DNA from: Bacillota bacterium | GTDB taxonomy: Bacteria; Bacillota; Clostridia; Lachnospirales; Bianqueaceae | Length of the DNA stretch: 64,000 nucleotides | Assembly: GCA_017634575.1 (NCBI GenBank) | Contig: JAGBND010000075.1 | Coordinates: 6,399 to 70,398, forward strand | Reading direction: 5' to 3' | Shown here: positions 1 to 64,000 of the stretch, piece after piece | Layout of the letters: each line of letters starts with the position of its first letter | Position numbering within the stretch: the stretch's first letter is position 1 | The notes under the pieces: generated by a model | What the model was told of the DNA's origin: nothing | Databases searched by the model: none | The model's input: the letters and a program-made list of their open reading frames with translations, nothing else | Position numbers and translations under genes: made by a program

Positions 1-2210
1 TGGACGGCGATATTCCCTTCGACAAGACCATGAAGCTCATCGAAAGCTATCTGGACAAACAGGTCCGGGTGGAGAATCTGCCTGAAATCCCCTTTACGGA
101 TCAGTCTTCAGAGCCTGACGTGGAGGAAGAGTTTTATGCCGTGGGGCCCGATGAAAATACCGAAACCCAGGCCCATCTGGTGTTCGGACGCATTGTCGGG
201 CGCTATGATGAAAAAACCAGGCTTACCGCAGCGCAGATTCTGCTGGATGTGCTGACCGGCTCCAATGAAGCGCCGCTGACCAAGGCGATTTTGTCCGCAG
301 GGCTTGCCCAGAATGTGGAAGCGGATATTCAGTCGGATGGACTGCAGCCTTTCCTGATTGTCGCGCTGAAAAATACCAGTAAAGATAACTTTGCAAAACT
401 CAGAGAGCTCCTGTTCGGAACCTTGAAGGAGATCGGGAAAAAGGGCCTTAGCAAAGAGGCGATGCGGGCTTCTTTGAATGCGTTTGCTTTTCAGGTGAAG
501 CAGCCCAGAGAGCCCCAGGGGCTGATGCGCAATATCCGCACGCTGAATTCCTGGCTTTATGGCGGTAAGCCGGAAATGTGGCTGAGCTTTACCGATACCA
601 TCGCAGCCATCCGTCAGATGATCGAAGATGGAAGCATGGATCAGCTTTATGCGGAAATCTTTCTCAAGGAGGAAGCCTTCAAGGAGCTTCGGATGCTTCC
701 CTCCGCCACCCTTACGCAACAGCTTCAGCAGGAAGAGGACGAGCGCCTTGCCAAAATTACCGGCGCATGGTCCGAGGCTGATTTTGAAGCATGCCGCAGG
801 ATGAATGAAAAACTTGTCTCCTGGCAGGCAACCCCGGATACAAAAGAGCAGATCGAAACCCTGCCTACCCTGTCCCTTTCGGATGTAAAGGCGGACATTG
901 ACTGGGTTGAAACCAAGGTTTGCGAGGCGGAAGGCGTGAAGCTTTTGTACCATCCGGTTCCAACCAATGGAATTGTTCACCTTCGCCTGTATTTCTCTCT
1001 GGGCGACCAGAGCAAGGATGACTTAATGAAGCTTTCCATCCTGCCGGAGCTTTTGGAGAATTTGCCTACCGAAAACTATCCGGATCCTTTAAAGCTTCAG
1101 GAAACCTTGAAAACCTATCTGGGATCGCTTTCCTTTGACGTGGAGGTTTACGGATCCGACAAGAATCCTGCCCTTTGCAAACCCTGCTTCACCGTGAAGT
1201 GCAGCGTGCTGGAGGAAAATCTGGATAAAGCCTTCGAGCTGATTCCGGAGGTTTTGCTCCGCACATCCTTCAGCGACCAGAATGCAGCGAAGAATATTCT
1301 TTTGCAGCTTAACGAGATCGCCAAGCAGTATCTCATCGGCCGCGGCAACATGTATGCCATGATGCTGGCAGAAGCGCCCTACAGCGCCAAGGCGGCGGTG
1401 GCGGAAGCGACCGGCGGTTACACCAGGGATCTGTGGCTGAAGGGTCTTGTTCAGAACCTGGAGGAATCTCTTGCGCCATATCTTTCCTATCTGGAAGAGA
1501 AAATGAAGGCCATCTTCACGAATCAGCGGCTGATCCTCTCTGAAACAGCTTCCCAGGAGGTGGATGTGAAGGCGCTTCTTCGTTCCTTCCCGGAGGGAAA
1601 TGCGGATGCGATTCCGGAAAATGTCAGCTATACCAGCGATCTGCCGGATCATACGGCTGTTGTGATCCCCGCTCAGGTGGGTTATGCTGCCAGCGCTTAT
1701 CATTTGTCAAAAACCGGCAGAAAGGCGGACGGCTCTTTGGCCGGTGTCAGCAATATTCTGTCCCTGGACTATCTCTGGAACCGTGTCCGCGTCCAGGGCG
1801 GCGCCTATGGAACGGGCTTCAGGGTAGGCAGAGAAGGCCGCATGGTGGTCTATTCTTATCGGGATCCTTCGCCTGCAAAATCCCTTCAGGTTTACAAACA
1901 GATGGCCCAGGCTCTCAAAGAGTTCGCAGACCGCGGCGAGGCCTTTGATAAATACATTATTTCAACCATCGGTGAGATGGATCCGCTTCTGATGCCCGCG
2001 CAGCGCGGCATGATTGCAGATGCCAGGTATCTGAACGGAACGACGAAGGAAGAGATTCTTAACATGCTGGAACAGATGCTTAAAACAAGCAAAGAGGATC
2101 TGCTTTCCTGGACCGATGTGCTGGAAGAGATGGGTGAAAAAGGACGCACGGCTGTGGTGGGCCACGAGGCGGCCATCAAAGAGTGCCCGGATGCCGTCAT
2201 CCTGGGTTGA
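1..2210 (+). CDS. M16-family (insulinase/PreP-like) zinc metallopeptidase, C-terminal ~735 aa; the 5' end lies upstream of the window
   Basis: The frame is open from nt 3 with no stop before the ATG at 30, so the ORF-track start is probably internal. The C-terminal VRVQGGAYGTGF...YSYRDPSP is the typical end of PreP/M16C-associated peptidases. The N-terminal HxxEH zinc motif would lie outside the window. Confidence 0.75.
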   Translation, partial: DGDIPFDKTMKLIESYLDKQVRVENLPEIPFTDQSSEPDVEEEFYAVGPDENTETQAHLVFGRIVGRYDEKTRLTAAQILLDVLTGSNEAPLTKAILSAGLAQNVEADIQSDGLQPFLIVALKNTSKDNFAKLRELLFGTLKEIGKKGLSKEAMRASLNAFAFQVKQPREPQGLMRNIRTLNSWLYGGKPEMWLSFTDTIAAIRQMIEDGSMDQLYAEIFLKEEAFKELRMLPSATLTQQLQQEEDERLAKITGAWSEADFEACRRMNEKLVSWQATPDTKEQIETLPTLSLSDVKADIDWVETKVCEAEGVKLLYHPVPTNGIVHLRLYFSLGDQSKDDLMKLSILPELLENLPTENYPDPLKLQETLKTYLGSLSFDVEVYGSDKNPALCKPCFTVKCSVLEENLDKAFELIPEVLLRTSFSDQNAAKNILLQLNEIAKQYLIGRGNMYAMMLAEAPYSAKAAVAEATGGYTRDLWLKGLVQNLEESLAPYLSYLEEKMKAIFTNQRLILSETASQEVDVKALLRSFPEGNADAIPENVSYTSDLPDHTAVVIPAQVGYAASAYHLSKTGRKADGSLAGVSNILSLDYLWNRVRVQGGAYGTGFRVGREGRMVVYSYRDPSPAKSLQVYKQMAQALKEFADRGEAFDKYIISTIGEMDPLLMPAQRGMIADARYLNGTTKEEILNMLEQMLKTSKEDLLSWTDVLEEMGEKGRTAVVGHEAAIKECPDAVILG

Positions 2211-2249
2211 TGCCGCTTAGACAAAATTTTCGTCCAAATAATCAGATTT

Positions 2250-2279
2250 TTGAAGATAATCTGCTTTCTGTGCTATATT
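2250..2279 (+). promoter_or_regulatory. putative sigma-A-type promoter of the CaCA exchanger gene
   Basis: TTGAAG (2250-2255), 18 nt spacer, TATATT (2274-2279), preceded by TGc (extended -10). It lies about 85 nt upstream of the ATG at 2363. Confidence 0.4.
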
Positions 2280-2362
2280 CATTCTTTCTTTGCCTGAACG
2301 ATTCACGCTTCATGTCGGGCACAGATCCGCACAGAGATGCGCTATGAGGGGGTATAATTTCT

Positions 2363-3334
2363 ATGTTAGTTCCGATTCTTTTGTTTTTGCTTGGCTTTGT
2401 GATGCTGATTAAAGGCGGCGATTGGTTTGTGGACGGCGCGGTTGGCATTGCCCATCGGTTTCATCTTCCAGAGCTTCTGATCGGCGCAACGGTGGTGTCG
2501 ATTGGCACAACCCTGCCGGAGGTCATGGTTTCCGCCCAGGCGGCGATGCAGGGAAATTCGGGCATTTCCTACGGCAATGCCATCGGATCCATTATCTGCA
2601 ACACCAGCTTGATCGCAGCCCTTACCATGGCGATCAAACCCGGCAAGGTAAACACAAAAACCTTCATGCTCCCTTCCATCTTCTTTGGCGTTGCTGCCGT
2701 TTTGTACAGCCTGATCGCCTATACCAGCGGCACCTTTGCCCGCTGGCAGGGAATCGGGTTTCTGGTGTTCTTCGTGATCTATATGGTCACCAGCGTGCTT
2801 CACATGAAGAAAAATCCGGAAGCTGCGGAAGATACGGAAGAAGACGATGAAGAAAAGGAAAGACCACTCTGGATGGAGCTTGTGCTTTTGGTAATCGGCG
2901 CGGCGGTTATTGCGGTAGGCGCCAATCTGCTGGTTAACAATGGCACCAAAATCGCCCAGGCCCTTGGCGTTCCGGACAGCGTTATCGGCCTTACCATGGT
3001 GGCGCTGGGAACGTCTTTGCCGGAGCTGGTGACGGCCATTACTTCCCTTGTAAAGGGGCACGGCGCCCTGTCGCTGGGCAATATTATAGGAGCCAACCTG
3101 TTCAATATTGTTCTGGTGTCCGGTATGGCCATTTCCATTCGGCCCTTTGCCCTTCCGGCGGAGAAGATGCTGGCAGGACATAACGCCTCCCTGCTGGTGG
3201 ATATGCCTGTCATGTGGCTGGTCATGCTGATCATGTGCGTTCCTTCGCTTGTGAAAGGCGAGATCAAGCGCTGGCAGGGCATTGCGCTGCTTCTGATTTA
3301 CGTCGCTTTTACGGCCTTTCAGTTCATCGGCTAA
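2363..3334 (+). CDS. CaCA-family Na+/Ca2+ (cation/Ca2+) exchanger, YrbG-like
   Basis: 323-aa polytopic membrane protein with two alpha-repeat signatures (SIGTTLPEVMVS and LGTSLPELVTA) separated by an acidic loop (EDTEEDDEEKE). A purine-rich RBS (GAGGGGG) lies upstream. Confidence 0.85.
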   Translation: MLVPILLFLLGFVMLIKGGDWFVDGAVGIAHRFHLPELLIGATVVSIGTTLPEVMVSAQAAMQGNSGISYGNAIGSIICNTSLIAALTMAIKPGKVNTKTFMLPSIFFGVAAVLYSLIAYTSGTFARWQGIGFLVFFVIYMVTSVLHMKKNPEAAEDTEEDDEEKERPLWMELVLLVIGAAVIAVGANLLVNNGTKIAQALGVPDSVIGLTMVALGTSLPELVTAITSLVKGHGALSLGNIIGANLFNIVLVSGMAISIRPFALPAEKMLAGHNASLLVDMPVMWLVMLIMCVPSLVKGEIKRWQGIALLLIYVAFTAFQFIG

Positions 3335-3389
3335 GGTGCGGCAGATGTGACTGTGACGGCGATGGCAGAACCATCAATAAACCATACGG

Positions 3390-3418
3390 AAAAACCGGCC
3401 TCTGCGGCCGGTTTTTTT
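3390..3418 (+). terminator. intrinsic terminator after the exchanger gene
   Basis: aaaaaccggcc-tctgc-ggccggttttttt: a GC-rich stem followed by a T7 run. Confidence 0.75.
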
Positions 3419-3484
3419 CGTTGCGAAGCGATGGGCAGGTCTGTGCCCCGGCCGCTTGAGCGGTGTTTCTTTCAAAGAAAAAGA

Positions 3485-3513
3485 TTGAAATATTGATCGT
3501 TCAATGATACACT
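3485..3513 (+). promoter_or_regulatory. putative promoter of the HD/nitrilase fusion gene, with an inverted repeat in the spacer
   Basis: TTGAAA (3485-3490), 17 nt spacer, TACACT (3508-3513), preceded by TGa. The spacer contains ATTGA-tcgt-TCAAT (3492-3505). Confidence 0.35.
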
Positions 3514-3613
3514 TGGAATAATACACAGAGATATTGCAGACTGATTTATATAAACCGATAGAACGTGGAAAAACGCCTTTTTTTGAATAACCGTGCAGGG
3601 CATAGGGGATGTA

Positions 3614-5194
3614 ATGGGTATATTTGATACTTTTGTAAAGGATGAATCCATCCGGAAAATTTATGATACCATTGAAGAAAGAGAGAAAAACAGCAGAAGA
3701 GACGCTGTTTTTCACGGGTGGACGCATATTTCTCATGTCATCGAAAGAGCAGCTTTCTTCATGCGGATGGCAGGCGGCAGCGAAGAGGCTGTCGAACAGG
3801 TCAAGATCGCTGCGCTTTTCCACGATGTGGGAAAGCTGCAGGGAAAGAAAGATCATGCCCTGAAAAGCTATGAATTTGCCAAGGAATATTTTAAACCCTA
3901 CAAAAAGGAGCTGCCGGGGAAAAAGGAAATCCTTCGGGCGATACGCCTGCACAGCGACGGTTTCGATGCCTCGGATCTTTTGACCCTGAGTCTGATTCTG
4001 GCGGACAAGCTGGACCAGGGGGAAGCCCGCCTGACGGAGGTGGGAAAAATTGCCCCCGGCATCCGTCAGATGCAGCATATACAGGAGATACGCTTTACCA
4101 GCGAAGACTCCGGCTTTAATGAAGGCTGCTTCGTCGTCGATCTGATTACGGACGGGCAGATGGATGTAACAGAGCTGGGACAGTGGAAGTTTACCCGGAA
4201 AATCTTCAAGGCCGTCAGAGCCTACGGCCGCGGTCTGCATCGGTGTCCTCGGATTATGGTGGACGGCGCGGAGTGGGATCTGCACCGGACGCTGATCAAG
4301 CTGGCCTTTTTGCAGATTCTGCCGGAAAAGCTTTCCGAAAATCCGCAGCAGGATCAGGCTTTCTTCGCGGCGCAGCTGAGAAAAAGCGAGCTGGCCGTTC
4401 AAAAAGCCAAGGAGCTTAAAGCGGATATATGCCTGTTCCCCGAAATGTGGAGCATCGGATATCAGATTCCCAAAGATCCAAAGCGGCTGCAGTCTCTGGC
4501 GATGAAGGCCGACAGCGAATGGATGCGGGCTTTCGGCCAGATGGCCGAAAAATACGAGATCGCCATTGCCGTAAGCTTTTTGCAGATGACGCCTGAGGGA
4601 CCGAAAAACAGCGTGATTTTGTACGACCGCTATGGCAGACCCAAATATGACTATTCCAAAGTGCATACCTGCGATTTTTCCGACGAGGCATCCCTGGCAA
4701 GGGGCGATAGCTTCCCTGTGGTGAAGCTGGACACGGAAAAGGGATCCGTCAACGTAGGCAGCATGATCTGCTTCGACCGGGAATTTCCCGAGAGCGCCCG
4801 AATTCTGATGCTCAAGGGCGCCGAGCTGGTGCTGGTTCCGAACGCCTGCCCCATGGAAATTAACCGCTTAAGCGGTCTTAGAACCCGCGCCAATGAAAAC
4901 ATGATGGCCATCGCCACCTGCAACTATCCGGAAGGAAAGCCTGACTGCAACGGCCACTCAACCCTTTTTGACGGGGTTATGTACACCCCCGAATCGACCG
5001 GCTCTCTGGATACGCTTCAAATGGAAACGGGAGGCGCGGAAGGCATCTACGCCGTTTCCCTCGACCTGGACAAGCTGAGGGATTACCGGGCATATGAGGT
5101 GCATGGAAACGCTTACAGACGGCCTTCCCTTTATTCACTGCTGCTGAGAGAGGAGATCCGAGAACCCTTTATCAGAAAGGACAGACGGGAATAA
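3614..5194 (+). CDS. fusion protein: N-terminal HD-domain phosphohydrolase (YpgQ/YedJ-like), ~110-aa linker domain, C-terminal carbon-nitrogen hydrolase (nitrilase superfamily)
   Basis: HD signatures are HGWTHISHV, LFHDVGK and RLHSDG...LADKLD. The C-N hydrolase E-K-C triad context is CLFPEMW, YDYSKVH and GSMICFDREFPE. One uninterrupted frame. The ATG at 3614 has an AGGGGA RBS about 6 nt upstream; the ORF-track GTG at 3593 is an alternative start. Confidence 0.75.
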   Translation: MGIFDTFVKDESIRKIYDTIEEREKNSRRDAVFHGWTHISHVIERAAFFMRMAGGSEEAVEQVKIAALFHDVGKLQGKKDHALKSYEFAKEYFKPYKKELPGKKEILRAIRLHSDGFDASDLLTLSLILADKLDQGEARLTEVGKIAPGIRQMQHIQEIRFTSEDSGFNEGCFVVDLITDGQMDVTELGQWKFTRKIFKAVRAYGRGLHRCPRIMVDGAEWDLHRTLIKLAFLQILPEKLSENPQQDQAFFAAQLRKSELAVQKAKELKADICLFPEMWSIGYQIPKDPKRLQSLAMKADSEWMRAFGQMAEKYEIAIAVSFLQMTPEGPKNSVILYDRYGRPKYDYSKVHTCDFSDEASLARGDSFPVVKLDTEKGSVNVGSMICFDREFPESARILMLKGAELVLVPNACPMEINRLSGLRTRANENMMAIATCNYPEGKPDCNGHSTLFDGVMYTPESTGSLDTLQMETGGAEGIYAVSLDLDKLRDYRAYEVHGNAYRRPSLYSLLLREEIREPFIRKDRRE

Positions 5195-5306
5195 GCCCGA
5201 AAGAGGGCAGGCCTATGCCTAGATAAGCTCCGGCCGGAATGAAAGGCGAACAGAAGACCTGCGTGATGAAGTAATTGTTATTAATTTCAGAAAGGATATT
5301 TTAGGT

Positions 5307-7097
5307 ATGGAAATCACAAACAGCATCCGCTATGTCGGCGTGAACGATCATCAGATTGATCTTTTTGAGGGACAGTACAAGGTGCCTCATGGCATGGCTT
5401 ACAACTCTTATCTGATTCTGGACGAGAAGGTCGCTATCATGGACAGCGTGGACCAGCATTTCGGTCATGAGTGGCTGGATCAGATTCAGAAAATCCTCGG
5501 CGATAAGGCGCCGGACTATCTGGTCGTCCAGCATATGGAACCGGATCATTCCGCCAATATCGCCAACTTTATGAATGTTTATCCCACAGCCACCATCGTC
5601 TCTTCGGCCAAGGCTTTCGCCATGATCCAGAACTTCTTCGGCACCGGCTATGAGGATCGCCGTATTGTGGTGAAGGAAGGGGACACCCTCAGCCTCGGCA
5701 GCCACGTGCTGAACTTTGTCGCAGCCCCCATGGTGCATTGGCCGGAGGTTATGATGACCTACGAAAGCACCGAGAAAGTGCTGTTTTCCGCAGACGGATT
5801 CGGCAAATTCGGCGCCAACGATGTTTCTGAGCCCTGGATCGATGAAGCCAGGCGCTACTATATCGGAATCGTTGGAAAATATGGAACCCAGGTGCTCAAC
5901 GTCCTGAAAAAGGCCGCCGGCCTGGATATTGAAAAGATCTGCCCGCTTCATGGACCGGTGCTTAGTGAAAACCTGGGCTACTATATCGGCCTGTATAAAA
6001 CCTGGGCCAGCTATACGCCGGAGGAGGACGGCATCTTTATTGCCTATACATCCGTTTACGGACATACCAGAAAAGCAGTGGAGACCCTGGCTTCCAAACT
6101 GGAAGCTGCCGGCTGCCCCAAGGTAGTGGTGAACGATCTGGCCAGATGCGATATGGCTGAGGCTGTGGCCAATGCGTTCCGTTATCCCAAGATGGTGCTG
6201 GCGACCACCACCTACAACGCCGATATTTATCCCTTCATGCGCGATTTTATCAGCCGCATCACCGAGCACGGCTATCAGGGCCGCACCGTCGCGCTGATTG
6301 AAAACGGTTCCTGGGCGCCCCAGGCGGCCAAGGTGATGACCGGCATGTTTGAGAAGAGCAAGAACGTGCAGATTCTGGAGCAGGTGGTGCATATCAAATC
6401 CGCCCTTTCGGAGGAATCCAAAGAACAGCTGGACCAGCTCTCGGACGTGCTGTGCGCCGAATATATCGCCAAGGATCCCAAAGCCGCCAATAAAAACGAC
6501 CTGAAGGCCCTTTTCAAGATCGGCTACGGGCTGTATGTGATTACCTCCAATGACGGCAGCCGGGACAACGGCATGATCGGCAATACGGTAACCCAGCTGA
6601 CGGACAATCCCAACCGGGTTGCGGTAGCCATCAACAAGAAAAACTATTCCTATCATGTTATCAAACAGACCGGCATCATGAATGTGAATTGCCTGTCCAA
6701 GGATGCGCCCTTCAGCATTTTCGAGCGCTTTGGATTCCAGAGCGGACGCTCCGTAAATAAATTCGAAGGGACAGAGCTGATGCGCTCCGACAACGGCCTG
6801 GCCTTCCTGCCCCGGTATATCAATGCCTTTATGTCTTTGAAGGTGGAGCAATATGTGGATTTTGAATCCCACGGACTTTTCATTTGCTCCATTACCGAAG
6901 CCAGGGTTATTTCTGATGCGGAAACCATGACCTATACCTATTATCAGTCAGACGTAAAGCCGAAGCCCCAGACAGAGGGCAAGAAGGGTTGGGTCTGCAA
7001 GGTCTGCGGATATATCTATGAAGGAGATCCCCTTCCCGAGGACTTTGTCTGCCCGCTTTGCAAGCACGGGGCGGCGGATTTTGAACCCATCGGCTGA
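5307..7097 (+). CDS. multidomain flavodiiron protein: diiron metallo-beta-lactamase fold, flavodoxin-like domain, flavin-reductase-like domain, C-terminal rubredoxin
   Basis: Diiron motif HxExDH in VVQHMEPDHSAN. A flavodoxin-like middle region, then a split-barrel flavin-reductase-like region (GLYVITSNDGSRDNGM). The C-terminus WVCKVCGYIYEGDPLPEDFVCPLCKHG has the two CxxC pairs of rubredoxin. Confidence 0.88.
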   Translation: MEITNSIRYVGVNDHQIDLFEGQYKVPHGMAYNSYLILDEKVAIMDSVDQHFGHEWLDQIQKILGDKAPDYLVVQHMEPDHSANIANFMNVYPTATIVSSAKAFAMIQNFFGTGYEDRRIVVKEGDTLSLGSHVLNFVAAPMVHWPEVMMTYESTEKVLFSADGFGKFGANDVSEPWIDEARRYYIGIVGKYGTQVLNVLKKAAGLDIEKICPLHGPVLSENLGYYIGLYKTWASYTPEEDGIFIAYTSVYGHTRKAVETLASKLEAAGCPKVVVNDLARCDMAEAVANAFRYPKMVLATTTYNADIYPFMRDFISRITEHGYQGRTVALIENGSWAPQAAKVMTGMFEKSKNVQILEQVVHIKSALSEESKEQLDQLSDVLCAEYIAKDPKAANKNDLKALFKIGYGLYVITSNDGSRDNGMIGNTVTQLTDNPNRVAVAINKKNYSYHVIKQTGIMNVNCLSKDAPFSIFERFGFQSGRSVNKFEGTELMRSDNGLAFLPRYINAFMSLKVEQYVDFESHGLFICSITEARVISDAETMTYTYYQSDVKPKPQTEGKKGWVCKVCGYIYEGDPLPEDFVCPLCKHGAADFEPIG

Positions 7098-7188
7098 CGG
7101 ATTGATGGGAAAAAAGCTGCAGCGCAAGACCGGGCGTCTGCGCAAGGAAGCACATAGATCGGATCACGTATAACGGAGGAATTTTTCA

Positions 7189-8799
7189 ATGGCCAGAGAA
7201 TTCTACTGCTCAAACGAGACAACCGTTGTTCAGACAGCGGAAGGAAAGCTGAAGGGCTACTATCTGGATGGCATTTTTGCTTTTCAGGGAATTGAATATG
7301 CCTACGCGGACCGCTGGCAGATGCCGGTGCCGCCAAAAAGCTGGGAAGGCATCAAGGATGCCACGAACTATGGATATATCTGTCCCACCATGGGCGAACC
7401 CGCCCCTTCCGGAGAGATCCTGATTCCTCACCGGTTCTGGCCGTCCAACGAGCATTGCCAGAACCTGAACCTGTGGACTCCCACTCTGGATCCGCAGGCG
7501 AAGAAACCGGTGCTGGTCTGGCTCCACGGAGGCGGCTATGCCAATGGCTCCTCCATCGAGCAGGTCTCTTATGAAGGCGATGCCCTGGCTGAATACGGCG
7601 ACGTGGTGGTTATTACCGTGAATCACCGGCTGAATATTCTTGGTTTCCTGGATATGTCATCCTTTGGCGAAAAGTATGCCAATTCCGTCAATGCCGGCAT
7701 GGCCGATTTGGTTGAATGCCTGCGCTGGGTGAAACGCAATGTGGGCGCCTTTGGCGGCGATCCCGACAATGTAACCATTTTCGGACAATCCGGCGGCGGC
7801 GGAAAAGTGGAAACCCTGATGCAGATTCCCGAAGCAGACGGCCTGTTCCAGAAAGGCATTATCATGAGCGGCCTCTTCAGAGGGCTCTTTACGCCGCCTG
7901 AGAAAATCGGGGAGCAGCACCGGAAGCTGGTCCTGGCGATCCTGAAGGAGCTTTCGATTCCGGAGGAGGAGGTCTCCCGCCTGGAGACGGTGCCTTACGA
8001 TGTGCTGGAGCGGGCCTACAATAAAGCCCAGTACAAGCTGATCAAGGAAGAGGATATCTACATCAGCTGGAATCCGGTGCCGAATGAGTTCTATGTGGGC
8101 GACCCCATGATCGTCGGCTTTACGGAGCATGCCAAAACCGTCCCGGTAATTGCCGGCACCGTTTTTGGGGAATTCACCTGCTTCGGCCCCATGCCGGATG
8201 AAGAAATGCCGGAAGAGGCGAAAATGGCCATGCTTCAGAAAATGTTCGGAGAAGAGACAGATGAGCTGATCCGGCTGTTCAAAAAAGCTTACCCGGATAA
8301 AGATATCACCCGCCTGGCCCTGGTGGACGCCGGAGCCAGAGGCGCCACCAATGACTTTATTGAAGCGAAAGCCCGCGTCTCTTCCGTGAAGGATTACCTC
8401 TATACCTTTGTGGTCGATTTCGATGTCAACGGCCGCCGTCCGGCCTGGCACTGCGCGGACATTTCCTTTGTTTTCTACAATACCCACCGTGTACCCTCTG
8501 CCAATATCGAAGAGGTAACGGATCTTCTGGAGGACGAGGTGGCAGGCGCGGTAACCTCCTTTGCCCGCAGCTCGGATCCCAATCATCCGGGGATGCGCAA
8601 GTGGGAAGCCTACAGCGATGAGAATCCCTGCACCATGGTCTTTGATGAAGAGACGGCCTGCCGAAAAGATTATGACCGCGAACTGATCAGACGGATCGAG
8701 GAAATCCAGCGAAAAGCCGGTTTTCAGATGATCAGCTCCTTTAAACAGGGCTTTGTGAAACGGATGGAATCCGGCGAGGGCGGGGACTGGATTTATTAA
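7189..8799 (+). CDS. type-B carboxylesterase (para-nitrobenzyl esterase-like alpha/beta hydrolase)
   Basis: Oxyanion-hole HGGGY (VWLHGGGYANGS) and nucleophile elbow GQSGGG (IFGQSGGGG). The ~536-aa length is typical of the COesterase family. Confidence 0.85.
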   Translation: MAREFYCSNETTVVQTAEGKLKGYYLDGIFAFQGIEYAYADRWQMPVPPKSWEGIKDATNYGYICPTMGEPAPSGEILIPHRFWPSNEHCQNLNLWTPTLDPQAKKPVLVWLHGGGYANGSSIEQVSYEGDALAEYGDVVVITVNHRLNILGFLDMSSFGEKYANSVNAGMADLVECLRWVKRNVGAFGGDPDNVTIFGQSGGGGKVETLMQIPEADGLFQKGIIMSGLFRGLFTPPEKIGEQHRKLVLAILKELSIPEEEVSRLETVPYDVLERAYNKAQYKLIKEEDIYISWNPVPNEFYVGDPMIVGFTEHAKTVPVIAGTVFGEFTCFGPMPDEEMPEEAKMAMLQKMFGEETDELIRLFKKAYPDKDITRLALVDAGARGATNDFIEAKARVSSVKDYLYTFVVDFDVNGRRPAWHCADISFVFYNTHRVPSANIEEVTDLLEDEVAGAVTSFARSSDPNHPGMRKWEAYSDENPCTMVFDEETACRKDYDRELIRRIEEIQRKAGFQMISSFKQGFVKRMESGEGGDWIY

Positions 8800-8816
8800 T
8801 GTTTTTTCTGGAGAAA

Positions 8817-8853
8817 AGACCGGATGCAAATCTTCCGGTCTTTCTTTTTTTTG
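8817..8853 (+). terminator. intrinsic terminator after the carboxylesterase gene
   Basis: agaccgga-tgcaaatct-tccggtct followed by ttctttttttt. Confidence 0.75.
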
Positions 8854-8882
8854 TTGAAAACTGCACGAATGCCTGCTATAAT
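8854..8882 (+). promoter_or_regulatory. near-consensus sigma-A promoter of the hydrogenase operon
   Basis: TTGAAA (8854-8859), 17 nt spacer, TATAAT (8877-8882), with TGc directly upstream of the -10. It lies about 85 nt upstream of hydC. Confidence 0.6.
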
Positions 8883-8966
8883 ATATCCGATATAGTGTCT
8901 GTGGGTAAGACATGCGCGTGTTTCCCTGCAGGTTATGTAAATAGTTGTTTAGGAGGATCTAAGCTT

Positions 8967-9464
8967 ATGCAAAAGAAAATCAGCACGCTCCCGTTTACCG
9001 GGACGCCTGAGCAGGAAGCCCAGCTCAAGGCTGTGATTGCTGAAAACTGCGATGATAAGAGCAACCTGATGGTTGTCATGCAGAAAGCCCAAGATATCTA
9101 TGGCTATCTGCCCATCGAAGTTCAGCAGATGATCGCTGATGGAATGGATGTTCCGCTGGAGAAGGTTTACGGCGTTTCTACATTCTATGCACAGTTTGCG
9201 CTTTCCCCGAAAGGAAAGTACAATATTTCCGTTTGCCTTGGAACAGCCTGCTATGTAAAAGGCTCCGGAGATGTTCTGGAAGAGCTGAAAAGCCAGCTTG
9301 GAATTGATGTGGATGAATGCACCGAGGATCGTAAATTCTCCCTGCAGGCATGCCGCTGCATCGGTGCCTGCGGTCTGGCTCCTGTTCTGACAGTTAACGA
9401 AGATGTTCATGGACGTCTGACCAAATCAGATGTCGCCGGCATTCTTGCCAAGTATAAAGAATAA
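8967..9464 (+). CDS. hydC: NuoE-like [2Fe-2S] subunit of an electron-bifurcating [FeFe]-hydrogenase (HydC/gamma)
   Basis: NuoE thioredoxin-like fold with Cys pattern CLGTAC...CRCIGAC. The ATG at 8967 is preceded by AGGAGG (8951-8956). The ORF-track start at 8799 would read through the terminator and promoter and is rejected. Confidence 0.85.
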   Translation: MQKKISTLPFTGTPEQEAQLKAVIAENCDDKSNLMVVMQKAQDIYGYLPIEVQQMIADGMDVPLEKVYGVSTFYAQFALSPKGKYNISVCLGTACYVKGSGDVLEELKSQLGIDVDECTEDRKFSLQACRCIGACGLAPVLTVNEDVHGRLTKSDVAGILAKYKE

Positions 9465-9468
9465 AACT

Positions 9469-9825
9469 ATGAAAATCGGAACCATTCAGCAACTTTTGAA
9501 CGCAGAAGTTCTGTGCTGTCCGGATGAGATGGACCGCCATGTTTATTCAGCCTGCGGTTCGGATATGATGAGCGATGTCCTTGCCTATGTAAAGGATCAG
9601 GCCGTGCTTCTGACCGGTCTTGTCAATCCTCAGGTAATCCGCACGGCGGAAATGATGGACATGGTTTGCATCGTATTCGTCCGTTCCAAACGCCCGTCTC
9701 TGGAGATGATTCATCTTGCGGAGGACAACGGCCTGGTGCTTATGTCTACAGAGATGCGTATGTACGATGCCTGCGGAACCCTTTATACAAATGGTCTTGT
9801 GGGAAAGGCGGTCAAGCATGCCTGA
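9469..9825 (+). CDS. DRTGG-domain protein (copy 1)
   Basis: 118 aa. The pattern SDMMSDVLAYV...AVLLTGL...IRTAEMMD...VFVRSKRP matches stand-alone DRTGG-domain proteins. It starts 4 nt after the hydC stop. Confidence 0.7.
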   Translation: MKIGTIQQLLNAEVLCCPDEMDRHVYSACGSDMMSDVLAYVKDQAVLLTGLVNPQVIRTAEMMDMVCIVFVRSKRPSLEMIHLAEDNGLVLMSTEMRMYDACGTLYTNGLVGKAVKHA

Positions 9826-10243
9826 CGCGTTGGTATTTCACTTCGATGTAGATGGAGAGAATTTTACATCTGCAGGGCAAGCTTCCACCGCGGTCAAAAG
9901 AAACCTAAGACAGCTCGGGCTGCCCTCTGAAATTATCCGGCGCGTGTCCATCGCTATGTATGAGGGCGAGATCAACATGGTCATTCATGCCAACGGCGGC
10001 GCTGCGGATGTCATCGTCCATGAAGACTGTATCGAAATCATCCTGGCTGATCATGGACCAGGCATCAAGGATGTTTCACTGGCGATGCAGGAAGGTTATT
10101 CGACGGCTCCCGACAATATCAGATCTCTCGGCTTCGGAGCAGGAATGGGCCTTCCGAATATGAAACGATATACAGATTCGATGAAAATTGATACGGAACT
10201 TGGTGTCGGAACCACCATCACCATGAAGGTTAATCTGACATAA
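9818..10243 (+). CDS. stand-alone GHKL/HATPase_c protein (anti-sigma-factor/RsbW-like serine kinase fold), copy 1
   Basis: 141 aa. N-box-like EGEINMVIHA, G1 DHGPGI, G2 GFGAGMGLPN. There is no DHp/His phosphotransfer domain. The ATG at 9818 overlaps the DRTGG stop by 8 nt; the ORF-track start at 9716 would lie inside the upstream gene. Confidence 0.75.
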   Translation: MPDALVFHFDVDGENFTSAGQASTAVKRNLRQLGLPSEIIRRVSIAMYEGEINMVIHANGGAADVIVHEDCIEIILADHGPGIKDVSLAMQEGYSTAPDNIRSLGFGAGMGLPNMKRYTDSMKIDTELGVGTTITMKVNLT

Positions 10244-10263
10244 CAAAGCCCTGGAGTGCAGAT

Positions 10264-11520
10264 ATGGCAAATGATTTTACCTATGAACATTCCGTTCGGC
10301 TGGACCCTCGCAGGTGCACGGGCTGTACCAACTGCCTGAGGCGCTGTCCGACAGAGGCGATCCGTATCAAGGATGGACATGCTGTGATCAGCGAAGAACG
10401 CTGTATCGACTGCGGTGAATGCATCAGAATCTGCAGCAACAAAGCAAAGAGAGCTGTCAGCGGAAAACTGGATTCCATGAAACGCTTCCGTTACAAGATC
10501 GCGCTTCCCGCGCCTTCCCTGTACGGTCAGTTTGACAATCTGGACGATGTGGATTACGTTTTGAACGGCTTGCTGAAGATCGGATTTGATGATGTGTTTG
10601 AGGTTTCCAAGGCCGCAGAGCTTGTCTCGGCCTATACCAGACAATATCTGAAGGTTGATGGAATTGTTCATCCCGTCATCAGCTCCGCTTGTCCTGTCAT
10701 TGTACGTCTGATTGGTCTGAGATATCCTTCCCTGCAGGAGAACATTATGCATATGCTGCCTCCCATGGAGGTGGCCGCAAAGCTTGCCAGGGAAAGAGCC
10801 CTTAAGAACCATCCCGAATTGAAGAGCGAAGATATCGGCGTCTGCTTTATCAGCCCCTGTCCGGCTAAGGTCAGCTATGTCAAAAACGGCTTTGCGGACT
10901 ACACCTCTCAGGTGGACGAGGTAGTATCCATGAGCGATATCTACTTCCAGCTGATCGGCGAGATGTCGAGAGACAGTGAGATTCAGATTTCCACCGAATC
11001 CGGCATGGTCGGCATCGGCTGGGCCAGCTCCGGCGGCGAAGCCACGGCGCTTTTCAACGAGGAATACCTTGCGGCGGACGGAATCGAGAATGTAATTAAT
11101 GTTCTGGAGCAAATCGAGAATGGCAACATTCCGGCAGTTAAGTTTATTGAGCTGAATGCGTGTCCCGGCGGCTGCGTCGGCGGCGTGCTGACGGTTCAGA
11201 ATCCTTTCATTGCCAAAGCAAGGCTTCAGAATCTAAGACAGTTTCTGCCGGTGTCTCAGAACTTCCTGAGCCCGGATGAAGAACAGTATATTCCTGAAAT
11301 GTATCTGTTCAATGAACTGCCGGTTTACAAGCCCATCAATAAGCTTTCGGACAGCATCGTTAAGTCCATGCGGATGATGGCAGACATACAAAAACTGAAG
11401 GATACGCTTCCCGGCATAGACTGCGGCGCCTGCGGCGCGCCCTCCTGCCGCGCCTTTGCGGAGGATGTCGTCAAAGGAATTGCATCGTGCGACCAGTGCA
11501 TCCTTCTGGGAAAGAGATAA
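10264..11520 (+). CDS. hydS: HydS-type putative sensory [FeFe]-hydrogenase (2x [4Fe-4S] ferredoxin domain, H-domain, C-terminal Cx2Cx4Cx16C cluster; no PAS)
   Basis: CTGCTNCLRRCP and CIDCGECIRIC at the N-terminus. Degenerate H-cluster motifs SSACP, SPCPAK and ELNACPGGCVGG. The C-terminus is CGACGAPSCRAFAEDVVKGIASCDQC. Confidence 0.8.
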   Translation: MANDFTYEHSVRLDPRRCTGCTNCLRRCPTEAIRIKDGHAVISEERCIDCGECIRICSNKAKRAVSGKLDSMKRFRYKIALPAPSLYGQFDNLDDVDYVLNGLLKIGFDDVFEVSKAAELVSAYTRQYLKVDGIVHPVISSACPVIVRLIGLRYPSLQENIMHMLPPMEVAAKLARERALKNHPELKSEDIGVCFISPCPAKVSYVKNGFADYTSQVDEVVSMSDIYFQLIGEMSRDSEIQISTESGMVGIGWASSGGEATALFNEEYLAADGIENVINVLEQIENGNIPAVKFIELNACPGGCVGGVLTVQNPFIAKARLQNLRQFLPVSQNFLSPDEEQYIPEMYLFNELPVYKPINKLSDSIVKSMRMMADIQKLKDTLPGIDCGACGAPSCRAFAEDVVKGIASCDQCILLGKR

Positions 11521-11529
11521 GAGGTTCGT

Positions 11530-11856
11530 ATGAAAGTTGGAGATTTGCCCGGCCATGGGTTCAAGGCCTTAGCGCTCCCGGATCCGGACCGCAGCATTGA
11601 CGGTGTTTACATCGGCGATCTGCTTTCCTGGGTAATGGGCCGCGCGCAGATGGACAATGCCTGGATTACCATCATGTCCAACAACAACGTCATAGCGGTG
11701 GCATCTCTGGCGGACTGCTCCTGCGTTCTTCTGGCGGAAGGCGTGGAGTTACCGGAAGATCTGATCGAATTGGCAAACCAGAAATTCATCAATGTGCTTA
11801 CCAGTGAGAAAAGCGCGTACGAGATTGCTGTTTTGCTTTCCGGACTCCTTTCATGA
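11530..11856 (+). CDS. DRTGG-domain protein (copy 2, diverged)
   Basis: 108 aa. GDLLSWVMGRA...AWITIMSN...VIAVASLAD...VLLAEG has the same layout as copy 1 but a changed loop motif. Confidence 0.6.
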   Translation: MKVGDLPGHGFKALALPDPDRSIDGVYIGDLLSWVMGRAQMDNAWITIMSNNNVIAVASLADCSCVLLAEGVELPEDLIELANQKFINVLTSEKSAYEIAVLLSGLLS

Positions 11857-12584
11857 CTCACTACTATTACGACTTTCATGTGCATTCCTGCCTCTCGCCA
11901 TGCGGCGATAACGACAATACGCCCAACAATCTTGCGGGCATGGCCAGCCTGAACGGGGTTACCCTGATGGCGTTGACTGACCATAACAGCTCCCGCAACT
12001 GTCCGGCCTTTTTTGAGGCGGCCAGACGCTACGGCATTGTTCCGGTGGCAGGAATGGAGCTGACAACCGCGGAGGATATCCATGTCGTCTGCCTTTTCGA
12101 GACACTGGAAGAAGCCCTTGCCTTCAATGACGAGGTAGATACGCGCAGAATCCGGATCAGGAACCGGGAAGATATTTTCGGTGAACAGCTGATCCTGAAC
12201 GGTGAAGATGAAATCATCGGACGCGAAGAAGATCTGCTGATCAATGCGACAACGATAACCCTTGATGAAGCGCCGGAGCTGGTTAAAAAGTACCGCGGTA
12301 TTTGTTATCCGGCTCATATCGACAGACCGGCCAACGGCTGTATTGAGATTCTTGGCGAGTTTCCGCATTATGCGGGATTTCACATTGCCGAGCTGAATGA
12401 TGCGGCCAACAAGGAAGCTTACATTGAAAAATATCATCTGCAGGATCTGAAGATCCTTGTCAGTTCGGATGCCCACTATCTGGATCAGCTCAGAGAAGAG
12501 AACGATTATCTCGATATCGATGACGAGCCCTATTCCAGCGCGCTGGTCAGAAGACGTCTGTTTGAGTATTTGAGGTCCCTATGA
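11853..12584 (+). CDS. PHP-domain (polymerase/histidinol-phosphatase) metal-dependent phosphoesterase
   Basis: The N-terminal DFHVHSCLSPCGD and LTDHNS motifs are typical PHP metal ligands. The start overlaps the upstream stop (ATGA). Confidence 0.8.
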   Translation: MTHYYYDFHVHSCLSPCGDNDNTPNNLAGMASLNGVTLMALTDHNSSRNCPAFFEAARRYGIVPVAGMELTTAEDIHVVCLFETLEEALAFNDEVDTRRIRIRNREDIFGEQLILNGEDEIIGREEDLLINATTITLDEAPELVKKYRGICYPAHIDRPANGCIEILGEFPHYAGFHIAELNDAANKEAYIEKYHLQDLKILVSSDAHYLDQLREENDYLDIDDEPYSSALVRRRLFEYLRSL

Positions 12585-13141
12585 AAGAATTATCGCTGAA
12601 CATACTGGATATCGCCGAGAATTCGGTGAAGGCCGGAGCCGGCCTGACGCAGATTCTGATCGACGAAAAAGATCAGGTGCTGACCCTTTCCATTATTGAT
12701 GACGGCTGCGGCATGGAACCGGAGGTTGTCCGCTCCGTGGTGGATCCTTTTTACACCACCCGCACCACCAGAAAGGTTGGAATGGGCGTTCCGCTTCTGA
12801 AGCTGGCCTGCGAGCAGGCAGACGGAAAGCTGACCATTGAATCCGTTACGGCGAAGCAGGATCCGGAGCATCACGGCACGAAGGTGGAAGCGACCTTCCA
12901 TACGGATCATATCGATTTTACGCCTCTGGGCGATGTGGTAAGTTCCATCACCACCTTGATTCAGGGACATCCGGATACGGATTTTCTCTTCAGACATACC
13001 AAAGATGGAAAAGAGGTCAGTGTTGACACCAGGCAGCTGAGGCAGATTCTTGAGGATGTGCCTTTGTCCAGCTGGGATGTCATCCAGTGGATCGACTCGT
13101 TTCTGCGCGAGCAGTACGACGATTTTAATACAGTAACCTAA
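12581..13141 (+). CDS. stand-alone GHKL/HATPase_c ATP-binding protein, copy 2
   Basis: 186 aa. N-box LDIAENSVKAGA, G1 DDGCGM, G2 KVGMGVPLL. No DHp domain. The start overlaps the PHP stop (ATGA). Confidence 0.75.
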   Translation: MKELSLNILDIAENSVKAGAGLTQILIDEKDQVLTLSIIDDGCGMEPEVVRSVVDPFYTTRTTRKVGMGVPLLKLACEQADGKLTIESVTAKQDPEHHGTKVEATFHTDHIDFTPLGDVVSSITTLIQGHPDTDFLFRHTKDGKEVSVDTRQLRQILEDVPLSSWDVIQWIDSFLREQYDDFNTVT

Positions 13142-13161
13142 AGAAAGAAAGGAATAAACGA

Positions 13162-13533
13162 ATGAAAACATTAGCTGAACTGCAGGCTATCAAAAACAGA
13201 ATGAAAGACAAAGTCGTTCTGCGTGATGGTCTGGAAGGTATCCGTGTCGTCGTCGGCATGGCTACCTGCGGTATCGCAGCAGGTGCCCGTCCCGTACTGA
13301 ACGCGCTGGTTCAGGGCGTTAACGAAGAGAACCTTGAAGGCAAGGTCTCTGTTACTCAGACCGGCTGCATCGGCATCTGCCAGTTTGAGCCCGTCGTAGA
13401 GGTCTTTGAGCCCGGCAAGGAAAAGACCACCTATGTCAAGATGACTCCTGAAAAAGCGAAACGCGTGATTGATGAGCATCTTAAGGGCGGCAAGGTCGTT
13501 GCTGAGTACACCATCGGCGCTGCACAAGCTTAA
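13162..13533 (+). CDS. thioredoxin-like [2Fe-2S] ferredoxin (small hydrogenase-associated subunit)
   Basis: 123 aa with Cys pairs MATCGIAAG and TGCIGICQFEP. It sits immediately upstream of the NuoF-like gene, as in other HydABC clusters. Confidence 0.75.
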   Translation: MKTLAELQAIKNRMKDKVVLRDGLEGIRVVVGMATCGIAAGARPVLNALVQGVNEENLEGKVSVTQTGCIGICQFEPVVEVFEPGKEKTTYVKMTPEKAKRVIDEHLKGGKVVAEYTIGAAQA

Positions 13534-13548
13534 AGGGAGGTAACATTT

Positions 13549-15369
13549 ATGATTCGTTCACAAGTCCTGATCTGTGGCGGAACCGGCTGTACTTCTTCCG
13601 GTTCTATGTCCATTCAGAATGAGTTCGAAAAAGCGCTCGACAAGTACAACCTGACCGATGAGATCAAGCTGGTCCGTACCGGCTGCTTCGGTCTTTGCGC
13701 TTTGGGCCCGGTCGTTATCATCTACCCGGACGGAACCTTCTACAGCCGTGTATCTCCTGACGATGTCGATGAAATCGTTGAAGAGCATCTGCTGAAGGGC
13801 CGTCGTGTTGAGCGCCTTGTCTACGACGATCATGGCGCTGTTGCTCCTGATGAAATCGGAAACATTGCCCTTTCCGACACTGCTTTCTACAAAACCCAGG
13901 AACGTGTCGTCTTAAGAAACTGCGGTGTTATCGATCCTGAAAACATTGATGAATACATTGCCATGGACGGCTATGCCGCTCTGGGCAAGGTTCTTACCGA
14001 GATGACCCCTGAACAGGTCATTGAAGAAGTTTCCAAATCCGGTCTTCGCGGCCGAGGCGGCGGCGGATTCCCCACCGGACGCAAATGGTCTCTGTGCGCG
14101 CCCAATAAGGCACCTCAGAAATATGTTGTCTGCAACGCTGATGAAGGCGACCCCGGTGCTTTCATGGACCGTTCCGTTCTGGAAGGCGATCCTCATGCCA
14201 TTATTGAAGCCATGGCGATCTGCGGCTATGCCTGCGGTGCCACCAAAGGCTATGTGTATGTCCGTGCCGAGTACCCGATCGCTGTTAAACGTCTCAGCAT
14301 CGCCATCGCCCAGGCCAGAGAATACGGGCTGCTGGGCAAGAACATCTTCGATTCCGGCTTTGATTTTGATCTGACCATCCGTCTTGGCGCAGGCGCTTTC
14401 GTGTGCGGCGAGGAAACCGCTCTGATGACCTCCATCGAAGGAAACCGCGGCGAGCCCCGTCCGAGACCTCCGTTCCCGGCAGTCAAAGGTCTGTATGGTT
14501 CTCCCACAGTCGAGAACAACGTTGAGACCTTCGCGAACATTCCTCAGATCATCCTGAAGGGTGCTGACTGGTTTGCTTCCATGGGTACCGAGCGCTCCAA
14601 AGGAACCAAGGTCTTTGCTCTTGGCGGCAAGATCAATCATACCGGTCTGGTGGAAATCCCCATGGGTACGCCTCTGAAGCATATCATCTACGATATCGGC
14701 GGCGGCATTCCCAACGGCAAGAAATTCAAGGCGGTTCAGACCGGCGGTCCTTCCGGCGGATGTATCCCGGCCAGCCTGATTGATACCGAAGTTGATTACG
14801 ATAACCTGACCTCCATCGGCTGCATGATGGGTTCCGGCGGTATGATTGTCATGGATGAGGACAACTGTATGGTCGATATGGCCAAGTTCTTCCTTGATTT
14901 CACGGTTGATGAATCCTGCGGTAAATGTACCCCCTGCCGTGTGGGCACCAAGCGTATGCTGGAAATCCTTGACAAGATCACTTCCGGAAAAGGAACGCTG
15001 GAAGATATCGACCGTCTGGAAGAACTGGCACAGTATATCAAGACCAACTCTCTTTGCGGTCTGGGCCAGACTGCCCCGAACCCGGTTCTGGCAACCCTGC
15101 GCTTCTTCCGCGACGAGTACATTGCCCATGTTGTAGACAAGAAGTGCCCGGCCGGCGTCTGCAAAGACCTGCTGACCTTCACCATCGACAAAGACAAATG
15201 TATCGGCTGCGGCATGTGCGCCCGTAACTGCCCGGTGAACACCATCGTCAAGACTGACTATGTGGCTCCCGGACATAAGCTGCCGTCTTACCACATCAAC
15301 GCCGACAAATGTATCAAGTGCGGCGCCTGCATGGCTAACTGTAAGTTCAAAGCCATCAGCAAACAGTGA
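13549..15369 (+). CDS. hydB: NuoF-like flavoprotein subunit of the bifurcating [FeFe]-hydrogenase (HydB/beta)
   Basis: FMN/NADH motifs GRGGGGFPTG and CNADEGDPGAF. N3-type cluster ESCGKCTPCR. N-terminal 2Fe-2S thioredoxin-like domain and two C-terminal ferredoxin motifs (CIGCGMCARNCP, CIKCGACMANC). Confidence 0.92.
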   Translation: MIRSQVLICGGTGCTSSGSMSIQNEFEKALDKYNLTDEIKLVRTGCFGLCALGPVVIIYPDGTFYSRVSPDDVDEIVEEHLLKGRRVERLVYDDHGAVAPDEIGNIALSDTAFYKTQERVVLRNCGVIDPENIDEYIAMDGYAALGKVLTEMTPEQVIEEVSKSGLRGRGGGGFPTGRKWSLCAPNKAPQKYVVCNADEGDPGAFMDRSVLEGDPHAIIEAMAICGYACGATKGYVYVRAEYPIAVKRLSIAIAQAREYGLLGKNIFDSGFDFDLTIRLGAGAFVCGEETALMTSIEGNRGEPRPRPPFPAVKGLYGSPTVENNVETFANIPQIILKGADWFASMGTERSKGTKVFALGGKINHTGLVEIPMGTPLKHIIYDIGGGIPNGKKFKAVQTGGPSGGCIPASLIDTEVDYDNLTSIGCMMGSGGMIVMDEDNCMVDMAKFFLDFTVDESCGKCTPCRVGTKRMLEILDKITSGKGTLEDIDRLEELAQYIKTNSLCGLGQTAPNPVLATLRFFRDEYIAHVVDKKCPAGVCKDLLTFTIDKDKCIGCGMCARNCPVNTIVKTDYVAPGHKLPSYHINADKCIKCGACMANCKFKAISKQ

Positions 15370-15388
15370 GAAAGGGGCCTTATAACGA

Positions 15389-17134
15389 ATGGAAATGGTA
15401 AATGTAAAAGTTAACGGTATTGCTGTCAGCGTACCGAAGGGCTCCACAATTCTCGAGGCAGCCCGCGCAGCAGGCGTCGAGATTCCGACCCTGTGCTTTA
15501 TGAAAGAAAAGAACGAGATCGGCGCATGCCGTATCTGTATTGTAGAAGCCACCGGCACCCGCGGCATGGTTACCGCCTGCGTCTATCCGGTAGCGGAGGG
15601 AATGGAAATTTCCACCAACACCGAAAAAGTCCAGAAAGCACGCAAGACGACCCTGGAGCTGATTCTTTCCACCCATGACAAGCAGTGCCTTTCCTGTCCG
15701 CGTTCCACCAACTGCGAGTTGCAGAAGCTTTGCCTGGAATATGGCGTAGATGAGAATGCCTTCGAAGGCTTCAAACCCACCTATGAGCTGGATACCACCA
15801 CGGCCCATCTGGTGCGCAACAACAACAAATGTATCCTGTGCCGCCGCTGCGTGGCAGCCTGCCAGGAGCAGTATGTTGGCGTTATCGGCGCAAATCTTCG
15901 CGGTATCGATACCAATATCGATGTACCCTTCGGCCTGAAGCTGAACGATGTTCCCTGTATCTCCTGCGGACAGTGTACCGTTGTTTGTCCCACCGGCGCA
16001 CTGACCGAAAAAGATGATACCGATAAGGTCTGGGCGGCTCTGGCTGATCCCACCAAACATGTTGTTGTTCAGACCGCTCCTTCCGTACGCGCGACCCTTG
16101 GCGAGTGCTTCGGCATGCCCATCGGCACCAACGTGGAAGGCAAGATGGTTGCCGCTCTTCGCCGTCTTGGCTTTGATAAGGTCTTCGACACCAACATGGG
16201 CGCCGACCTGACCATCGTCGAAGAAGCCAACGAGCTGGTTCAGCGTCTTCAGAACGGCGGAACCCTTCCCATGATCACCTCCTGCTCACCCGGATGGGTT
16301 AAGTTCTGCGAGCTGTATTATCCCGAACTTCTGGGACATCTGTCCTCCTGCAAATCTCCTCAGCAGATGACCGGCGCGGTTATCAAGACCTACTATGCCG
16401 AGAAGATGGGAATTGATCCCAAGGATATCTTCAGTGTCTCTGTGATGCCCTGCACCGCCAAGAAATTCGAGGTAGGCCGCGACGATCAGGCTGCTTCCGG
16501 TTATCCCGATGTGGATGTAGCCCTGACCACCCGTGAGCTTTCCAAGATGATCATGCGCGCAGGTCTGAAATTCACCGCTCTTCACGACGAGGAGTTTGAT
16601 GATCCGCTGGGCGACGACACCGGCGCAGCCGTGATCTTCGGCGCCACCGGCGGCGTTATGGAAGCTGCCTGCCGTACGGCCAATGCTTGGCTGAACGGCG
16701 ATGACAAACCGCTGGAGCTTAAAGCTGTCCGCGGCACTGCCGGCATCAAGGAAACCACCGTTGTGGTCGGCGGAAATGAGCTGAAGCTCTGCGTAGCCTC
16801 CGGTGCTGCCAATGCCAAGATTGTCATGGACAAGCTCGCTGCAGGCAATCCCGAAGGATGGAGCTTTATCGAAATTATGTGCTGCCCGGGCGGCTGCGTC
16901 AACGGCGGCGGTCAGCCCATCCAGCCTCAGTATGTGCGTGACACCGTGGACCTCAAGGCCGTCCGTGCGAAAGCCCTCTACGATCAGGATGAAGCCATGA
17001 CCCTTCGTATGTCTCATGAATCTCCTGTCATCAAGAAGCTTTACTCTGAGTGGTACGACGGCTTCGGCGGTGAGAAAGCGCATCACGCCCTCCACACCTC
17101 CTACGTAGCCCGCAAAAAATTCTCCAACAAATAA
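15389..17134 (+). CDS. hydA: catalytic [FeFe]-hydrogenase large subunit (HydA/alpha, M3-type)
   Basis: N-terminal 2Fe-2S, His-ligated and 2x[4Fe-4S] accessory motifs. H-cluster motifs TSCSPGW, MPCTAKKFE and EIMCCPGGCVNGGGQP. C-terminal small-subunit-like tail. Confidence 0.93.
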   Translation: MEMVNVKVNGIAVSVPKGSTILEAARAAGVEIPTLCFMKEKNEIGACRICIVEATGTRGMVTACVYPVAEGMEISTNTEKVQKARKTTLELILSTHDKQCLSCPRSTNCELQKLCLEYGVDENAFEGFKPTYELDTTTAHLVRNNNKCILCRRCVAACQEQYVGVIGANLRGIDTNIDVPFGLKLNDVPCISCGQCTVVCPTGALTEKDDTDKVWAALADPTKHVVVQTAPSVRATLGECFGMPIGTNVEGKMVAALRRLGFDKVFDTNMGADLTIVEEANELVQRLQNGGTLPMITSCSPGWVKFCELYYPELLGHLSSCKSPQQMTGAVIKTYYAEKMGIDPKDIFSVSVMPCTAKKFEVGRDDQAASGYPDVDVALTTRELSKMIMRAGLKFTALHDEEFDDPLGDDTGAAVIFGATGGVMEAACRTANAWLNGDDKPLELKAVRGTAGIKETTVVVGGNELKLCVASGAANAKIVMDKLAAGNPEGWSFIEIMCCPGGCVNGGGQPIQPQYVRDTVDLKAVRAKALYDQDEAMTLRMSHESPVIKKLYSEWYDGFGGEKAHHALHTSYVARKKFSNK

Positions 17135-17181
17135 TCGGATGCGTCAAGGACATTGTTCCTGAAATCATCTAAGTAAAAGCG

Positions 17182-17220
17182 AAACAGGCTGTGATTTTCT
17201 GATCACAGCCTGTTTTTCTT
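17182..17220 (+). terminator. intrinsic terminator ending the hydrogenase operon (possibly bidirectional)
   Basis: aaacaggctgtgat-tttc-(tg)atcacagcctgttt followed by ttctt. It is also A-rich on the 5' side. Confidence 0.8.
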
Positions 17221-17319
17221 TGACCACATATCGTTTTCCTGAGCATCTGACTTTTCTTTTATTGATATATTGGTATAAAAAAGATAGATAACCTCGATTT
17301 TGCATTCAGGCTGCGACCG

Positions 17320-18171
17320 TTATCTCCTTAACTCCCAAAACGCCACCGCGCTTGCCGCCGCCACATTCAATGAATCCACCCCATGATACATGGGAATTTT
17401 CACCGTGTAGTCGCACTGGGCGATGGTTCTTTCTTTCAGCCCGTCGCTCTCGGTCCCCAGCACGATCGCCAGCTTGTCTTCGCCGCCCACTTTTTTATCG
17501 TCGATGGGAAGGGAGTCTTCCGTCAGGGCCATCGCTGCCGTTTTAAAGCCGAATTGGTGCATGGTCCGGGTCAAGTTGTCGGATTCTGTCCTGCTAAGAT
17601 AGGCCCAGGGCACCTGAAAGACGGTTCCCATGCTGACCCGGCTGGCTCTTCGATACAAAGGATCCGAGCATCCCTCCGTCAGAAGCACGGCGTCGATTCC
17701 AAGGGCTGCAGCGCTGCGGATCACGGCGCCGATGTTGGTGGGGTTCTGAACCGCCTCAAGGACGGCGATGCGATGAAAGGACGGGTCCTGCAGCAGCTCG
17801 GCGGCTGTTTTAAGTAAAGGGCGGCGCATGGCGGCCAGAACGCCCCGGCTGACATGATAGCCTACCAGGGTAGACATGAGCTTTTGCTCAGCGGTATAGA
17901 TCAGAAGATCCTTCATCCTGTCTAAAGACAGGCCTTTGCGAAGAAGATAGGTCTCGTAGAGCTTTTCCGCCTGGGGGATAAATTTCGGCTCCACCAGAAA
18001 GGACTCGATTTCACAGTCCATCTGCAGCGCTCTTTCGATCACATTCAGGCTTTCTGCAATAAAAATACCCCGATCGGGTTCATAAAAATGATAGAGCTGA
18101 TTTTCATTCAGCTCTTGATAGATTGCCATTTCCTCCTGCATAAAGGAGTCTACAGGGACGACTCTGGACAT
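17320..18171 (-). CDS. TrmH/SpoU-family RNA 2'-O-methyltransferase
   Basis: SpoU motifs NPTNIGAVIRSAAALG, LGTESDGL and IPMYHGVDSLNVAAASAVAFWE. Confidence 0.85.
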   Translation of the reverse strand: MSRVVPVDSFMQEEMAIYQELNENQLYHFYEPDRGIFIAESLNVIERALQMDCEIESFLVEPKFIPQAEKLYETYLLRKGLSLDRMKDLLIYTAEQKLMSTLVGYHVSRGVLAAMRRPLLKTAAELLQDPSFHRIAVLEAVQNPTNIGAVIRSAAALGIDAVLLTEGCSDPLYRRASRVSMGTVFQVPWAYLSRTESDNLTRTMHQFGFKTAAMALTEDSLPIDDKKVGGEDKLAIVLGTESDGLKERTIAQCDYTVKIPMYHGVDSLNVAAASAVAFWELRR

Positions 18172-18201
18172 TCATTTCCCTCCTGAACAGTTACAAAACG
18201 G

Positions 18202-18230
18202 TTTACAAGTCAGACGTTTTATATTATACT
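18202..18230 (+). promoter_or_regulatory. putative promoter of ispD-alaX
   Basis: TTTACA (18202-18207), 17 nt spacer, TATACT (18225-18230). Confidence 0.35.
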
Positions 18231-18262
18231 GGATTCACTTCGTTTATAAAAGGGGTTTTCTC

Positions 18263-18982
18263 ATGGAAAAGATTTGGGCCATTGTCGCGGCCGCCGGTGT
18301 CGGACAACGAATGATGAATGCTTCCAAGGGCACAAAAAAGCAATTTATCCGTCTTAAGGGTAAGGAATTGCTGGTTTACTCTCTGGAGGTTTTTCAGAAA
18401 ATGGACCGGATTGAAGGCATTGTCCTTGTAACCGGTAAGGAAGATGTTTCTTTTTGTGAATCCCTGGTGGAAACATATCAGCTCAGCAAGGTTGCCAAGG
18501 TGCTGGTGGGAGGCGCCAGACGCCAGGAGTCGGTCTTTATTGGTCTCTCCAGCCTTCCGAAGGACTGCAGCGCCGTGGTGATTCACGATGGGGCCAGACC
18601 CTTTGTGACGGAGGAGGATGTCAGTAAGACGATTGATGAAGCCCTGCTGTGCGGAGGCGCTATCCTGGCTGTTCCGGTTACCGATACCATTAAAGTTGTG
18701 GGTCAGGACCGCAAAATCGAACAAACGCCGCAGCGTTCCTCCCTGTGGGCAGCGCAGACGCCCCAGACCTTCCGCTATCCGGATATTCTCGAAGGACACC
18801 GGCATGCGGTGGTGATGGGGGATTTCAGATGCACGGATGACGCCCAGATTATGGAAAAATATATGGACGGCACGGTGAGGGTCGTGCAGGGCTCTGAAGA
18901 GAACCTTAAAATAACAACCCCAACGGATTTGCTGATTGCGCAGCGGATACTGGAAGAAAGGGAGAAAAAGCAGGCTGAATGA
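18263..18982 (+). CDS. ispD: 2-C-methyl-D-erythritol 4-phosphate cytidylyltransferase
   Basis: N-terminal AIVAAAGVGQRM...KQF glycine-rich CTP-binding loop. Length 239 aa. IspD-typical VHDGARP motif. Confidence 0.88.
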   Translation: MEKIWAIVAAAGVGQRMMNASKGTKKQFIRLKGKELLVYSLEVFQKMDRIEGIVLVTGKEDVSFCESLVETYQLSKVAKVLVGGARRQESVFIGLSSLPKDCSAVVIHDGARPFVTEEDVSKTIDEALLCGGAILAVPVTDTIKVVGQDRKIEQTPQRSSLWAAQTPQTFRYPDILEGHRHAVVMGDFRCTDDAQIMEKYMDGTVRVVQGSEENLKITTPTDLLIAQRILEEREKKQAE

Positions 18983-20220
18983 TCACCCGGAAACTCTACG
19001 ATGTGGATTCGCACATCTCTGTTTTTGAAGCAAGCGTTATATCCTGCGCGCCAGCAAATGAAAAAAAACATGCAGGAATGACCAGAATCGAACTGGATCA
19101 GACGGCCTTTTTTGCAGAGGGAGGCGGACAGGCCTGCGACAGAGGATATCTGGAGCAGGTTACGGCGGATCCTGCCGCTGCCCTTCGGTATCAGGTGGTG
19201 GATGTGCAGGAAGAGAATGAGCACATTTATCACTATGTGACCGGATTATCCCCGATCAACCTTAAGGCGGGGGAGCCCTTAAGAGGCGCGATTGACTGGG
19301 ATTACCGCTTTGATCATATGCAGCAGCACTCCGGGGAGCATATTCTTTCGGGGATCTGCTACGCATGGAAGGGGTACCACAATGTGGGATTCCACCTGGG
19401 GGAGGAGATCACGACCATCGACTTTGACGGCCCCCTGACCGAGGAGGAGCTTCTTCTTCTGGAGGAGAAGACCAATCAGGTAATCTGGAAAAACGAACCG
19501 GTCCGGATTTTCTATCCATCCGCCGAAGAGCTGGAGAAGATGGACTACCGCAGCAAGAAAGAGCTGAGCGGCGATGTGCGGATCGTGCAGATGGGCGATA
19601 CGGATCTTTGCGCCTGCTGCGCTCCGCATGTGATGAAAACCGGTGAGGTAGGGGTCGTGAAAATTGTTCACCACATGAACTATAAGGGCGGCGTCCGCCT
19701 GTCTATTGTATGTGGGAACCGAGCGCTGAAGGATTATGTTTTTAAGGACCGTACCATCCGCAGCATTGCGGCTGATTTGTCCACAAAGCCTGAAAAAGTC
19801 GCGGCGATTTTAAAAAAACAGCAGGCGGAAATAGAGGAGAGGAAGCTCTTTTTGCAAACCCTTTCCCAGGAACTGATCCGGTACCGGCTGGAGGAGATGG
19901 AAAAACAAGCTGCCGAGGACGGCGGGTCTGTTGTTTTTTGTGAAAAAATGCTGGATCAGACCGCTGCCAGAAGCTTGCTGAACAGACTCTGCGAAACAAT
20001 AGACGGTTACGGCGTCTGCCTGATTTTGAAAGAAGGGCAGCCGGAGTCTTATGCTTATCTTTCAGCCAGCAAAAAACGTGACTGCCGCCTGATCAGCGAA
20101 GCGCTGAAGAATCGGTTCGGAGCCAGAGGCGGCGGATCCGCTGCCATGACCCAGGGAAGCGTCTCGGGAAGCTTCGAAGAAATCAGGAAAGCCCTGAAAA
20201 AAGCGATTTCTGAAGGCTGA
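18979..20220 (+). CDS. alaX: AlaX-L-type alanyl-tRNA editing protein (AlaRS second additional domain plus DHHA1-like C-terminus)
   Basis: Zinc motifs HxxxH (HSGEH) and CxxxH (CCAPH). C-terminal GGGSAAMTQG typical of the DHHA1 end of AlaRS/AlaX-L. The start overlaps the ispD stop (ATGA). Confidence 0.8.
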   Translation: MITRKLYDVDSHISVFEASVISCAPANEKKHAGMTRIELDQTAFFAEGGGQACDRGYLEQVTADPAAALRYQVVDVQEENEHIYHYVTGLSPINLKAGEPLRGAIDWDYRFDHMQQHSGEHILSGICYAWKGYHNVGFHLGEEITTIDFDGPLTEEELLLLEEKTNQVIWKNEPVRIFYPSAEELEKMDYRSKKELSGDVRIVQMGDTDLCACCAPHVMKTGEVGVVKIVHHMNYKGGVRLSIVCGNRALKDYVFKDRTIRSIAADLSTKPEKVAAILKKQQAEIEERKLFLQTLSQELIRYRLEEMEKQAAEDGGSVVFCEKMLDQTAARSLLNRLCETIDGYGVCLILKEGQPESYAYLSASKKRDCRLISEALKNRFGARGGGSAAMTQGSVSGSFEEIRKALKKAISEG

Positions 20221-20295
20221 AAGACATCTTGATGGACAAATTTGGAAAATCTGACAAAAATCAGTCTTTTTTTAGCATTTCTTTGTAAATTATAC

Positions 20296-20325
20296 TTGAC
20301 TTTCCTATCTGGGATATGGTATTTT
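20296..20325 (+). promoter_or_regulatory. putative promoter of the cold-shock protein gene
   Basis: TTGACT (20296-20301), 18 nt spacer, TATTTT (20320-20325), preceded by TGg (extended -10). Confidence 0.45.
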
Positions 20326-20466
20326 TGTCATATGAGCGGAGGAACTCGCATATTTTTGTAAGTTATCTCAGGCCAGTGTGAGAGTGCAGATGCTGCTGAC
20401 TTACAAAAGTATGTGGGTTTTTCATATACTCTAAAATTCTTATCAATTTTCAGGAGGTACCTATCA
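20326..20466 (+). promoter_or_regulatory. long structured 5' UTR of the csp gene (cspA-type leader)
   Basis: About 140 nt between the promoter and the ATG. A 10-bp long-range stem pairs ttttgtaagt (20354-20363) with acttacaaaa (20399-20408). Long 5' UTRs are characteristic of csp genes. Confidence 0.45.
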
Positions 20467-20682
20467 ATGAATCAGGGTACAGTTAAGTGGTTTAACCCCG
20501 AGAAGGGTTATGGCTTCATCGCTAACGATGAAGGCGGAGATGACGTTTTTGTACATTTCTCTGCGATTCAGGTCGAAGGCTTCAAAACGCTGAACGAAGG
20601 ACAGAAAGTTACTTTCGACGTTGAAGACGATCCCAAGAACCCTGCCAAAAAGCGTGCAGCTAACGTTGTTGTTGTAGGCTGA
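20467..20682 (+). CDS. cold-shock protein (CspA family, S1-like OB fold)
   Basis: [18 protein letters not shown] (RNP1) and DVFVHFS (RNP2). AGGAGG lies 8 nt upstream of the ATG at 20467. The ORF-track start at 20413 is an upstream extension. Confidence 0.95.
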
Positions 20683-20759
20683 GTTTAACCACTTTGATTC
20701 ATATAAGTATAGCCTCTGAGTCCGCATATGAACACAGATCTAAACTTATCATGAACGGT

Positions 20760-20789
20760 AAGGATACAGCATGGGCTGTATCCTTTTTT
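20760..20789 (+). terminator. intrinsic terminator after csp
   Basis: aaggatacagc-atgg-gctgtatcctt followed by tttt. Confidence 0.8.
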
Positions 20790-20801
20790 CTTTGCTATAT
20801 C

Positions 20802-20830
20802 TTGTTCTATCCTGGTTTTCGTGGTAGAAT
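20802..20830 (+). promoter_or_regulatory. putative promoter of the 20864-25853 gene string
   Basis: TTGTTC (20802-20807), 17 nt spacer, TAGAAT (20825-20830), preceded by GTGg (extended -10). Confidence 0.45.
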
Positions 20831-20863
20831 AAAAATGCCAATCAACATCTATGGAGGTTTACA

Positions 20864-21265
20864 ATGGATTATCAAAAATATGTGGATCAACTGGTAAAAG
20901 ATGTCATGAGTTTTGCTGAAAATGTCAGCGATGTTACCAAACAGAAAGCAGGACAGGCGAAAGCCCTGATTGATTTAAAAAAGGCGGAAGGCGAGCTGGA
21001 TAAGGCTTACCGTTCTCTTGGACGCATTATGTATCAGATCGAAAAAGGAAATCTGCAGCGGGATGATCTGATTGTCGGCGCCGCGGTGCGTCAGGTGGAA
21101 TATCAGGAAAGCGTCATTGCGGACCTGAAGAAACTCTCCGAGGCCCAGGAAGAAGAGGGCGAAGAGCTCGTTTCCAATGAAGAGGAAATCGTGGCTGAAG
21201 AAGCCGAAGAAGCGCAGGAGACGCCTGACGCGGATGAGGCAGAGAACGAAGAGCCCCAGGCATGA
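20864..21265 (+). CDS. hypothetical coiled-coil protein with a poly-acidic C-terminal tail
   Basis: 133 aa with a strong GGAGG RBS. Heptad-like helical N-terminal ~95 aa, then EAQEEEGEELVSNEEEIVAEEAEEAQETPDADEAENEEPQA. I recognise no family. Confidence 0.6.
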   Translation: MDYQKYVDQLVKDVMSFAENVSDVTKQKAGQAKALIDLKKAEGELDKAYRSLGRIMYQIEKGNLQRDDLIVGAAVRQVEYQESVIADLKKLSEAQEEEGEELVSNEEEIVAEEAEEAQETPDADEAENEEPQA

Positions 21266-21543
21266 ACCCGCAGGAGATCTTAAAGGACCTGACCAGAAAG
21301 AAAACATCTTCTGTCTGCTGCATCTGCTTTCATGAAACCCATCCTGCCGTCTGCGAGCTGATTGCAGAGGATGAAATGGAAAAATATATGCAGGCGGAGG
21401 GCGGATATGAGATTCTGGCAAAGGCCCCCGGAAAATCGGAGGCGCTTGCCATGGTTCAGGACGCGCTGCTGTTTGCTTTTGAGAAGGATCCCTCTCTTAA
21501 AAGCGTGAAACGGAATATCAGACAATACTTTGAAACTTTGTAA
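21262..21543 (+). CDS. hypothetical small protein with a Cys/His cluster
   Basis: 93 aa. The start overlaps the upstream stop (ATGA), implying translational coupling. VCCICFHETHPAVCE is a possible metal site. I recognise no family. Confidence 0.5.
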   Translation: MNPQEILKDLTRKKTSSVCCICFHETHPAVCELIAEDEMEKYMQAEGGYEILAKAPGKSEALAMVQDALLFAFEKDPSLKSVKRNIRQYFETL

Positions 21544-21567
21544 GACATTTTTCAGGAAGGAGGATCT

Positions 21568-22716
21568 ATGTTCATCACATTATCGGTGTTGAGCGTTATC
21601 GGACTGATTTTGAAATGGATCCTCTATGTGATCCTGGGCGTGATCGGGCTGGTGCTTCTGATCTTGCTGATTGTCCTTTTGAACCCGTTTCGGTATGGCG
21701 TTTCGGCATATAGGCGCAATGCATCCGATGCGGAAAAGGCTGAAAAAAGCGATTCTCTTTTGCTGGGAGCCTTCATGGAGGCTCATGTCAAGGTAACCTG
21801 GCTGTTCCATCTGGTTCGGGTTAAGGTCGATTTTGTGGATAAGAAGCTTTCTTATTCGGTCAAGGTCGCCTGGAAAACCCTGCTCGCTTCGGAAGAAGAA
21901 AAGGCAGAGGCCGATCAGCCGGATGAGCTGCTTGAGGGAAAAGAGCCCGAGGTATACGAGGTCTCGGAGCTTCTTTCCAAAGAAGAGACCCCTCCGGAAG
22001 AGGCGCCGCCCGATGCAGCTTATGAAATGCAAACCGATAGCGCCGGGGAAGATGCGGTGATGGAAGAAGCCGGGACGCAGGCGGAAGCTTCCGATGAAGA
22101 TCTTCTGTTCGCTGCGGAAGCTCCGGAGGAAGCATTGGATGAATCCCTGAGCGATCAGGCCTACTGGTCTGAAGCGGTTTCCTCCGACAAGGAGGCGTCC
22201 GAGCCAGAGGAGGCTCCGGCTCTTTCCCTGGATGAGAAAATTGATCAGGCCCTGGATCGGCTGGATCAAACCATAGACCTTCTGGACGAGCTGCCGGATA
22301 AAATCGATACACTGGTAGAAGATAAGCTTAGACCGGTGAACAAGCTTCTGGCGAAGCTGGATGCTTTTGAAGATAAAGATAAGGCTTTGAAGGTCATTTT
22401 GCGGCTGCTGAAACGGGAAATCCGTCCCCTTGTGCCCAAGACGGCCAAGGCGGAAGTAACCTATGGCACAGGCGATCCTTACCTGACTTCCCGCATTCAG
22501 GGATATCAGATTGCGCTTGCGCCCTTCCTTTTCCCAAGAAAGCGTGCGAGCAGAAGCTTCGAGGCTTATCCGGATCTGGATAAGCGGACGCTGGAATTTG
22601 AAGTGGATATTCGGGACTGGTTTTTGTTAGGAGCGTTTATTCCGCCCTTGATTGCCGCCATATGCAATATTCATACCTGGCATCTGATCAAGTTCCTGAA
22701 AAACATGAAAAAATGA
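21568..22716 (+). CDS. membrane protein, probably DUF2953/YtfI-like, with a ~150-aa acidic insertion
   Basis: N-terminal TM segment. Its position directly upstream of a YtfJ/GerW homologue mirrors ytfI-ytfJ of Bacillus. The family assignment rests on context and is not verified. Confidence 0.5.
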   Translation: MFITLSVLSVIGLILKWILYVILGVIGLVLLILLIVLLNPFRYGVSAYRRNASDAEKAEKSDSLLLGAFMEAHVKVTWLFHLVRVKVDFVDKKLSYSVKVAWKTLLASEEEKAEADQPDELLEGKEPEVYEVSELLSKEETPPEEAPPDAAYEMQTDSAGEDAVMEEAGTQAEASDEDLLFAAEAPEEALDESLSDQAYWSEAVSSDKEASEPEEAPALSLDEKIDQALDRLDQTIDLLDELPDKIDTLVEDKLRPVNKLLAKLDAFEDKDKALKVILRLLKREIRPLVPKTAKAEVTYGTGDPYLTSRIQGYQIALAPFLFPRKRASRSFEAYPDLDKRTLEFEVDIRDWFLLGAFIPPLIAAICNIHTWHLIKFLKNMKK

Positions 22717-22779
22717 TTTTTGCAACAAACATGGCTATGACTGCAGCAGCCATATGATGATAAAAAGGAGTACAAGAGC

Positions 22780-23175
22780 ATGGCAAACAGAAATGAATCC
22801 CTAAAAGACCTGCTGAACCAGATGGAAGGCTTTGTTTCCACGAAAAGCGTCATTGGCGAGCCCATGACGCTGAATGATATGGTGATTCTTCCGCTTCTGG
22901 ATGTGTCATTGGGAGCCGGCGCCGGTGCCAGAGACCGGGAAAAAGCAGGCGGCCTTGGAGGCGCCGTATCGGCTAAAATGTCTCCGAGCGCAGTGCTTGT
23001 GATTAAAGACGGTCAGGTTCGGATTGTCAATATCAAAAATCAGGACACCGTCACGAAAGCCCTGGATATGGTTCCGGATATTCTGGACCGCTTTAAACCG
23101 GCCAGACGCGCTGAGGATGCCGTGATCGTCGAGACCGTTAAATCCCAGGAGTCGGAAAAGCCTGCCGAGGACTGA
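22780..23175 (+). CDS. ytfJ: GerW/YtfJ-family sporulation protein
   Basis: KSVIGEPMTLNDMVILPLLDVSLGAGAGA...GGLGGAVSAKMSPSAVLVIKDGQVRIVN matches the conserved YtfJ core. Confidence 0.8.
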   Translation: MANRNESLKDLLNQMEGFVSTKSVIGEPMTLNDMVILPLLDVSLGAGAGARDREKAGGLGGAVSAKMSPSAVLVIKDGQVRIVNIKNQDTVTKALDMVPDILDRFKPARRAEDAVIVETVKSQESEKPAED

Positions 23176-23182
23176 TCCTGCC

Positions 23183-24793
23183 ATGATCCGAAAGATAATC
23201 AATGCCCGGATTGTAGATGGATCCGGGGAAGCTCCCTTTCTTGGCGGTGTTGAAATCAAGGATGGCCGGATCAACCGTGTTTTCAGAGGACCGTCCAGGG
23301 ACAGGGCGGAGGATGTTCTGGATGCGCAGGGCATGGTTCTTACGCCGGGTTTCGTGGATATTCACCGTCATCATGATATTGCAGCGCTGCTGGATCCCGA
23401 ATTCGGCAGCATAGAGCTTGCCCAGGGTATTACCACGGCTGTTTGCGGAAACTGCGGCCTGGCTCCCTTCCCCAACAGTGACCGCACCAGAGCCATGCAG
23501 TTTCGTTATATTGAGCCCTGCCTTGGAAAGATGCCGGAAGATACGCCCATTCATCTGGTTTCCGAGTTTATGGATGCCCTGGAAGAAAAGAAGCTTCCCA
23601 TCCATGTAGGCGTGCTGGTTGGGGCTGGCGCCTGCGCGTCTTCCGTGATCGGCTATGAGCACAGAGGATTTACATCCGAGGAACGGCAGCAGGCTGTCAT
23701 GCTTGTGAGGGATGGAATGGAGCATGGCGCCCTGGGACTTTCCTTTGGCATTATGTATGAGCCGGAATGCTATCTGTCCAGAGAAGATCAGGTGGCCATG
23801 GCGCGGGAGGCAGGCCTTGCAGGCGGATTTGTCAGCTGCCATATCCGCGGCGAGGGTGATTCCCTGGTGGAATCGGTCAAGGAAATTATCGGCATCTGCG
23901 AAGAGGCCTCTGTTCCTTTAAATATATCCCATTTTAAATCCACGGGACTTAAGAACTGGAACAAGGCTATTTTTGAGGCGATTGACGTGATTGAAAGCGC
24001 CAGAGCCCGAGGCGTCCGGGTGACCTGCGATGCATATCCATACAATGCCGGCGCAACCACTGCCATGTCGCTGATTCCGCCTGAGGTGCTGGAAGGAAGA
24101 AGCACCGACTATCTGGCGACCGATGAGGGAATCAGCCATCTGAAGAGGCTGATTTATCAGAAGATTCCCGGATGGGACAATATGGTCGAATCCATTGGCT
24201 GGGACCGTGTGGTGATCGGCGGCGTAAACCTTGCGAAAAACAGGGAATATGCCGGAAAGAGCGTCCAGCAGATCAGCGATGCGCTGGGAATGGATCCCAC
24301 GGAATTCTTTGCCCGCCTGGTTGCAGAAGAAGAAGGCAAGGTGGGCATCACGATCTTCAGCATGAGCGAAACCGATGTGGAGCAGGTGCTGAAGCTTCCC
24401 TATTCGGTTGTGATATCGGACAGTCTTTACGGCGGCATGGAGCATCCGCATCCCAGACTTTATGGATCTTTCCCCCGTTTCCTGCGCAAGTTTGTCGTGG
24501 AAGACGGCGTTCTTTCGCTGGAAGAGGCGGTTCGAAAGATGACTTTCCTTCCGGCCAAACGCGTGGGGCTTAAAGACCGCGGGCTGATTGAGCCCGGATA
24601 TGCGGCGGATCTGAATCTCTTCGACCTTCAATCCATTACGGATCAGGCGGATTTCGTAAATCCGAAACAGCTTGCCGAAGGTATTTTCCTGACGCTGGTT
24701 GAAGGAAAAGAAGCGGCTGCGAACAGCCGGCGCCTGGAGGGGGCTTACGGGAAGCTGCTAAGAAAACAAGGAACGGAGTACGAGTTTGAATAA
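23183..24793 (+). CDS. N-acyl-D-amino-acid deacylase (D-aminoacylase) family amidohydrolase
   Basis: RIVDGSG...PGFVDIHRHHD...QGITTAVCGNCG is the N-terminal signature of D-aminoacylases. 536 aa. Confidence 0.8.
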   Translation: MIRKIINARIVDGSGEAPFLGGVEIKDGRINRVFRGPSRDRAEDVLDAQGMVLTPGFVDIHRHHDIAALLDPEFGSIELAQGITTAVCGNCGLAPFPNSDRTRAMQFRYIEPCLGKMPEDTPIHLVSEFMDALEEKKLPIHVGVLVGAGACASSVIGYEHRGFTSEERQQAVMLVRDGMEHGALGLSFGIMYEPECYLSREDQVAMAREAGLAGGFVSCHIRGEGDSLVESVKEIIGICEEASVPLNISHFKSTGLKNWNKAIFEAIDVIESARARGVRVTCDAYPYNAGATTAMSLIPPEVLEGRSTDYLATDEGISHLKRLIYQKIPGWDNMVESIGWDRVVIGGVNLAKNREYAGKSVQQISDALGMDPTEFFARLVAEEEGKVGITIFSMSETDVEQVLKLPYSVVISDSLYGGMEHPHPRLYGSFPRFLRKFVVEDGVLSLEEAVRKMTFLPAKRVGLKDRGLIEPGYAADLNLFDLQSITDQADFVNPKQLAEGIFLTLVEGKEAAANSRRLEGAYGKLLRKQGTEYEFE

Positions 24794-25853
24794 TAAAATA
24801 GTAGCGGCGATGAGCGGCGGCGTTGATTCAAGCGTCGCTGCCTTGCTTTTACAGCAGCAGGGATTTGATCTCATGGGCGTTACCATGAAATTCTTTTATA
24901 ATGAAGAAATCGGCATTTCCAGAGAAAAAACCTGCTGTTCCCTTTCCGATGTGGAAGATGCCAGAGCCGTTGCCGCGCATCTGGGCATTCCCTTTTATGT
25001 CATGGATTTTTCGGAAACCTTCAGACAGGAAGTGATGGAACGGTTCGTGCAGGCCTATGAGCAGGGAAGAACCCCTAACCCCTGCATTGTGTGCAATCGC
25101 TATCTGAAATTTTCCGCTTTAACAAAAAGGGCCGCCCAGCTGGGCTTCGATGCCGTCGCCACCGGCCATTATGCCAGAATCTGCTCGGAAAACGGCAGGT
25201 ATCTGCTGAAAAAAGCCCGGGATGAGTCCAAAGACCAGACCTATATGCTCTACAGCCTTACCCAAGAGCAGCTGCAGCATGCGCGCTTTCCTTTGGGAGA
25301 TTTTACGAAGGAGCAGGTGAGAGACCTGGCGGAGGAGAATGGACTGATCAACGCCCGGAAGCGGGATTCTCAGGATATCTGCTTTGTCCAGAATGGATCC
25401 TATGCCGATTTTATCGAACAATATACGGGAAAAACCTTTGCGCCCGGTGAGTTTGTGGATGAATCCGGAAAGGTGCTGGGCGTCCACAAAGGCATTATCC
25501 GCTATACCATCGGACAGCGCAAAGGGCTGGGACTGGCGCTGAATGAACCGATGTATGTCAAAGCCCTTGATCTGGATCAAAACCGGGTTATTCTTTCCCG
25601 CAATGAAGCGCTGTTTTCGGACACCCTCCGGATCAGAAATCTGAATCTGATTCCTTTCGATACCCTCCCGGGGACGGTTCGGTGTCAGGCTAAGGTGCGT
25701 TATGCGCAGAAAGCCCAGAGCGCTTCTGCCTCTCAGACCGGTCCAGACGAAATCACCCTTCATTTTGATGCGCCCCAGCGCGCCGTCACCCCGGGACAGG
25801 CTGCGGTGCTTTACGACTCCGATCTGGTTATCGGAGGCGGAGAAATCTGCTGA
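24786..25853 (+). CDS. mnmA: tRNA 2-thiouridine(34) synthase
   Basis: PP-loop AAMSGGVDSSVAA. Catalytic Cys context NPCIVCN and DSQDICF. 355 aa. The TTG start overlaps the upstream gene by 8 nt. Confidence 0.92.
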   Translation: MNNKIVAAMSGGVDSSVAALLLQQQGFDLMGVTMKFFYNEEIGISREKTCCSLSDVEDARAVAAHLGIPFYVMDFSETFRQEVMERFVQAYEQGRTPNPCIVCNRYLKFSALTKRAAQLGFDAVATGHYARICSENGRYLLKKARDESKDQTYMLYSLTQEQLQHARFPLGDFTKEQVRDLAEENGLINARKRDSQDICFVQNGSYADFIEQYTGKTFAPGEFVDESGKVLGVHKGIIRYTIGQRKGLGLALNEPMYVKALDLDQNRVILSRNEALFSDTLRIRNLNLIPFDTLPGTVRCQAKVRYAQKAQSASASQTGPDEITLHFDAPQRAVTPGQAAVLYDSDLVIGGGEIC

Positions 25854-25863
25854 TGCCTTATAA

Positions 25864-25901
25864 AAAGCCTTGTATGATACGCATACAGGGCTTTATTTTT
25901 T
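25864..25901 (+). terminator. intrinsic terminator after mnmA
   Basis: aaagccttgtatg-atac-gcatacagggcttt (one G-U or mismatch) followed by atttttt. Confidence 0.7.
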
Positions 25902-25921
25902 GAAAAATATAGAAAATATGC

Positions 25922-25950
25922 TTGCGAACGGATGAGGTGTGTGGTAGAAT
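25922..25950 (+). promoter_or_regulatory. putative dcw-cluster promoter (Pmra)
   Basis: TTGCGA (25922-25927), 17 nt spacer, TAGAAT (25945-25950), preceded by GTGg (extended -10). Confidence 0.5.
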
Positions 25951-25995
25951 GGTGTCACAGTGGTTCCAAATGGAGCGTTTTGGAGGCTGATGGAA
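25941..25995 (+). promoter_or_regulatory. array of about six phased (A/G)TGG(T/A) direct repeats; putative MraZ operator
   Basis: TGG cores at 25942, 25950, 25961, 25971, 25981 and 25991 (spacing 8, 11, 10, 10, 10 nt). They start at the -10 element and end 26 nt before the mraZ start. Confidence 0.5.
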
Positions 25996-26020
25996 TAAAA
26001 AAGAAAGGAGGGAGCGTACA

Positions 26021-26470
26021 GTGTTCTTCGGTGAGTTTCATCACAGCGTAGATGAAAAAGGGCGCATTATCATGCCCACTAAATATAGAAACCAGCTGGG
26101 TGAGACGTTTTACATCACCATCGACCTGTGGGGGCAGGAAGACGAGAAGTGCCTGTGCGTATATCCCGAATCGAGCTTTCGTGAATTAACAAACAAGCTT
26201 CGTACCATTGGTGCAAGCGATATAGAAAACCGAAAGCTTTACCGTAAGTTTTATTCCCATGTTCAGGACACGTCCACAGATAAACAAGGCCGTGTCATGA
26301 TCGATCAGGAGCTCAGGCGCCATGCCGGTTTAGAAAAAGATATCGTGCTGGCGGGACAAGACGACCATATAGAGATCTGGGACCGCGAAAAATGGGAAGC
26401 CTACAATCAGGATGACGCGTTTTTCAATTCGAGCAAGCTGGCTGAAGAACTTCGAGCTAGCGGGATCTGA
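26021..26470 (+). CDS. mraZ: transcriptional regulator MraZ
   Basis: [18 protein letters not shown] and a second SpoVT/AbrB-like repeat (DKQGRVMI). GTG start with a GGAGGGAG RBS. First gene of the dcw cluster. Confidence 0.93.
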
Positions 26471-26493
26471 TTAAATCGAGGGTGAGACTTGAC

Positions 26494-27468
26494 ATGCAGT
26501 TCGTACATGTGCCCGTATTGAAAAACGAAACGATTGAAGGACTGAGCATCAATCCGTCAGGTATCTATGTGGATGGTACCTTTGGCGGGGGCGGTCATGC
26601 GCGCGAAATCATCAGCCGATTAAACGGGAACGGCCGTTTCGTGGGTATCGACCAGGATCAGGATGCAATCGAAAATGGCCGCACCATGCTGGACAATATA
26701 AAAGATAAAAACTGCCAGCTGGTGCGGGAAAACTTTTCGAACATCCGAAAAGTGCTTAAAAACTTGCATATTGAAGCCGTAGATGGTATACTATTGGACA
26801 TTGGCGTTTCTTCCCACCAGTTGGATACCAGTGACCGCGGCTTTTCTTATATGCAGGATGCAAAACTGGATATGCGGATGGACCAGCGCAGTGCGTTTTC
26901 AGCCGCGGATTTGATAGCGACATACCCGGAAGAGGATCTTCTCCGGGTTATTCGTGATTATGGAGAAGAAAAGTGGGCAGCAAGAATTGCCCGCTTCATT
27001 GTTCAAGAGAGAAGCGTTCATCCCATCGAAACCACATCCCAGCTGGTAGAGGTTATCAAGAAAGCGATCCCTGCCAGCGCGAGACGGGACGGCCCTCATC
27101 CGGCCAAACGCACCTTCCAGGCCCTGCGCATCGAGGTGAATGACGAGCTTGGCGTATTGGAAAGAGCGATTAAAGAAAGCGTTTCGGTGCTTGCACCAGG
27201 TGGAAGACTCGCTATTATTACCTTTCATTCGTTGGAGGACAGATTGGTGAAGCAGACCTTCAGAAAACTGGAGAATCCCTGCACCTGTCCGCCCTCGTCT
27301 CCAGTCTGTGTGTGCGGCAAAAAGCCGGTGATCCGTGTCATCACCCGAAAGCCGGTGGTTCCTTCCGAGGAAGAAATTGAGTCCAATCCCAGGGCGCGTT
27401 CTTCCAAACTGAGAATTGCCGAAAAGCTTCCCCCGCAGCACACGAAGCCTGGCATTTATTTTGGTTAG
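26494..27468 (+). CDS. rsmH: 16S rRNA (cytosine1402-N4)-methyltransferase
   Basis: HVPVL...[10 protein letters not shown]...[10 protein letters not shown]...FHSLEDR motifs. The ATG at 26494 has better RBS spacing than the ORF-track GTG at 26482. Confidence 0.92.
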
Positions 27469-27478
27469 GATTCCTATC

Positions 27479-27826
27479 ATGCGCAGCGGAAAATTTGGAT
27501 TCTTTTTGAGCGCCGGCCTGGTTCTTGCAGGGGCGCTGATGGTTGTACTGATGTACATCCAGGTTTATATGGCAAACAGTGAAGTTAACCGCTTAAGGGC
27601 AGAGCTTACCGAAGAGCGGGAGGCCAATCAGATCGCCAGTCAGGTTGCAACAGATTCAATGAATATGAACGATCTGTATGTCTTTGCCACCTCCACCCTG
27701 GGAATGGAGGAGGCCGACGCTTCAACCACCATACAGATCCGGATCAATTCCCAGAGCTATACCACCAGCAACCTTCCGGTGGCAGAACTTGCAGGCAGCA
27801 AGGTGACGTTTCACTGGTTCAGGTAA
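27479..27826 (+). CDS. ftsL: FtsL-like cell-division protein (single TM plus coiled coil)
   Basis: 115 aa. TM segment FGFFLSAGLVLAGALMVVLMYI followed by a heptad region (NRLRAELTEEREANQ). It sits at the canonical position between rsmH and the PBP gene. The ORF-track start at 27416 overlaps rsmH. Confidence 0.6.
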   Translation: MRSGKFGFFLSAGLVLAGALMVVLMYIQVYMANSEVNRLRAELTEEREANQIASQVATDSMNMNDLYVFATSTLGMEEADASTTIQIRINSQSYTTSNLPVAELAGSKVTFHWFR

Positions 27827-27924
27827 GTCTGTCGGAACGCGTCAATCTGCGAAAAGCATCGGCTGGCCGATTCCTGGCCAGCCGGTTCCATATGTGATGA
27901 AGGTTCTCTTAACAGGGAGAGTAT

Positions 27925-29916
27925 ATGAGTGATTTAGTACGGTCGAGACGCCAATCTTCAGGGCGATTCTTAAAGAAAAAAAAGAAGGAACCTCCGAAGC
28001 CAACGACCAGGCAGCGGATGTCCCGTTCTCTGGTGCTGCTTCTGGCAGCACTTGTTTTGCTGCTTGTCGTTTTTCTGCGGGTGGTTTATATCAAAGTTGT
28101 TCATGGAGAAGAATACCAATACCGGGCGGAGCAGCAGCAGCTTTCTTCAACGGATGTGATTATTCCCTCTCTGCGGGGCGCCATTTACGACAGAGACGGT
28201 AACGTGCTTGCGGAAAGCGTCCGGGTATATAACGTGATTCTGGACCCCCAGGCCTTGATCGATGCGGGCGAATCCAAACAGATTAATACCGTTGAAACCC
28301 TGATGAGCGTTCTTAAGCTCACCGATGAAAATGTGATCAGGAAATATTTCGCGCAAAACTATTATGAATACCGCTACCTGCGCCTGGATCAGGGCAGGGG
28401 CATATCCGCGACGCAGATGGAGGAAATCCAGGCGGAGATCGATGCCGGACGGGTGGTAGGCGTCTGGTTCGAAGAGGATGAAGAACGAACCTATGTGAAC
28501 AATTCCCTTGCCGCCAATGTCATTGGCTTTAATGGCGTCTATGGAATTGAACAGTATTACGATGAATATCTGAATGGACAAAGCGGAAGAAAAATGGTGG
28601 TTGCAGGCGCGGGCAACAGCTACATCGACGAGTATGTGGCGGCTCAGGACGGCTATAATCTGACGACCACCATCAACTCCAAGGTTCAATACGAGATGGA
28701 GCAGACGCTGCAGACCGGCGTCGCCCATACCAATGCCGAACGAGGCCTGGCAATCTGCATGAACTGTAAAACCGGAGAAATTCTTGGCTATGCCCTTTGC
28801 CCGACCTTTAACCTGAACAATGTCAATGAGATTATCGGCGCGTCGGAGAAATATAACAAACGGCATCCTGACAAAAACGATCCGGATTATTATCCGAATA
28901 TCTGGAACAACTGGGGCATTTCTCTGACTTATGAACCGGGTTCCACCTTTAAGCCGATCTTTGCGGCTGCCGCCATGAACGAAGGCGCCTACACCCCGGA
29001 TACGATTTTTGTCTGCAATGGTACCTATCAGATTTACGATGCAGAGGTTGGTGAGGATCAGGGACATATCCATGGAACCCAGACCATCCGCGAGGTAATC
29101 GCCAACTCCTGCAACGTTGCCATGTCGCAGATCAGCGAACGAATCAAAACCTCCAAGTGGCTGCAGTACCAGGATGCCTTTGGCCTGGCTCAGCTTACGG
29201 GCATTGATCTGGCAGGCGAATCCGGCGATTCCAGAGATCTGATCTATATCAGCGCGGAAGAAGCCGAAAAAAGAGGATCCACCAATGACATGGGACCTTT
29301 TGAGAAGGCCACCACTTCCTTTGGCCAGGGCTTTACCCTGACGCCGATTCAGCTTGTCTGTGCTTTTTCCTCCGTCGTTAACGGAGGGGAATATCTGAAG
29401 CCCTATGTCGTCAGCCAGATTACCGACAGCAATGGCAATATTGTGGAAAGCCATTCGAAAGAGATTCTGCGCTATACGGTTTCGGAGGAGGTTTCCAAAC
29501 AGATGGCCAGCTGTCTGCAGGCTGTTGTGCTGCAGGGTACCGGCATCAACGCCCAGGTTCCCGGCTACTCCATCGGCGGCAAGACCGGAACAGCCGAGCA
29601 GGTTGGTGAAAGCGGAACCTATGTGGATGCCAGCTATATCGTTTCCTTTATTTCGTTTACCCCTGTGGAGGATCCGGAAATTGTCCTCCTGGTGGTCCTT
29701 GATCGGACGGATCAGGATATCAGCTCTCAGGCAGCCCGTTTGAATGGACAGATTATGGAAAAGATTCTTCCTGCGCTTGGAAAATATCCGGATCCCACCC
29801 TGTTCCAGGAATCCATCTCGCCCAACTCTGTGGATGTTACTTCCTCTGTCGAGGGATACAACTATCTGTATGGTGGCGGCGGCTATATCCAGACTGACGA
29901 AGGAGACGATGAGTAA
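27925..29916 (+). CDS. class B penicillin-binding protein (FtsI/PBP2B/SpoVD-type transpeptidase)
   Basis: N-terminal TM anchor, PBP dimerisation domain, and the active-site triad STFKP, SCN and KTGTA. Confidence 0.92.
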   Translation: MSDLVRSRRQSSGRFLKKKKKEPPKPTTRQRMSRSLVLLLAALVLLLVVFLRVVYIKVVHGEEYQYRAEQQQLSSTDVIIPSLRGAIYDRDGNVLAESVRVYNVILDPQALIDAGESKQINTVETLMSVLKLTDENVIRKYFAQNYYEYRYLRLDQGRGISATQMEEIQAEIDAGRVVGVWFEEDEERTYVNNSLAANVIGFNGVYGIEQYYDEYLNGQSGRKMVVAGAGNSYIDEYVAAQDGYNLTTTINSKVQYEMEQTLQTGVAHTNAERGLAICMNCKTGEILGYALCPTFNLNNVNEIIGASEKYNKRHPDKNDPDYYPNIWNNWGISLTYEPGSTFKPIFAAAAMNEGAYTPDTIFVCNGTYQIYDAEVGEDQGHIHGTQTIREVIANSCNVAMSQISERIKTSKWLQYQDAFGLAQLTGIDLAGESGDSRDLIYISAEEAEKRGSTNDMGPFEKATTSFGQGFTLTPIQLVCAFSSVVNGGEYLKPYVVSQITDSNGNIVESHSKEILRYTVSEEVSKQMASCLQAVVLQGTGINAQVPGYSIGGKTGTAEQVGESGTYVDASYIVSFISFTPVEDPEIVLLVVLDRTDQDISSQAARLNGQIMEKILPALGKYPDPTLFQESISPNSVDVTSSVEGYNYLYGGGGYIQTDEGDDE

Positions 29917-31322
29917 TGATACCTGTAAAGCTTTCCGATATTCTCCGGGCAATCGGCGAAATCGATGAAACTGTTTCCGTGATTCCGGAAGGAAATCCGT
30001 TTGTCACAGGGCTGTGCATCGATTCCAGAAAAGCCGCTGCGGGATCCTTGTTTGTCGCCTTCGACGGTGAAAAATCAGACGGACATGACTATATCGAAAA
30101 GGCCTTCGAAAACGGGGCGGCTGCTGTGATCGGCAGCAATCCCCAAAAGCTTCAAAGCGCGCAGATTCCTGAGGGCAGGGCGCTGATCCTTACAAAGGAT
30201 CCGCTTCTGGCTTTGGGCAGAATCGGACAGCTTTGCCGTGAGCGTTATGAAGGGCATGTGATCGGCATCACGGGAAGCGTGGGAAAGACCTCCACCAAAG
30301 ATCTGGTTTATGCCGTTCTTTCCGGAAAGTATTCCGTCATGAAAACCCTTGGAAATTACAACAATCCTCTGGGCCTGCCCTTAACCCTTTCCAATCTTGG
30401 GCCTGATACGCAGGCTGCGGTAATTGAAATGGGCATGGAGCATGCGGGAGACATTGATTATCTTTCCTCTCTGACAGAGCCCCATTTCGGGATTGTCACT
30501 AATATCGGAACCTCTCATATTGAAAATCTGGGTTCCCGGGAAGGGATTCTGCATGCCAAGCTGGAGCTGGTGGAGCATCTTTGCGGCGGGAAAAAACTGT
30601 TTTTGAACGGGGATGATCCGCTTCTTTACAGCGTTAAAGACAGCCTGGGCGTCAAACCGGAGTATTTCGGCAGGGCGGCTCATAACGACTGCGTTCTTCT
30701 GGAAGATGCCAAACACCTGGAAAACGGAATGCTGGAGGTAAAGGCCCGTTACAGGGACACCGATTATGTGATTCAGCTGGACACCCTGGGAGTCCATATG
30801 GGAATGAACGTGCTGCCGGCGCTGATGGTCGGCGCCTCGCTGGGACTTTCGCCCGAAGAAATACAGGCAGGCCTTAACCGATACGAAGCCACGCCCCACC
30901 GGCTCCAGCGGATCAAAACAGATCGGTATCTGCTGATCGACGATACCTATAATGCGTCTCCAACCTCCATGAAAAGCGCGCTGGATACGTTAATGGAGCT
31001 TGCAGGCGGCAGAAGGGTTGCCGTTCTGGGAGATATCTTCGAGATGGGAGATTTTTCCAGGGAGGGCCACGAAGAGGTTGGACGCTATGCGTCCATGCTG
31101 GGACTGGACTGCCTTTTGACTTGCGGAGAGCATTCCCGCTCGATTCATGAAGCCTTTCTTGAGGCTTCCAAAGGTAAGAACATCAAACTCTGTGAACATT
31201 TTGAAACCCTTGAAGAACTGAAAAATGCGCTGCCTGCTTTGCTTTGTCAGGGCGACACGGTTCTCCTGAAGGCTTCTCACGGTATGGGCTTTGCGGCGCT
31301 GGTGGATATGCTGGCCGGATAA
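29916..31322 (+). CDS. murF: UDP-N-acetylmuramoyl-tripeptide--D-alanyl-D-alanine ligase
   Basis: Mur ligase P-loop GITGSVGKTSTK and DDTYNASP motif. The start overlaps the PBP stop by 1 nt (TAATG). Confidence 0.9.
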   Translation: MIPVKLSDILRAIGEIDETVSVIPEGNPFVTGLCIDSRKAAAGSLFVAFDGEKSDGHDYIEKAFENGAAAVIGSNPQKLQSAQIPEGRALILTKDPLLALGRIGQLCRERYEGHVIGITGSVGKTSTKDLVYAVLSGKYSVMKTLGNYNNPLGLPLTLSNLGPDTQAAVIEMGMEHAGDIDYLSSLTEPHFGIVTNIGTSHIENLGSREGILHAKLELVEHLCGGKKLFLNGDDPLLYSVKDSLGVKPEYFGRAAHNDCVLLEDAKHLENGMLEVKARYRDTDYVIQLDTLGVHMGMNVLPALMVGASLGLSPEEIQAGLNRYEATPHRLQRIKTDRYLLIDDTYNASPTSMKSALDTLMELAGGRRVAVLGDIFEMGDFSREGHEEVGRYASMLGLDCLLTCGEHSRSIHEAFLEASKGKNIKLCEHFETLEELKNALPALLCQGDTVLLKASHGMGFAALVDMLAG

Positions 31323-31355
31323 GCTTGCAAAGCCATAACATTAAATCAGGAAGGA

Positions 31356-32327
31356 TTGGTTCGTTTTACAATGCAGCAAATTGCGCTTTCAGCTTTAACA
31401 GGTTTTGTGGCTCAGCTTATTCTTTGCCCCTTTTTGATACCGGTACTTAAAAAACTGAAATTCGGACAATATATCCGGGAAGAGGGACCGAAGGCTCATC
31501 AGAAAAAAGCCGGCACGCCAACAATGGGCGGCATATCGATTCTGGCAAGCTTTATTCTTGGACTTATCCCTTCGCTTGCCTTTTTCTCCAGGTACTGGAT
31601 TGTGCCTGCCGTGACGCTGATGTTTGGACTCATTGGTTTCCTGGACGACTATATCAAGGTCGTTATGAAGCACAATGAGGGACTGAAGCCCTATCAGAAA
31701 TTCTCCCTGCAGATTCTGTTTGCGGCTCTTTTTGCTTTATATCTGTATCTGACAGGTCATGAGACAACGATTACCATCCACCTGCTGGATCTGAAGCTTG
31801 ATCTGGGAATCGGTTACTATTTCTTTGTGATCTTCGTGATGTGCGCCGTTGTCAACGGAACGAATTTCAATGACGGATTGGATGGTCTTTCCTCCAGCGT
31901 AACCGCAGTGATCTGCGCCTTCTTTATGGCAGTTGTCCTGCTGCTTAAGGATTTCGGCTACCTGGGGGCGCCTGCCGGCGCTTTCTTTGGCGCGCTGATC
32001 GGCTTTTTGTTCTATAATGCTTATCCCGCAAAGGTGTTCATGGGAGATACCGGCTCTCTGGCCCTGGGAGGCTTCGTTACCTCCATGGCTTTTCTGATGG
32101 ACATGCCTTTGCTGATCCTTGTTTTTGGATTTATCTATGTAGCGGAAGTCGTTTCCGTTATTCTTCAGGTCGCCTACTTCAAAGCCACAGGCGGAAAGCG
32201 CCTGTTCAAAATGGCGCCGATTCACCATCACTTTGAATTGATGGGCTGGCACGAGACGAAGGTAGTGACTGTTTTTGCCGGTGTTACAGCGCTCTTGTGC
32301 CTTGTGAGCCTCTGGATTCTGCTGTAA
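31356..32327 (+). CDS. mraY: phospho-N-acetylmuramoyl-pentapeptide transferase
   Basis: KAGTPTMGG, NGTNFNDGLDGL, MGDTGSLALGG and PIHHHFE motifs. The start is uncertain: TTG at 31356 or ATG at 31371. Confidence 0.92.
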   Translation: MVRFTMQQIALSALTGFVAQLILCPFLIPVLKKLKFGQYIREEGPKAHQKKAGTPTMGGISILASFILGLIPSLAFFSRYWIVPAVTLMFGLIGFLDDYIKVVMKHNEGLKPYQKFSLQILFAALFALYLYLTGHETTITIHLLDLKLDLGIGYYFFVIFVMCAVVNGTNFNDGLDGLSSSVTAVICAFFMAVVLLLKDFGYLGAPAGAFFGALIGFLFYNAYPAKVFMGDTGSLALGGFVTSMAFLMDMPLLILVFGFIYVAEVVSVILQVAYFKATGGKRLFKMAPIHHHFELMGWHETKVVTVFAGVTALLCLVSLWILL

Positions 32328-32339
32328 GGGCTCACCTGG

Positions 32340-33752
32340 TTGGAAAGGAAGATTGCTTTGAATTTACAAAATTGCTCTGTAGGAATTATCGGACTTGCGA
32401 AAAGCGGCATCAGCGCCGCAAATTTCTGCTTTGCCCACGGCGCCGTGGTAACGGTTTATGACTCCAAACCGGAAGAACAGTTAAAGGAAGCGATGGAAAA
32501 GGTCTCTTGCGGGGTAAAGGTCCTGTGCGGGACCATGCCCGGCGAGGCCGATCTTGAGCAGATGGATCTGATGGTGCTCTCGCCTGCGGTTCCTGCGGAT
32601 CTGCCCTTTGTGCTCAGGGCGAAGGAACGTTCGATTCCCGTATACAGCGAGATCGAGCTGGCCTACCATTTCCTGAAAGGAAGCATCATCGGCATTACCG
32701 GCACAAACGGAAAAACCACCACCACCTCTCTTGTGGGTGAAATCTGCGGAAACTACAGAAAGGGATCCGTAACAGCCGGCAATATCGGTCTGCCTCTGAC
32801 GGATGCGCTCTCGGAAGTGGAAGACAATGGCTTTGCAGTGCTGGAGCTCTCTTCGTTCCAGCTGGAATGCATCGATGACTTCCGGCCTCATGTAGCTGCT
32901 CTTTTAAACTTTACCCCGGACCATTTGAACCGGCATCATACCTTTGAAGCCTACGTGGACGCAAAGTGCCGGATTTATGAAAATCAGACCGAGGAAGATT
33001 ATTGTATCTTCAACTATGACGACCCCATCTGCCTGAAAAAGGCCAAAGAGCTGATGGAACGGGCTCATGCCCCCAGGGTTCGCTTTTTCTCTCATAACCA
33101 GATCACCGAAAATGGCATCTGGACCAAGGATGGCATGATTTTCGCTGATGTGGAGGGCGAAGCGGTTCCTGTGGTGAAGGCGGATGAGCTGCAGATTCTC
33201 GGCGATCATAACATTGAGAACGCCATGGCTGCCGCGCTGTGTCTGCTTTCTGCAGGAATTCCTATGGACGTAATCCGCCAGGGGCTGAAGGCCTTTAGAG
33301 GTGTTCCTCACCGCATCGAGCCTGTGGGATGCGTAAACGGCGTCAGATATTTCAACGATTCCAAAGGAACCAATCCGGATGCGGCCATCAAGGGTCTCTT
33401 ATCGATGCCCTCCGAAAAGACGGTTTTGATTGGCGGCGGATACGATAAGGGAACGCCATATGATGACTGGTGCAGCCTGTTTGAGAAGCGCGTGCGTTAT
33501 CTGGTGCTGATCGGACAGACGGCAGAGGATATTAAAGCCTGCGCGTTAAGGCATGGCTTTGATGAAGCGCGCATCTTTATGGAACAGACTTTTGACGATG
33601 CCATAGAAAGATGCAGGCAAATGGCTGTCCCCGGCGACTCGGTTCTGCTTTCGCCGGCCTGCGCCAGCTGGGGAATGTTTGACAATTATGAACAGCGGGG
33701 GGATATTTTCCGCGAAAAGGTAAAACAAATGGAGGCACAAGCGAATGCCTAA
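32340..33752 (+). CDS. murD: UDP-N-acetylmuramoylalanine--D-glutamate ligase
   Basis: N-terminal Rossmann GIIGLAKSG, P-loop GITGTNGKTTT and DSKGTNP motif. TTG start. Confidence 0.9.
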   Translation: MERKIALNLQNCSVGIIGLAKSGISAANFCFAHGAVVTVYDSKPEEQLKEAMEKVSCGVKVLCGTMPGEADLEQMDLMVLSPAVPADLPFVLRAKERSIPVYSEIELAYHFLKGSIIGITGTNGKTTTTSLVGEICGNYRKGSVTAGNIGLPLTDALSEVEDNGFAVLELSSFQLECIDDFRPHVAALLNFTPDHLNRHHTFEAYVDAKCRIYENQTEEDYCIFNYDDPICLKKAKELMERAHAPRVRFFSHNQITENGIWTKDGMIFADVEGEAVPVVKADELQILGDHNIENAMAAALCLLSAGIPMDVIRQGLKAFRGVPHRIEPVGCVNGVRYFNDSKGTNPDAAIKGLLSMPSEKTVLIGGGYDKGTPYDDWCSLFEKRVRYLVLIGQTAEDIKACALRHGFDEARIFMEQTFDDAIERCRQMAVPGDSVLLSPACASWGMFDNYEQRGDIFREKVKQMEAQANA

Positions 33753-35187
33753 CGATCAGGAACGGACGCGTTTTACGCCCCTGGTTTCTGAACCTCCGAC
33801 AAGACAGAGCTCTTCCAGGCAGAATCGCATCGGCCGGACGAGAAGGAGAGATCCTGCCGCATCGGATGCCGGCAGAAGAGCGGGAACCGTGAACAGAACC
33901 AGATCTCAGACGAGAAGCATGAATGCCCCGGCCGGCCGTCAAAACCCTCAGGCCGGCGCCTATGGATCGGCCAGAGGCAATCAGGCAGCTTCCACTGTCG
34001 GCAGACGATCGGGCAGACGGATTCAGAAAGCCAGAAAAACCCCTGCGCTCTTTGCGTTTTCCAACAGGGGTGAAAGCAATTTCAACCTGATGGCCTGCAC
34101 CATTGTGCTGATGGTGTTTGGCGCTATGATGGTTACCAGCTCCAGCTATTCTTATGCCTATACCATGATAGGCGACAGTCTCTATTTCTTTAAGCGCCAG
34201 ATGATCTGGCTGATCGTCGGGATGATTGCCATGCTGCTGGTCATGGCCCTGGCCCGAATGGACTGGATCAGAAAATGGTCCTTCGTTATCTATGTTGCCA
34301 GCGTGTTTTTCTGCGTGCTGGTGCTGTTTATCGGTAATACGGTTAACGGCTCCACCAGATGGCTGGGTATCGGCGATATCGTCACCTTCCAGCCTTCCGA
34401 ATTTGCCAAGCTGGCCGTGGTTTTGTATATCTCCAACCTGGTTGAAAATCACAGGGAAGACATAACCAAGCTGAGAACCTTTATATTTCTGCTGGGCGTT
34501 GTGGCGCTTCCTGCCGGACTGGTTGCCATTGAAAACCTGACCAGCGGCGTTATTATTGCGGTTATCGGCGTGGTGATTATGTATCTGGGCGGCGTCAGCT
34601 ACCGGCATCTGCTGGGCGCTTTGGCCGTTGGCCTTGCGTTTTTGGCCCTGTTTCTGATTGCGCCCCGAATTATACCGGCGCTGGCGGATTATTCCTATCG
34701 TCTGCTCCGGGTTCAGGCCTGGCTTGATCCCTTCCAGTACGCGCTGGATGACGGATATCAGACCGTGCAGTCTTTGTATGCGGTGGGTTCCGGAGGACTG
34801 TTTGGAAGAGGCCTTGGACAAAGCATTCAGAAACTGGGATTTATCCCGGAGGCATACAACGACATTATTTTTGCCATTATCTGCGAGGAGCTGGGGCTTT
34901 TCGGCGCTGCCGTGGTGGTAATTCTTTTCTCTGTATTCACCTGGAACGGCGTTAAGGTAAGTCTGAATGCGCCGGATCGGTACACGTCTTATGTATCGGC
35001 CGGCATTGTGGGACAGATATCCCTTCAGGCCATTCTGAATATAGCCGTTAATACGAACCTGATCCCCACAACAGGCGTTTCTTTGCCCTTTATCAGTTAT
35101 GGCGGATCTTCCATGCTGTTCCTGATGGCCAGCGTCGGCCTGGTTCTGAACATTTCATCGTATTCCAAACAGGATGTGAAGGCATGA
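33745..35187 (+). CDS. ftsW: SEDS-family peptidoglycan glycosyltransferase (FtsW/SpoVE) with a ~105-aa Arg-rich N-terminal tail
   Basis: Ten-TM SEDS core with QPSEFAK and LPFISYGGSS motifs. The ATG overlaps the murD stop by 8 nt, which supports the long N-terminus. Confidence 0.9.
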   Translation: MPNDQERTRFTPLVSEPPTRQSSSRQNRIGRTRRRDPAASDAGRRAGTVNRTRSQTRSMNAPAGRQNPQAGAYGSARGNQAASTVGRRSGRRIQKARKTPALFAFSNRGESNFNLMACTIVLMVFGAMMVTSSSYSYAYTMIGDSLYFFKRQMIWLIVGMIAMLLVMALARMDWIRKWSFVIYVASVFFCVLVLFIGNTVNGSTRWLGIGDIVTFQPSEFAKLAVVLYISNLVENHREDITKLRTFIFLLGVVALPAGLVAIENLTSGVIIAVIGVVIMYLGGVSYRHLLGALAVGLAFLALFLIAPRIIPALADYSYRLLRVQAWLDPFQYALDDGYQTVQSLYAVGSGGLFGRGLGQSIQKLGFIPEAYNDIIFAIICEELGLFGAAVVVILFSVFTWNGVKVSLNAPDRYTSYVSAGIVGQISLQAILNIAVNTNLIPTTGVSLPFISYGGSSMLFLMASVGLVLNISSYSKQDVKA

Positions 35188-35194
35188 GGCTTCT

Positions 35195-35974
35195 ATGGCT
35201 AAAATACTGAAAATACAAGGATTGGGCGATGAAAGCAACCGATCCTTTCCCCTTGGCATATTGATTGGCGCCGGTATTGTGGTGCTGCTCATTATACTGC
35301 TCAATTCGCCTTTGTTTTCACTGCGCACCTTTGAGGTAGAAGGAAACGAGCGCGTGTCGGATGAGAAAATCATGAAAGATCTGGAGCTTTCCTACGGCAC
35401 GAACCTGTTTCGCTATTTTTTGAAGCATCTGGGAAAAAGCGACGAGATTACCGTGGATTCCAGACTTTCCACGGTGGATGTCTATTTCCGGTGGCCCAGC
35501 AAGGTTGTGGTGGAAGTGGAAGAGAGCGAAACGATTGGTTATGTGTATTTCCAGGGAAGCTATCTGTGCATTGATCAGAAGGGCCAGGTTGCAGACTCCA
35601 CCAGAGACCCTGACGATGACCTGCCGGTTATTGTGGGACTGAATGTCGGCGACTTCTCCATCGGACAGCCTCTTGGAACCAGCGATGGAGAACGATATGA
35701 GGCGGTCATGACCATCGGGGCCAATCTCAGGAAATATGAACTGACCAGAACCGTAAAAGAAATCAATGTGCGGAATCTGGATGACATTCTGATTACCACG
35801 GACAGGCTGATGGCTCACTGCGGATCCATGAGCGATATGGGAAGAAAGGTCAATATTATCGCGGAGCTGAGTAAAAATCCGGATGTTCCGGAGGGTATTT
35901 TGCACATGGAAAATCTGAATGAGCAGATTTATATAGAAACCCAGGTGGAAGGCGGAGACCCTGTCGGGGAATAA
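35195..35974 (+). CDS. ftsQ: cell-division protein FtsQ/DivIB (TM plus POTRA)
   Basis: TM segment then POTRA-like FSLRTFEVEGNERVSDEKI. It sits at the canonical position upstream of ftsZ. Confidence 0.8.
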   Translation: MAKILKIQGLGDESNRSFPLGILIGAGIVVLLIILLNSPLFSLRTFEVEGNERVSDEKIMKDLELSYGTNLFRYFLKHLGKSDEITVDSRLSTVDVYFRWPSKVVVEVEESETIGYVYFQGSYLCIDQKGQVADSTRDPDDDLPVIVGLNVGDFSIGQPLGTSDGERYEAVMTIGANLRKYELTRTVKEINVRNLDDILITTDRLMAHCGSMSDMGRKVNIIAELSKNPDVPEGILHMENLNEQIYIETQVEGGDPVGE

Positions 35975-36111
35975 AAAGACAATTAATAAGCTGTTTTTAA
36001 AGAAAATGCTTGATTTTTTCACCGCAGACGTTTAGAATGTTAGTGATTAGTCTCCCATAGTATAGAGTAGTGCCTTATGCGGGAGTTTCTTACGAGGAGG
36101 GCAATGCAATT

Positions 36112-37320
36112 ATGTTTGATGAGAATATTACCGAGCAGACAACAGCCAAAATAACCGTAGTTGGAGTCGGCGGCGGCGGAAATAACGCCGTAGAGCGTAT
36201 GATAGCCGATGGGCTGGAAGGTGCTGATTTCCTCACAATAAATACGGATAAACAGGTTCTTGCCGTTGGCAAGGCAAAAAATAAAATGGTAATTGGCGAA
36301 AAACTGACCAGAGGTCTGGGTGCCGGCGCGAATCCCGAAATCGGCGAGAAGGCTGCGCAGGAATCCGAAGAGGATATCCGTCAGGCTCTGGAAGGCTGCG
36401 ACATGGTATTTGTTACGGCCGGCATGGGCGGCGGCACCGGAACAGGCGCAGCGCCTGTTGTGGCAGGCATCGCCAAACAGCTGGGCATCCTGACTGTCGG
36501 CGTGGTTACCAAACCGTTCCGTTTTGAGGGCGCCAAGAGAATGCGCACCGCGCAGCGCGGCATTGAAGCGCTTTCCAAAAATGTGGATACCCTGATCACC
36601 ATTTCCAACGACAGACTGCTGGATGTTGCGGACAAAAAGACCACCATGGTGGATGCGTTCCATATGGCTGACGATGTGCTCAGACAGGGCGTTCAGGGAA
36701 TTTCCGACCTGATCTATCGTCCCGGCATTATCAACGTTGACTTTGCCGACGTCCGCACGATTATGCAGGACAAGGGCATGGCCCATATGGGCATTGGCCG
36801 CGCCAAGGGCGAGGGCAAAGCGCAGAAAGCTGCCGAGCAGGCGATTAAATCACCTTTGATGGATACCGAGATCAACGGCGCCAAGGGCCTTCTGGTCAAT
36901 ATCTGCGGCGGCCCCGAGATGTCTTTGTTCGAATACTATGAAGTTTCCGACTACATTCAGGAAAAGGTGGATGAAGAAGCCGAGATTATCGTTGGTACCA
37001 CCATCGATACCAGCATGGAAGACGAGATTATGGTTACCGTGATCGCTACCGACTTCGGTGACAGACCTCGTTCATCCCAGGTTCCTTTCGGACACGATGA
37101 GGATCATGCCGTGGATCTGGATCCCGCTTTCCAGAACCAGTATCAGGCTCCTGCTGATCAAAGAGCAGCTGACGGCAATTTCCAGGGCAACAACTTCCGC
37201 ACGCCTGCGCCTGAAACCCCTGCGTATCAGGAACAGAGCTATGCCCCGGCAGGCGACTTCGAGCAGGAAGACACGCAGATTGATATTCCCGGATTCCTGC
37301 AGAGAAAGAAAAGAAGATAA
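36112..37320 (+). CDS. ftsZ: cell-division GTPase FtsZ
   Basis: [25 protein letters not shown] (tubulin signature) and NVDFADV. The C-terminal peptide is [12 protein letters not shown]. The ATG at 36112 has a GAGGAGGG RBS; the ORF-track start at 36070 is an extension. Confidence 0.96.
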
Positions 37321-37339
37321 TCCTTCCATGTATCAAGTG

Positions 37340-37372
37340 AAGCGATCAGTGTATGGCTGATCGCTTTTCTTC
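37340..37372 (+). terminator. intrinsic terminator after ftsZ
   Basis: aagcgatcag-tgtatgg-ctgatcgctt followed by ttcttct. Confidence 0.75.
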
Positions 37373-37425
37373 TATAATCGATAACGCAACCGTTATCAGA
37401 TATCTTAACAATAAAGGACAGTTTC

Positions 37426-38763
37426 ATGAGAAAAGCAGTAAAGTTTGGCGGAAGCTCTCTGGCTGATGCCGCCCAGATCAGAAAAGTGGCTGCCATTATC
37501 CGCAGCGATGAGGCAAGAAAATATGTGATCCCTTCTGCCCCCGGCAAGCGATTCAAGACGGATACCAAAGTAACGGATATGCTGATCCGTTGCTTTGAGA
37601 TTCAGCAGCGCGATCTGGATGAAGGTCTGGCTTATTTTTCGCAGATCGAAGAACGGTTTAATTCGATTCTGAAGGATTTGGAATTGGATTATTCCCTGGA
37701 AGAAGAATACCGCGTGATCCGTTCCAATATGGAAGAGGGACTTTCCCGGGATTACCTGGTGAGCCGCGGTGAGTATCTTTCCGGAAAAATCCTTTCCAAT
37801 CTTCTGGATATGCCTTTTGTGGATCCGGCTGATTATATCCATTTCAACAGCAATGGCATCTTTGAAGAGCAGAAAACTTCGGCTGCCTTCAGAGAAATTG
37901 CAGGAATGGAGAGCTTTGTTATGCCCGGCTTTTATGGCGCCACGGATACCGGACGAATCCGCACCTTCTCCAGAGGCGGCTCCGACATCACCGGTTCTAT
38001 TGTGGCCGGCGGCATGCAGGTGGATGTATATGAAAACTGGACGGATGTCAGCGGCTTTCTGATGGTGGATCCCCGGATTGTGGAAAATCCCTATCCGATT
38101 AAAGAGATCACCTATTCAGAGCTCCGTGAGCTTTCTTACATGGGAGCCCAGGTGTTTCACGAGGAGGCCATCTTCCCCGCGAGGGCGGCAGGTATTCCCA
38201 TTAATATCCGCAACACCAACCGGCCCGAGGATGAGGGCTCCTGGGTCTGCACGGATGATAAGATTTCCAAAGATCATCTGTTCATCACCGGCCTTGCGGG
38301 AAAAACCGACTTTATGTCCCTTTCCTTTGAGAAGGATGTCGGATCGGACAGGCTGCCCTTTGGAAGGAAAGTCCTTCAGATGTTTGAAGAAGCAAAGGTG
38401 ATGGTTGAGCATGTGCCCTCCAGTATCGGCACCATGACCGTGGTGGTGGATGCTGCCGAGATCAGCGGAAAGGAAGAGAGCATTCTTCGAAGAATCCGCC
38501 GGGAAATCGATCCCTACAGCATTACGGTGGAACGGAATCTGGCGCTGGTGGCCGTGGTCGGCCTCAAGCTCAGAGGCGTGGTCGGCATTACTTCGGATAT
38601 GCTGCGGGTTCTGGCGGACGAAGGCATTAACGTCAGGATGGTTGTTCAGGGAATTAAAGAGATCAGCCTGATTATCGGCGTGTCGGAAGAAGACTATGAA
38701 AAAGCCATCCGGCTGCTCTATGACTTTGCCTTGAAGTCCAATCAAAGCATTGTTTCGGAATAA
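37426..38763 (+). CDS. aspartate kinase
   Basis: N-terminal KFGGSSLADA amino-acid-kinase motif and C-terminal ACT-like repeats (ALVAVVG...VRMVVQG..EISLIIGV). Confidence 0.85.
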   Translation: MRKAVKFGGSSLADAAQIRKVAAIIRSDEARKYVIPSAPGKRFKTDTKVTDMLIRCFEIQQRDLDEGLAYFSQIEERFNSILKDLELDYSLEEEYRVIRSNMEEGLSRDYLVSRGEYLSGKILSNLLDMPFVDPADYIHFNSNGIFEEQKTSAAFREIAGMESFVMPGFYGATDTGRIRTFSRGGSDITGSIVAGGMQVDVYENWTDVSGFLMVDPRIVENPYPIKEITYSELRELSYMGAQVFHEEAIFPARAAGIPINIRNTNRPEDEGSWVCTDDKISKDHLFITGLAGKTDFMSLSFEKDVGSDRLPFGRKVLQMFEEAKVMVEHVPSSIGTMTVVVDAAEISGKEESILRRIRREIDPYSITVERNLALVAVVGLKLRGVVGITSDMLRVLADEGINVRMVVQGIKEISLIIGVSEEDYEKAIRLLYDFALKSNQSIVSE

Positions 38764-38955
38764 CCTTCCGGGTATGGACGGGTGAAAAACGAAACTTTGT
38801 GATGATGTAGGCGTATTATCTTCAAGATGTTACAAAATTGTTACAAATTATAAAGAATTTATTTCATTTTGACCTTGCTTATCCCATGCCGGTAGTGTAT
38901 AATGTAATAGATTCAACTGGTTTTTGTCCTTATAGTATCAAGGAAGGGGAATGCG

Positions 38956-40056
38956 ATGATTTCCAATCAGATCCTGCAGTCAACGATTGATGGCGTGAAA
39001 GCGATCACTAAGATTGATATTTCCGTGATGGATACCGAAGGAAGCCTTCTGGCCTCTACGGAAGAAACCCGTTCAAGAACAGGAATTTCCCTGGTACCGG
39101 ATATGCTCTCCTCGAAAGCGGACAGCATGCAGGTTCAGGGTTATCAGCTTTTTAAAGTATACGATGGAAGCGAGGTTACCTACATCGTCGCTATCAAAGG
39201 GGAAGATGAGGATGCCTACAAGATCGGCAAAATAGTTGCATTCCAGATCCAGAATCTGCTGGTGGCCTATAAAGAGCGGTTCGATAAAGACAACTTTATC
39301 AAGAACCTTCTGCTGGACAATCTTTTGCTGGTGGATATCTATATCCGCGCCAAAAAGCTTCATATCGAGAACAATGTGCCCAGAATCGTCTATCTGATTG
39401 AATCGCATAACGATTCCGAAACCAACACCTCCGTCATGGACGTGGTGCGGGGCATCTATCCGGTAAAGAATAAAGATTTTATCACAGCAGTCGACGAAAG
39501 CAACATTATTCTGGTTAAAGATGTTTCTGATGATCAGAGCCGCAGCGCGATTGAAAAAACCGCCGGCACCATCTCCAGCATGCTTTCATCCGAGGCCATG
39601 GGCAAGGTTCGCATTGCCATGGGCTCTGTTGTGCGCGATCTGAAAGATATTTCCCGCTCCTACAAGGAAGCCAAGATGGCCCTTGAGGTTGGAAAAATCT
39701 TCTACGAGGAAAAATACATCATCAACTACAACCGGCTGGGTATCGGCAGGCTGATTTATCAGCTTCCGCTTTCCCTTTGCAAGATGTATATCGAAGAGAT
39801 ATTCAAGGATATCCGCATTGAAGACTTTGATGAAGAAACTCTCAATACGGTCAGCAAGTTCTTTGAGAACAGCCTGAATATTTCCGAAACCTCCAGGCAG
39901 CTGTATATTCACCGCAACACCCTTGTTTACAGGCTGGATAAGCTGCAGAAGAATACGGGACTGGATATTCGCACGTTTGACGATGCCATTACCTTTAAGA
40001 TCGCCCTGATGGTTGCCAAGTACATGAACTATATGGAACGGAACGGGTTTAAATAA
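38956..40056 (+). CDS. PucR/CdaR-family transcriptional regulator
   Basis: C-terminal PucR-type HTH (NISETSRQLYIHRNTLVYRLDKLQKNTGLDIRTFDDA). The ~366-aa length and N-terminal sensory region resemble CdaR. Confidence 0.8.
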   Translation: MISNQILQSTIDGVKAITKIDISVMDTEGSLLASTEETRSRTGISLVPDMLSSKADSMQVQGYQLFKVYDGSEVTYIVAIKGEDEDAYKIGKIVAFQIQNLLVAYKERFDKDNFIKNLLLDNLLLVDIYIRAKKLHIENNVPRIVYLIESHNDSETNTSVMDVVRGIYPVKNKDFITAVDESNIILVKDVSDDQSRSAIEKTAGTISSMLSSEAMGKVRIAMGSVVRDLKDISRSYKEAKMALEVGKIFYEEKYIINYNRLGIGRLIYQLPLSLCKMYIEEIFKDIRIEDFDEETLNTVSKFFENSLNISETSRQLYIHRNTLVYRLDKLQKNTGLDIRTFDDAITFKIALMVAKYMNYMERNGFK

Positions 40057-40102
40057 CCATAGCTTTTAATAATTACAGTTACAGGAAAACAAAGAGAAAA
40101 AG

Positions 40103-40789
40103 ATGATCGAATTACAGGATGTAACCAAGGTCTACGAGGGAAACGTGACCGGGGTTGAGCATATCAATCTGACGATTGAAGACGGGGAATTTGTTTTCAT
40201 TGTCGGGGAAAGCGGCTCTGGAAAGAGCACGCTTCTGAAGCTTCTGATGAGGGAGCTTGTCCCGGATGAAGGCGCTATATTGATCGATGGAAAAGATATT
40301 ACCAAGCTGCGCAGGTCCAAAGTGGCGGAGCTTCGCCGCAGCATGGGCATTGTCTTCCAGGACTACCGGCTGCTGACTTCCAGAACCGTGTATGAAAATG
40401 TCGCTTTTGCTCTGGAAGTGATTGAAGTTCCTCCGAAAAAAATCAAGCGTTCCGTCCCCGCCGCTTTGAATCTGGTGGGACTGGCGCATAAAGCCAAGAG
40501 CATGCCGAACAGCATTTCCGGCGGCGAGCAGCAGCGGACCGCTATTGCCAGGGCGATCGTGAATAATCCCCAGGTTGTGCTGGCCGATGAGCCTACAGGA
40601 AACCTGGACCCCAGAAATTCAGAAGAAATCATGGATGTGCTGGACGCCATCAACCGCCGCGGCACGACCGTGATTGTCGCGACTCACGACCGCGAAATCG
40701 TGGATGAGATGCAGAAACGCGTCATCCATATCGAAGACGGCATGATCGTCAGAGACTCTGAAGAAGGAGGCTATGACGATGAAGATTAG
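40103..40789 (+). CDS. ftsE: cell-division ABC transporter ATP-binding protein FtsE
   Basis: Walker A GESGSGKST, signature ISGGEQQR, Walker B VLADEPTGNLD. It is followed by ftsX. Confidence 0.92.
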   Translation: MIELQDVTKVYEGNVTGVEHINLTIEDGEFVFIVGESGSGKSTLLKLLMRELVPDEGAILIDGKDITKLRRSKVAELRRSMGIVFQDYRLLTSRTVYENVAFALEVIEVPPKKIKRSVPAALNLVGLAHKAKSMPNSISGGEQQRTAIARAIVNNPQVVLADEPTGNLDPRNSEEIMDVLDAINRRGTTVIVATHDREIVDEMQKRVIHIEDGMIVRDSEEGGYDDED

Positions 40790-41696
40790 AACCGTTGGCC
40801 TGTGTATGGGGGATGGCTTTAAGAGCGTTTTCAGAAACGGCCTGATGTCGCTGGCTTCCATCGGCACCATCACCGCTTGTCTGATTATTTTGGGAATTGT
40901 CTATTGTCTCGTCATTAATGTCCGCGGCTTTGCAGACAGCATGAACGGAACTCTGGGCATGGTTGCCTGGCTGAAGCCCGGCATTTCCGAAGCAGAAATC
41001 CAGGAAATGGAAAACCAGCTTGCCGCCAGGGACGATATTGGAGACTACCGTTACGTTTCAGCGGATGAGGCCTGGGAAATCTTTAAAAACGATATGCTGG
41101 GCGGATACGAAATCAGCGATATGCTGATGGATGATTTGAACAACGATAACCCCTTGAAGAATTCCGCCAATATCGAAATATATCCGAAGGAAGCGGGCGA
41201 CCAGGCGGGCATCGTTGCCTTCCTGAACAATTCGCCTTATGTGAGGAAGGTCAGCTATTCACAGAATGCTTCCAGAGCGCTTTCTTCCTTTGCTGCTCTG
41301 GTAACCTATGTGGGCGTTGCGCTGATCGGTTTTCTGATCTTCATTGCACTTTTGCTGATTACCAACACCATCAAGCTTTCCGTTTATATTCGTAAAAAAG
41401 AAATCAACATTATGAAATATATCGGCGCGACGGATGCCTTTGTCCGTCTGCCGTTCCTGATCGAGGGTATCCTGATCGGCATTCTTGGCGCTATTATCCC
41501 CACTGCGCTGATCTATCTGGGGTACGATGGACTGATCAAGGTGGTGGAAAGCCGGTTTGCCGCCATTTCTTCCCTGTTTGAGTTTATGAGCGTCTGGGAT
41601 ATTATGCAGGGACTGATTCCGCTGTTCCTGATTCTTTCTGTAGGCGTAGGCGCAACAGGCAGCTTGATTTCTCTGAGAAAGCATTTGAAGGTTTAA
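40773..41696 (+). CDS. ftsX: cell-division ABC transporter permease FtsX
   Basis: Four-TM FtsX topology with a large first extracellular loop. It overlaps the ftsE end. The second ATG at 40779 has better spacing to GGAGG (40766-40770). Confidence 0.88.
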   Translation: MTMKIRTVGLCMGDGFKSVFRNGLMSLASIGTITACLIILGIVYCLVINVRGFADSMNGTLGMVAWLKPGISEAEIQEMENQLAARDDIGDYRYVSADEAWEIFKNDMLGGYEISDMLMDDLNNDNPLKNSANIEIYPKEAGDQAGIVAFLNNSPYVRKVSYSQNASRALSSFAALVTYVGVALIGFLIFIALLLITNTIKLSVYIRKKEINIMKYIGATDAFVRLPFLIEGILIGILGAIIPTALIYLGYDGLIKVVESRFAAISSLFEFMSVWDIMQGLIPLFLILSVGVGATGSLISLRKHLKV

Positions 41697-41747
41697 GAAA
41701 TCTTTTAATATCAGGTAACAGAGAGATATTTGAAAGAAGGTGACCAT

Positions 41748-43319
41748 ATGACATTCAAAACAAAACGGGTTCTGACGATGGTTCTCGCCGTTATATTGGC
41801 GCTGGCCCTTCTGGCTGGAGCGGTGCTGCCTGCGCTGGCAGACGAACTGGGAGATCTTGAGTCGGAAAAAGAAGAGCTTGAAGAAGAAGCCTCCGAACAG
41901 GAGGCTCTTGCCAACGCCACGGACGAAGAGATTGCGCAGGCGCAGGAAAAGCTGGATGCGGCGATGAAGGAAATCGATGCCATTAACGGCAGGATGGACA
42001 CCGTCGGAGAACGGCTCATCAGCTTGAATCAGCAGATTGCGGACAATACGGCTTTGCTTGAAACAACGGAGGCCGAATTGAAGAGCGCCCAGGAGGACAT
42101 GCACGTCTATTACCAGGCTTTAAAGGGCCGTATTCAGATGATGTATGAAAATGACAGGGTAACCTACCTGGAGATCCTTTTGGATGCGGGCAGCATTGCA
42201 GACTTTTTCAGCCGCTACGAGTATATCAGCGAGATGGTGGAATATGATAACAATATCATGGAACACCTGAACGATTGCAAAGTTACCATCGAAACCGCCA
42301 AAGCGACCATCGAAGATACGCAGGCCAAGCTGGAGCAGGATCAGGCCGAGCAGCTTCAGAAACAGGCTGAGCTGCAAGCGCTTCTGGACGACAAACAGGC
42401 TCAGTATGATTCCCTGAAAGAAGATGAGCTTGCCCTGGAGCTGCTGCGTCAGAGACAGGAAGAAGAAAGAGCTGCCATCGAAGCGAGAATCGCCGAGATC
42501 CAGGGAGAGATCGACAATATTTATTACCAGCAGGCTTTAGCTGCCCAGCAGGCAGCAGCCGCTGCAAGACGCGCCTCCCAGCCTCAGCAGGTGCAGCAGA
42601 CGCCTCAGGAGACCGTGCAGGATGAAGCCCCTGCCGAAACCAGTGAAGCGCCCGCCGAAGAGACCGGAGAGGGCGAGGAAACTTCTCAGGAAACAGAAAC
42701 GCCTTCCGAGACGGTAGAAGAAACCCAAACCACCGAGTCGGAAACCTACGAAGAAACGTCTCAGGAAACCACAGAAGGCGAAAGCGAGGAGTCCTATACG
42801 GAAGAAGAGACTCAGCAAGAGGATGTCAGCTATGAAGTGCCTGATGACGGCCAGTCCGAGTGGACCTATTACGATTCCACCGGACGTTATATGGCGGACA
42901 TCGACTGCTGGAGCACCTGGCCGGGAATTGGTTCGGGCGAGCTTACCTGGCCGGTCGGCTCGTATCTGGCGACTTCCCTTTACGGCTGGCATATTCATCC
43001 GATCTATGGAGATGAACGTTTCCATAGCGGACTGGACCTGGGCGCCGGCTACGGTTCCCCCATTTATGCCTGTGACAGCGGCACGGTTATTATTGCCGAA
43101 TACTATGGCGGTTACGGAAACCTGATTGTTATTGATCATGGCAATGGCATGACTACCTGGTACGGCCATCAGTCCGGCTTTGCGGTAGGCGTCGGCGATT
43201 ATGTGGAGAGAGGACAGGTAATCGGATATGTCGGTTCCACCGGCGATTCCACCGGTCCCCATCTGCACCTGGAGGTTCATGTGGGCGGAAGCTCCCAGGA
43301 TCCGGAGTGGTATCTGTAA
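41748..43319 (+). CDS. secreted coiled-coil M23 (LytM-type) peptidoglycan metalloendopeptidase, FtsEX-associated (PcsB/EnvC-like architecture)
   Basis: Signal/anchor peptide, a ~270-aa coiled coil, a ~100-aa E/T/Q-rich linker, and an M23 domain with intact HxxxD (HSGLD) and HxH (HLHLEVH). The ATG at 41748 has a GAAGGTGA RBS. Confidence 0.85.
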   Translation: MTFKTKRVLTMVLAVILALALLAGAVLPALADELGDLESEKEELEEEASEQEALANATDEEIAQAQEKLDAAMKEIDAINGRMDTVGERLISLNQQIADNTALLETTEAELKSAQEDMHVYYQALKGRIQMMYENDRVTYLEILLDAGSIADFFSRYEYISEMVEYDNNIMEHLNDCKVTIETAKATIEDTQAKLEQDQAEQLQKQAELQALLDDKQAQYDSLKEDELALELLRQRQEEERAAIEARIAEIQGEIDNIYYQQALAAQQAAAAARRASQPQQVQQTPQETVQDEAPAETSEAPAEETGEGEETSQETETPSETVEETQTTESETYEETSQETTEGESEESYTEEETQQEDVSYEVPDDGQSEWTYYDSTGRYMADIDCWSTWPGIGSGELTWPVGSYLATSLYGWHIHPIYGDERFHSGLDLGAGYGSPIYACDSGTVIIAEYYGGYGNLIVIDHGNGMTTWYGHQSGFAVGVGDYVERGQVIGYVGSTGDSTGPHLHLEVHVGGSSQDPEWYL

Positions 43320-43353
43320 TAGACGCCGGATGCCGGTTTTAAACGAAAAACGA

Positions 43354-43388
43354 AAAGGAAAAGAAGGATTGACTTCTTTTCCTTTTTT
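43354..43388 (+). terminator. intrinsic terminator after the M23 peptidase gene
   Basis: aaaggaaaagaag-gattga-cttcttttccttt followed by ttt. Confidence 0.75.
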
Positions 43389-43434
43389 CATTATGATGGA
43401 AATTGGCCGATAACTAAATGAGGAGGAAACAGGT

Positions 43435-44406
43435 ATGTCAGAAATTCAAAACCAGAAAAGCGCAAACTGGCAGGTGAAAGAATTTGAACTGACCTCGGGT
43501 TATGACAGATTAAAGCTGTCAGCGCTGGCGGTAGAAAGCACAAGGACTGATCAGGAAGGAAACAAAGTGCAGCCCAAGGGCGTTCTTGTCCTGGTCCATG
43601 GAATGGCCGAGCATAAAGAACGATACCTGCCTTTTATGAAGTTCATGGCTGAAAACGGATACACTTGTCTGATCCATGATCACCGCGGCCATGGAAAAAG
43701 CGTGCTTTCAGAAGATGATCTTGGTTACCTGTACAATAGAGGCGAAGACGGGATTGTCCTGGATGTGGCGCAGATGGTGGGGTACGCAAAAGCCAAATAC
43801 CACCTGCCGGTGCATCTCTTCGGTCACAGCATGGGGTCCCTGATCGTGAGGATTTATCTGCAAAAGCATGATACAGCCATTGAATCGTTAACCATCAGCG
43901 GATGCGTCGGACCAAATGCAGCTGCCGGAGTCGGGGTTAAACTGGCTTCTCTGATTGGAGCCTTTAAGGGAGAGCGTTACAGGAGTCCTTTTATGAACCA
44001 GATGGCCTTCGGGTCATACAATAAGGCTTTTCCCGATGCAGCCTCGCCTTTTGCCTGGCTTTCCGTCAACGAAGAGAATGTAAGGGCTTACGAGGAGGAT
44101 CCCCTCTGCGGTTTTAATTTTACCATCAACGGTTATAAGGCGCTGCTTACTATGGTCAAAAAATGCTATCAGACCAGCGCTTACCAGGGCTCCCATCAGG
44201 AGCTTCCTATTCTGTTTATTTCCGGAGCGGATGATCCCTGCCGCGGCGGAGAAAAGGGCTGGATGGACGCCGTGGACTTTATGAAAAATCTGGGATATGC
44301 CAAGGTCTATGCCCGGCTTCTTCCGGGCATGCGGCACGAGATTTTAAACGAAACAAAGCGGGAAGAGGTTTACGAGCTCATCCTGGAGCATATCGAGACA
44401 GCCTAA
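43435..44406 (+). CDS. alpha/beta hydrolase (lysophospholipase/monoacylglycerol-lipase-like)
   Basis: HGMAEH oxyanion region and nucleophile elbow GHSMGS. C-terminal RHEILNE provides the catalytic His context. Confidence 0.8.
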   Translation: MSEIQNQKSANWQVKEFELTSGYDRLKLSALAVESTRTDQEGNKVQPKGVLVLVHGMAEHKERYLPFMKFMAENGYTCLIHDHRGHGKSVLSEDDLGYLYNRGEDGIVLDVAQMVGYAKAKYHLPVHLFGHSMGSLIVRIYLQKHDTAIESLTISGCVGPNAAAGVGVKLASLIGAFKGERYRSPFMNQMAFGSYNKAFPDAASPFAWLSVNEENVRAYEEDPLCGFNFTINGYKALLTMVKKCYQTSAYQGSHQELPILFISGADDPCRGGEKGWMDAVDFMKNLGYAKVYARLLPGMRHEILNETKREEVYELILEHIETA

Positions 44407-44417
44407 AGCAGGATTTT

Positions 44418-44453
44418 CCCCGGCTCTTTCAAAAGTGGTTAAGAGCCGAGGGG
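44418..44453 (+). terminator. hairpin in the convergent gap (weak terminator)
   Basis: ccccggctctt-tcaaaagtggtt-aagagccg(a)gggg followed by tgtttc. The 3' arm overlaps the end of the minus-strand PHP gene. Confidence 0.35.
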
Positions 44454-45284
44454 TGTTTCAATGAGAAGGTTATCCGGGCCAAGCTCAAGAACGGACTTGA
44501 AGCCGATTTCCGCTAAGAGCGATGCCATCTGATCAAAGCCGCCGGCTATGGCAGAGGCTTCGTGACAGTCGGAAGACAGCATGACGGGAATGTGGTGCTC
44601 CAGAAGCAGCTTCAGATAATATGGATCAGGATAGGGCGTTTTTTTATAGCCCCGGATGATCCCGCCGGTGTTAACCTCCACCACCGTGCAGCCGGATTCG
44701 CAGCAGGCCAGAAGGGCCTCCGAAGAGAGACTGCGGTAGACCGGATTGGAAAGGCTGAACAGGTGCAGCGTTTCGTTGAATTTGGTGATCAGGTCAAAGT
44801 GCCCGAGAATGAGCGGCTTCTGTTCCTGCATCAGGCGGACCAGATCCCGGTAATAGGTTTTCGCGAGAAGGATGGGATCACCATGAAAGGCCTCATCCAG
44901 CATCTCCTTAAAGAGATCAACGGTATAGTCATAGGTGTAGAGCTTGCCGGAAACGGGATCCAGGTAGTCGTGGACGCTGCCGATGAGATATTCATAAGGG
45001 GAAAGGTCCATGTGTCCAAGAGAATAGTAGTCCAGCTCCAGTCCCAGACGGATTTTAATCCTGGCGCTGTAGAGCGCCTGGAGGCGGTGAACCTCATCGA
45101 TATACAGCGGAATCCCTTCTTTTGAAAGGCACCAGTCGGTGTCCGGCGGGTAGTAGGAGTGTGAAGAAAAACCAAGGGTGTGAAACCCATGGGCAATGGC
45201 GGATAAAACCATTTCCTCTGCAGAGGATGAGGCGTCGCAAAACTGCGTGTGGGTATGAGGGTTTGAGAGGACAGGTGATCTCAT
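44439..45284 (-). CDS. PHP-family histidinol-phosphatase (HisJ/HisK type)
   Basis: N-terminal NPHTHTQFCD plus SSHS and GSVHD metal-ligand motifs. 281 aa. Confidence 0.8.
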   Translation of the reverse strand: MRSPVLSNPHTHTQFCDASSSAEEMVLSAIAHGFHTLGFSSHSYYPPDTDWCLSKEGIPLYIDEVHRLQALYSARIKIRLGLELDYYSLGHMDLSPYEYLIGSVHDYLDPVSGKLYTYDYTVDLFKEMLDEAFHGDPILLAKTYYRDLVRLMQEQKPLILGHFDLITKFNETLHLFSLSNPVYRSLSSEALLACCESGCTVVEVNTGGIIRGYKKTPYPDPYYLKLLLEHHIPVMLSSDCHEASAIAGGFDQMASLLAEIGFKSVLELGPDNLLIETPLGS

Positions 45285-45355
45285 GAGCTATCTCCTTGCA
45301 GCATTTTTCATGATTTTTGTTGATTATAGAAGAACTTTCCTTGTTTTGCAAGAAC

Positions 45356-45384
45356 TTGTCAAGGTAATTAAATAATGCTATAAT
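45356..45384 (+). promoter_or_regulatory. putative promoter of the NahK-like kinase gene
   Basis: TTGTCA (45356-45361), 17 nt spacer, TATAAT (45379-45384), preceded by TGc. Confidence 0.5.
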
Positions 45385-45434
45385 ATTGCAAAATGTCCTT
45401 AATTTTAGATTGTATTTATATGTGAGGTGAAAAT

Positions 45435-46544
45435 ATGGATTTTCAGAAAATCATCGCAGAATTCGGCATAGAGGGAACGGTTGAAAGCGCATCGCCTTTC
45501 GGATCGGGTCATATCAACGACACCATGAAAATCATGGTAAACAAAGATGGTGAAAAAAAGGGTTATATCCTGCAGAGACTGAACACCACGGTGTTTCCGG
45601 ATCCGGATATTCTGATGGAAAATGGATTCAAAGTCGTTAAGCATCTGAAAAACATCATTGAAAAACGCGGTGGAGATCCTGAAAGGGAAACCCTGCGCTT
45701 CTACCGGACAGTGGATGGCAAAAGCTACTATCAGGATGAAGAAGGCAACTGCTGGAGACTGGAGGATCTGATTGAGCATACCCGGTCTTATGACCTGTGC
45801 ACATCCGAGGCGCAGTTTGAATCTACAGGCTATGCATTCGGTTCCTTTATGGCGGATCTGGCTGATTTTCCTGCGGACGAACTGGGAGAAGTGATTAAGA
45901 ACTTCCACAATACAAAAGTCCGGTTCGCAACCTTTGAGAGCGAAGTAGAGGCTAATCGTTCCGGACGGGCTGATACCTGCCAGGACGAAATCGCTTTTGC
46001 CCTTGCGCGCAAGGACCTGGCTGAGTGCCTGGTTAAACAGCTGGATGAAGGACTTCTGCCGCTGCGCGTTACCCACAATGATACAAAAATCAACAATATC
46101 TTAATGGATGACGAAACAGATCAGCCGATTTGCATCGTTGATCTGGATACCGTTATGCCCGGCGCCTGCGCCTACGACTTTGGCGACAGCATCCGCTTTG
46201 GCGCCTCCAGCGCAGAAGAGGATGAAAAGGATCTTTCCAAAGTATTCATGCGGCTGGATCTGTTTGAAGCCTACACCAGAGGCTACATGAAGGCCGTTGG
46301 CAATACCCTGACGGAGGCTGAAGCCAAAAGTCTGTCTATAGGATCCATCGTGATTACCTTTGAGACGGGCATCCGCTTCCTGGGGGACTATCTGAACGGC
46401 GATGTGTATTTTAAAACCGCCTACCCGGAGCATAACCTGGTAAGAGCCAGGACGCAGTTTAAACTTGTGGCCGATATGGAAAAGAAGCTTCCCCAGATGG
46501 AAGAGATTGTCGATCGTTACTACCGAATGGCGAAAGCAGAATAA
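45435..46544 (+). CDS. nahK: APH-family sugar kinase, N-acetylhexosamine 1-kinase (NahK)-like
   Basis: RVTHNDTKINNILMD, IVDLDTVMPG, YDFGDSIRFGASSAEEDEKDLSKV and YPEHNLVRARTQFKLV closely resemble the Bifidobacterium NahK sequence as I remember it. Confidence 0.7.
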   Translation: MDFQKIIAEFGIEGTVESASPFGSGHINDTMKIMVNKDGEKKGYILQRLNTTVFPDPDILMENGFKVVKHLKNIIEKRGGDPERETLRFYRTVDGKSYYQDEEGNCWRLEDLIEHTRSYDLCTSEAQFESTGYAFGSFMADLADFPADELGEVIKNFHNTKVRFATFESEVEANRSGRADTCQDEIAFALARKDLAECLVKQLDEGLLPLRVTHNDTKINNILMDDETDQPICIVDLDTVMPGACAYDFGDSIRFGASSAEEDEKDLSKVFMRLDLFEAYTRGYMKAVGNTLTEAEAKSLSIGSIVITFETGIRFLGDYLNGDVYFKTAYPEHNLVRARTQFKLVADMEKKLPQMEEIVDRYYRMAKAE

Positions 46545-46557
46545 AGGCGGGAAGCAA

Positions 46558-47778
46558 GTGGCTCAAAAAGGCAAGAAGGAATCCGGACCGACCCTGGAAG
46601 ATACCATATTCATTATCCGCACATTGGAAGAGGCCGGATTTGAAGCCTATGCAGTAGGAGGATGCGTCAGGGATGCGTTGCTTTTGCTGCCGGCTAAAGA
46701 TGTGGATATTACTACCTCAGCCAAACCCTGGCAGGTGAAGGCGCTCTTTGCGAAAACCTTTGATACGGGCATTGAACATGGAACGATCACGGTTCTTCTG
46801 CATGGAACAGGCTATGAGGTAACCACCTTCCGGACTGAGGATGGCTACAGCGATCATCGCAGACCGGATCATGTTTCCTATACCCTCAGCCTGGAAGAGG
46901 ATCTTTCCAGGAGAGATTTTACCATCAACGCCATGGCGTTTCACCCGGAGTCGGAGAGACTGATTGATCCATTCGGCGGAAGAGAAGACCTGGAGAACCG
47001 TTTAATCCGGTGCGTCGGAGATCCCTATGAACGCTTTGATGAGGATGCCCTTCGGATGCTTCGGGCTGTCCGTTTTGCGGCAAGACTTGGATTTACCATT
47101 GAAGATAAGACCAGGGATGCCATCCGGGCGCTTTCGCCTACGCTTCGGTATGTGAGCAAAGAGCGGATTTTTGAGGAATTAAAAAAGACCTTAATGTCGG
47201 ATCATCCATCTGTTCTGGAGCAGGCCGTTGACCTGGGGCTGTGCCCATATATGGCGCAAGGGCTGCAGGATGGGCAGAAACTGAAAATCAGCGCCCTGGA
47301 GAATACCGAAAAAGATCTGATGGTGCGTTTAGCGGTGCTTATGTCCGACCTGGGAGAAAATGAAGCCGGGAAGGTGCTGAAGGAACTTAAATCGGATAAC
47401 GATACGAGGAATGCAGTGACCCTTCTGATTGCGCATCTAAAGGATCCCCTGCCGGAGGATGGCGTGAGCATGCGTCATTTAATGGCGCTGATCGGCAAAG
47501 AAAAGGTCCCTTTTTTGCTGCAGGTAAAAAAAGGGGTTGGGCTTATAAGCCATGAGGCTTATGAAAGAACCCTTGCGCTGTGGCGTCAGGAGAGGGAAGC
47601 GCCGGTAACCCTTAAGGAACTGAGCGTTACCGGAAAGGATCTGATCCGTCAGGGAATCGGACAGGGAAAGGCTGTGGGAGAGGCGCTTCAATATCTGCTG
47701 CAGCAGGTGATAGAGGATCCCGCTAAAAATGATCCCCGGTGCCTGATTGAACTTTTGCATCAGCACTGGTATAATTAA
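46558..47778 (+). CDS. cca: CCA-adding tRNA nucleotidyltransferase
   Basis: AVGGCVRDALL...DVDITT polymerase-beta head motif and RRDFTINA motif. The GTG at 46558 follows the nahK stop; the ORF-track start at 46465 overlaps nahK. Confidence 0.85.
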   Translation: MAQKGKKESGPTLEDTIFIIRTLEEAGFEAYAVGGCVRDALLLLPAKDVDITTSAKPWQVKALFAKTFDTGIEHGTITVLLHGTGYEVTTFRTEDGYSDHRRPDHVSYTLSLEEDLSRRDFTINAMAFHPESERLIDPFGGREDLENRLIRCVGDPYERFDEDALRMLRAVRFAARLGFTIEDKTRDAIRALSPTLRYVSKERIFEELKKTLMSDHPSVLEQAVDLGLCPYMAQGLQDGQKLKISALENTEKDLMVRLAVLMSDLGENEAGKVLKELKSDNDTRNAVTLLIAHLKDPLPEDGVSMRHLMALIGKEKVPFLLQVKKGVGLISHEAYERTLALWRQEREAPVTLKELSVTGKDLIRQGIGQGKAVGEALQYLLQQVIEDPAKNDPRCLIELLHQHWYN

Positions 47779-47810
47779 TAAGAAATAAAATACAAGATCG
47801 AGGAGAGTCA

Positions 47811-50045
47811 ATGGGTAGTTCGGACGATAAAAGACGAAGAGAAATAGAAGAGTGGGATCTGGATGCGCTCTTCTACGAAAAAGAAAAAGAAGTTGAAGAA
47901 GCTGAGTCTAAGAATGCGCTGGCTAAAGCAAAATACCAGGCAAGAAACAGGGTCAGCTCGGATTCTTATGAGGTTAAAAAGAATATTTCCAGAAGATCGC
48001 CTTCTCAGGAGGAAGTGGATCTTCCTGCCATGGATGATTTTATGAAAGAAAATGCCCAGGAGAATGGGGCTTCATCCGGCGTCCATTTGACCTCGCTGGA
48101 ACCGGAAGCTGCTTTCGAAAAAGCGGCGCTGATCCAGCCGGAGCCGTCTTTCGAGGTTCCGGCCGCTCCGGCTGCTCCGGAAATGCCTTCGGAAGATGCG
48201 CCTCTTCAAGGGACGGATGGCGCGACAAAGCCTGGATTTGATGCCTATAATGGCCCCTACGACTACGACTATGATGCGCAGGATACCACCTATCAGCCGG
48301 AGGCGCCCTTGCAGAATCCGGTCTCGCCGGAGCCCGCTGCGGCAGTGAATCCTGAAACCCCCGGACAAGAGGGGCGCAAAGAGCCCAAAAGATCTTCCGG
48401 CTCCGGCAAAGTGTCCAGAAAGAACGCTGAAGAAAACCGCCAGAAAAGGGAAATGGCCCGCCGTTTGGAGGAAGAGGAGGAAGAGGAAGAAAAGGCTGCA
48501 AGGAAAAAACAGTGGATCCTTTATGGCAGCCTGGGCGCTGTGATTTTGATTCTGCTGGCGCTGATTGTAGTTCTGCTGCTGACAGAAAATACAAATCCTG
48601 GAAAAGGAGAATCCTCTGTCCAAAGCATGCCGGTTTCTGAAAGCTCCGTTAAGCAGGATCTGCAGACACTGAGCGGCGTCGTTACCCGGATTGATCAGGA
48701 ATCGGGCACCTTCCTGGTTTACAATGCCCAGACCAGGGTTGAAAAGAGCTTTACCGTTTCTGCGCAGGCAGCCCAGTCTGTCGGCTTTTCATCGCTGAAG
48801 GTCGGCGATATTATTGATCTGACATATGATGCGCAAAACAGCAATGCGCCCACAAAGATCGTTGCCGCCGGCAAGAAAACGGTTCTGAAGGACATTGATA
48901 ATGTCAATCTGTCACAGGTTTCTCAGATTTCCTATAAAGATCAGATTTACAAGCTGGACGATCAGACCGTGATCCTTTATCAGGGCAAACCATACGATAA
49001 AGAAAAGGTCACGAAGACCACCGTTTTTGATGCGGAAGTCGTTGGAGACCATATTTATACCATCCGCATTTCAGCTGCCGCAGGCACCTTTATTATGGAA
49101 AACCTGAAAGACTATGAGGGCGCGACCGTGGAGCTGGTTCCTGCCGGAGCCGACAAAATCGAGCTGAAGATTACGGATACCACCCTGAAAACGGAGGTTC
49201 CGGAGGGCTCTTTGGAGGTCACGGTGACCCTGGATGGAGAAAAGGTTTATACCGGAAAGAGCTTTGTAACAGCCGGTCAGGACAACAAGCTGAGACTTCC
49301 CAACCTGGAAGCGAAGAAGGGCAAGGTTGTCTTTGACTGTACGGTTCCCGAAGGCGTGAACGTAATCGTCACCGTTGACGGACGCACCTACGCGACCGGG
49401 CAGGAAATCGATTTCGAATATGGTGATTATAAAGCCACATTCAAGGCTGACGGCTATACGGAAGTAAATACGGAGTTTAAGGTTTCCCAGCCTTATCAGC
49501 AGGTTTCGGCTTCTTTGAAGAAACAGATGGTCAAGGTTGTGGTTTCCTCCGTTCCGGCCGGCGCTACTTTGTACATTAACGGCGTTTACGAGAACAGTAT
49601 CGGATCCTCCGGCCTTTCTCTGGAACTTGATTTTGGCCAGTATGACCTGACCGCTTATCTGGAAGGCTATGAAGCCCAGTACCGTAATCTGAATCTGGAC
49701 AAGGATTCCGGTACCGTGGAGGTGATTTTCTACATGGTTGAACTGCCTAAGGAAGAAAGCTCCGAATCCAGCGCGCCTGTGGAAGAAAGCTCAGTTGCAC
49801 CGGTAGAGTCACAGCCGGTAGAGTCGCAGCCTGTGGAATCACAGCCTGCAGAGTCACAGCCTGTGGAATCACAGCCGGTAGAGTCACAGCCTGTGGAATC
49901 GCAGCCGGTAGAATCACAACCGGTGGAATCGCAGCCTGTCGAATCGCAGCCCGTTGAGGAAACCCCTTCCGAGCCTGAAACACAAACCCCTGAAGAATCT
50001 CCTTCAAATGAGGAGACGCAGCAGCAAGAACAGACCGGAGAATAA
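47811..50045 (+). CDS. single-pass membrane protein with a disordered acidic N-terminal region, extracytoplasmic PEGA-like domains and a C-terminal (PVESQ)n repeat
   Basis: TM segment WILYGSLGAVILILLALIVVLLL at about aa 237-260, PEGA-like VSSVPAGATLYINGV, and a poly-E stretch EEEEEEEEK. Confidence 0.7.
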   Translation: MGSSDDKRRREIEEWDLDALFYEKEKEVEEAESKNALAKAKYQARNRVSSDSYEVKKNISRRSPSQEEVDLPAMDDFMKENAQENGASSGVHLTSLEPEAAFEKAALIQPEPSFEVPAAPAAPEMPSEDAPLQGTDGATKPGFDAYNGPYDYDYDAQDTTYQPEAPLQNPVSPEPAAAVNPETPGQEGRKEPKRSSGSGKVSRKNAEENRQKREMARRLEEEEEEEEKAARKKQWILYGSLGAVILILLALIVVLLLTENTNPGKGESSVQSMPVSESSVKQDLQTLSGVVTRIDQESGTFLVYNAQTRVEKSFTVSAQAAQSVGFSSLKVGDIIDLTYDAQNSNAPTKIVAAGKKTVLKDIDNVNLSQVSQISYKDQIYKLDDQTVILYQGKPYDKEKVTKTTVFDAEVVGDHIYTIRISAAAGTFIMENLKDYEGATVELVPAGADKIELKITDTTLKTEVPEGSLEVTVTLDGEKVYTGKSFVTAGQDNKLRLPNLEAKKGKVVFDCTVPEGVNVIVTVDGRTYATGQEIDFEYGDYKATFKADGYTEVNTEFKVSQPYQQVSASLKKQMVKVVVSSVPAGATLYINGVYENSIGSSGLSLELDFGQYDLTAYLEGYEAQYRNLNLDKDSGTVEVIFYMVELPKEESSESSAPVEESSVAPVESQPVESQPVESQPAESQPVESQPVESQPVESQPVESQPVESQPVESQPVEETPSEPETQTPEESPSNEETQQQEQTGE
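49800..49958 (+). repeat. in-frame 15-bp tandem repeat, 10.6 copies, encoding (P-V-E-S-Q)n
   Basis: Units start at 49800, 49815 ... 49935, plus a partial unit. Units differ almost only at synonymous positions (ccg gta gag tca cag versus cct gtg gaa tcg cag); one unit encodes PAESQ. Confidence 0.95.
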
Positions 50046-50074
50046 AACGGATCTGATTCAGAAAGGAGAGAAAA

Positions 50075-51763
50075 GTGTCTGATTATTTGGAAAGATACCA
50101 ACAGTGGCTGGATAATTCAGCAATCGATGAAGAAACGAAAGAAGAGCTTCGGCTGATCGCAGACGATCCCAAGGAGATCGAAGAACGGTTTTACAGGGAT
50201 CTGGAATTCGGCACAGGAGGACTTCGGGGCGTGATCGCTGCCGGAACCAACCGGATGAATGTCTATACCGTGCGCCGGGCTACACAGGGTCTGGTGAATT
50301 ATCTCATCAAGAAAGATCCCGCTGCCAGAGAAAAGGGAATCGCCATTGCCTATGATTCCAGACATAAATCAGACATTTTTGCCAGAGAAACCGCTGCCGT
50401 CGCCAATGGAAACGGCATGAAGGCCTATGTATTTGAATCGCTGCGTCCAACCCCTGAGCTTTCCTTTGCCATCCGGTATCTTGGATGCAAAGGCGGCGTG
50501 GTGCTTACGGCCAGTCATAACCCTTCCAAGTATAATGGATACAAAGCCTACTGGGAGGACGGCTGTCAGGTGCCGCCTCCAATGGACAGTGAGATTATCG
50601 AAGAAGTCGATAAGGTTGATCTGTTTGACGGCGTCAAGGTGATGCCGAGAGAGGAAGCTGAAAAAGCCGGCCTTTATATTGAAATCGGAGCCGAGATTGA
50701 TGCGCGTTTTATTGCAGCAACCACCGACTGCCTGATCGACAAAGAAGCGGTGAAGCAATATGGCGGCGATTTGAAGATTATTTACACTCCGCTGCACGGC
50801 GCCGGCCGGATGCCGGTTACCCGCGCGCTTCAGGAGGCAGGCTTCTCACAGGTGCATGTGGTTCCCTCTCAGGCTGAACCAGACGGAGATTTCCCGACCT
50901 GCCCCTATCCGAATCCGGAGGTTCCTTCCGTTTTCGAACCCGGCATGAAGCTCTGCGAAGAGATCGGCGGCGATATTCTGATTGCGACCGATCCGGATGC
51001 AGACCGCATGGGCGTTATGGTAAAGACGGCTGACGGATTCCGTCTTTTCAACGGCAACATGACCGGATGCCTTCTCCTGGCCTATATGCTGGAAGCCAGA
51101 AAGAAAACAGGCACCCTTAAGGGGGATGAGTTTGTTGTCAAGACAATTGTTTCTACGGAAATGGCAAGACCGATCACGCAGGCGTACGGCATAGAGCTTC
51201 GGGAGGTTTTGACCGGCTTTAAATATATCGGACAGCAGATCACCCTTTCCGAGCAGAGCGGCAGCGGCAGATATCTGTTCGGATTTGAAGAGAGCTTTGG
51301 CGCGCTTTGCGGCACCTATGCCAGAGACAAGGACTCCGTCAGCGCAGCTCTTTTGATCAGCGAGATGGCGGCGATCTACAAGGCAAAAGGTCTTACCCTT
51401 GTGGACGCGCTGGAGCAGCTGTATCAGAAATATGGCTATTTTAAAGAAACATTGGTTTCTCTGACCTTTGAGGGAATTGAAGGCGTAGAAAAAATCCGCA
51501 GCCTGATGGAAGAGCTTAGACAGCATCCGAAAGAGAGCTATGCCGGGCTGAAGGTCCTGGAGGTTAAGGATTATTCCTCCGGCATCGATGGCCTGCCGAA
51601 GAGCAATGTGCTGCGCTTTACGCTGGAGAATAACTGCTGGTTCTGCGCGCGTCCATCCGGAACCGAACCTAAGATTAAATTCTATTTCGGCGTAAAGGCA
51701 GACAGCGAAGAAGAAGCCGCTCAGCTGGCGGAGAAACTGCAGGCTGCTGCCCTGCCGGAGTGA
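50075..51763 (+). CDS. alpha-D-phosphohexomutase (phosphoglucomutase/phosphomannomutase, PgcA-like)
   Basis: Active-site TASHNPSKYNGYK, metal loop ATDPDADR and sugar loop GFEESFG. GTG start. Confidence 0.9.
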   Translation: MSDYLERYQQWLDNSAIDEETKEELRLIADDPKEIEERFYRDLEFGTGGLRGVIAAGTNRMNVYTVRRATQGLVNYLIKKDPAAREKGIAIAYDSRHKSDIFARETAAVANGNGMKAYVFESLRPTPELSFAIRYLGCKGGVVLTASHNPSKYNGYKAYWEDGCQVPPPMDSEIIEEVDKVDLFDGVKVMPREEAEKAGLYIEIGAEIDARFIAATTDCLIDKEAVKQYGGDLKIIYTPLHGAGRMPVTRALQEAGFSQVHVVPSQAEPDGDFPTCPYPNPEVPSVFEPGMKLCEEIGGDILIATDPDADRMGVMVKTADGFRLFNGNMTGCLLLAYMLEARKKTGTLKGDEFVVKTIVSTEMARPITQAYGIELREVLTGFKYIGQQITLSEQSGSGRYLFGFEESFGALCGTYARDKDSVSAALLISEMAAIYKAKGLTLVDALEQLYQKYGYFKETLVSLTFEGIEGVEKIRSLMEELRQHPKESYAGLKVLEVKDYSSGIDGLPKSNVLRFTLENNCWFCARPSGTEPKIKFYFGVKADSEEEAAQLAEKLQAAALPE

Positions 51764-51794
51764 CGGGAACGGCACAAGTCATAAATCCAATATG

Positions 51795-51869
51795 AAAAGA
51801 GCTGATCTTTCGTAACTGTTCAGGAACAAAGCGCCTGAACAGTTACGATGTTTTTAGATCAGCTCTTTT
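51795..51869 (+). terminator. two-tier nested hairpin; the inner stem plus T-run is the likely terminator
   Basis: Outer stem aaaagagctgatct (51795-51808) pairs with agatcagctctttt (51856-51869). Inner stem cgtaactgttcagg (51811-51824) pairs with cctgaacagttacg (51834-51847) and is followed by atgttttt. Confidence 0.7.
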
Positions 51870-51895
51870 AAAAGAAAGGTAGCCCCACAAGGTAT

Positions 51896-52777
51896 ATGGA
51901 AAGCCTATTCATAGAAGCACATGGAAAAATCAATCTGATACTGGAAGTTGGAAATCTCAGGCCGGATGGATTTCATGAGGTATCCATGCTGATGCAGGAG
52001 GTGGAGCTTGCGGACACCATCCGGCTTACCCCGCTTAGCGAGGCGCATGCAGACAATATTTGCCGCTGCAGCATTTCGGAGCTTTCAGGAAAAGACAATC
52101 TTGCCTGTAAGGCGGCGGATTTGATGAGAAAGCAATTCCGGCTTCCTCCTGTTTGTATTGAGATCGAAAAAAGAATTCCCATCGCCGCGGGTATGGGAGG
52201 CGGAAGCTCAGATGCCGCAGCAGTCATTGAGGGAATGAATCGTCTGTATAATCTTTCTCTTTCCCTGGAAGAGAAGGAAAAACTGGGCGCTTTGCTCGGA
52301 TCGGATATTCCCTTCTTCTTTACCGGAGGGACCGCGATTGCCTGTGGAAGAGGAGAGGTGATTAAACCCTGTCCGGATATCAGGGAAATGCCGGTTCTGC
52401 TTGTGAAACCGGATTTTGGCATTTCCACACCGGAATCTTACCGCATGTTTGACCCTCAGACGGCTGAAGACGGGCCGGATTTATCAAAGCCTATGCCTTC
52501 TCTGGAAGACATGGACGCAGAACGCATGTCTTCGTTAATGATGAATCATCTGGAAAAGGCAGCCATCTTGTCTCACCCGATTATTGAAGAGATTAAAGCC
52601 TCCATGCTTCGCTGCGGAGCGCGCGGGGCTATGATGACCGGATCCGGGCCTACGGTATTCGCCATTTACCAGGACTTTGATACGGCTAAAGAGGCTGAAG
52701 ATGCCATCAGGCAGATGTATCCTGCTTATCAGTGTGTGCTTACAAAAACAAAGAAGCGCGTGGAAAAAGGAGCTTGA
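51896..52777 (+). CDS. ispE: 4-diphosphocytidyl-2-C-methyl-D-erythritol kinase
   Basis: GHMP kinase motif PIAAGMGGGSSDAAAV with an N-terminal KINL context. Confidence 0.9.
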   Translation: MESLFIEAHGKINLILEVGNLRPDGFHEVSMLMQEVELADTIRLTPLSEAHADNICRCSISELSGKDNLACKAADLMRKQFRLPPVCIEIEKRIPIAAGMGGGSSDAAAVIEGMNRLYNLSLSLEEKEKLGALLGSDIPFFFTGGTAIACGRGEVIKPCPDIREMPVLLVKPDFGISTPESYRMFDPQTAEDGPDLSKPMPSLEDMDAERMSSLMMNHLEKAAILSHPIIEEIKASMLRCGARGAMMTGSGPTVFAIYQDFDTAKEAEDAIRQMYPAYQCVLTKTKKRVEKGA

Positions 52778-52779
52778 GT

Positions 52780-53796
52780 TTGCTGTTTACAACAAATGTG
52801 GGAATTGATCTGGGAACCTCATCGGTTCTGGTCTATGTGAAAGGGAAGGGAATCGTATTAAAGGAACCTTCCGTTGTGGCTGTCAGAAAAGGCGAAATGA
52901 TCACGGTAGAAGCTGTTGGCGAAGAGGCGTCGAGGATGGTTGGACGTACCCCCGCCAACCTGGAGACGATTTTCCCTTTGGAGGGCGGCGTTATCTCGGA
53001 CTATACGTACTGTGAAAAAATGCTTCGCTATTATATGCAGAAAGCGGTGGGAAGGCCCTTCTTCCGTCCCGTTGTTGCCGTCTGCACGCCCTGCAGCATT
53101 ACGCAGGTTGAGCGGATGGCCATCGTGAAAACGCTGGAGCAGGTAGGGGCCAGAAGCGTTCATCTGATCGAGGAGCCGCTGGCCGCTGCCCTTGGCGCCG
53201 GGATTGATGTGGAGAAACCCGGCGGCTGCATGGTGGTGGACGTAGGAGGCGGTACGACGGATATAGCCGTGATCTCTATGGGAAAAACCATTGTCAGCGA
53301 TTCGATCCGCATAGCCGGCAACAACTTTGACCGGGATATTATCGCCTATATGAAGAAAAAGTATTCGCTGCACATCGGGCAGAAAACAGCGGAGCAGATT
53401 AAGATAGAAATCGGACAGGCCGATCATGGAGAGATCAGCCGTCAGATGGAGGTCATGGGACGGCATGCCATCAGCGGGCTTCCCTTTAAAGTTTCCGTAA
53501 CCGGCGGAGAAATCTGCGATACTCTTTCCGAGTCGGTTGAACAGCTCTCGGATGCAGTCATGGGCGTGCTGGAGAAAACGCCGCCCCAGCTGTCCTCTGA
53601 TATTGCCAGCCGCGGTATACTGATGACCGGCGGCGGCTCTCTGCTGCGCGGGCTGGACCGGGTGATTGCTGCCAAAACCGGCATGGATACCTTTGTGGCG
53701 GAGGATGCGGTTTTATCGGTGGCTATAGGAACCGGCCGGTTTGTGGACAGTCTGAACGGGAAAAAATCCATTTTCAGCAGAAAGAATACAAGATGA
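52780..53796 (+). CDS. mreB: MreB/Mbl-family actin-like rod-shape protein
   Basis: GIDLGTSSVLVY, EPLAAALGAG, DVGGGTTDIAVIS and MTGGGSLLRGLD. The TTG at 52780 lies 7 nt after GGAG; the ORF-track start at 52732 lies inside ispE. Confidence 0.85.
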   Translation: MLFTTNVGIDLGTSSVLVYVKGKGIVLKEPSVVAVRKGEMITVEAVGEEASRMVGRTPANLETIFPLEGGVISDYTYCEKMLRYYMQKAVGRPFFRPVVAVCTPCSITQVERMAIVKTLEQVGARSVHLIEEPLAAALGAGIDVEKPGGCMVVDVGGGTTDIAVISMGKTIVSDSIRIAGNNFDRDIIAYMKKKYSLHIGQKTAEQIKIEIGQADHGEISRQMEVMGRHAISGLPFKVSVTGGEICDTLSESVEQLSDAVMGVLEKTPPQLSSDIASRGILMTGGGSLLRGLDRVIAAKTGMDTFVAEDAVLSVAIGTGRFVDSLNGKKSIFSRKNTR

Positions 53797-56111
53797 CAGA
53801 TACGAAACTGCCTTCGGCGCCGGAGGAAAAAGTCTGCGGCTTTGTTTGGGACAGTATTTTCTCCAACGAAGATACCGGCTATCAGGTGCTGGAGATTGAA
53901 ACAGACGAGGGAGACCTTCAGACCATTGTCGGGATAATGCCGGATGTGGAAGTGGGAGAACGGATTGAGGCTTTCGGACGGATCAGAAATCATTCCACCT
54001 ACGGAGACCAGCTGGAGGTAGAAACATATATCAGGTCTCTGCCGGATGACGTGGAAAAAATGCAGCGTTATCTTGGATCAGGGATTATCAAGGGAGTCGG
54101 AGAATCCCTGGCCCACCGGATCACTGAAAAATTTAAGGAAAAAACCTTTTTCATTTTGGAGCAGGAGCCGGAACGGCTGGCGGAAATTAAAGGGATAAGC
54201 GCTCAAAAGGCGGCGCTGATCGGAGAACAGTTTGCCGAAAAAACGGCCTCCAGGCAGGCAATGATCCTGCTGCAGGAGATGGGGCTGACGCCTAAGATGG
54301 CCATGAAGGTCTATCAGGTTTTTGGAGCGAAAACCATACAGACCGTTAAAAGCAATCCCTATCTGCTGGCGGAAAAGGTGCAGGGGATCGGTTTTTATAA
54401 AGCGGATGAAATTGCTCAAAAAAGCGGGCTTGAGCCTGACAGTCCCGGGAGGATCCGCGGGGCCATCCGGTATGTGCTGCTGGAGGCGGCCCAGGAGGGC
54501 CACACCTATCTGCCTGAAAAGGAACTGATGGACCGGATCTACCGGCTGATCGGATTTGAAGGGGATATCATTGATGATGCCCTGGCTAAAGCACAGGTGG
54601 ACGGTCTGATTTTTCAAAAGCATGAAGAAGGCCAGGATCGGATTTTTCTGTCCATGTACTATCAGGCGGAACTTACCTGCGCCCGAAAACTGATTGCGCT
54701 AAAGGCGCTGTGGGAAGGAGAAATAGAAAGAGGGAACAAGGAACGGCTGGAAGAGCGGATTTCGGCTGCCGAGAAAAGGCGGCATCTGACTTTGTCCGAT
54801 GACCAGCGGGAAGCTCTTTTTATGGCTTTAACCTCCGGAGTGTCTATTATTACCGGCGGACCGGGAACCGGCAAAACTACCATTATCCGGATTCTGCTGG
54901 ATGTGCTGACGGACAGTCACTCTAAGGTGCTTCTGGCCGCTCCCACCGGCAGGGCTGCCAAACGGATGAATGAAGCCTGTGAATGGGATGCCAGAACCAT
55001 CCATCGGATGCTGGAAATCCAGACGGCTTCTTTTGAAGACGGAGAACGGCAGCAGTTTGCAAGAAATGAGACGAATCCCCTTGAAGCGGATGTTGTGATT
55101 GTTGACGAAGCCTCCATGATCGATGTGCTGCTGATGAGCCATCTGCTTAAGGCGGTGCCGGAGGGAGCCAGGCTGGTGATGCTGGGAGACAAGGATCAGC
55201 TTCCTTCGGTAGGACCGGGAAATGTATTAAAAGACATGATCCTCAGCGGCCTTATCCCCGTTAAATATCTGGAGCATATATACCGTCAGGCGCAGCAGAG
55301 CGATATTGTGGTTAATGCGCACCGGATTAACCAGGGGCAAATGCTTCTCATTCCGCCTTCTCAGAAGCATACGGATTTTTTCCTCATGAAGCGGACAAAA
55401 GCGGAGGATATTCTGCAGACGACGCTGGACGTGGTAAAAGACCGGTTTCCCCGGTTCGCCCATGTTTCCAGCATCGATGATATTCAGGTGCTGTCTCCCA
55501 TGAAAAAAGGCCCTCTGGGCGTTTACAGCCTGAATGAACGGCTGCAGGATGCGCTCAACCCGGCGCAAAAAAAGAAAAAGATGCTGAAAAGCGGGCTTTA
55601 TACCTTCCGGGAAGGGGATAAGGTTATTCAGACCAAGAACAATTATGAACTGGAATGGTCTGTCCGCAATAAGTATGGATATGCCCTGGATGAGGGGAAG
55701 GGCGTCTTTAACGGCGACGTGGGAAGAATTAAATCCATCAGCGAAAAAGGCGTTGAAGTGCTGTTTGATGGCTCCCGGCATGTGCTGTATGATTTGTCTT
55801 CTCTTTCGCAGCTGGAGCTGGCCTACGCCATAACCATCCATAAAGCCCAGGGAACGGAATCGCCGGTGATTGTCATTCCTGTTTTTGAAGGACCGGATAT
55901 TCTGTTTACCAGAAACCTCCTCTATACCGGCGTTACCAGAGCCAGAAAATATGTCGTGATTATCGGTAAATATCAGAGTATTGTCAGGATGATCGAAAAC
56001 GATCGGCAGACCGTTCGGTTTTCTTCATTGACCCAAAGGCTGGCGGAGAGCAGCATGCAGGAGCAGGAGATCCAGAGAATTCTTCATGAGCTTACAGAAA
56101 AAGAATCCTGA
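53793..56111 (+). CDS. recD2: RecD2-type SF1B ATP-dependent DNA helicase
   Basis: Walker A GGPGTGKTT, VDEASM (motif II), HhH-rich N-terminal region, and C-terminal SH3-like plus AITIHKAQGTE motif. Confidence 0.88.
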   Translation: MTDTKLPSAPEEKVCGFVWDSIFSNEDTGYQVLEIETDEGDLQTIVGIMPDVEVGERIEAFGRIRNHSTYGDQLEVETYIRSLPDDVEKMQRYLGSGIIKGVGESLAHRITEKFKEKTFFILEQEPERLAEIKGISAQKAALIGEQFAEKTASRQAMILLQEMGLTPKMAMKVYQVFGAKTIQTVKSNPYLLAEKVQGIGFYKADEIAQKSGLEPDSPGRIRGAIRYVLLEAAQEGHTYLPEKELMDRIYRLIGFEGDIIDDALAKAQVDGLIFQKHEEGQDRIFLSMYYQAELTCARKLIALKALWEGEIERGNKERLEERISAAEKRRHLTLSDDQREALFMALTSGVSIITGGPGTGKTTIIRILLDVLTDSHSKVLLAAPTGRAAKRMNEACEWDARTIHRMLEIQTASFEDGERQQFARNETNPLEADVVIVDEASMIDVLLMSHLLKAVPEGARLVMLGDKDQLPSVGPGNVLKDMILSGLIPVKYLEHIYRQAQQSDIVVNAHRINQGQMLLIPPSQKHTDFFLMKRTKAEDILQTTLDVVKDRFPRFAHVSSIDDIQVLSPMKKGPLGVYSLNERLQDALNPAQKKKKMLKSGLYTFREGDKVIQTKNNYELEWSVRNKYGYALDEGKGVFNGDVGRIKSISEKGVEVLFDGSRHVLYDLSSLSQLELAYAITIHKAQGTESPVIVIPVFEGPDILFTRNLLYTGVTRARKYVVIIGKYQSIVRMIENDRQTVRFSSLTQRLAESSMQEQEIQRILHELTEKES

Positions 56112-56862
56112 TCGTTCAGGCATCGGAAAGCGCGCAGTCAATCTTTTCTACCCGAAACGATGCTTCATGTGCAGAGATCTTATCGATCCGGAGGATAACC
56201 AGGCGCTTTTGCGATATTCCGGGATGGGGCTTTGCCCATCCTGCAGCGCAGAGCCCTACAGAATCAAGTATGCATCGCCTGATCGGGCAGCTGCCTGCTT
56301 TTTATATGAAGGAAATCTCAGAAGAGCTGTATTTGATCTGAAATATAATGGAAGAAAAAGCTATGGGCGTTATTTTGCGGCCTTGATGCTGGAAGATGAA
56401 AAGATGAGGGATTATCTCCGATCCTTCGATGTTCTTTGCCCTGTTCCCATCAGTCCGCAGCGAATGAAAAGCCGCGGCTACAATCAGGCGGCCCTGTTGA
56501 CGGAAGGCCTGTGCGCGCTCCTTGATACGAGGTTTGAGGATCTTCTGGTGAGAAAGAAAGATACCAAGGCGCTGAAGGGCCTCGACAAGAATGAACGGGT
56601 CCGTATGCTTTCGGGCGCTTTTGACTGCAGCGCGCGGTACCTGGAAATGCTGAATTCCGGCAGCATCCCGGGGAAAATCCTGATCGTGGATGATATTGCC
56701 ACCACGGGAACCACCCTGGAAAAGTGCCGGCAGGCGCTCCTTTCTCCTTTTGAGGCCGGTTTGGCGAATGCCGGCGGGCAATTCATGGATGAAACGGCGC
56801 TTATGGCGGCGCCTGAAATACATACCCTCGCTTTTTGCACAGAATATGAAGATAATACTTGA
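56086..56862 (+). CDS. comFC: ComF-family protein (ComFC; zinc-finger plus phosphoribosyltransferase domain)
   Basis: N-terminal CFMC...CPSC zinc ribbon and PRTase motif ILIVDDIATTGTTL. It follows recD2 as in many Firmicutes. Confidence 0.82.
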   Translation: MSLQKKNPDRSGIGKRAVNLFYPKRCFMCRDLIDPEDNQALLRYSGMGLCPSCSAEPYRIKYASPDRAAACFLYEGNLRRAVFDLKYNGRKSYGRYFAALMLEDEKMRDYLRSFDVLCPVPISPQRMKSRGYNQAALLTEGLCALLDTRFEDLLVRKKDTKALKGLDKNERVRMLSGAFDCSARYLEMLNSGSIPGKILIVDDIATTGTTLEKCRQALLSPFEAGLANAGGQFMDETALMAAPEIHTLAFCTEYEDNT

Positions 56863-56887
56863 CAAAGAACCCGACCTGTGGTAGACT
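56859..56887 (+). promoter_or_regulatory. putative promoter of rpmG-secE-nusG, overlapping the comFC stop
   Basis: TTGACA (56859-56864), 17 nt spacer, TAGACT (56882-56887), preceded by GTGg (extended -10). Confidence 0.5.
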
Positions 56888-57006
56888 CGAAAAGCTAACT
56901 CGGTAGGGTTCTTTTTTTGTGTGCAATTTGATTTCCCTGTCACTTTGCAGCAGTGAAGTTCCCTGCTTTAGTGAAAGCAAGAATCTAACCAATGGAGGTG
57001 GAAATC

Positions 57007-57156
57007 GTGCGAACCAGAATCACTCTCGAGTGCACAGATTGTAAACAGCGGAATTACAACACCACGAAAGACAAAAAGAAACACCCCGATCGGATGGAAA
57101 CCAAAAAATACTGCCGTTTCTGTCACAAGCATACTGTCCATAAGGAGACCAGATGA
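57007..57156 (+). CDS. rpmG: 50S ribosomal protein L33 (not in the ORF track; 49 aa)
   Basis: My translation is [49 protein letters not shown], with the CxxC...CxxC zinc ribbon. GTG start 7 nt after GGAGGTGG. Confidence 0.9.
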
Positions 57157-57332
57157 TCAGCTTTAAAGAACTCCGCGGCGAGTTCAAAAAAATCACATGG
57201 CCTGGCCGTAAAGAAGTAGTCAAGAAGACTGCCATCACACTGGCTGTGTGTGCGATCATGTCAGCAGTTATCGCTCTTTACGATCTGTTCTTCAACTGGA
57301 TTATGCGCGGACTGGAAGATATTTTCCTATAA
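57153..57332 (+). CDS. secE: preprotein translocase subunit SecE (not in the ORF track; 59 aa)
   Basis: My translation is [59 protein letters not shown], with the KITWP motif and one TM. The ATG overlaps the rpmG stop (ATGA). It sits at the canonical position before nusG. Confidence 0.88.
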
Positions 57333-57354
57333 GTTTTGTAAAGGATGAGTTCTT

Positions 57355-57873
57355 ATGGCAGATGAAGCTAAGTGGTATGTTGTCCACACTTACTCGGGTT
57401 ACGAGAATAAGGTAAAAGACAGCATTCAGAAAACGGTTCTCAACCGAGGTATGCAGGATCGTATTCTGGAGGTGGAAGTCCCGCTGGAAGACAGTGTGGA
57501 AGAAAAGAACGGCAGACAGGTCGTTGTGCAGAGGAAGGTATTTCCCGGCTATGTGCTGATTAACATGGTCATGGATGACGATACATGGTATGTTGTTCGC
57601 AATACCCGCGGTGTGACAGGCTTTGTTGGGCCCGGATCCAAGCCGGTAGCGCTGTCTGACGAAGAAGTCAGAAAACTGGGAATCAGTTCGGCACAGTTCA
57701 AGATTGATGTGGAATTGGGCGAAAGTGTGCAGATCATGGACGGTCCGTTTGAGGGATCAGTCGGTGAAGTCACCGAGATCAGACCTCAGGACGGCATCGT
57801 TGTTGTGGCATTGTCCATTTTTGGACGTGAAACGCCAGTCGAAATCAGTTTCGAACATATTAAAAAGATTTAA
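57355..57873 (+). CDS. nusG: transcription termination/antitermination factor NusG
   Basis: KWYVVHTYSGYENKV NGN domain and a C-terminal KOW domain (VQIMDGPFEGSVGEV). Confidence 0.95.
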   Translation: MADEAKWYVVHTYSGYENKVKDSIQKTVLNRGMQDRILEVEVPLEDSVEEKNGRQVVVQRKVFPGYVLINMVMDDDTWYVVRNTRGVTGFVGPGSKPVALSDEEVRKLGISSAQFKIDVELGESVQIMDGPFEGSVGEVTEIRPQDGIVVVALSIFGRETPVEISFEHIKKI

Positions 57874-57906
57874 GGTTTTCATTCAACCATGGAGGTGTAA
57901 AAGAGA

Positions 57907-58332
57907 ATGGCAAAGAAAATTACAGGATATATCAAGCTGCAGATCCCGGCAGGCAAAGCAACTCCTGCTCCTCCGGTAGGTCCTGCGCTTGGTCAGCACG
58001 GCGTTAATATTCCTGCGTTTACCAAGGAATTCAATGCGCGTACTGCTAACGAAGCAGGAATGATCATTCCTGTCATCATCACCGTCTATGCGGATAAGAG
58101 CTTCACTTTTGTGACAAAGACTCCCCCCGCTGCGGTTCTGATCAAAAAGGCTTGCGGAATCGAATCCGGTTCAGGCAGCCCCAAGGCAAATAAGGTTGCA
58201 ACAATCAGCAAGGCTCAGGTAGAAGAGATTGCCAAGCTGAAGCTGAAAGATCTGAATGCTGCATCCGTTGAAACTGCGATGAAAATGATCGCCGGTACTG
58301 CACGCAGCATGGGTGTTAAAGTAGAAGAATAA
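57907..58332 (+). CDS. rplK: 50S ribosomal protein L11
   Basis: [26 protein letters not shown] is the L11 signature. Confidence 0.97.
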
Positions 58333-58335
58333 CGA

Positions 58336-58428
58336 GAGAGGCTGAAAAGACGGATCCGCTGCCGTCTTAGCTAGTGATCGTTGTGGGAGGGAGCATCCCC
58401 CCGTTATTACCACATGGAGGTTTACAAG
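58336..58428 (+). promoter_or_regulatory. structured rplK-rplA spacer; candidate L1 autoregulatory leader
   Basis: Two hairpins: aagacgg-atccgctg-ccgtctt (58347-58368) and ggg(a)ggg-agcat-cccccc (58385-58402), directly before the rplA RBS. The functional assignment is inferred. Confidence 0.3.
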
Positions 58429-59124
58429 ATGAAAAGAAGTAGAAGATATCAGGAAGCAGCCGGCAAGTTCGACAAACAGCAGCAGCTCGGTCCTGTTGAG
58501 GCGATCGAGACTGTACTGAATACCGCTTCTGCTAAGTTTGATGAAACCATCGAAGCTCATATTAAACTGGGCGTTGATGGCCGTCATGCTGATCAGCAGG
58601 TTCGCGGCGCTGTTGTTCTTCCGAACGGAACCGGTAAATCTGTTCGCGTTCTTGTCTTTGCCAAGGGAGACAAAGCCAAGGAAGCGGAAGCAGCCGGCGC
58701 TGATTTTGTCGGAGCCGAGGAGCTCGTCCAGAAAATCCAGAAGGAAAACTGGTTTGATTTCGATGTAGTCGTCGCAACTCCCGATATGATGGGCGTTGTC
58801 GGACGTCTCGGCCGTGTGCTTGGTCCGAAGGGCCTGATGCCCAACCCCAAGTCCGGCACTGTTACCATGAACCTTACTCAGGCTATTGCCGACATCAAAG
58901 CCGGTAAAGTTGAGTACCGTCTGGACAAGACCAACATTATCCATGTTACCTTTGGAAAAGCTTCCTTCGGCGCTGAAAAGCTTGCTGAGAACTACAGAAC
59001 TCTTATTGGTGCTATTATAAAAGCCAAACCTGCGGCTGCAAAAGGACAGTATATCCGCAGCCTGACGTTCAGCTCTACCATGGGCCCCGGCGTCAAAGTC
59101 AATCCTTCCCGCGCAGAAGAATAA
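58429..59124 (+). CDS. rplA: 50S ribosomal protein L1
   Basis: [14 protein letters not shown]...[14 protein letters not shown] is typical of L1. The ATG at 58429 is preceded by GGAGG; the ORF-track start at 58381 is an extension. Confidence 0.96.
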
Positions 59125-59179
59125 TCCATATCCTGCTCGAAGGAGCGGGCAGCGCGTGCGCCCAGGCGCAATCGAAGTA

Positions 59180-59208
59180 TTGACAATTTCAAACTGTTAT
59201 GTTAGAAT
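59180..59208 (+). promoter_or_regulatory. near-consensus promoter of rplJL
   Basis: TTGACA (59180-59185), 17 nt spacer, TAGAAT (59203-59208), preceded by TGt (extended -10). Confidence 0.6.
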
Positions 59209-59475
59209 CTTCGCTGTTTGGATGCATCTTCATTTTGAAAATGCGTCCGGCAGTGAATATAGCCGAAGACAGCAGGCGGCCAAAAGGCCTTAATTACCGG
59301 AGAAGCTGAAACAAACGGGATTTCTCGGAAGTTTCACATCCGCCGGCAGCCAGCCGAGGTTACGATCATACGAGAATATGTTGATCCGCCCTTGTCTTCG
59401 CCTGAAACAAGGGCGTTTTCTTTATATCAGAGAAAACGCCTGGAAAGGCAAAAATCTGATAGGAGGTAAAAAACA
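59209..59475 (+). ncRNA. ribosomal protein L10 leader (cis-regulatory 5' UTR of rplJL) with an attenuator terminator
   Basis: About 265-nt untranslated leader between a strong promoter and rplJ. It contains an intrinsic terminator: cgcccttgt (59387-59395) pairs with acaagggcg (59407-59415), followed by ttttcttt. Position and length fit the Firmicute L10 leader. Confidence 0.6.
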
Positions 59476-59985
59476 ATGGCCAAAATTGAAGCAAAACAGG
59501 TTGTCGTTAATGAAATTAAAGACAAACTGGAAAGAGCTCAGGGTGTTGTTCTGGTTAGCTCACGCGGTCTGACCGTTGCGCAGGATACTGAAATGCGCCG
59601 TGCAATGCGTGAAGCCGGCGTGGACTTCAAAGTCTACAAGAACACGATGGTTAATTTCGCCATCAAGGATACTCCCTTCGAGCCTCTTGCTTCCCAGCTG
59701 GAAGGCCCCACCGCTGTTGCATTCAGCTACGATGATGCAACTTCCGGAGCCCGCGTGCTGGACAAGTTCGTTTCTTCCATCGAGCCCCTGACCCTTAAGG
59801 CCGGTGTGTTCGAAGGTACCTATTACGATGCTGAGGATGTTGCCAAGATCGGTAAGATTCCTCCGAGGGAACAGCTGCTCTCCCGCTTGCTGGGAAGCTT
59901 CCAGTCTCCCATGGCATCTTTCGCCCGCGTTGTCAAGGAAATTGCCAAGAAAAACGGCGGCGAAACCGCAGAAGCAGCTGAATAA
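59476..59985 (+). CDS. rplJ: 50S ribosomal protein L10
   Basis: 169 aa with a typical L10 N-terminus (KQVVVNEIKDKLERAQGVVLVSSRGLTVAQ). AGGAGG RBS. Confidence 0.96.
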   Translation: MAKIEAKQVVVNEIKDKLERAQGVVLVSSRGLTVAQDTEMRRAMREAGVDFKVYKNTMVNFAIKDTPFEPLASQLEGPTAVAFSYDDATSGARVLDKFVSSIEPLTLKAGVFEGTYYDAEDVAKIGKIPPREQLLSRLLGSFQSPMASFARVVKEIAKKNGGETAEAAE

Positions 59986-60036
59986 TCGGCTGATCATTAC
60001 TAACAATCCACACAATTAATTACGGAGGATATTATC

Positions 60037-60408
60037 ATGGCTAAACTTAGCGTACAAGAGATTATTGATGCTCTGAAAGAGCTCTCTGTTCTGGAACTGA
60101 ATGAACTGGTTACCGCTTGCGAAGAGACCTTTGGTGTTTCTGCTGCTGCCGGTGTTGCTGTCGTTGCAGCAGGTCCTGCTGCACAGGAAGAAGAGAAGAC
60201 CGAGTTTGATGTAGAACTGACCGAGATCGGCGATCAGAAGATCAAGGTTATCAAGGTTGTTCGTGATGCTACCGGTCTTGGCCTGAAGGAAGCTAAAGAA
60301 CTCGTTGAGTCTGCTCCCAAGGTGGTCAAAGAAGGTCTTAAGAAGGAAGATGCTGAAGCTCTTCAGAAACAGCTTGAAGAAGTTGGAGCTAAAGTTACCC
60401 TTAAATAA
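60037..60408 (+). CDS. rplL: 50S ribosomal protein L7/L12
   Basis: The N-terminal dimerisation helix, Ala-rich hinge ([14 protein letters not shown]) and C-terminal [22 protein letters not shown] are diagnostic. Confidence 0.97.
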
Positions 60409-60432
60409 GCTTCTGCCTTTTTTCCAGACGAT

Positions 60433-60464
60433 AAGCCTCCGGTTTTCCGGAGGCTTGTTTTTTT
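60433..60464 (+). terminator. intrinsic terminator or attenuator after rplL
   Basis: aagcctccgg-tttt-ccggaggctt followed by gttttttt. Confidence 0.85.
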
Positions 60465-60475
60465 GAAAAATATAC

Positions 60476-60504
60476 TTGACAAACTTGAAGATATTTGATA
60501 TTAT
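60476..60504 (+). promoter_or_regulatory. putative rpoB promoter
   Basis: TTGACA (60476-60481), 17 nt spacer, TATTAT (60499-60504). Confidence 0.55.
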
Positions 60505-60598
60505 CGTTAATTGCATTATATTGCGTTTTTATACCCTGATGTCTGAATAGACACCAGCCTTGTTTGTTCGCAAATTTTTCCAAGGGGTGAACGTATTT

Positions 60599-63500
60599 AT
60601 GGAAAAGAACCGTATCCATCCGGAATCCTATGGCAGCCGCGTCAGAATGTCTTTTTCAAGGGAAAAAGAGATTCTGGATATGCCGAATTTGTTGGATGTT
60701 CAAAAGGATTCTTACCACTGGTTTGTCACTGAAGGCATGCGAGAGGTCTTCAGTGATATTAACCCGATCACGGATTACGCGGGTCATCTGACGCTGGAAT
60801 TCGTTGATTTTAAACTGGATGATGAGCCGAAATACTCGATCCAGGAAGCTAAGGCGAGAGATGCCACATACTCGGCTGCTCTTCGCGTCACGGTTCGTCT
60901 GACCAATGAAGACACTAAAGAAAAACAGGAGCACGAGATCTTTATGGGAGATTTCCCCATAATGACCGATACCGGTACTTTTGTTTTGAATGGTGCCGAA
61001 CGAGTCATTGTATCCCAGTTGGTTCGTTCCCCTGGCATTTATTTTTCTAAATCCATTGATAAGACCGGAAAACCGCTGTATGCATGTCAGGTAATTCCCA
61101 ACCGGGGCGCCTGGCTTGAATATGAAACCGATTCCAACGATATTTTCAATGTCCGAATCGACCGTACCCGTAAGGTTCCGGTCACTACGCTGATCCGCGC
61201 GCTGGGCATCGGCACGGACGCTGAAATTATCGACATGTTCGGCGAGAACGAAAAACTGCTGGCGACCATGGAAAAGGATACCTTCAAGAGCGTGGATGAA
61301 GGCCTGATTGAAGTTTACAAACGGCTTCGTCCCGGCGAGCCGCCTACAGTTGAAAGCGCGCAGAGTCTCCTTTACGGCATGTTCTATGACGACAAACGGT
61401 ACAATCTGGGCCATGTGGGACGTTATAAATACAACAAGAAGCTGGCCCTTTCCCGTCGTGTCCGTGGCATGGTTCTGGCTGAAGGTGTGGTGGATACTTC
61501 CACCGGTGAAATTCTCGGCCAGGAAGGCGACAAGCTTACCAGAGAAATGTGCGATCAGATTCAGAATGCCGGTATTTCCTATATCTACGTCAAGAAAGAA
61601 GACAAGAAAGTCAAGATTTTATCCAATCTCGCAGTGGATATTCATTCTTATGTGGATCTTCCGGATGACGTTCTGAGAAACTGCGGAATTACAGAGAATG
61701 TCTATTATCCCGAACTGAAGAAAATCCTGGACAAGGACCTGGAAGGTGACGAACTTGTTCAGGCGCTTTCGAGAAAAGCCTACGATCTTGTTCCCCGTCA
61801 CATTACCCGGGAAGATATCATGGCTTCCATCAACTATCAGCTTTGCCTTGACGACGAAATCGGCATGACGGATGATATCGATCATCTGGGCAACCGCCGC
61901 ATTCGCTGCGTCGGCGAGCTTCTGCAGAACCAGTTCCGCGTTGGTCTGACCAGACTTGAGCGAGTGGTTCGTGAAAGAATGGGCACCCAGAACTCGGATG
62001 AGGTCACGCCCCAGAGCCTGATCAATATCCGTCCCGTTACGGCTGCCATTAAGGAATTCTTCGGAAGCTCCCAGCTGTCACAGTTTATGGATCAGAACAA
62101 CCCGCTGGCTGAGATGACGCATAAAAGACGTCTTTCCGCCCTTGGCCCCGGCGGTCTTTCCAGAGACCGCGCCGGTTTCGAGGTGCGTGACGTTCACCAC
62201 TCTCATTACGGCCGCATGTGTCCTATTGAGACCCCTGAAGGTCCCAACATCGGTCTGATCAACTCTCTGGCTACCTATGCCCGTATTAACCGGTACGGGT
62301 TTATTGAGGCGCCCTACCGGAAGATAGACAAATCCGGAGATGTGCCGGTTGTAACCAATGATATTGTGTACATTACGGCAGACGAGGAGGAGAGCTATCA
62401 TATCGCGCAGGCAAACGAGCCGCTGGATGAAGGCGGACATTTCCTCAATGCGCGTATTAAAGGCCGTTTCAGAGAAGACAACATTGAAGTATTGCCCGGC
62501 GATATGGAACTCATGGATGTTTCTCCCCGCCAGGTCTTCTCGGTTGCGGCATCGCTGGTTCCCTTCCTTGAAAATGACGATGCTTCCCGTGCGCTGATGG
62601 GATCCAACATGCAGCGGCAGGCTGTTCCGCTTCTGACCACGCAGGCCCCGGTTGTCGCAACCGGTATGGAATACAAGACCGCTATGGACTCCGGTTCCTG
62701 CATCATTGCAAAGAACGACGGCGTCGTTGAATCCGTTTCCTCTGACCGGATCCGGATCCGCACGGCAGATGGCGTTGACGATTATGAATTGCTGAAGTTC
62801 CAGCGTCAGAACCAGAGCACCAGCTTCAATCAGCGTCCTATTGTGAATCTGGGAGATACCGTTAAGAAAGGCCAGGCGATTGCCGATGGTCCTTCTACGG
62901 ACGGCGGCGAGCTTGCTCTTGGTAAGAATGCCCTCATCGGCTTTATGACCTGGGAAGGCTACAACTACGAGGATGCTGTTCTTCTGTCCGAGCGTCTGGT
63001 GGCGGAAGATGTCTATACGTCTGTTCATATTGAAGAGTACGAGACGGAAGCCCATGACACTAAGCTGGGACCGGAAGAGATCACCAGCGACATTCCCAAC
63101 ATGTCTGCGGACGTTCTGAAAGATCTGGATGAGCGCGGCATTATCCGCATCGGCGCGGAAGTGCATGCCGGCGATATTCTGGTCGGAAAGGTTACGCCCA
63201 AGGGCGAAACCGAGCTGACCGCTGAAGAGAGACTTTTAAGAGCTATCTTCGGTGAAATGGCCAGAGAGGTCCGTGACACTTCTCTTCGTGTTCCTCACGG
63301 AGAAGAAGGCATCGTAGTCGAGGTAAAAACCTTCAACCGTGAAAACGGCGATGAGCTTTCTCCCGGCGTGAACGAGTCCGTTCGCGTATATATTGCTCAC
63401 AAACGTAAGATTTCCGTCGGTGACAAGATGGCAGGCCGTCATGGAAACAAGGGTGTTGTCTCACGCGTTCTTCCGGTAGAAGACATGCCTTTCCTTCCCA

Positions 63501-64000
63501 ATGGCCGTCCGCTGGACATCGTGCTGAACCCCCTGGGCGTTCCCAGCCGTATGAATATCGGACAGGTTCTGGAGGTTCATCTGGGACTTGCCTGCAAAGC
63601 CCTCGGACTTCATATTGCAACACCTATTTTCGATGGCGCCAGCCCTGCAGACATTCAGGACATGCTGGAAATGGCAAACGACTATGTCAACACAGACTGG
63701 GAAAGCTTCGAAAAGAAATATAAACGGCAGATCGAGCCGGAGCTTCTGGACTATCTGAAAGCAAACATAGCGCATAAGGCCGAGTGGGCGGGCGTTCCCA
63801 TCAACCGCTCCGGCAAGCTGGATGTGCGCGACGGACGGACCGGCGAACCCTTTGAGAATCCGGTTACCGTCGGTTATATGTACTACCTGAAACTCCATCA
63901 TCTGGTTGATGATAAGATCCATGCCCGTTCCACCGGCCCTTATTCACTGGTTACGCAGCAGCCCCTTGGTGGAAAAGCCCAGTTCGGCGGACAGCGTTTC
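60599..64000 (+). CDS. rpoB: DNA-directed RNA polymerase subunit beta, N-terminal 1134 codons; continues past the window end (absent from the ORF track because no stop is reached)
   Basis: My translation from the ATG at 60599 (RBS AAGGGGTGA) is [42 protein letters not shown]... The frame stays open to nt 64000, where it reads ...[15 protein letters not shown], the conserved RpoB motif. Confidence 0.97.

What the first reader, a model, noticed from the sequence alone, without database searches (positions are those of the whole stretch)
9469..13141. Six-gene signalling-like module inserted between hydC and fdx-hydB-hydA
Seen in the sequence:
- Ten co-oriented genes run from 8967 to 17134.
- Intergenic distances range from -8 to +20 nt.
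- There is one near-consensus promoter (8854-8882) and one strong terminator (17182-17220).
- The structural genes of a HydABC-type bifurcating [FeFe]-hydrogenase are split: hydC (NuoE-like) sits at the 5' end and fdx-hydB-hydA at the 3' end.
- In between lie 3.7 kb encoding DRTGG, GHKL ATPase, HydS-type sensor hydrogenase, DRTGG, PHP phosphoesterase and GHKL ATPase.
- None of the six proteins carries a DNA-binding domain, receiver, DHp/His box, STAS, sigma factor, PAS or GGDEF/HD-GYP domain.

Because of that last point, the output cannot be a canonical two-component or partner-switching circuit.

Established knowledge: sensory [FeFe]-hydrogenases (T. maritima HydS, T. mathranii HydS) have been studied spectroscopically, and their genes often neighbour bifurcating hydrogenases.

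Inference: to my knowledge the pathway downstream of the sensor through DRTGG, GHKL and PHP proteins has not been worked out. Tight translational coupling to the structural genes suggests a stoichiometric, possibly post-translational regulator of HydABC (H2- or redox-dependent phosphorylation or nucleotide switching).
Basis: partly seen in the sequence, partly recalled or inferred. Interest (0 to 1): 0.72.

Follow-up and report, generated by a model that had tools for sequence, protein, structure and literature searches.

The report
Hydrogen-sensor gene block inside a hydrogenase operon
The window carries a widespread but functionally unsolved five-gene "hydrogen sensor" block, here merged into the operon of an electron-bifurcating hydrogenase. 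Its conserved neighbours and natural gene fusions point to the proteins most likely to bind the sensor, which the field still lacks.

Summary
In detail: ten co-oriented, tightly packed genes at 8967-17134, with the stated domains and no canonical output domain.

The "six-gene module" is really two units.
- **Sensor block:** DRTGG1, a SpoIIAB-like GHKL ATPase, a group D (M2e, TamHydS-type) [FeFe]-hydrogenase, DRTGG2 and PHP.
- **Enzyme block:** HydC-HydE-HydD-HydB-HydA. The second GHKL is HydE/Tte0891, a known orphan of this block.

All 80 close relatives keep the window's gene order. In 84 distant loci, spanning at least three phyla, the two blocks are co-linear (24), divergent (11) or the sensor block stands alone (11).

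Ten of the 150 best protein-cluster representatives are fusions, all in gene order: DRTGG1~HydS, GHKL1~HydS or HydS~DRTGG2. This argues for one physical complex. DRTGG2 sits where group C sensors carry PAS.

The PHP protein models confidently and resembles nucleic-acid- and nucleotide-acting PHP enzymes, not protein phosphatases.

The link between M2e sensors, kinases and bifurcating hydrogenases was published in 2010-2012. The mechanism was still open in April 2026, and the output remains unknown.

Verdict: a new member of a known but uncharacterised kind. Interest is moderate to high, because it yields directly testable candidate partners.

The parts
8854..8882 (+). sigma-70-type promoter-like site (TTGAAA-17-TATAAT with TG), about 85 nt upstream of hydC
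   Evidence: 11 of 12 matches, the best site in the region; it sits just downstream of the terminator of the preceding carboxylesterase gene. It is a consensus match only; no transcript data were available.
8967..9464 (+). hydC: NuoE-like [2Fe-2S] subunit of the bifurcating hydrogenase. It is placed at the front of the operon only in this clade.
   Evidence: PF01257, 166 bits; hydC comes first in the related loci; in distant loci it sits after PHP, next to hydE.
9469..9825 (+). DRTGG1: small DRTGG-domain protein, proposed adaptor or ligand-binding partner of GHKL1 and of the N-terminus of HydS
   Evidence: PF07085, 24.7 bits; its profile matches the DRTGG domains of 3L2B and 2IOJ; fused to GHKL1 in L081; fused to the N-terminus of HydS in P0142 and P0191; present (or fused) in 63 of 68 testable distant loci.
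9818..10243 (+). GHKL1: stand-alone HATPase_c_2 ATPase of the SpoIIAB/RsbW type, the proposed transmitter
   Evidence: PF13581; TIGR01925 at 58 bits, below its cut-off; the nearest solved proteins are SpoIIAB (E 1e-6); the ATP-binding boxes are at least 90% conserved (E-x3-N-x3-H, D-x-G-x-G-I, G-F-G-A-G-M-G-L); adjacent to HydS in 74 of 75 distant loci; fused to HydS in P0157.
10264..11520 (+). HydS: group D (M2e) putative sensory [FeFe]-hydrogenase. It has two N-terminal [4Fe-4S] motifs, the H-domain and a C-terminal Cx2Cx4Cx16C cluster, and no PAS domain.
   Evidence: domain content; all 16 cluster cysteines are invariant or nearly so in 46 diverse homologues; the sequence reads SSACP where HydA has TSCSP, and SPCPAK where HydA has MPCTAK; these are the marks described for M2e / TamHydS; 43% identical over its full length to a Thermoanaerobacterium homologue.
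11530..11856 (+). DRTGG2: second DRTGG paralogue, proposed signal-receiving partner at the C-terminus of HydS, in the position PAS holds in group C sensors
   Evidence: PF07085, 28.8 bits; fused to the HydS C-terminus in seven separate 50%-identity clusters (P0139, P0146, P0169, P0207, P0240, P0250, P0268); present in 66 of 73 distant loci; the median S-d2 gap is -4 nt.
11853..12584 (+). PHP-family metal-dependent phosphoesterase with complete metal ligands; substrate unknown
   Evidence: PF02811. D7, H9, H11, D43, H44, E69, H77, H155, D206 and H208 are invariant. AF2 pLDDT 94.7; the nearest structures are EndoQ, BAD_1165, RNase AM, the Pol III PHP domain, TM0559 and Cv1693; no protein-tyrosine phosphatases appear; present in 49 of 61 distant loci.
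12581..13141 (+). GHKL2 = HydE/Tte0891: orphan histidine-kinase-type ATP-binding domain plus about 75 unassigned residues. It belongs to the enzyme block, not the sensor block.
   Evidence: PF02518; the nearest solved proteins are the catalytic domains of histidine kinases; always found as hydC-K2-fdx in distant loci, with median gaps of 1 and -2 nt; literature on A. woodii HydE and C. subterraneus tte0891; the single-sequence AF2 model was unusable.
13162..13533 (+). hydD: small thioredoxin-like ferredoxin-fold subunit with only three cysteines
   Evidence: PF01257, 28.6 bits; the sequence; literature on HydD.
13549..15369 (+). hydB: NuoF-like FMN/NADH subunit with Fe-S domains
   Evidence: PF01512, PF10589; TIGR01959 at 504 bits.
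15389..17134 (+). hydA: catalytic [FeFe]-hydrogenase subunit of the bifurcating type
   Evidence: NF040763, 845 bits, above its 765 cut-off; the best solved match is A. woodii HydA1 (7Q4V, 695 bits), which has the same TSCSPGW motif.
17182..17220 (+). intrinsic-terminator-like hairpin (14-bp stem) followed by a T run

Best explanation
**What the operon is.** It is a clade-specific merger of two widely conserved gene blocks.

- The enzyme block (HydC, HydE = GHKL2, HydD = fdx, HydB, HydA) encodes an Acetobacterium woodii-type electron-bifurcating [FeFe]-hydrogenase.
- The sensor block (DRTGG1, GHKL1, HydS, DRTGG2, PHP) encodes a soluble hydrogen sensor-transmitter split over several polypeptides.

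**Proposed working, step by step.**
1. HydS, a group D hydrogenase lacking the fast proton path, reacts slowly with H2 and changes conformation. This rests on the literature on TamHydS.
2. DRTGG2 docks at the C-terminal Fe-S domain of HydS, where group C sensors carry PAS. DRTGG1 and GHKL1 dock at the N-terminal side. The four form one complex. This is inferred from conserved adjacency, overlapping genes and natural fusions.
3. GHKL1 is a SpoIIAB-type ATP-binding protein with all nucleotide boxes intact. It is the transmitter: depending on the state of HydS, it phosphorylates or sequesters a partner protein. This is inferred from homology.
4. DRTGG (or CBS, which replaces or joins it in some lineages) may add an adenine-nucleotide input. 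This is an inference from the CBS-DRTGG regulatory insert of family II pyrophosphatases.
5. PHP, an intact metal-dependent phosphoesterase, resets the system by hydrolysing a phosphoester. Its fold says a nucleotide-like substrate is more likely than a phosphoprotein.

**Output.** The regulated process is the supply or activity of the bifurcating hydrogenase. No output partner is encoded in the block. I weakly favour an unlinked protein partner that changes gene expression (about 0.35) over direct action on HydABC/HydE (about 0.25-0.3).
For: - **Conserved order in close relatives.** All 80 related genome loci keep the same gene order.
- **Conserved sensor block in distant loci** (35-62% identity to the distant query HydS; window HydS 43% identical to the Thermoanaerobacterium one), sampled from Bacillota, Aminicenantes and Dictyoglomaceae MAGs and from metagenomes. 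GHKL1 is present in 74 of 75 testable loci, DRTGG1 in 63 of 68, DRTGG2 in 66 of 73 and PHP in 49 of 61.
- **Tight coupling inside each block, a spacer between them.** Median gaps are -4, 25, -4 and -4 nt inside the sensor block, against 114 nt between PHP and hydC.
- **Fusions in gene order.** DRTGG1~HydS (2 clusters), GHKL1~HydS (1), HydS~DRTGG2 (7), DRTGG~GHKL1 (L081) and CBS~GHKL1 (L082, L084). Several of them (clusters 1-4 and 6) recur in independent assemblies, one of them an isolate genome.
- **GHKL1** has SpoIIAB as its nearest solved relative and conserved ATP boxes.
- **HydS** carries the marks of group D.
- **PHP** has invariant metal ligands and a confident model.
- **Linkage to the enzyme block.** 35 of 46 determinable distant loci, and every determinable close locus, have the enzyme block nearby.
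- **Literature.** Group D is regarded as putatively sensory, and H2 induces secondary-structure changes in TamHydS.
Against: - No experiment links any of these proteins to signalling. The sensory role of group D is itself only putative.
- No STAS, sigma factor, PP2C, receiver or DNA-binding partner is conserved in 164 loci, so a SpoIIAB-like mode lacks its usual partners.
- The invariant Ser in both DRTGG paralogues is a family-wide DRTGG trait, so it gives no specific support for DRTGG as a phospho-acceptor.
- PHP resembles nucleases and nucleotidases, not protein phosphatases. It is missing from 12 of 61 distant loci.
- Fusion proteins come from automatic gene calls. HydS and DRTGG2 are in the same frame in the window, so a single lost or misread stop codon would create such a fusion. 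Recurrence in independent assemblies argues against error but does not exclude it for every case.
[quoted passage not shown] Signalling through that domain would therefore have to be conformational.
Confidence: 0.5

Rival explanations
1. The module is a stoichiometric, post-translational regulator that binds HydABC directly, for instance through HydE or HydD. It switches enzyme activity by phosphorylation or nucleotide exchange in response to H2 or redox state.
For: - In the window clade all ten genes form one tightly coupled operon. PHP and hydE overlap by 4 nt, which suggests similar expression levels.
- No transcription factor or sigma factor is conserved near the block.
- HydE is an orphan ATP-binding protein of the enzyme block that is absent from the purified enzyme and has no assigned role.
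- The sensor block lies next to the enzyme block in 35 of 46 determinable distant loci.
Against: - In 11 of 46 determinable distant loci the sensor block stands among unrelated housekeeping genes.
- In co-linear loci a median 114-nt spacer separates the blocks.
- A. woodii's operon shows HydE as part of the enzyme block (hydC-hydE-hydD-hydB-hydA), with no sensor genes inside it.
- No fusion joins a sensor-block protein to an enzyme-block protein among the 150 best representatives.
Confidence: 0.25
2. A nucleotide-centred device. DRTGG or CBS domains bind an adenine nucleotide or related small molecule, and PHP hydrolyses it. HydS gates this turnover, so the block integrates H2 with energy charge or a nucleotide messenger rather than running a protein phospho-relay.
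For: - PHP is closest in sequence profile and in fold to EndoQ, RNase AM, BAD_1165 and the pAp phosphatase Cv1693, which was solved with AMP and phosphate bound.
- CBS domains are fused to GHKL1 in L082 and L084.
- The DRTGG profile matches the CBS-DRTGG regulatory insert of family II pyrophosphatase. From general knowledge, that insert binds adenine nucleotides.
- DRTGG2 and PHP overlap by 4 nt in the window, and -4 nt is also the median gap across loci.
Against: - The block encodes no nucleotide cyclase or synthetase.
- GHKL proteins are not known to make messengers.
- PHP is absent from 12 of 61 distant loci, whereas GHKL1 is almost invariant.
- Ligand binding by these DRTGG proteins is untested.
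Confidence: 0.15
3. Not a signalling system. HydS is a slow catalytic hydrogenase with a metabolic role of its own, and the small proteins are ATP-dependent assembly, protection or repair factors for it or for HydABC.
For: - TamHydS does turn over H2, at low rates.
- Group D is listed as 'functionally undefined'.
- A. woodii HydE was said to be possibly involved in 'assembly or signalling'.
- No output domain exists in the block.
Against: - Stand-alone blocks hold no other redox partner for HydS.
- GHKL1 is of the SpoIIAB regulatory type, not a chaperone type.
- The closest relatives of group D are PAS-bearing sensors, and DRTGG2 occupies the PAS position.
- Heterologously produced TamHydS matures without these proteins.
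Confidence: 0.1

Closest known systems
Group D (M2e) putative sensory [FeFe]-hydrogenase clusters (TamHydS of Thermoanaerobacter mathranii; Cthe_0335, Athe_1292, Csac_1857, Cphy_3798, Teth39_1463)
   Same: - The sensor protein has the same architecture: two N-terminal [4Fe-4S] motifs, an H-domain without the proton-relay Cys, Ser in place of Met353, a C-terminal Cx2Cx4Cx16C cluster and no PAS.
- It has the same linkage to a kinase-like ATPase and to a bifurcating hydrogenase.
- The gene numbering in those genomes (sensor five to seven genes from hydA) fits the order S-d2-P-C-K2-f-B-A seen in my distant loci. That match is an inference from numbering only.
   Different: - In the window clade hydC has moved to the front and the two blocks are fused into one translationally coupled operon.
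- The published descriptions mention only 'kinases' (and, for T. mathranii, an AraC-type regulator). They do not mention the DRTGG pair, the PHP protein or the fusions.
Group C (M2f) sensory [FeFe]-hydrogenases with PAS (Thermotoga maritima HydS, Ruminococcus albus HydS, Thermoanaerobacterium saccharolyticum HfsB)
   Same: - Same H-domain changes and the same C-terminal four-Cys cluster.
- Also encoded next to bifurcating hydrogenases, together with kinase or phosphatase genes.
   Different: - Group C carries a fused PAS domain after the C-terminal cluster. Here that position is taken by a separate (sometimes fused) DRTGG protein.
- The companion phosphoesterase is PHP rather than PP2C. PP2C as the group C companion comes from general knowledge, not from a test here.
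SpoIIAB-SpoIIAA-SpoIIE / RsbW-RsbV-RsbU partner-switching modules
   Same: GHKL1 is a stand-alone protein of about 140 residues with an HATPase_c_2 domain. SpoIIAB is its nearest solved relative, and it shares the E-x3-N-x3-H, D-x-G-x-G and G-rich ATP boxes.
   Different: No STAS antagonist, PP2C phosphatase or sigma factor occurs in the window operon or recurs in 164 related loci. DRTGG and PHP proteins stand in their places, with no evidence that they play the same roles.
[NiFe] regulatory hydrogenase systems (HoxBC-HoxJ-HoxA of Cupriavidus necator, HupUV-HupT-HupR)
   Same: The logic is the same: a slow, H2-binding hydrogenase homologue is coupled to an ATP-binding kinase-type protein so that hydrogenase supply follows H2. 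This comparison rests on general knowledge and on the comparison drawn.
   Different: The metal site and protein families are unrelated. Those systems have a PAS-bearing histidine kinase and a DNA-binding response regulator. Here there is no His box, no receiver and no DNA-binding protein.
A. woodii / Caldanaerobacter HydABCD operon with HydE (Awo_c27000, Tte0891)
   Same: The enzyme half of the window operon matches it:
- HydA is most similar to A. woodii HydA1 (7Q4V, 695 bits, same TSCSPGW motif).
- GHKL2 corresponds to HydE/Tte0891, and fdx to HydD.
   Different: There the order is hydC-hydE-hydD-hydB-hydA with nothing in between. In the window the five sensor genes lie between hydC and hydE.
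CBS-DRTGG-CBS regulatory insert of family II inorganic pyrophosphatases (PDB 3L2B, 3L31)
   Same: The DRTGG1 and DRTGG2 profiles match its DRTGG domain. CBS domains are fused to GHKL1 in some lineages. Both cases pair a DRTGG module with a phosphohydrolase.
   Different: - Only the C-terminal half aligns.
- The name-giving D-R and T-G-G residues are replaced in DRTGG1.
- The partner hydrolase is PHP, not DHH.
- The proteins are free-standing.

Membership tests
Group D (M2e) [FeFe]-hydrogenase | No PAS domain after the H-domain | tested here: met
   no PAS family at E <= 0.01. The protein ends 6 residues after the last cluster Cys.
Group D (M2e) [FeFe]-hydrogenase | C-terminal Cx2Cx4Cx16C motif | tested here: met
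   the sequence reads C387-x2-C390-x4-C395-x16-C412. PF04060 at 51.8 bits; all four Cys are invariant in 46 homologues.
Group D (M2e) [FeFe]-hydrogenase | Proton-relay Cys (CpI C299) absent, and Met353 replaced by Ser or Thr | tested here: met
   SSACP aligns with TSCSP of HydA, and SPCPAK aligns with MPCTAK.
Group D (M2e) [FeFe]-hydrogenase | Two N-terminal [4Fe-4S] motifs and four H-cluster Cys ligands | tested here: met
   C18, C21, C24, C28, C47, C50, C53, C57 and C143, C199, C300, C304. All are invariant in the 46 homologues except C21, which is invariant in the closer 11-sequence set.
Group D (M2e) [FeFe]-hydrogenase | Phylogenetic placement in the group D clade together with TamHydS | not tested
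   No tree was built and the TamHydS sequence was not in hand. Indirect support only: 43% identity over the full length to a Thermoanaerobacterium homologue with the same neighbourhood.
Group C (M2f) sensory [FeFe]-hydrogenase | PAS domain fused after the C-terminal cluster | tested here: not met
Partner-switching module (SpoIIAB/RsbW type) | HATPase_c_2 serine kinase / anti-sigma protein | tested here: met
   PF13581, and SpoIIAB is the nearest solved relative. TIGR01925 scores only 58 bits against a cut-off of 135, so GHKL1 is not an orthologue of SpoIIAB.
Partner-switching module (SpoIIAB/RsbW type) | STAS-domain antagonist that is phosphorylated | tested here: not met
   none in the operon; no recurrent extra family in 84 distant loci.
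Partner-switching module (SpoIIAB/RsbW type) | PP2C phosphatase and a cognate sigma factor | tested here: not met
   Partners encoded elsewhere in the genome cannot be excluded.
Two-component system | HisKA/DHp phospho-acceptor domain and receiver domain | tested here: not met
   GHKL2 has only the catalytic ATP-binding domain, there is no HisKA and no Response_reg; the alignment shows no conserved His.
Electron-bifurcating HydABC(D) [FeFe]-hydrogenase | HydA catalytic subunit of the NADH-linked type, NuoF-like HydB with an FMN site, and NuoE-like HydC | tested here: met
   NF040763 at 845 bits (cut-off 765), plus TIGR01959 and PF01257 hits; 695 bits to A. woodii HydA1. Bifurcation itself cannot be tested with these tools.
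PHP-family protein-tyrosine phosphatases (CpsB/YwqE type) | Closest sequence or structural similarity to that subgroup | tested here: not met
   none appears among 17 profile hits or 38 Foldseek hits with E <= 1e-3. The top matches are EndoQ, BAD_1165, RNase AM, the Pol III PHP domain and Cv1693.
PHP superfamily metal-dependent phosphoesterase | Conserved His/Asp/Glu metal ligands on a distorted (beta/alpha)7 barrel | tested here: met
   invariant D7, H9, H11, D43, H44, E69, H77, H155, D206 and H208; confident model (pLDDT 94.7) with PHP folds as the best matches.
DRTGG domain family (PF07085) | Match to the family model and to solved DRTGG domains | tested here: met
   DRTGG2 scores 28.8 bits (above the cut-off) and DRTGG1 24.7 bits (0.5 below it); both profiles hit 3L2B and 2IOJ. 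The name-giving residues are not conserved in DRTGG1.

The most novel reading that the evidence does not exclude
The sensor block is a previously undescribed type of signal-transduction device.

In this reading a hydrogenase-derived H2 sensor is wired to a SpoIIAB-type ATPase through two DRTGG adaptor paralogues. The DRTGG proteins take the places that PAS, DHp or STAS domains hold in known systems. The reset or output enzyme is a nuclease- or nucleotidase-like PHP protein. The output could then be RNA or nucleotide cleavage (for example, control of hyd mRNA or of a nucleotide signal) rather than a protein phospho-relay.
Probability: 0.3. Interest if true: 0.8.

Novelty: new member of a known kind. 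Interest (0 to 1): 0.58.

Why it matters
**Why the system matters.** Electron-bifurcating hydrogenases set the hydrogen balance of gut, rumen and biogas fermenters. How these bacteria sense H2 has been an open question since the M2e 'sensory' hydrogenases were noticed in 2010-2012. In 2026 the only characterised group D enzyme still had no known interaction partner.

**What this locus and its relatives supply.**
- A concrete, short list of candidate partners: DRTGG1, a SpoIIAB-like ATPase, DRTGG2 and a PHP phosphoesterase.
- Evidence from natural fusions that at least three of them touch the sensor.
- A clean separation of the sensor block from the HydE-containing enzyme block.

**What it enables.** The signalling question becomes directly testable by pull-downs, ATPase assays with and without H2, a PHP substrate screen, and deletions in tractable relatives. 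If the transduction chain proves to be new, it would add a signalling architecture that is present in at least 595 species-level genomes.

Tried and rejected
1. **DRTGG as a STAS-like phospho-acceptor.** Both paralogues carry an invariant D-x-x-S (147 of 148 and 153 of 153). But the Ser is shared with the unrelated DRTGG protein AF_1212 (2IOJ, 'AMS'), so it is a fold-level trait. Its conservation does not depend on PHP being present. The idea is not supported, and not excluded.
2. **PHP as the protein phosphatase opposing GHKL1.** Neither the profile search nor the fold search finds CpsB/YwqE-type enzymes. Downgraded.
3. **Rex as the hidden output.** A rex gene is adjacent in only 4 of 164 loci. 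Rex-box-like sites with at most 2 mismatches precede 20 of 138 clusters, against 0 of 138 in shuffles. The window's best site has 4 mismatches, which is background level. Rex control exists in some lineages but is not part of the module.
4. **A conserved extra neighbour (TF, sigma, STAS).** Clustering 390 flanking ORFs from 84 distant loci gave only lineage-specific synteny. Pfam scans of neighbours of stand-alone blocks gave housekeeping genes.
5. **A leader RNA or riboswitch.** No Rfam match at E <= 1 in 8700-17400.
6. **HydA 'TSCSPGW' as an anomaly.** It is the norm in these loci (72 of 73) and is identical in the solved A. woodii HydA1.
7. **Structure of HydE/GHKL2.** The single-sequence AF2 model had pLDDT 43 and was unusable.
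8. **Technical dead ends.**
   - The 46-sequence alignment was too diverse for the locus scan.
Breadth had to come from a metagenome scan with a distant alignment and from single look-ups.

Full report
**1.

The ORF list and a junction check show ten + strand genes from 8967 to 17134. The gaps are 4, -8, 20, 9, -4, -4, 20, 15 and 19 nt. The best promoter-like site of the region (8854-8882; 11 of 12 matches plus TG) sits right after the terminator of the upstream carboxylesterase gene. A 14-bp hairpin followed by a T run lies at 17182-17220.

Pfam and NCBIfam give the following assignments:

| Gene | Coordinates | Assignment |
|---|---|---|
| hydC | 8967-9464 | NuoE-like HydC |
| DRTGG1 | 9469-9825 | DRTGG |
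| GHKL1 | 9818-10243 | HATPase_c_2 |
| HydS | 10264-11520 | 418 aa: 2x Fer4 + Fe_hyd_lg_C + PF04060 |
| DRTGG2 | 11530-11856 | DRTGG |
| PHP | 11853-12584 | PHP |
| GHKL2 | 12581-13141 | HATPase_c |
| fdx | 13162-13533 | small thioredoxin-like ferredoxin |
| hydB | 13549-15369 | NuoF-like HydB |
| hydA | 15389-17134 | HydA, above the NF040763 cut-off |

None of the six middle proteins matches a DNA-binding, receiver, HisKA, STAS, sigma, PAS or GGDEF/HD-GYP family at E <= 0.01. No Rfam family matches the region.

**2. What the sensor is**

The 418-aa protein meets the tested published marks of the M2e subclass, or 'group D', of [FeFe]-hydrogenases, whose only characterised member is TamHydS:
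- It has no PAS domain.
- It has two N-terminal [4Fe-4S] motifs.
- It keeps all four H-cluster cysteines.
- Ala stands where the proton-relay Cys would be (SSACP).
- Ser stands in place of Met353 (SPCPAK).
- It has an exact C-terminal Cx2Cx4Cx16C motif.

It is 43% identical over its full length to a Thermoanaerobacterium homologue.

The family is very large. The library of 50%-identity cluster representatives holds 424 with E <= 1e-30. At least 595 of the first 600 pattern matches among species-level genomes encode a relative.

**3. Census of neighbourhoods**

*Close relatives.* The 80 best genome loci have 62-78% sensor identity and come from gut and rumen MAGs labelled Acutalibacteraceae, Oscillospiraceae, Ruminococcaceae and Clostridia. 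All show the window's order, hydC-DRTGG1-GHKL1-HydS-DRTGG2-PHP-GHKL2-fdx-hydB-hydA, as far as each contig reaches.

*Distant relatives.* For breadth I used single look-ups of named distant homologues and a metagenome scan with a distant alignment. I annotated the loci (L081-L164) with iterated HMMs of the ten families; the three later look-up loci were read from their own gene tables. Two blocks emerge:
- **Sensor block:** DRTGG1-GHKL1-HydS-DRTGG2-PHP.
- **Enzyme block:** HydC-GHKL2-fdx-HydB-HydA.

Presence next to HydS in testable distant loci:

| Component | Present / testable |
|---|---|
| GHKL1 | 74 / 75 |
| DRTGG1 (free or fused) | 63 / 68 |
| DRTGG2 | 66 / 73 |
| PHP | 49 / 61 |

Arrangement of the two blocks in the 46 determinable distant loci:

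| Arrangement | Loci |
|---|---|
| Co-linear (sensor then enzyme) | 24 |
| Divergent | 11 |
| Sensor block alone, at least 8 kb on both sides | 11 |

The stand-alone blocks sit among tRNA synthetase, pyrimidine and other housekeeping genes.

Median gaps are -4, 25, -4 and -4 nt inside the sensor block, and 1, -2, 26 and 16.5 nt inside the enzyme block. Between PHP and hydC the median gap is 114 nt.

The lineages include Thermoanaerobacterium, Koleobacter, Acetivibrio, Lachnospiraceae, and MAGs labelled Aminicenantes, Dictyoglomaceae and Zixibacteria. The window clade is therefore a special case: hydC has moved to the front and the two blocks have merged into one coupled operon.

**4. The second GHKL is HydE**

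GHKL2 always travels with hydC and fdx. It corresponds to two described genes:
- tte0891, in the natural order hydC-tte0891-hydD-hydB-hydA of Caldanaerobacter.

In C. thermocellum the equivalent is annotated as a histidine kinase (Cthe_0339). The window HydA is most similar to A. woodii HydA1 (7Q4V), including its TSCSPGW motif.

**5. Fusions**

Ten of the 150 best cluster representatives are longer than a plain HydS. Pfam and my family HMMs identify them as follows:
- DRTGG1~HydS: P0142, P0191.
- GHKL1~HydS: P0157.
- HydS~DRTGG2: seven clusters.

Every fusion keeps the gene order. Full-length copies recur in independent assemblies for five of the eight clusters looked up, one of them an isolate genome. 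Other loci carry DRTGG~GHKL1 (L081) and CBS~GHKL1 (L082, L084).

This is the strongest evidence that HydS, DRTGG1, GHKL1 and DRTGG2 act as one complex. It also places DRTGG2 exactly where group C sensors have their PAS domain.

One caveat applies. In the window, HydS and DRTGG2 are in the same frame and 9 nt apart, so a single lost stop codon would make such a fusion. Some fusions could therefore be errors.

**6. The other parts**

*GHKL1.* SpoIIAB is its nearest solved relative (E 1e-6). The boxes E-x3-N-x3-H, D-x-G-x-G-I and G-F-G-A-G-M-G-L are at least 90% conserved, so it very probably binds ATP.

*PHP.* It has invariant metal ligands and a confident AF2 model (pLDDT 94.7). By profile and by fold it is closest to EndoQ, BAD_1165, RNase AM, Pol III PHP domains, TM0559 and the pAp phosphatase Cv1693. 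It does not resemble CpsB/YwqE protein phosphatases.

*The DRTGG paralogues.* Both match the DRTGG domain of CBS-pyrophosphatase and AF_1212. Their invariant Ser is a family-wide trait, so it says nothing specific about phosphorylation.

**7. Output**

Nothing in the conserved gene set can bind DNA. No STAS, sigma, PP2C or receiver protein recurs nearby. Rex is adjacent in only 4 of 164 loci. Rex boxes precede some clusters but not the window's.

The output therefore acts either on the enzyme-block proteins or on an unlinked partner. The data do not decide between these.

**8. Mechanism proposed**

I propose a split soluble H2 sensor-transmitter:
- HydS senses H2. This is literature-based and still putative.
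- DRTGG2, DRTGG1 and GHKL1 form the complex with it. This is inferred from synteny and fusions.
- GHKL1 is the ATP-dependent transmitter. This is inferred from homology.
- PHP resets the system on a phosphoester that is probably nucleotide-like. This is inferred from its fold.
- DRTGG or CBS may add a nucleotide input. This is speculative.

Confidence in this core model is about 0.5. It is favoured by the merged operon here and disfavoured by the stand-alone blocks elsewhere.

**9. Comparison with what is known, and novelty**

[quoted passage not shown] Land 2020 repeated it. The locus is thus a new member of a known kind of cluster, with a clade-specific gene order.

The following were not found in the searchable literature:
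- the DRTGG pair,
- the PHP protein,
- the separation into two blocks,
- the fusions,
- any mechanism.

The April 2026 TamHydS paper says the interaction partners still need to be identified. The library lacks many subscription papers, including Calusinska 2010 and Poudel 2016, so prior mention of these neighbours cannot be excluded.

**10. Score**

Interest is 0.58. The cluster type is known and common, but the analysis turns a recognised open question into a short list of testable protein partners.

Noticed in passing
L082:18010-20619 (Koleobacter methoxysyntrophicus CP059066): An 869-aa protein lies directly after hydA. It combines Fer4, Fe_hyd_lg_C, the PF04060 Fe-S domain, PAS and a sigma-54 activator domain. 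It looks like a HydS-type sensor fused to an enhancer-binding transcription factor, that is, a possible one-component H2-responsive regulator.
   Followed up: no
L084:7359-9552 (Dictyoglomaceae MAG): After the sensor block and HydC-HydE-HydD-HydB, the place of HydA is taken by a Fer2_4/NuoG/molybdopterin protein that looks like FdhA and is cut by the contig end. The sensor block may therefore also accompany NuoEF-type formate dehydrogenases.
   Followed up: no
L083:4839-7148 and 15545-18415 (Aminicenantes MAG): Heterodisulfide-reductase-like genes lie upstream of the cluster. FlpD and the small and large subunits of a [NiFe]-hydrogenase lie downstream. HydC sits after GHKL2 in this lineage.
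   Followed up: no
window 15389-17134 (HydA residues 297-303): HydA reads TSCSPGW where clostridial CpI has TSCCPGW. This looked odd at first. It is the norm in these loci (72 of 73) and is identical in the solved A. woodii HydA1, 7Q4V.
   Followed up: yes
window 13162-13533 (HydD/fdx): This small thioredoxin-like ferredoxin has only three cysteines (C36, C69, C73), so the first Cys pair of the usual [2Fe-2S] motif is incomplete. A. woodii HydD was likewise described as lacking a cofactor site.
   Followed up: partly
upstream regions of the clusters in L003-L149 (e.g. L101 -121, L024 -128, L047 -83): Rex-operator-like palindromes (TTGTTAA-N4-TTAACAA, at most 2 mismatches) precede 20 of 138 clusters, against none in shuffled controls. 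The window's upstream region has none better than background. A rex gene overlaps the start of the DRTGG~GHKL1 gene in L081.
   Followed up: partly
L082:7929-9071 and L167:1238-1831: Mobile or selfish insertions occur inside the sensor block. A DDE transposase lies between a DRTGG1/CBS fragment and CBS~GHKL1 in Koleobacter. A DUF433/PIN toxin-antitoxin pair lies between GHKL1 and HydS in a Zixibacteria MAG.
   Followed up: no
L102, L103, L141 (downstream of the first enzyme block): A second HydC-HydB-HydA set, without HydE or HydD, follows the first enzyme block. This gives sensor-K2-f-C-B-A-C-B-A.
   Followed up: no
window 5307-7097: A flavodiiron-type protein (metallo-beta-lactamase/ODP + flavin reductase + rubredoxin-like domain), a likely O2/NO scavenger, lies two genes upstream of the hydrogenase operon.
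   Followed up: no
window 10264-11853: HydS and DRTGG2 are in the same reading frame, separated only by TAA plus 9 nt. Loss of one stop codon would reproduce the HydS~DRTGG2 fusions seen in other lineages.
   Followed up: partly
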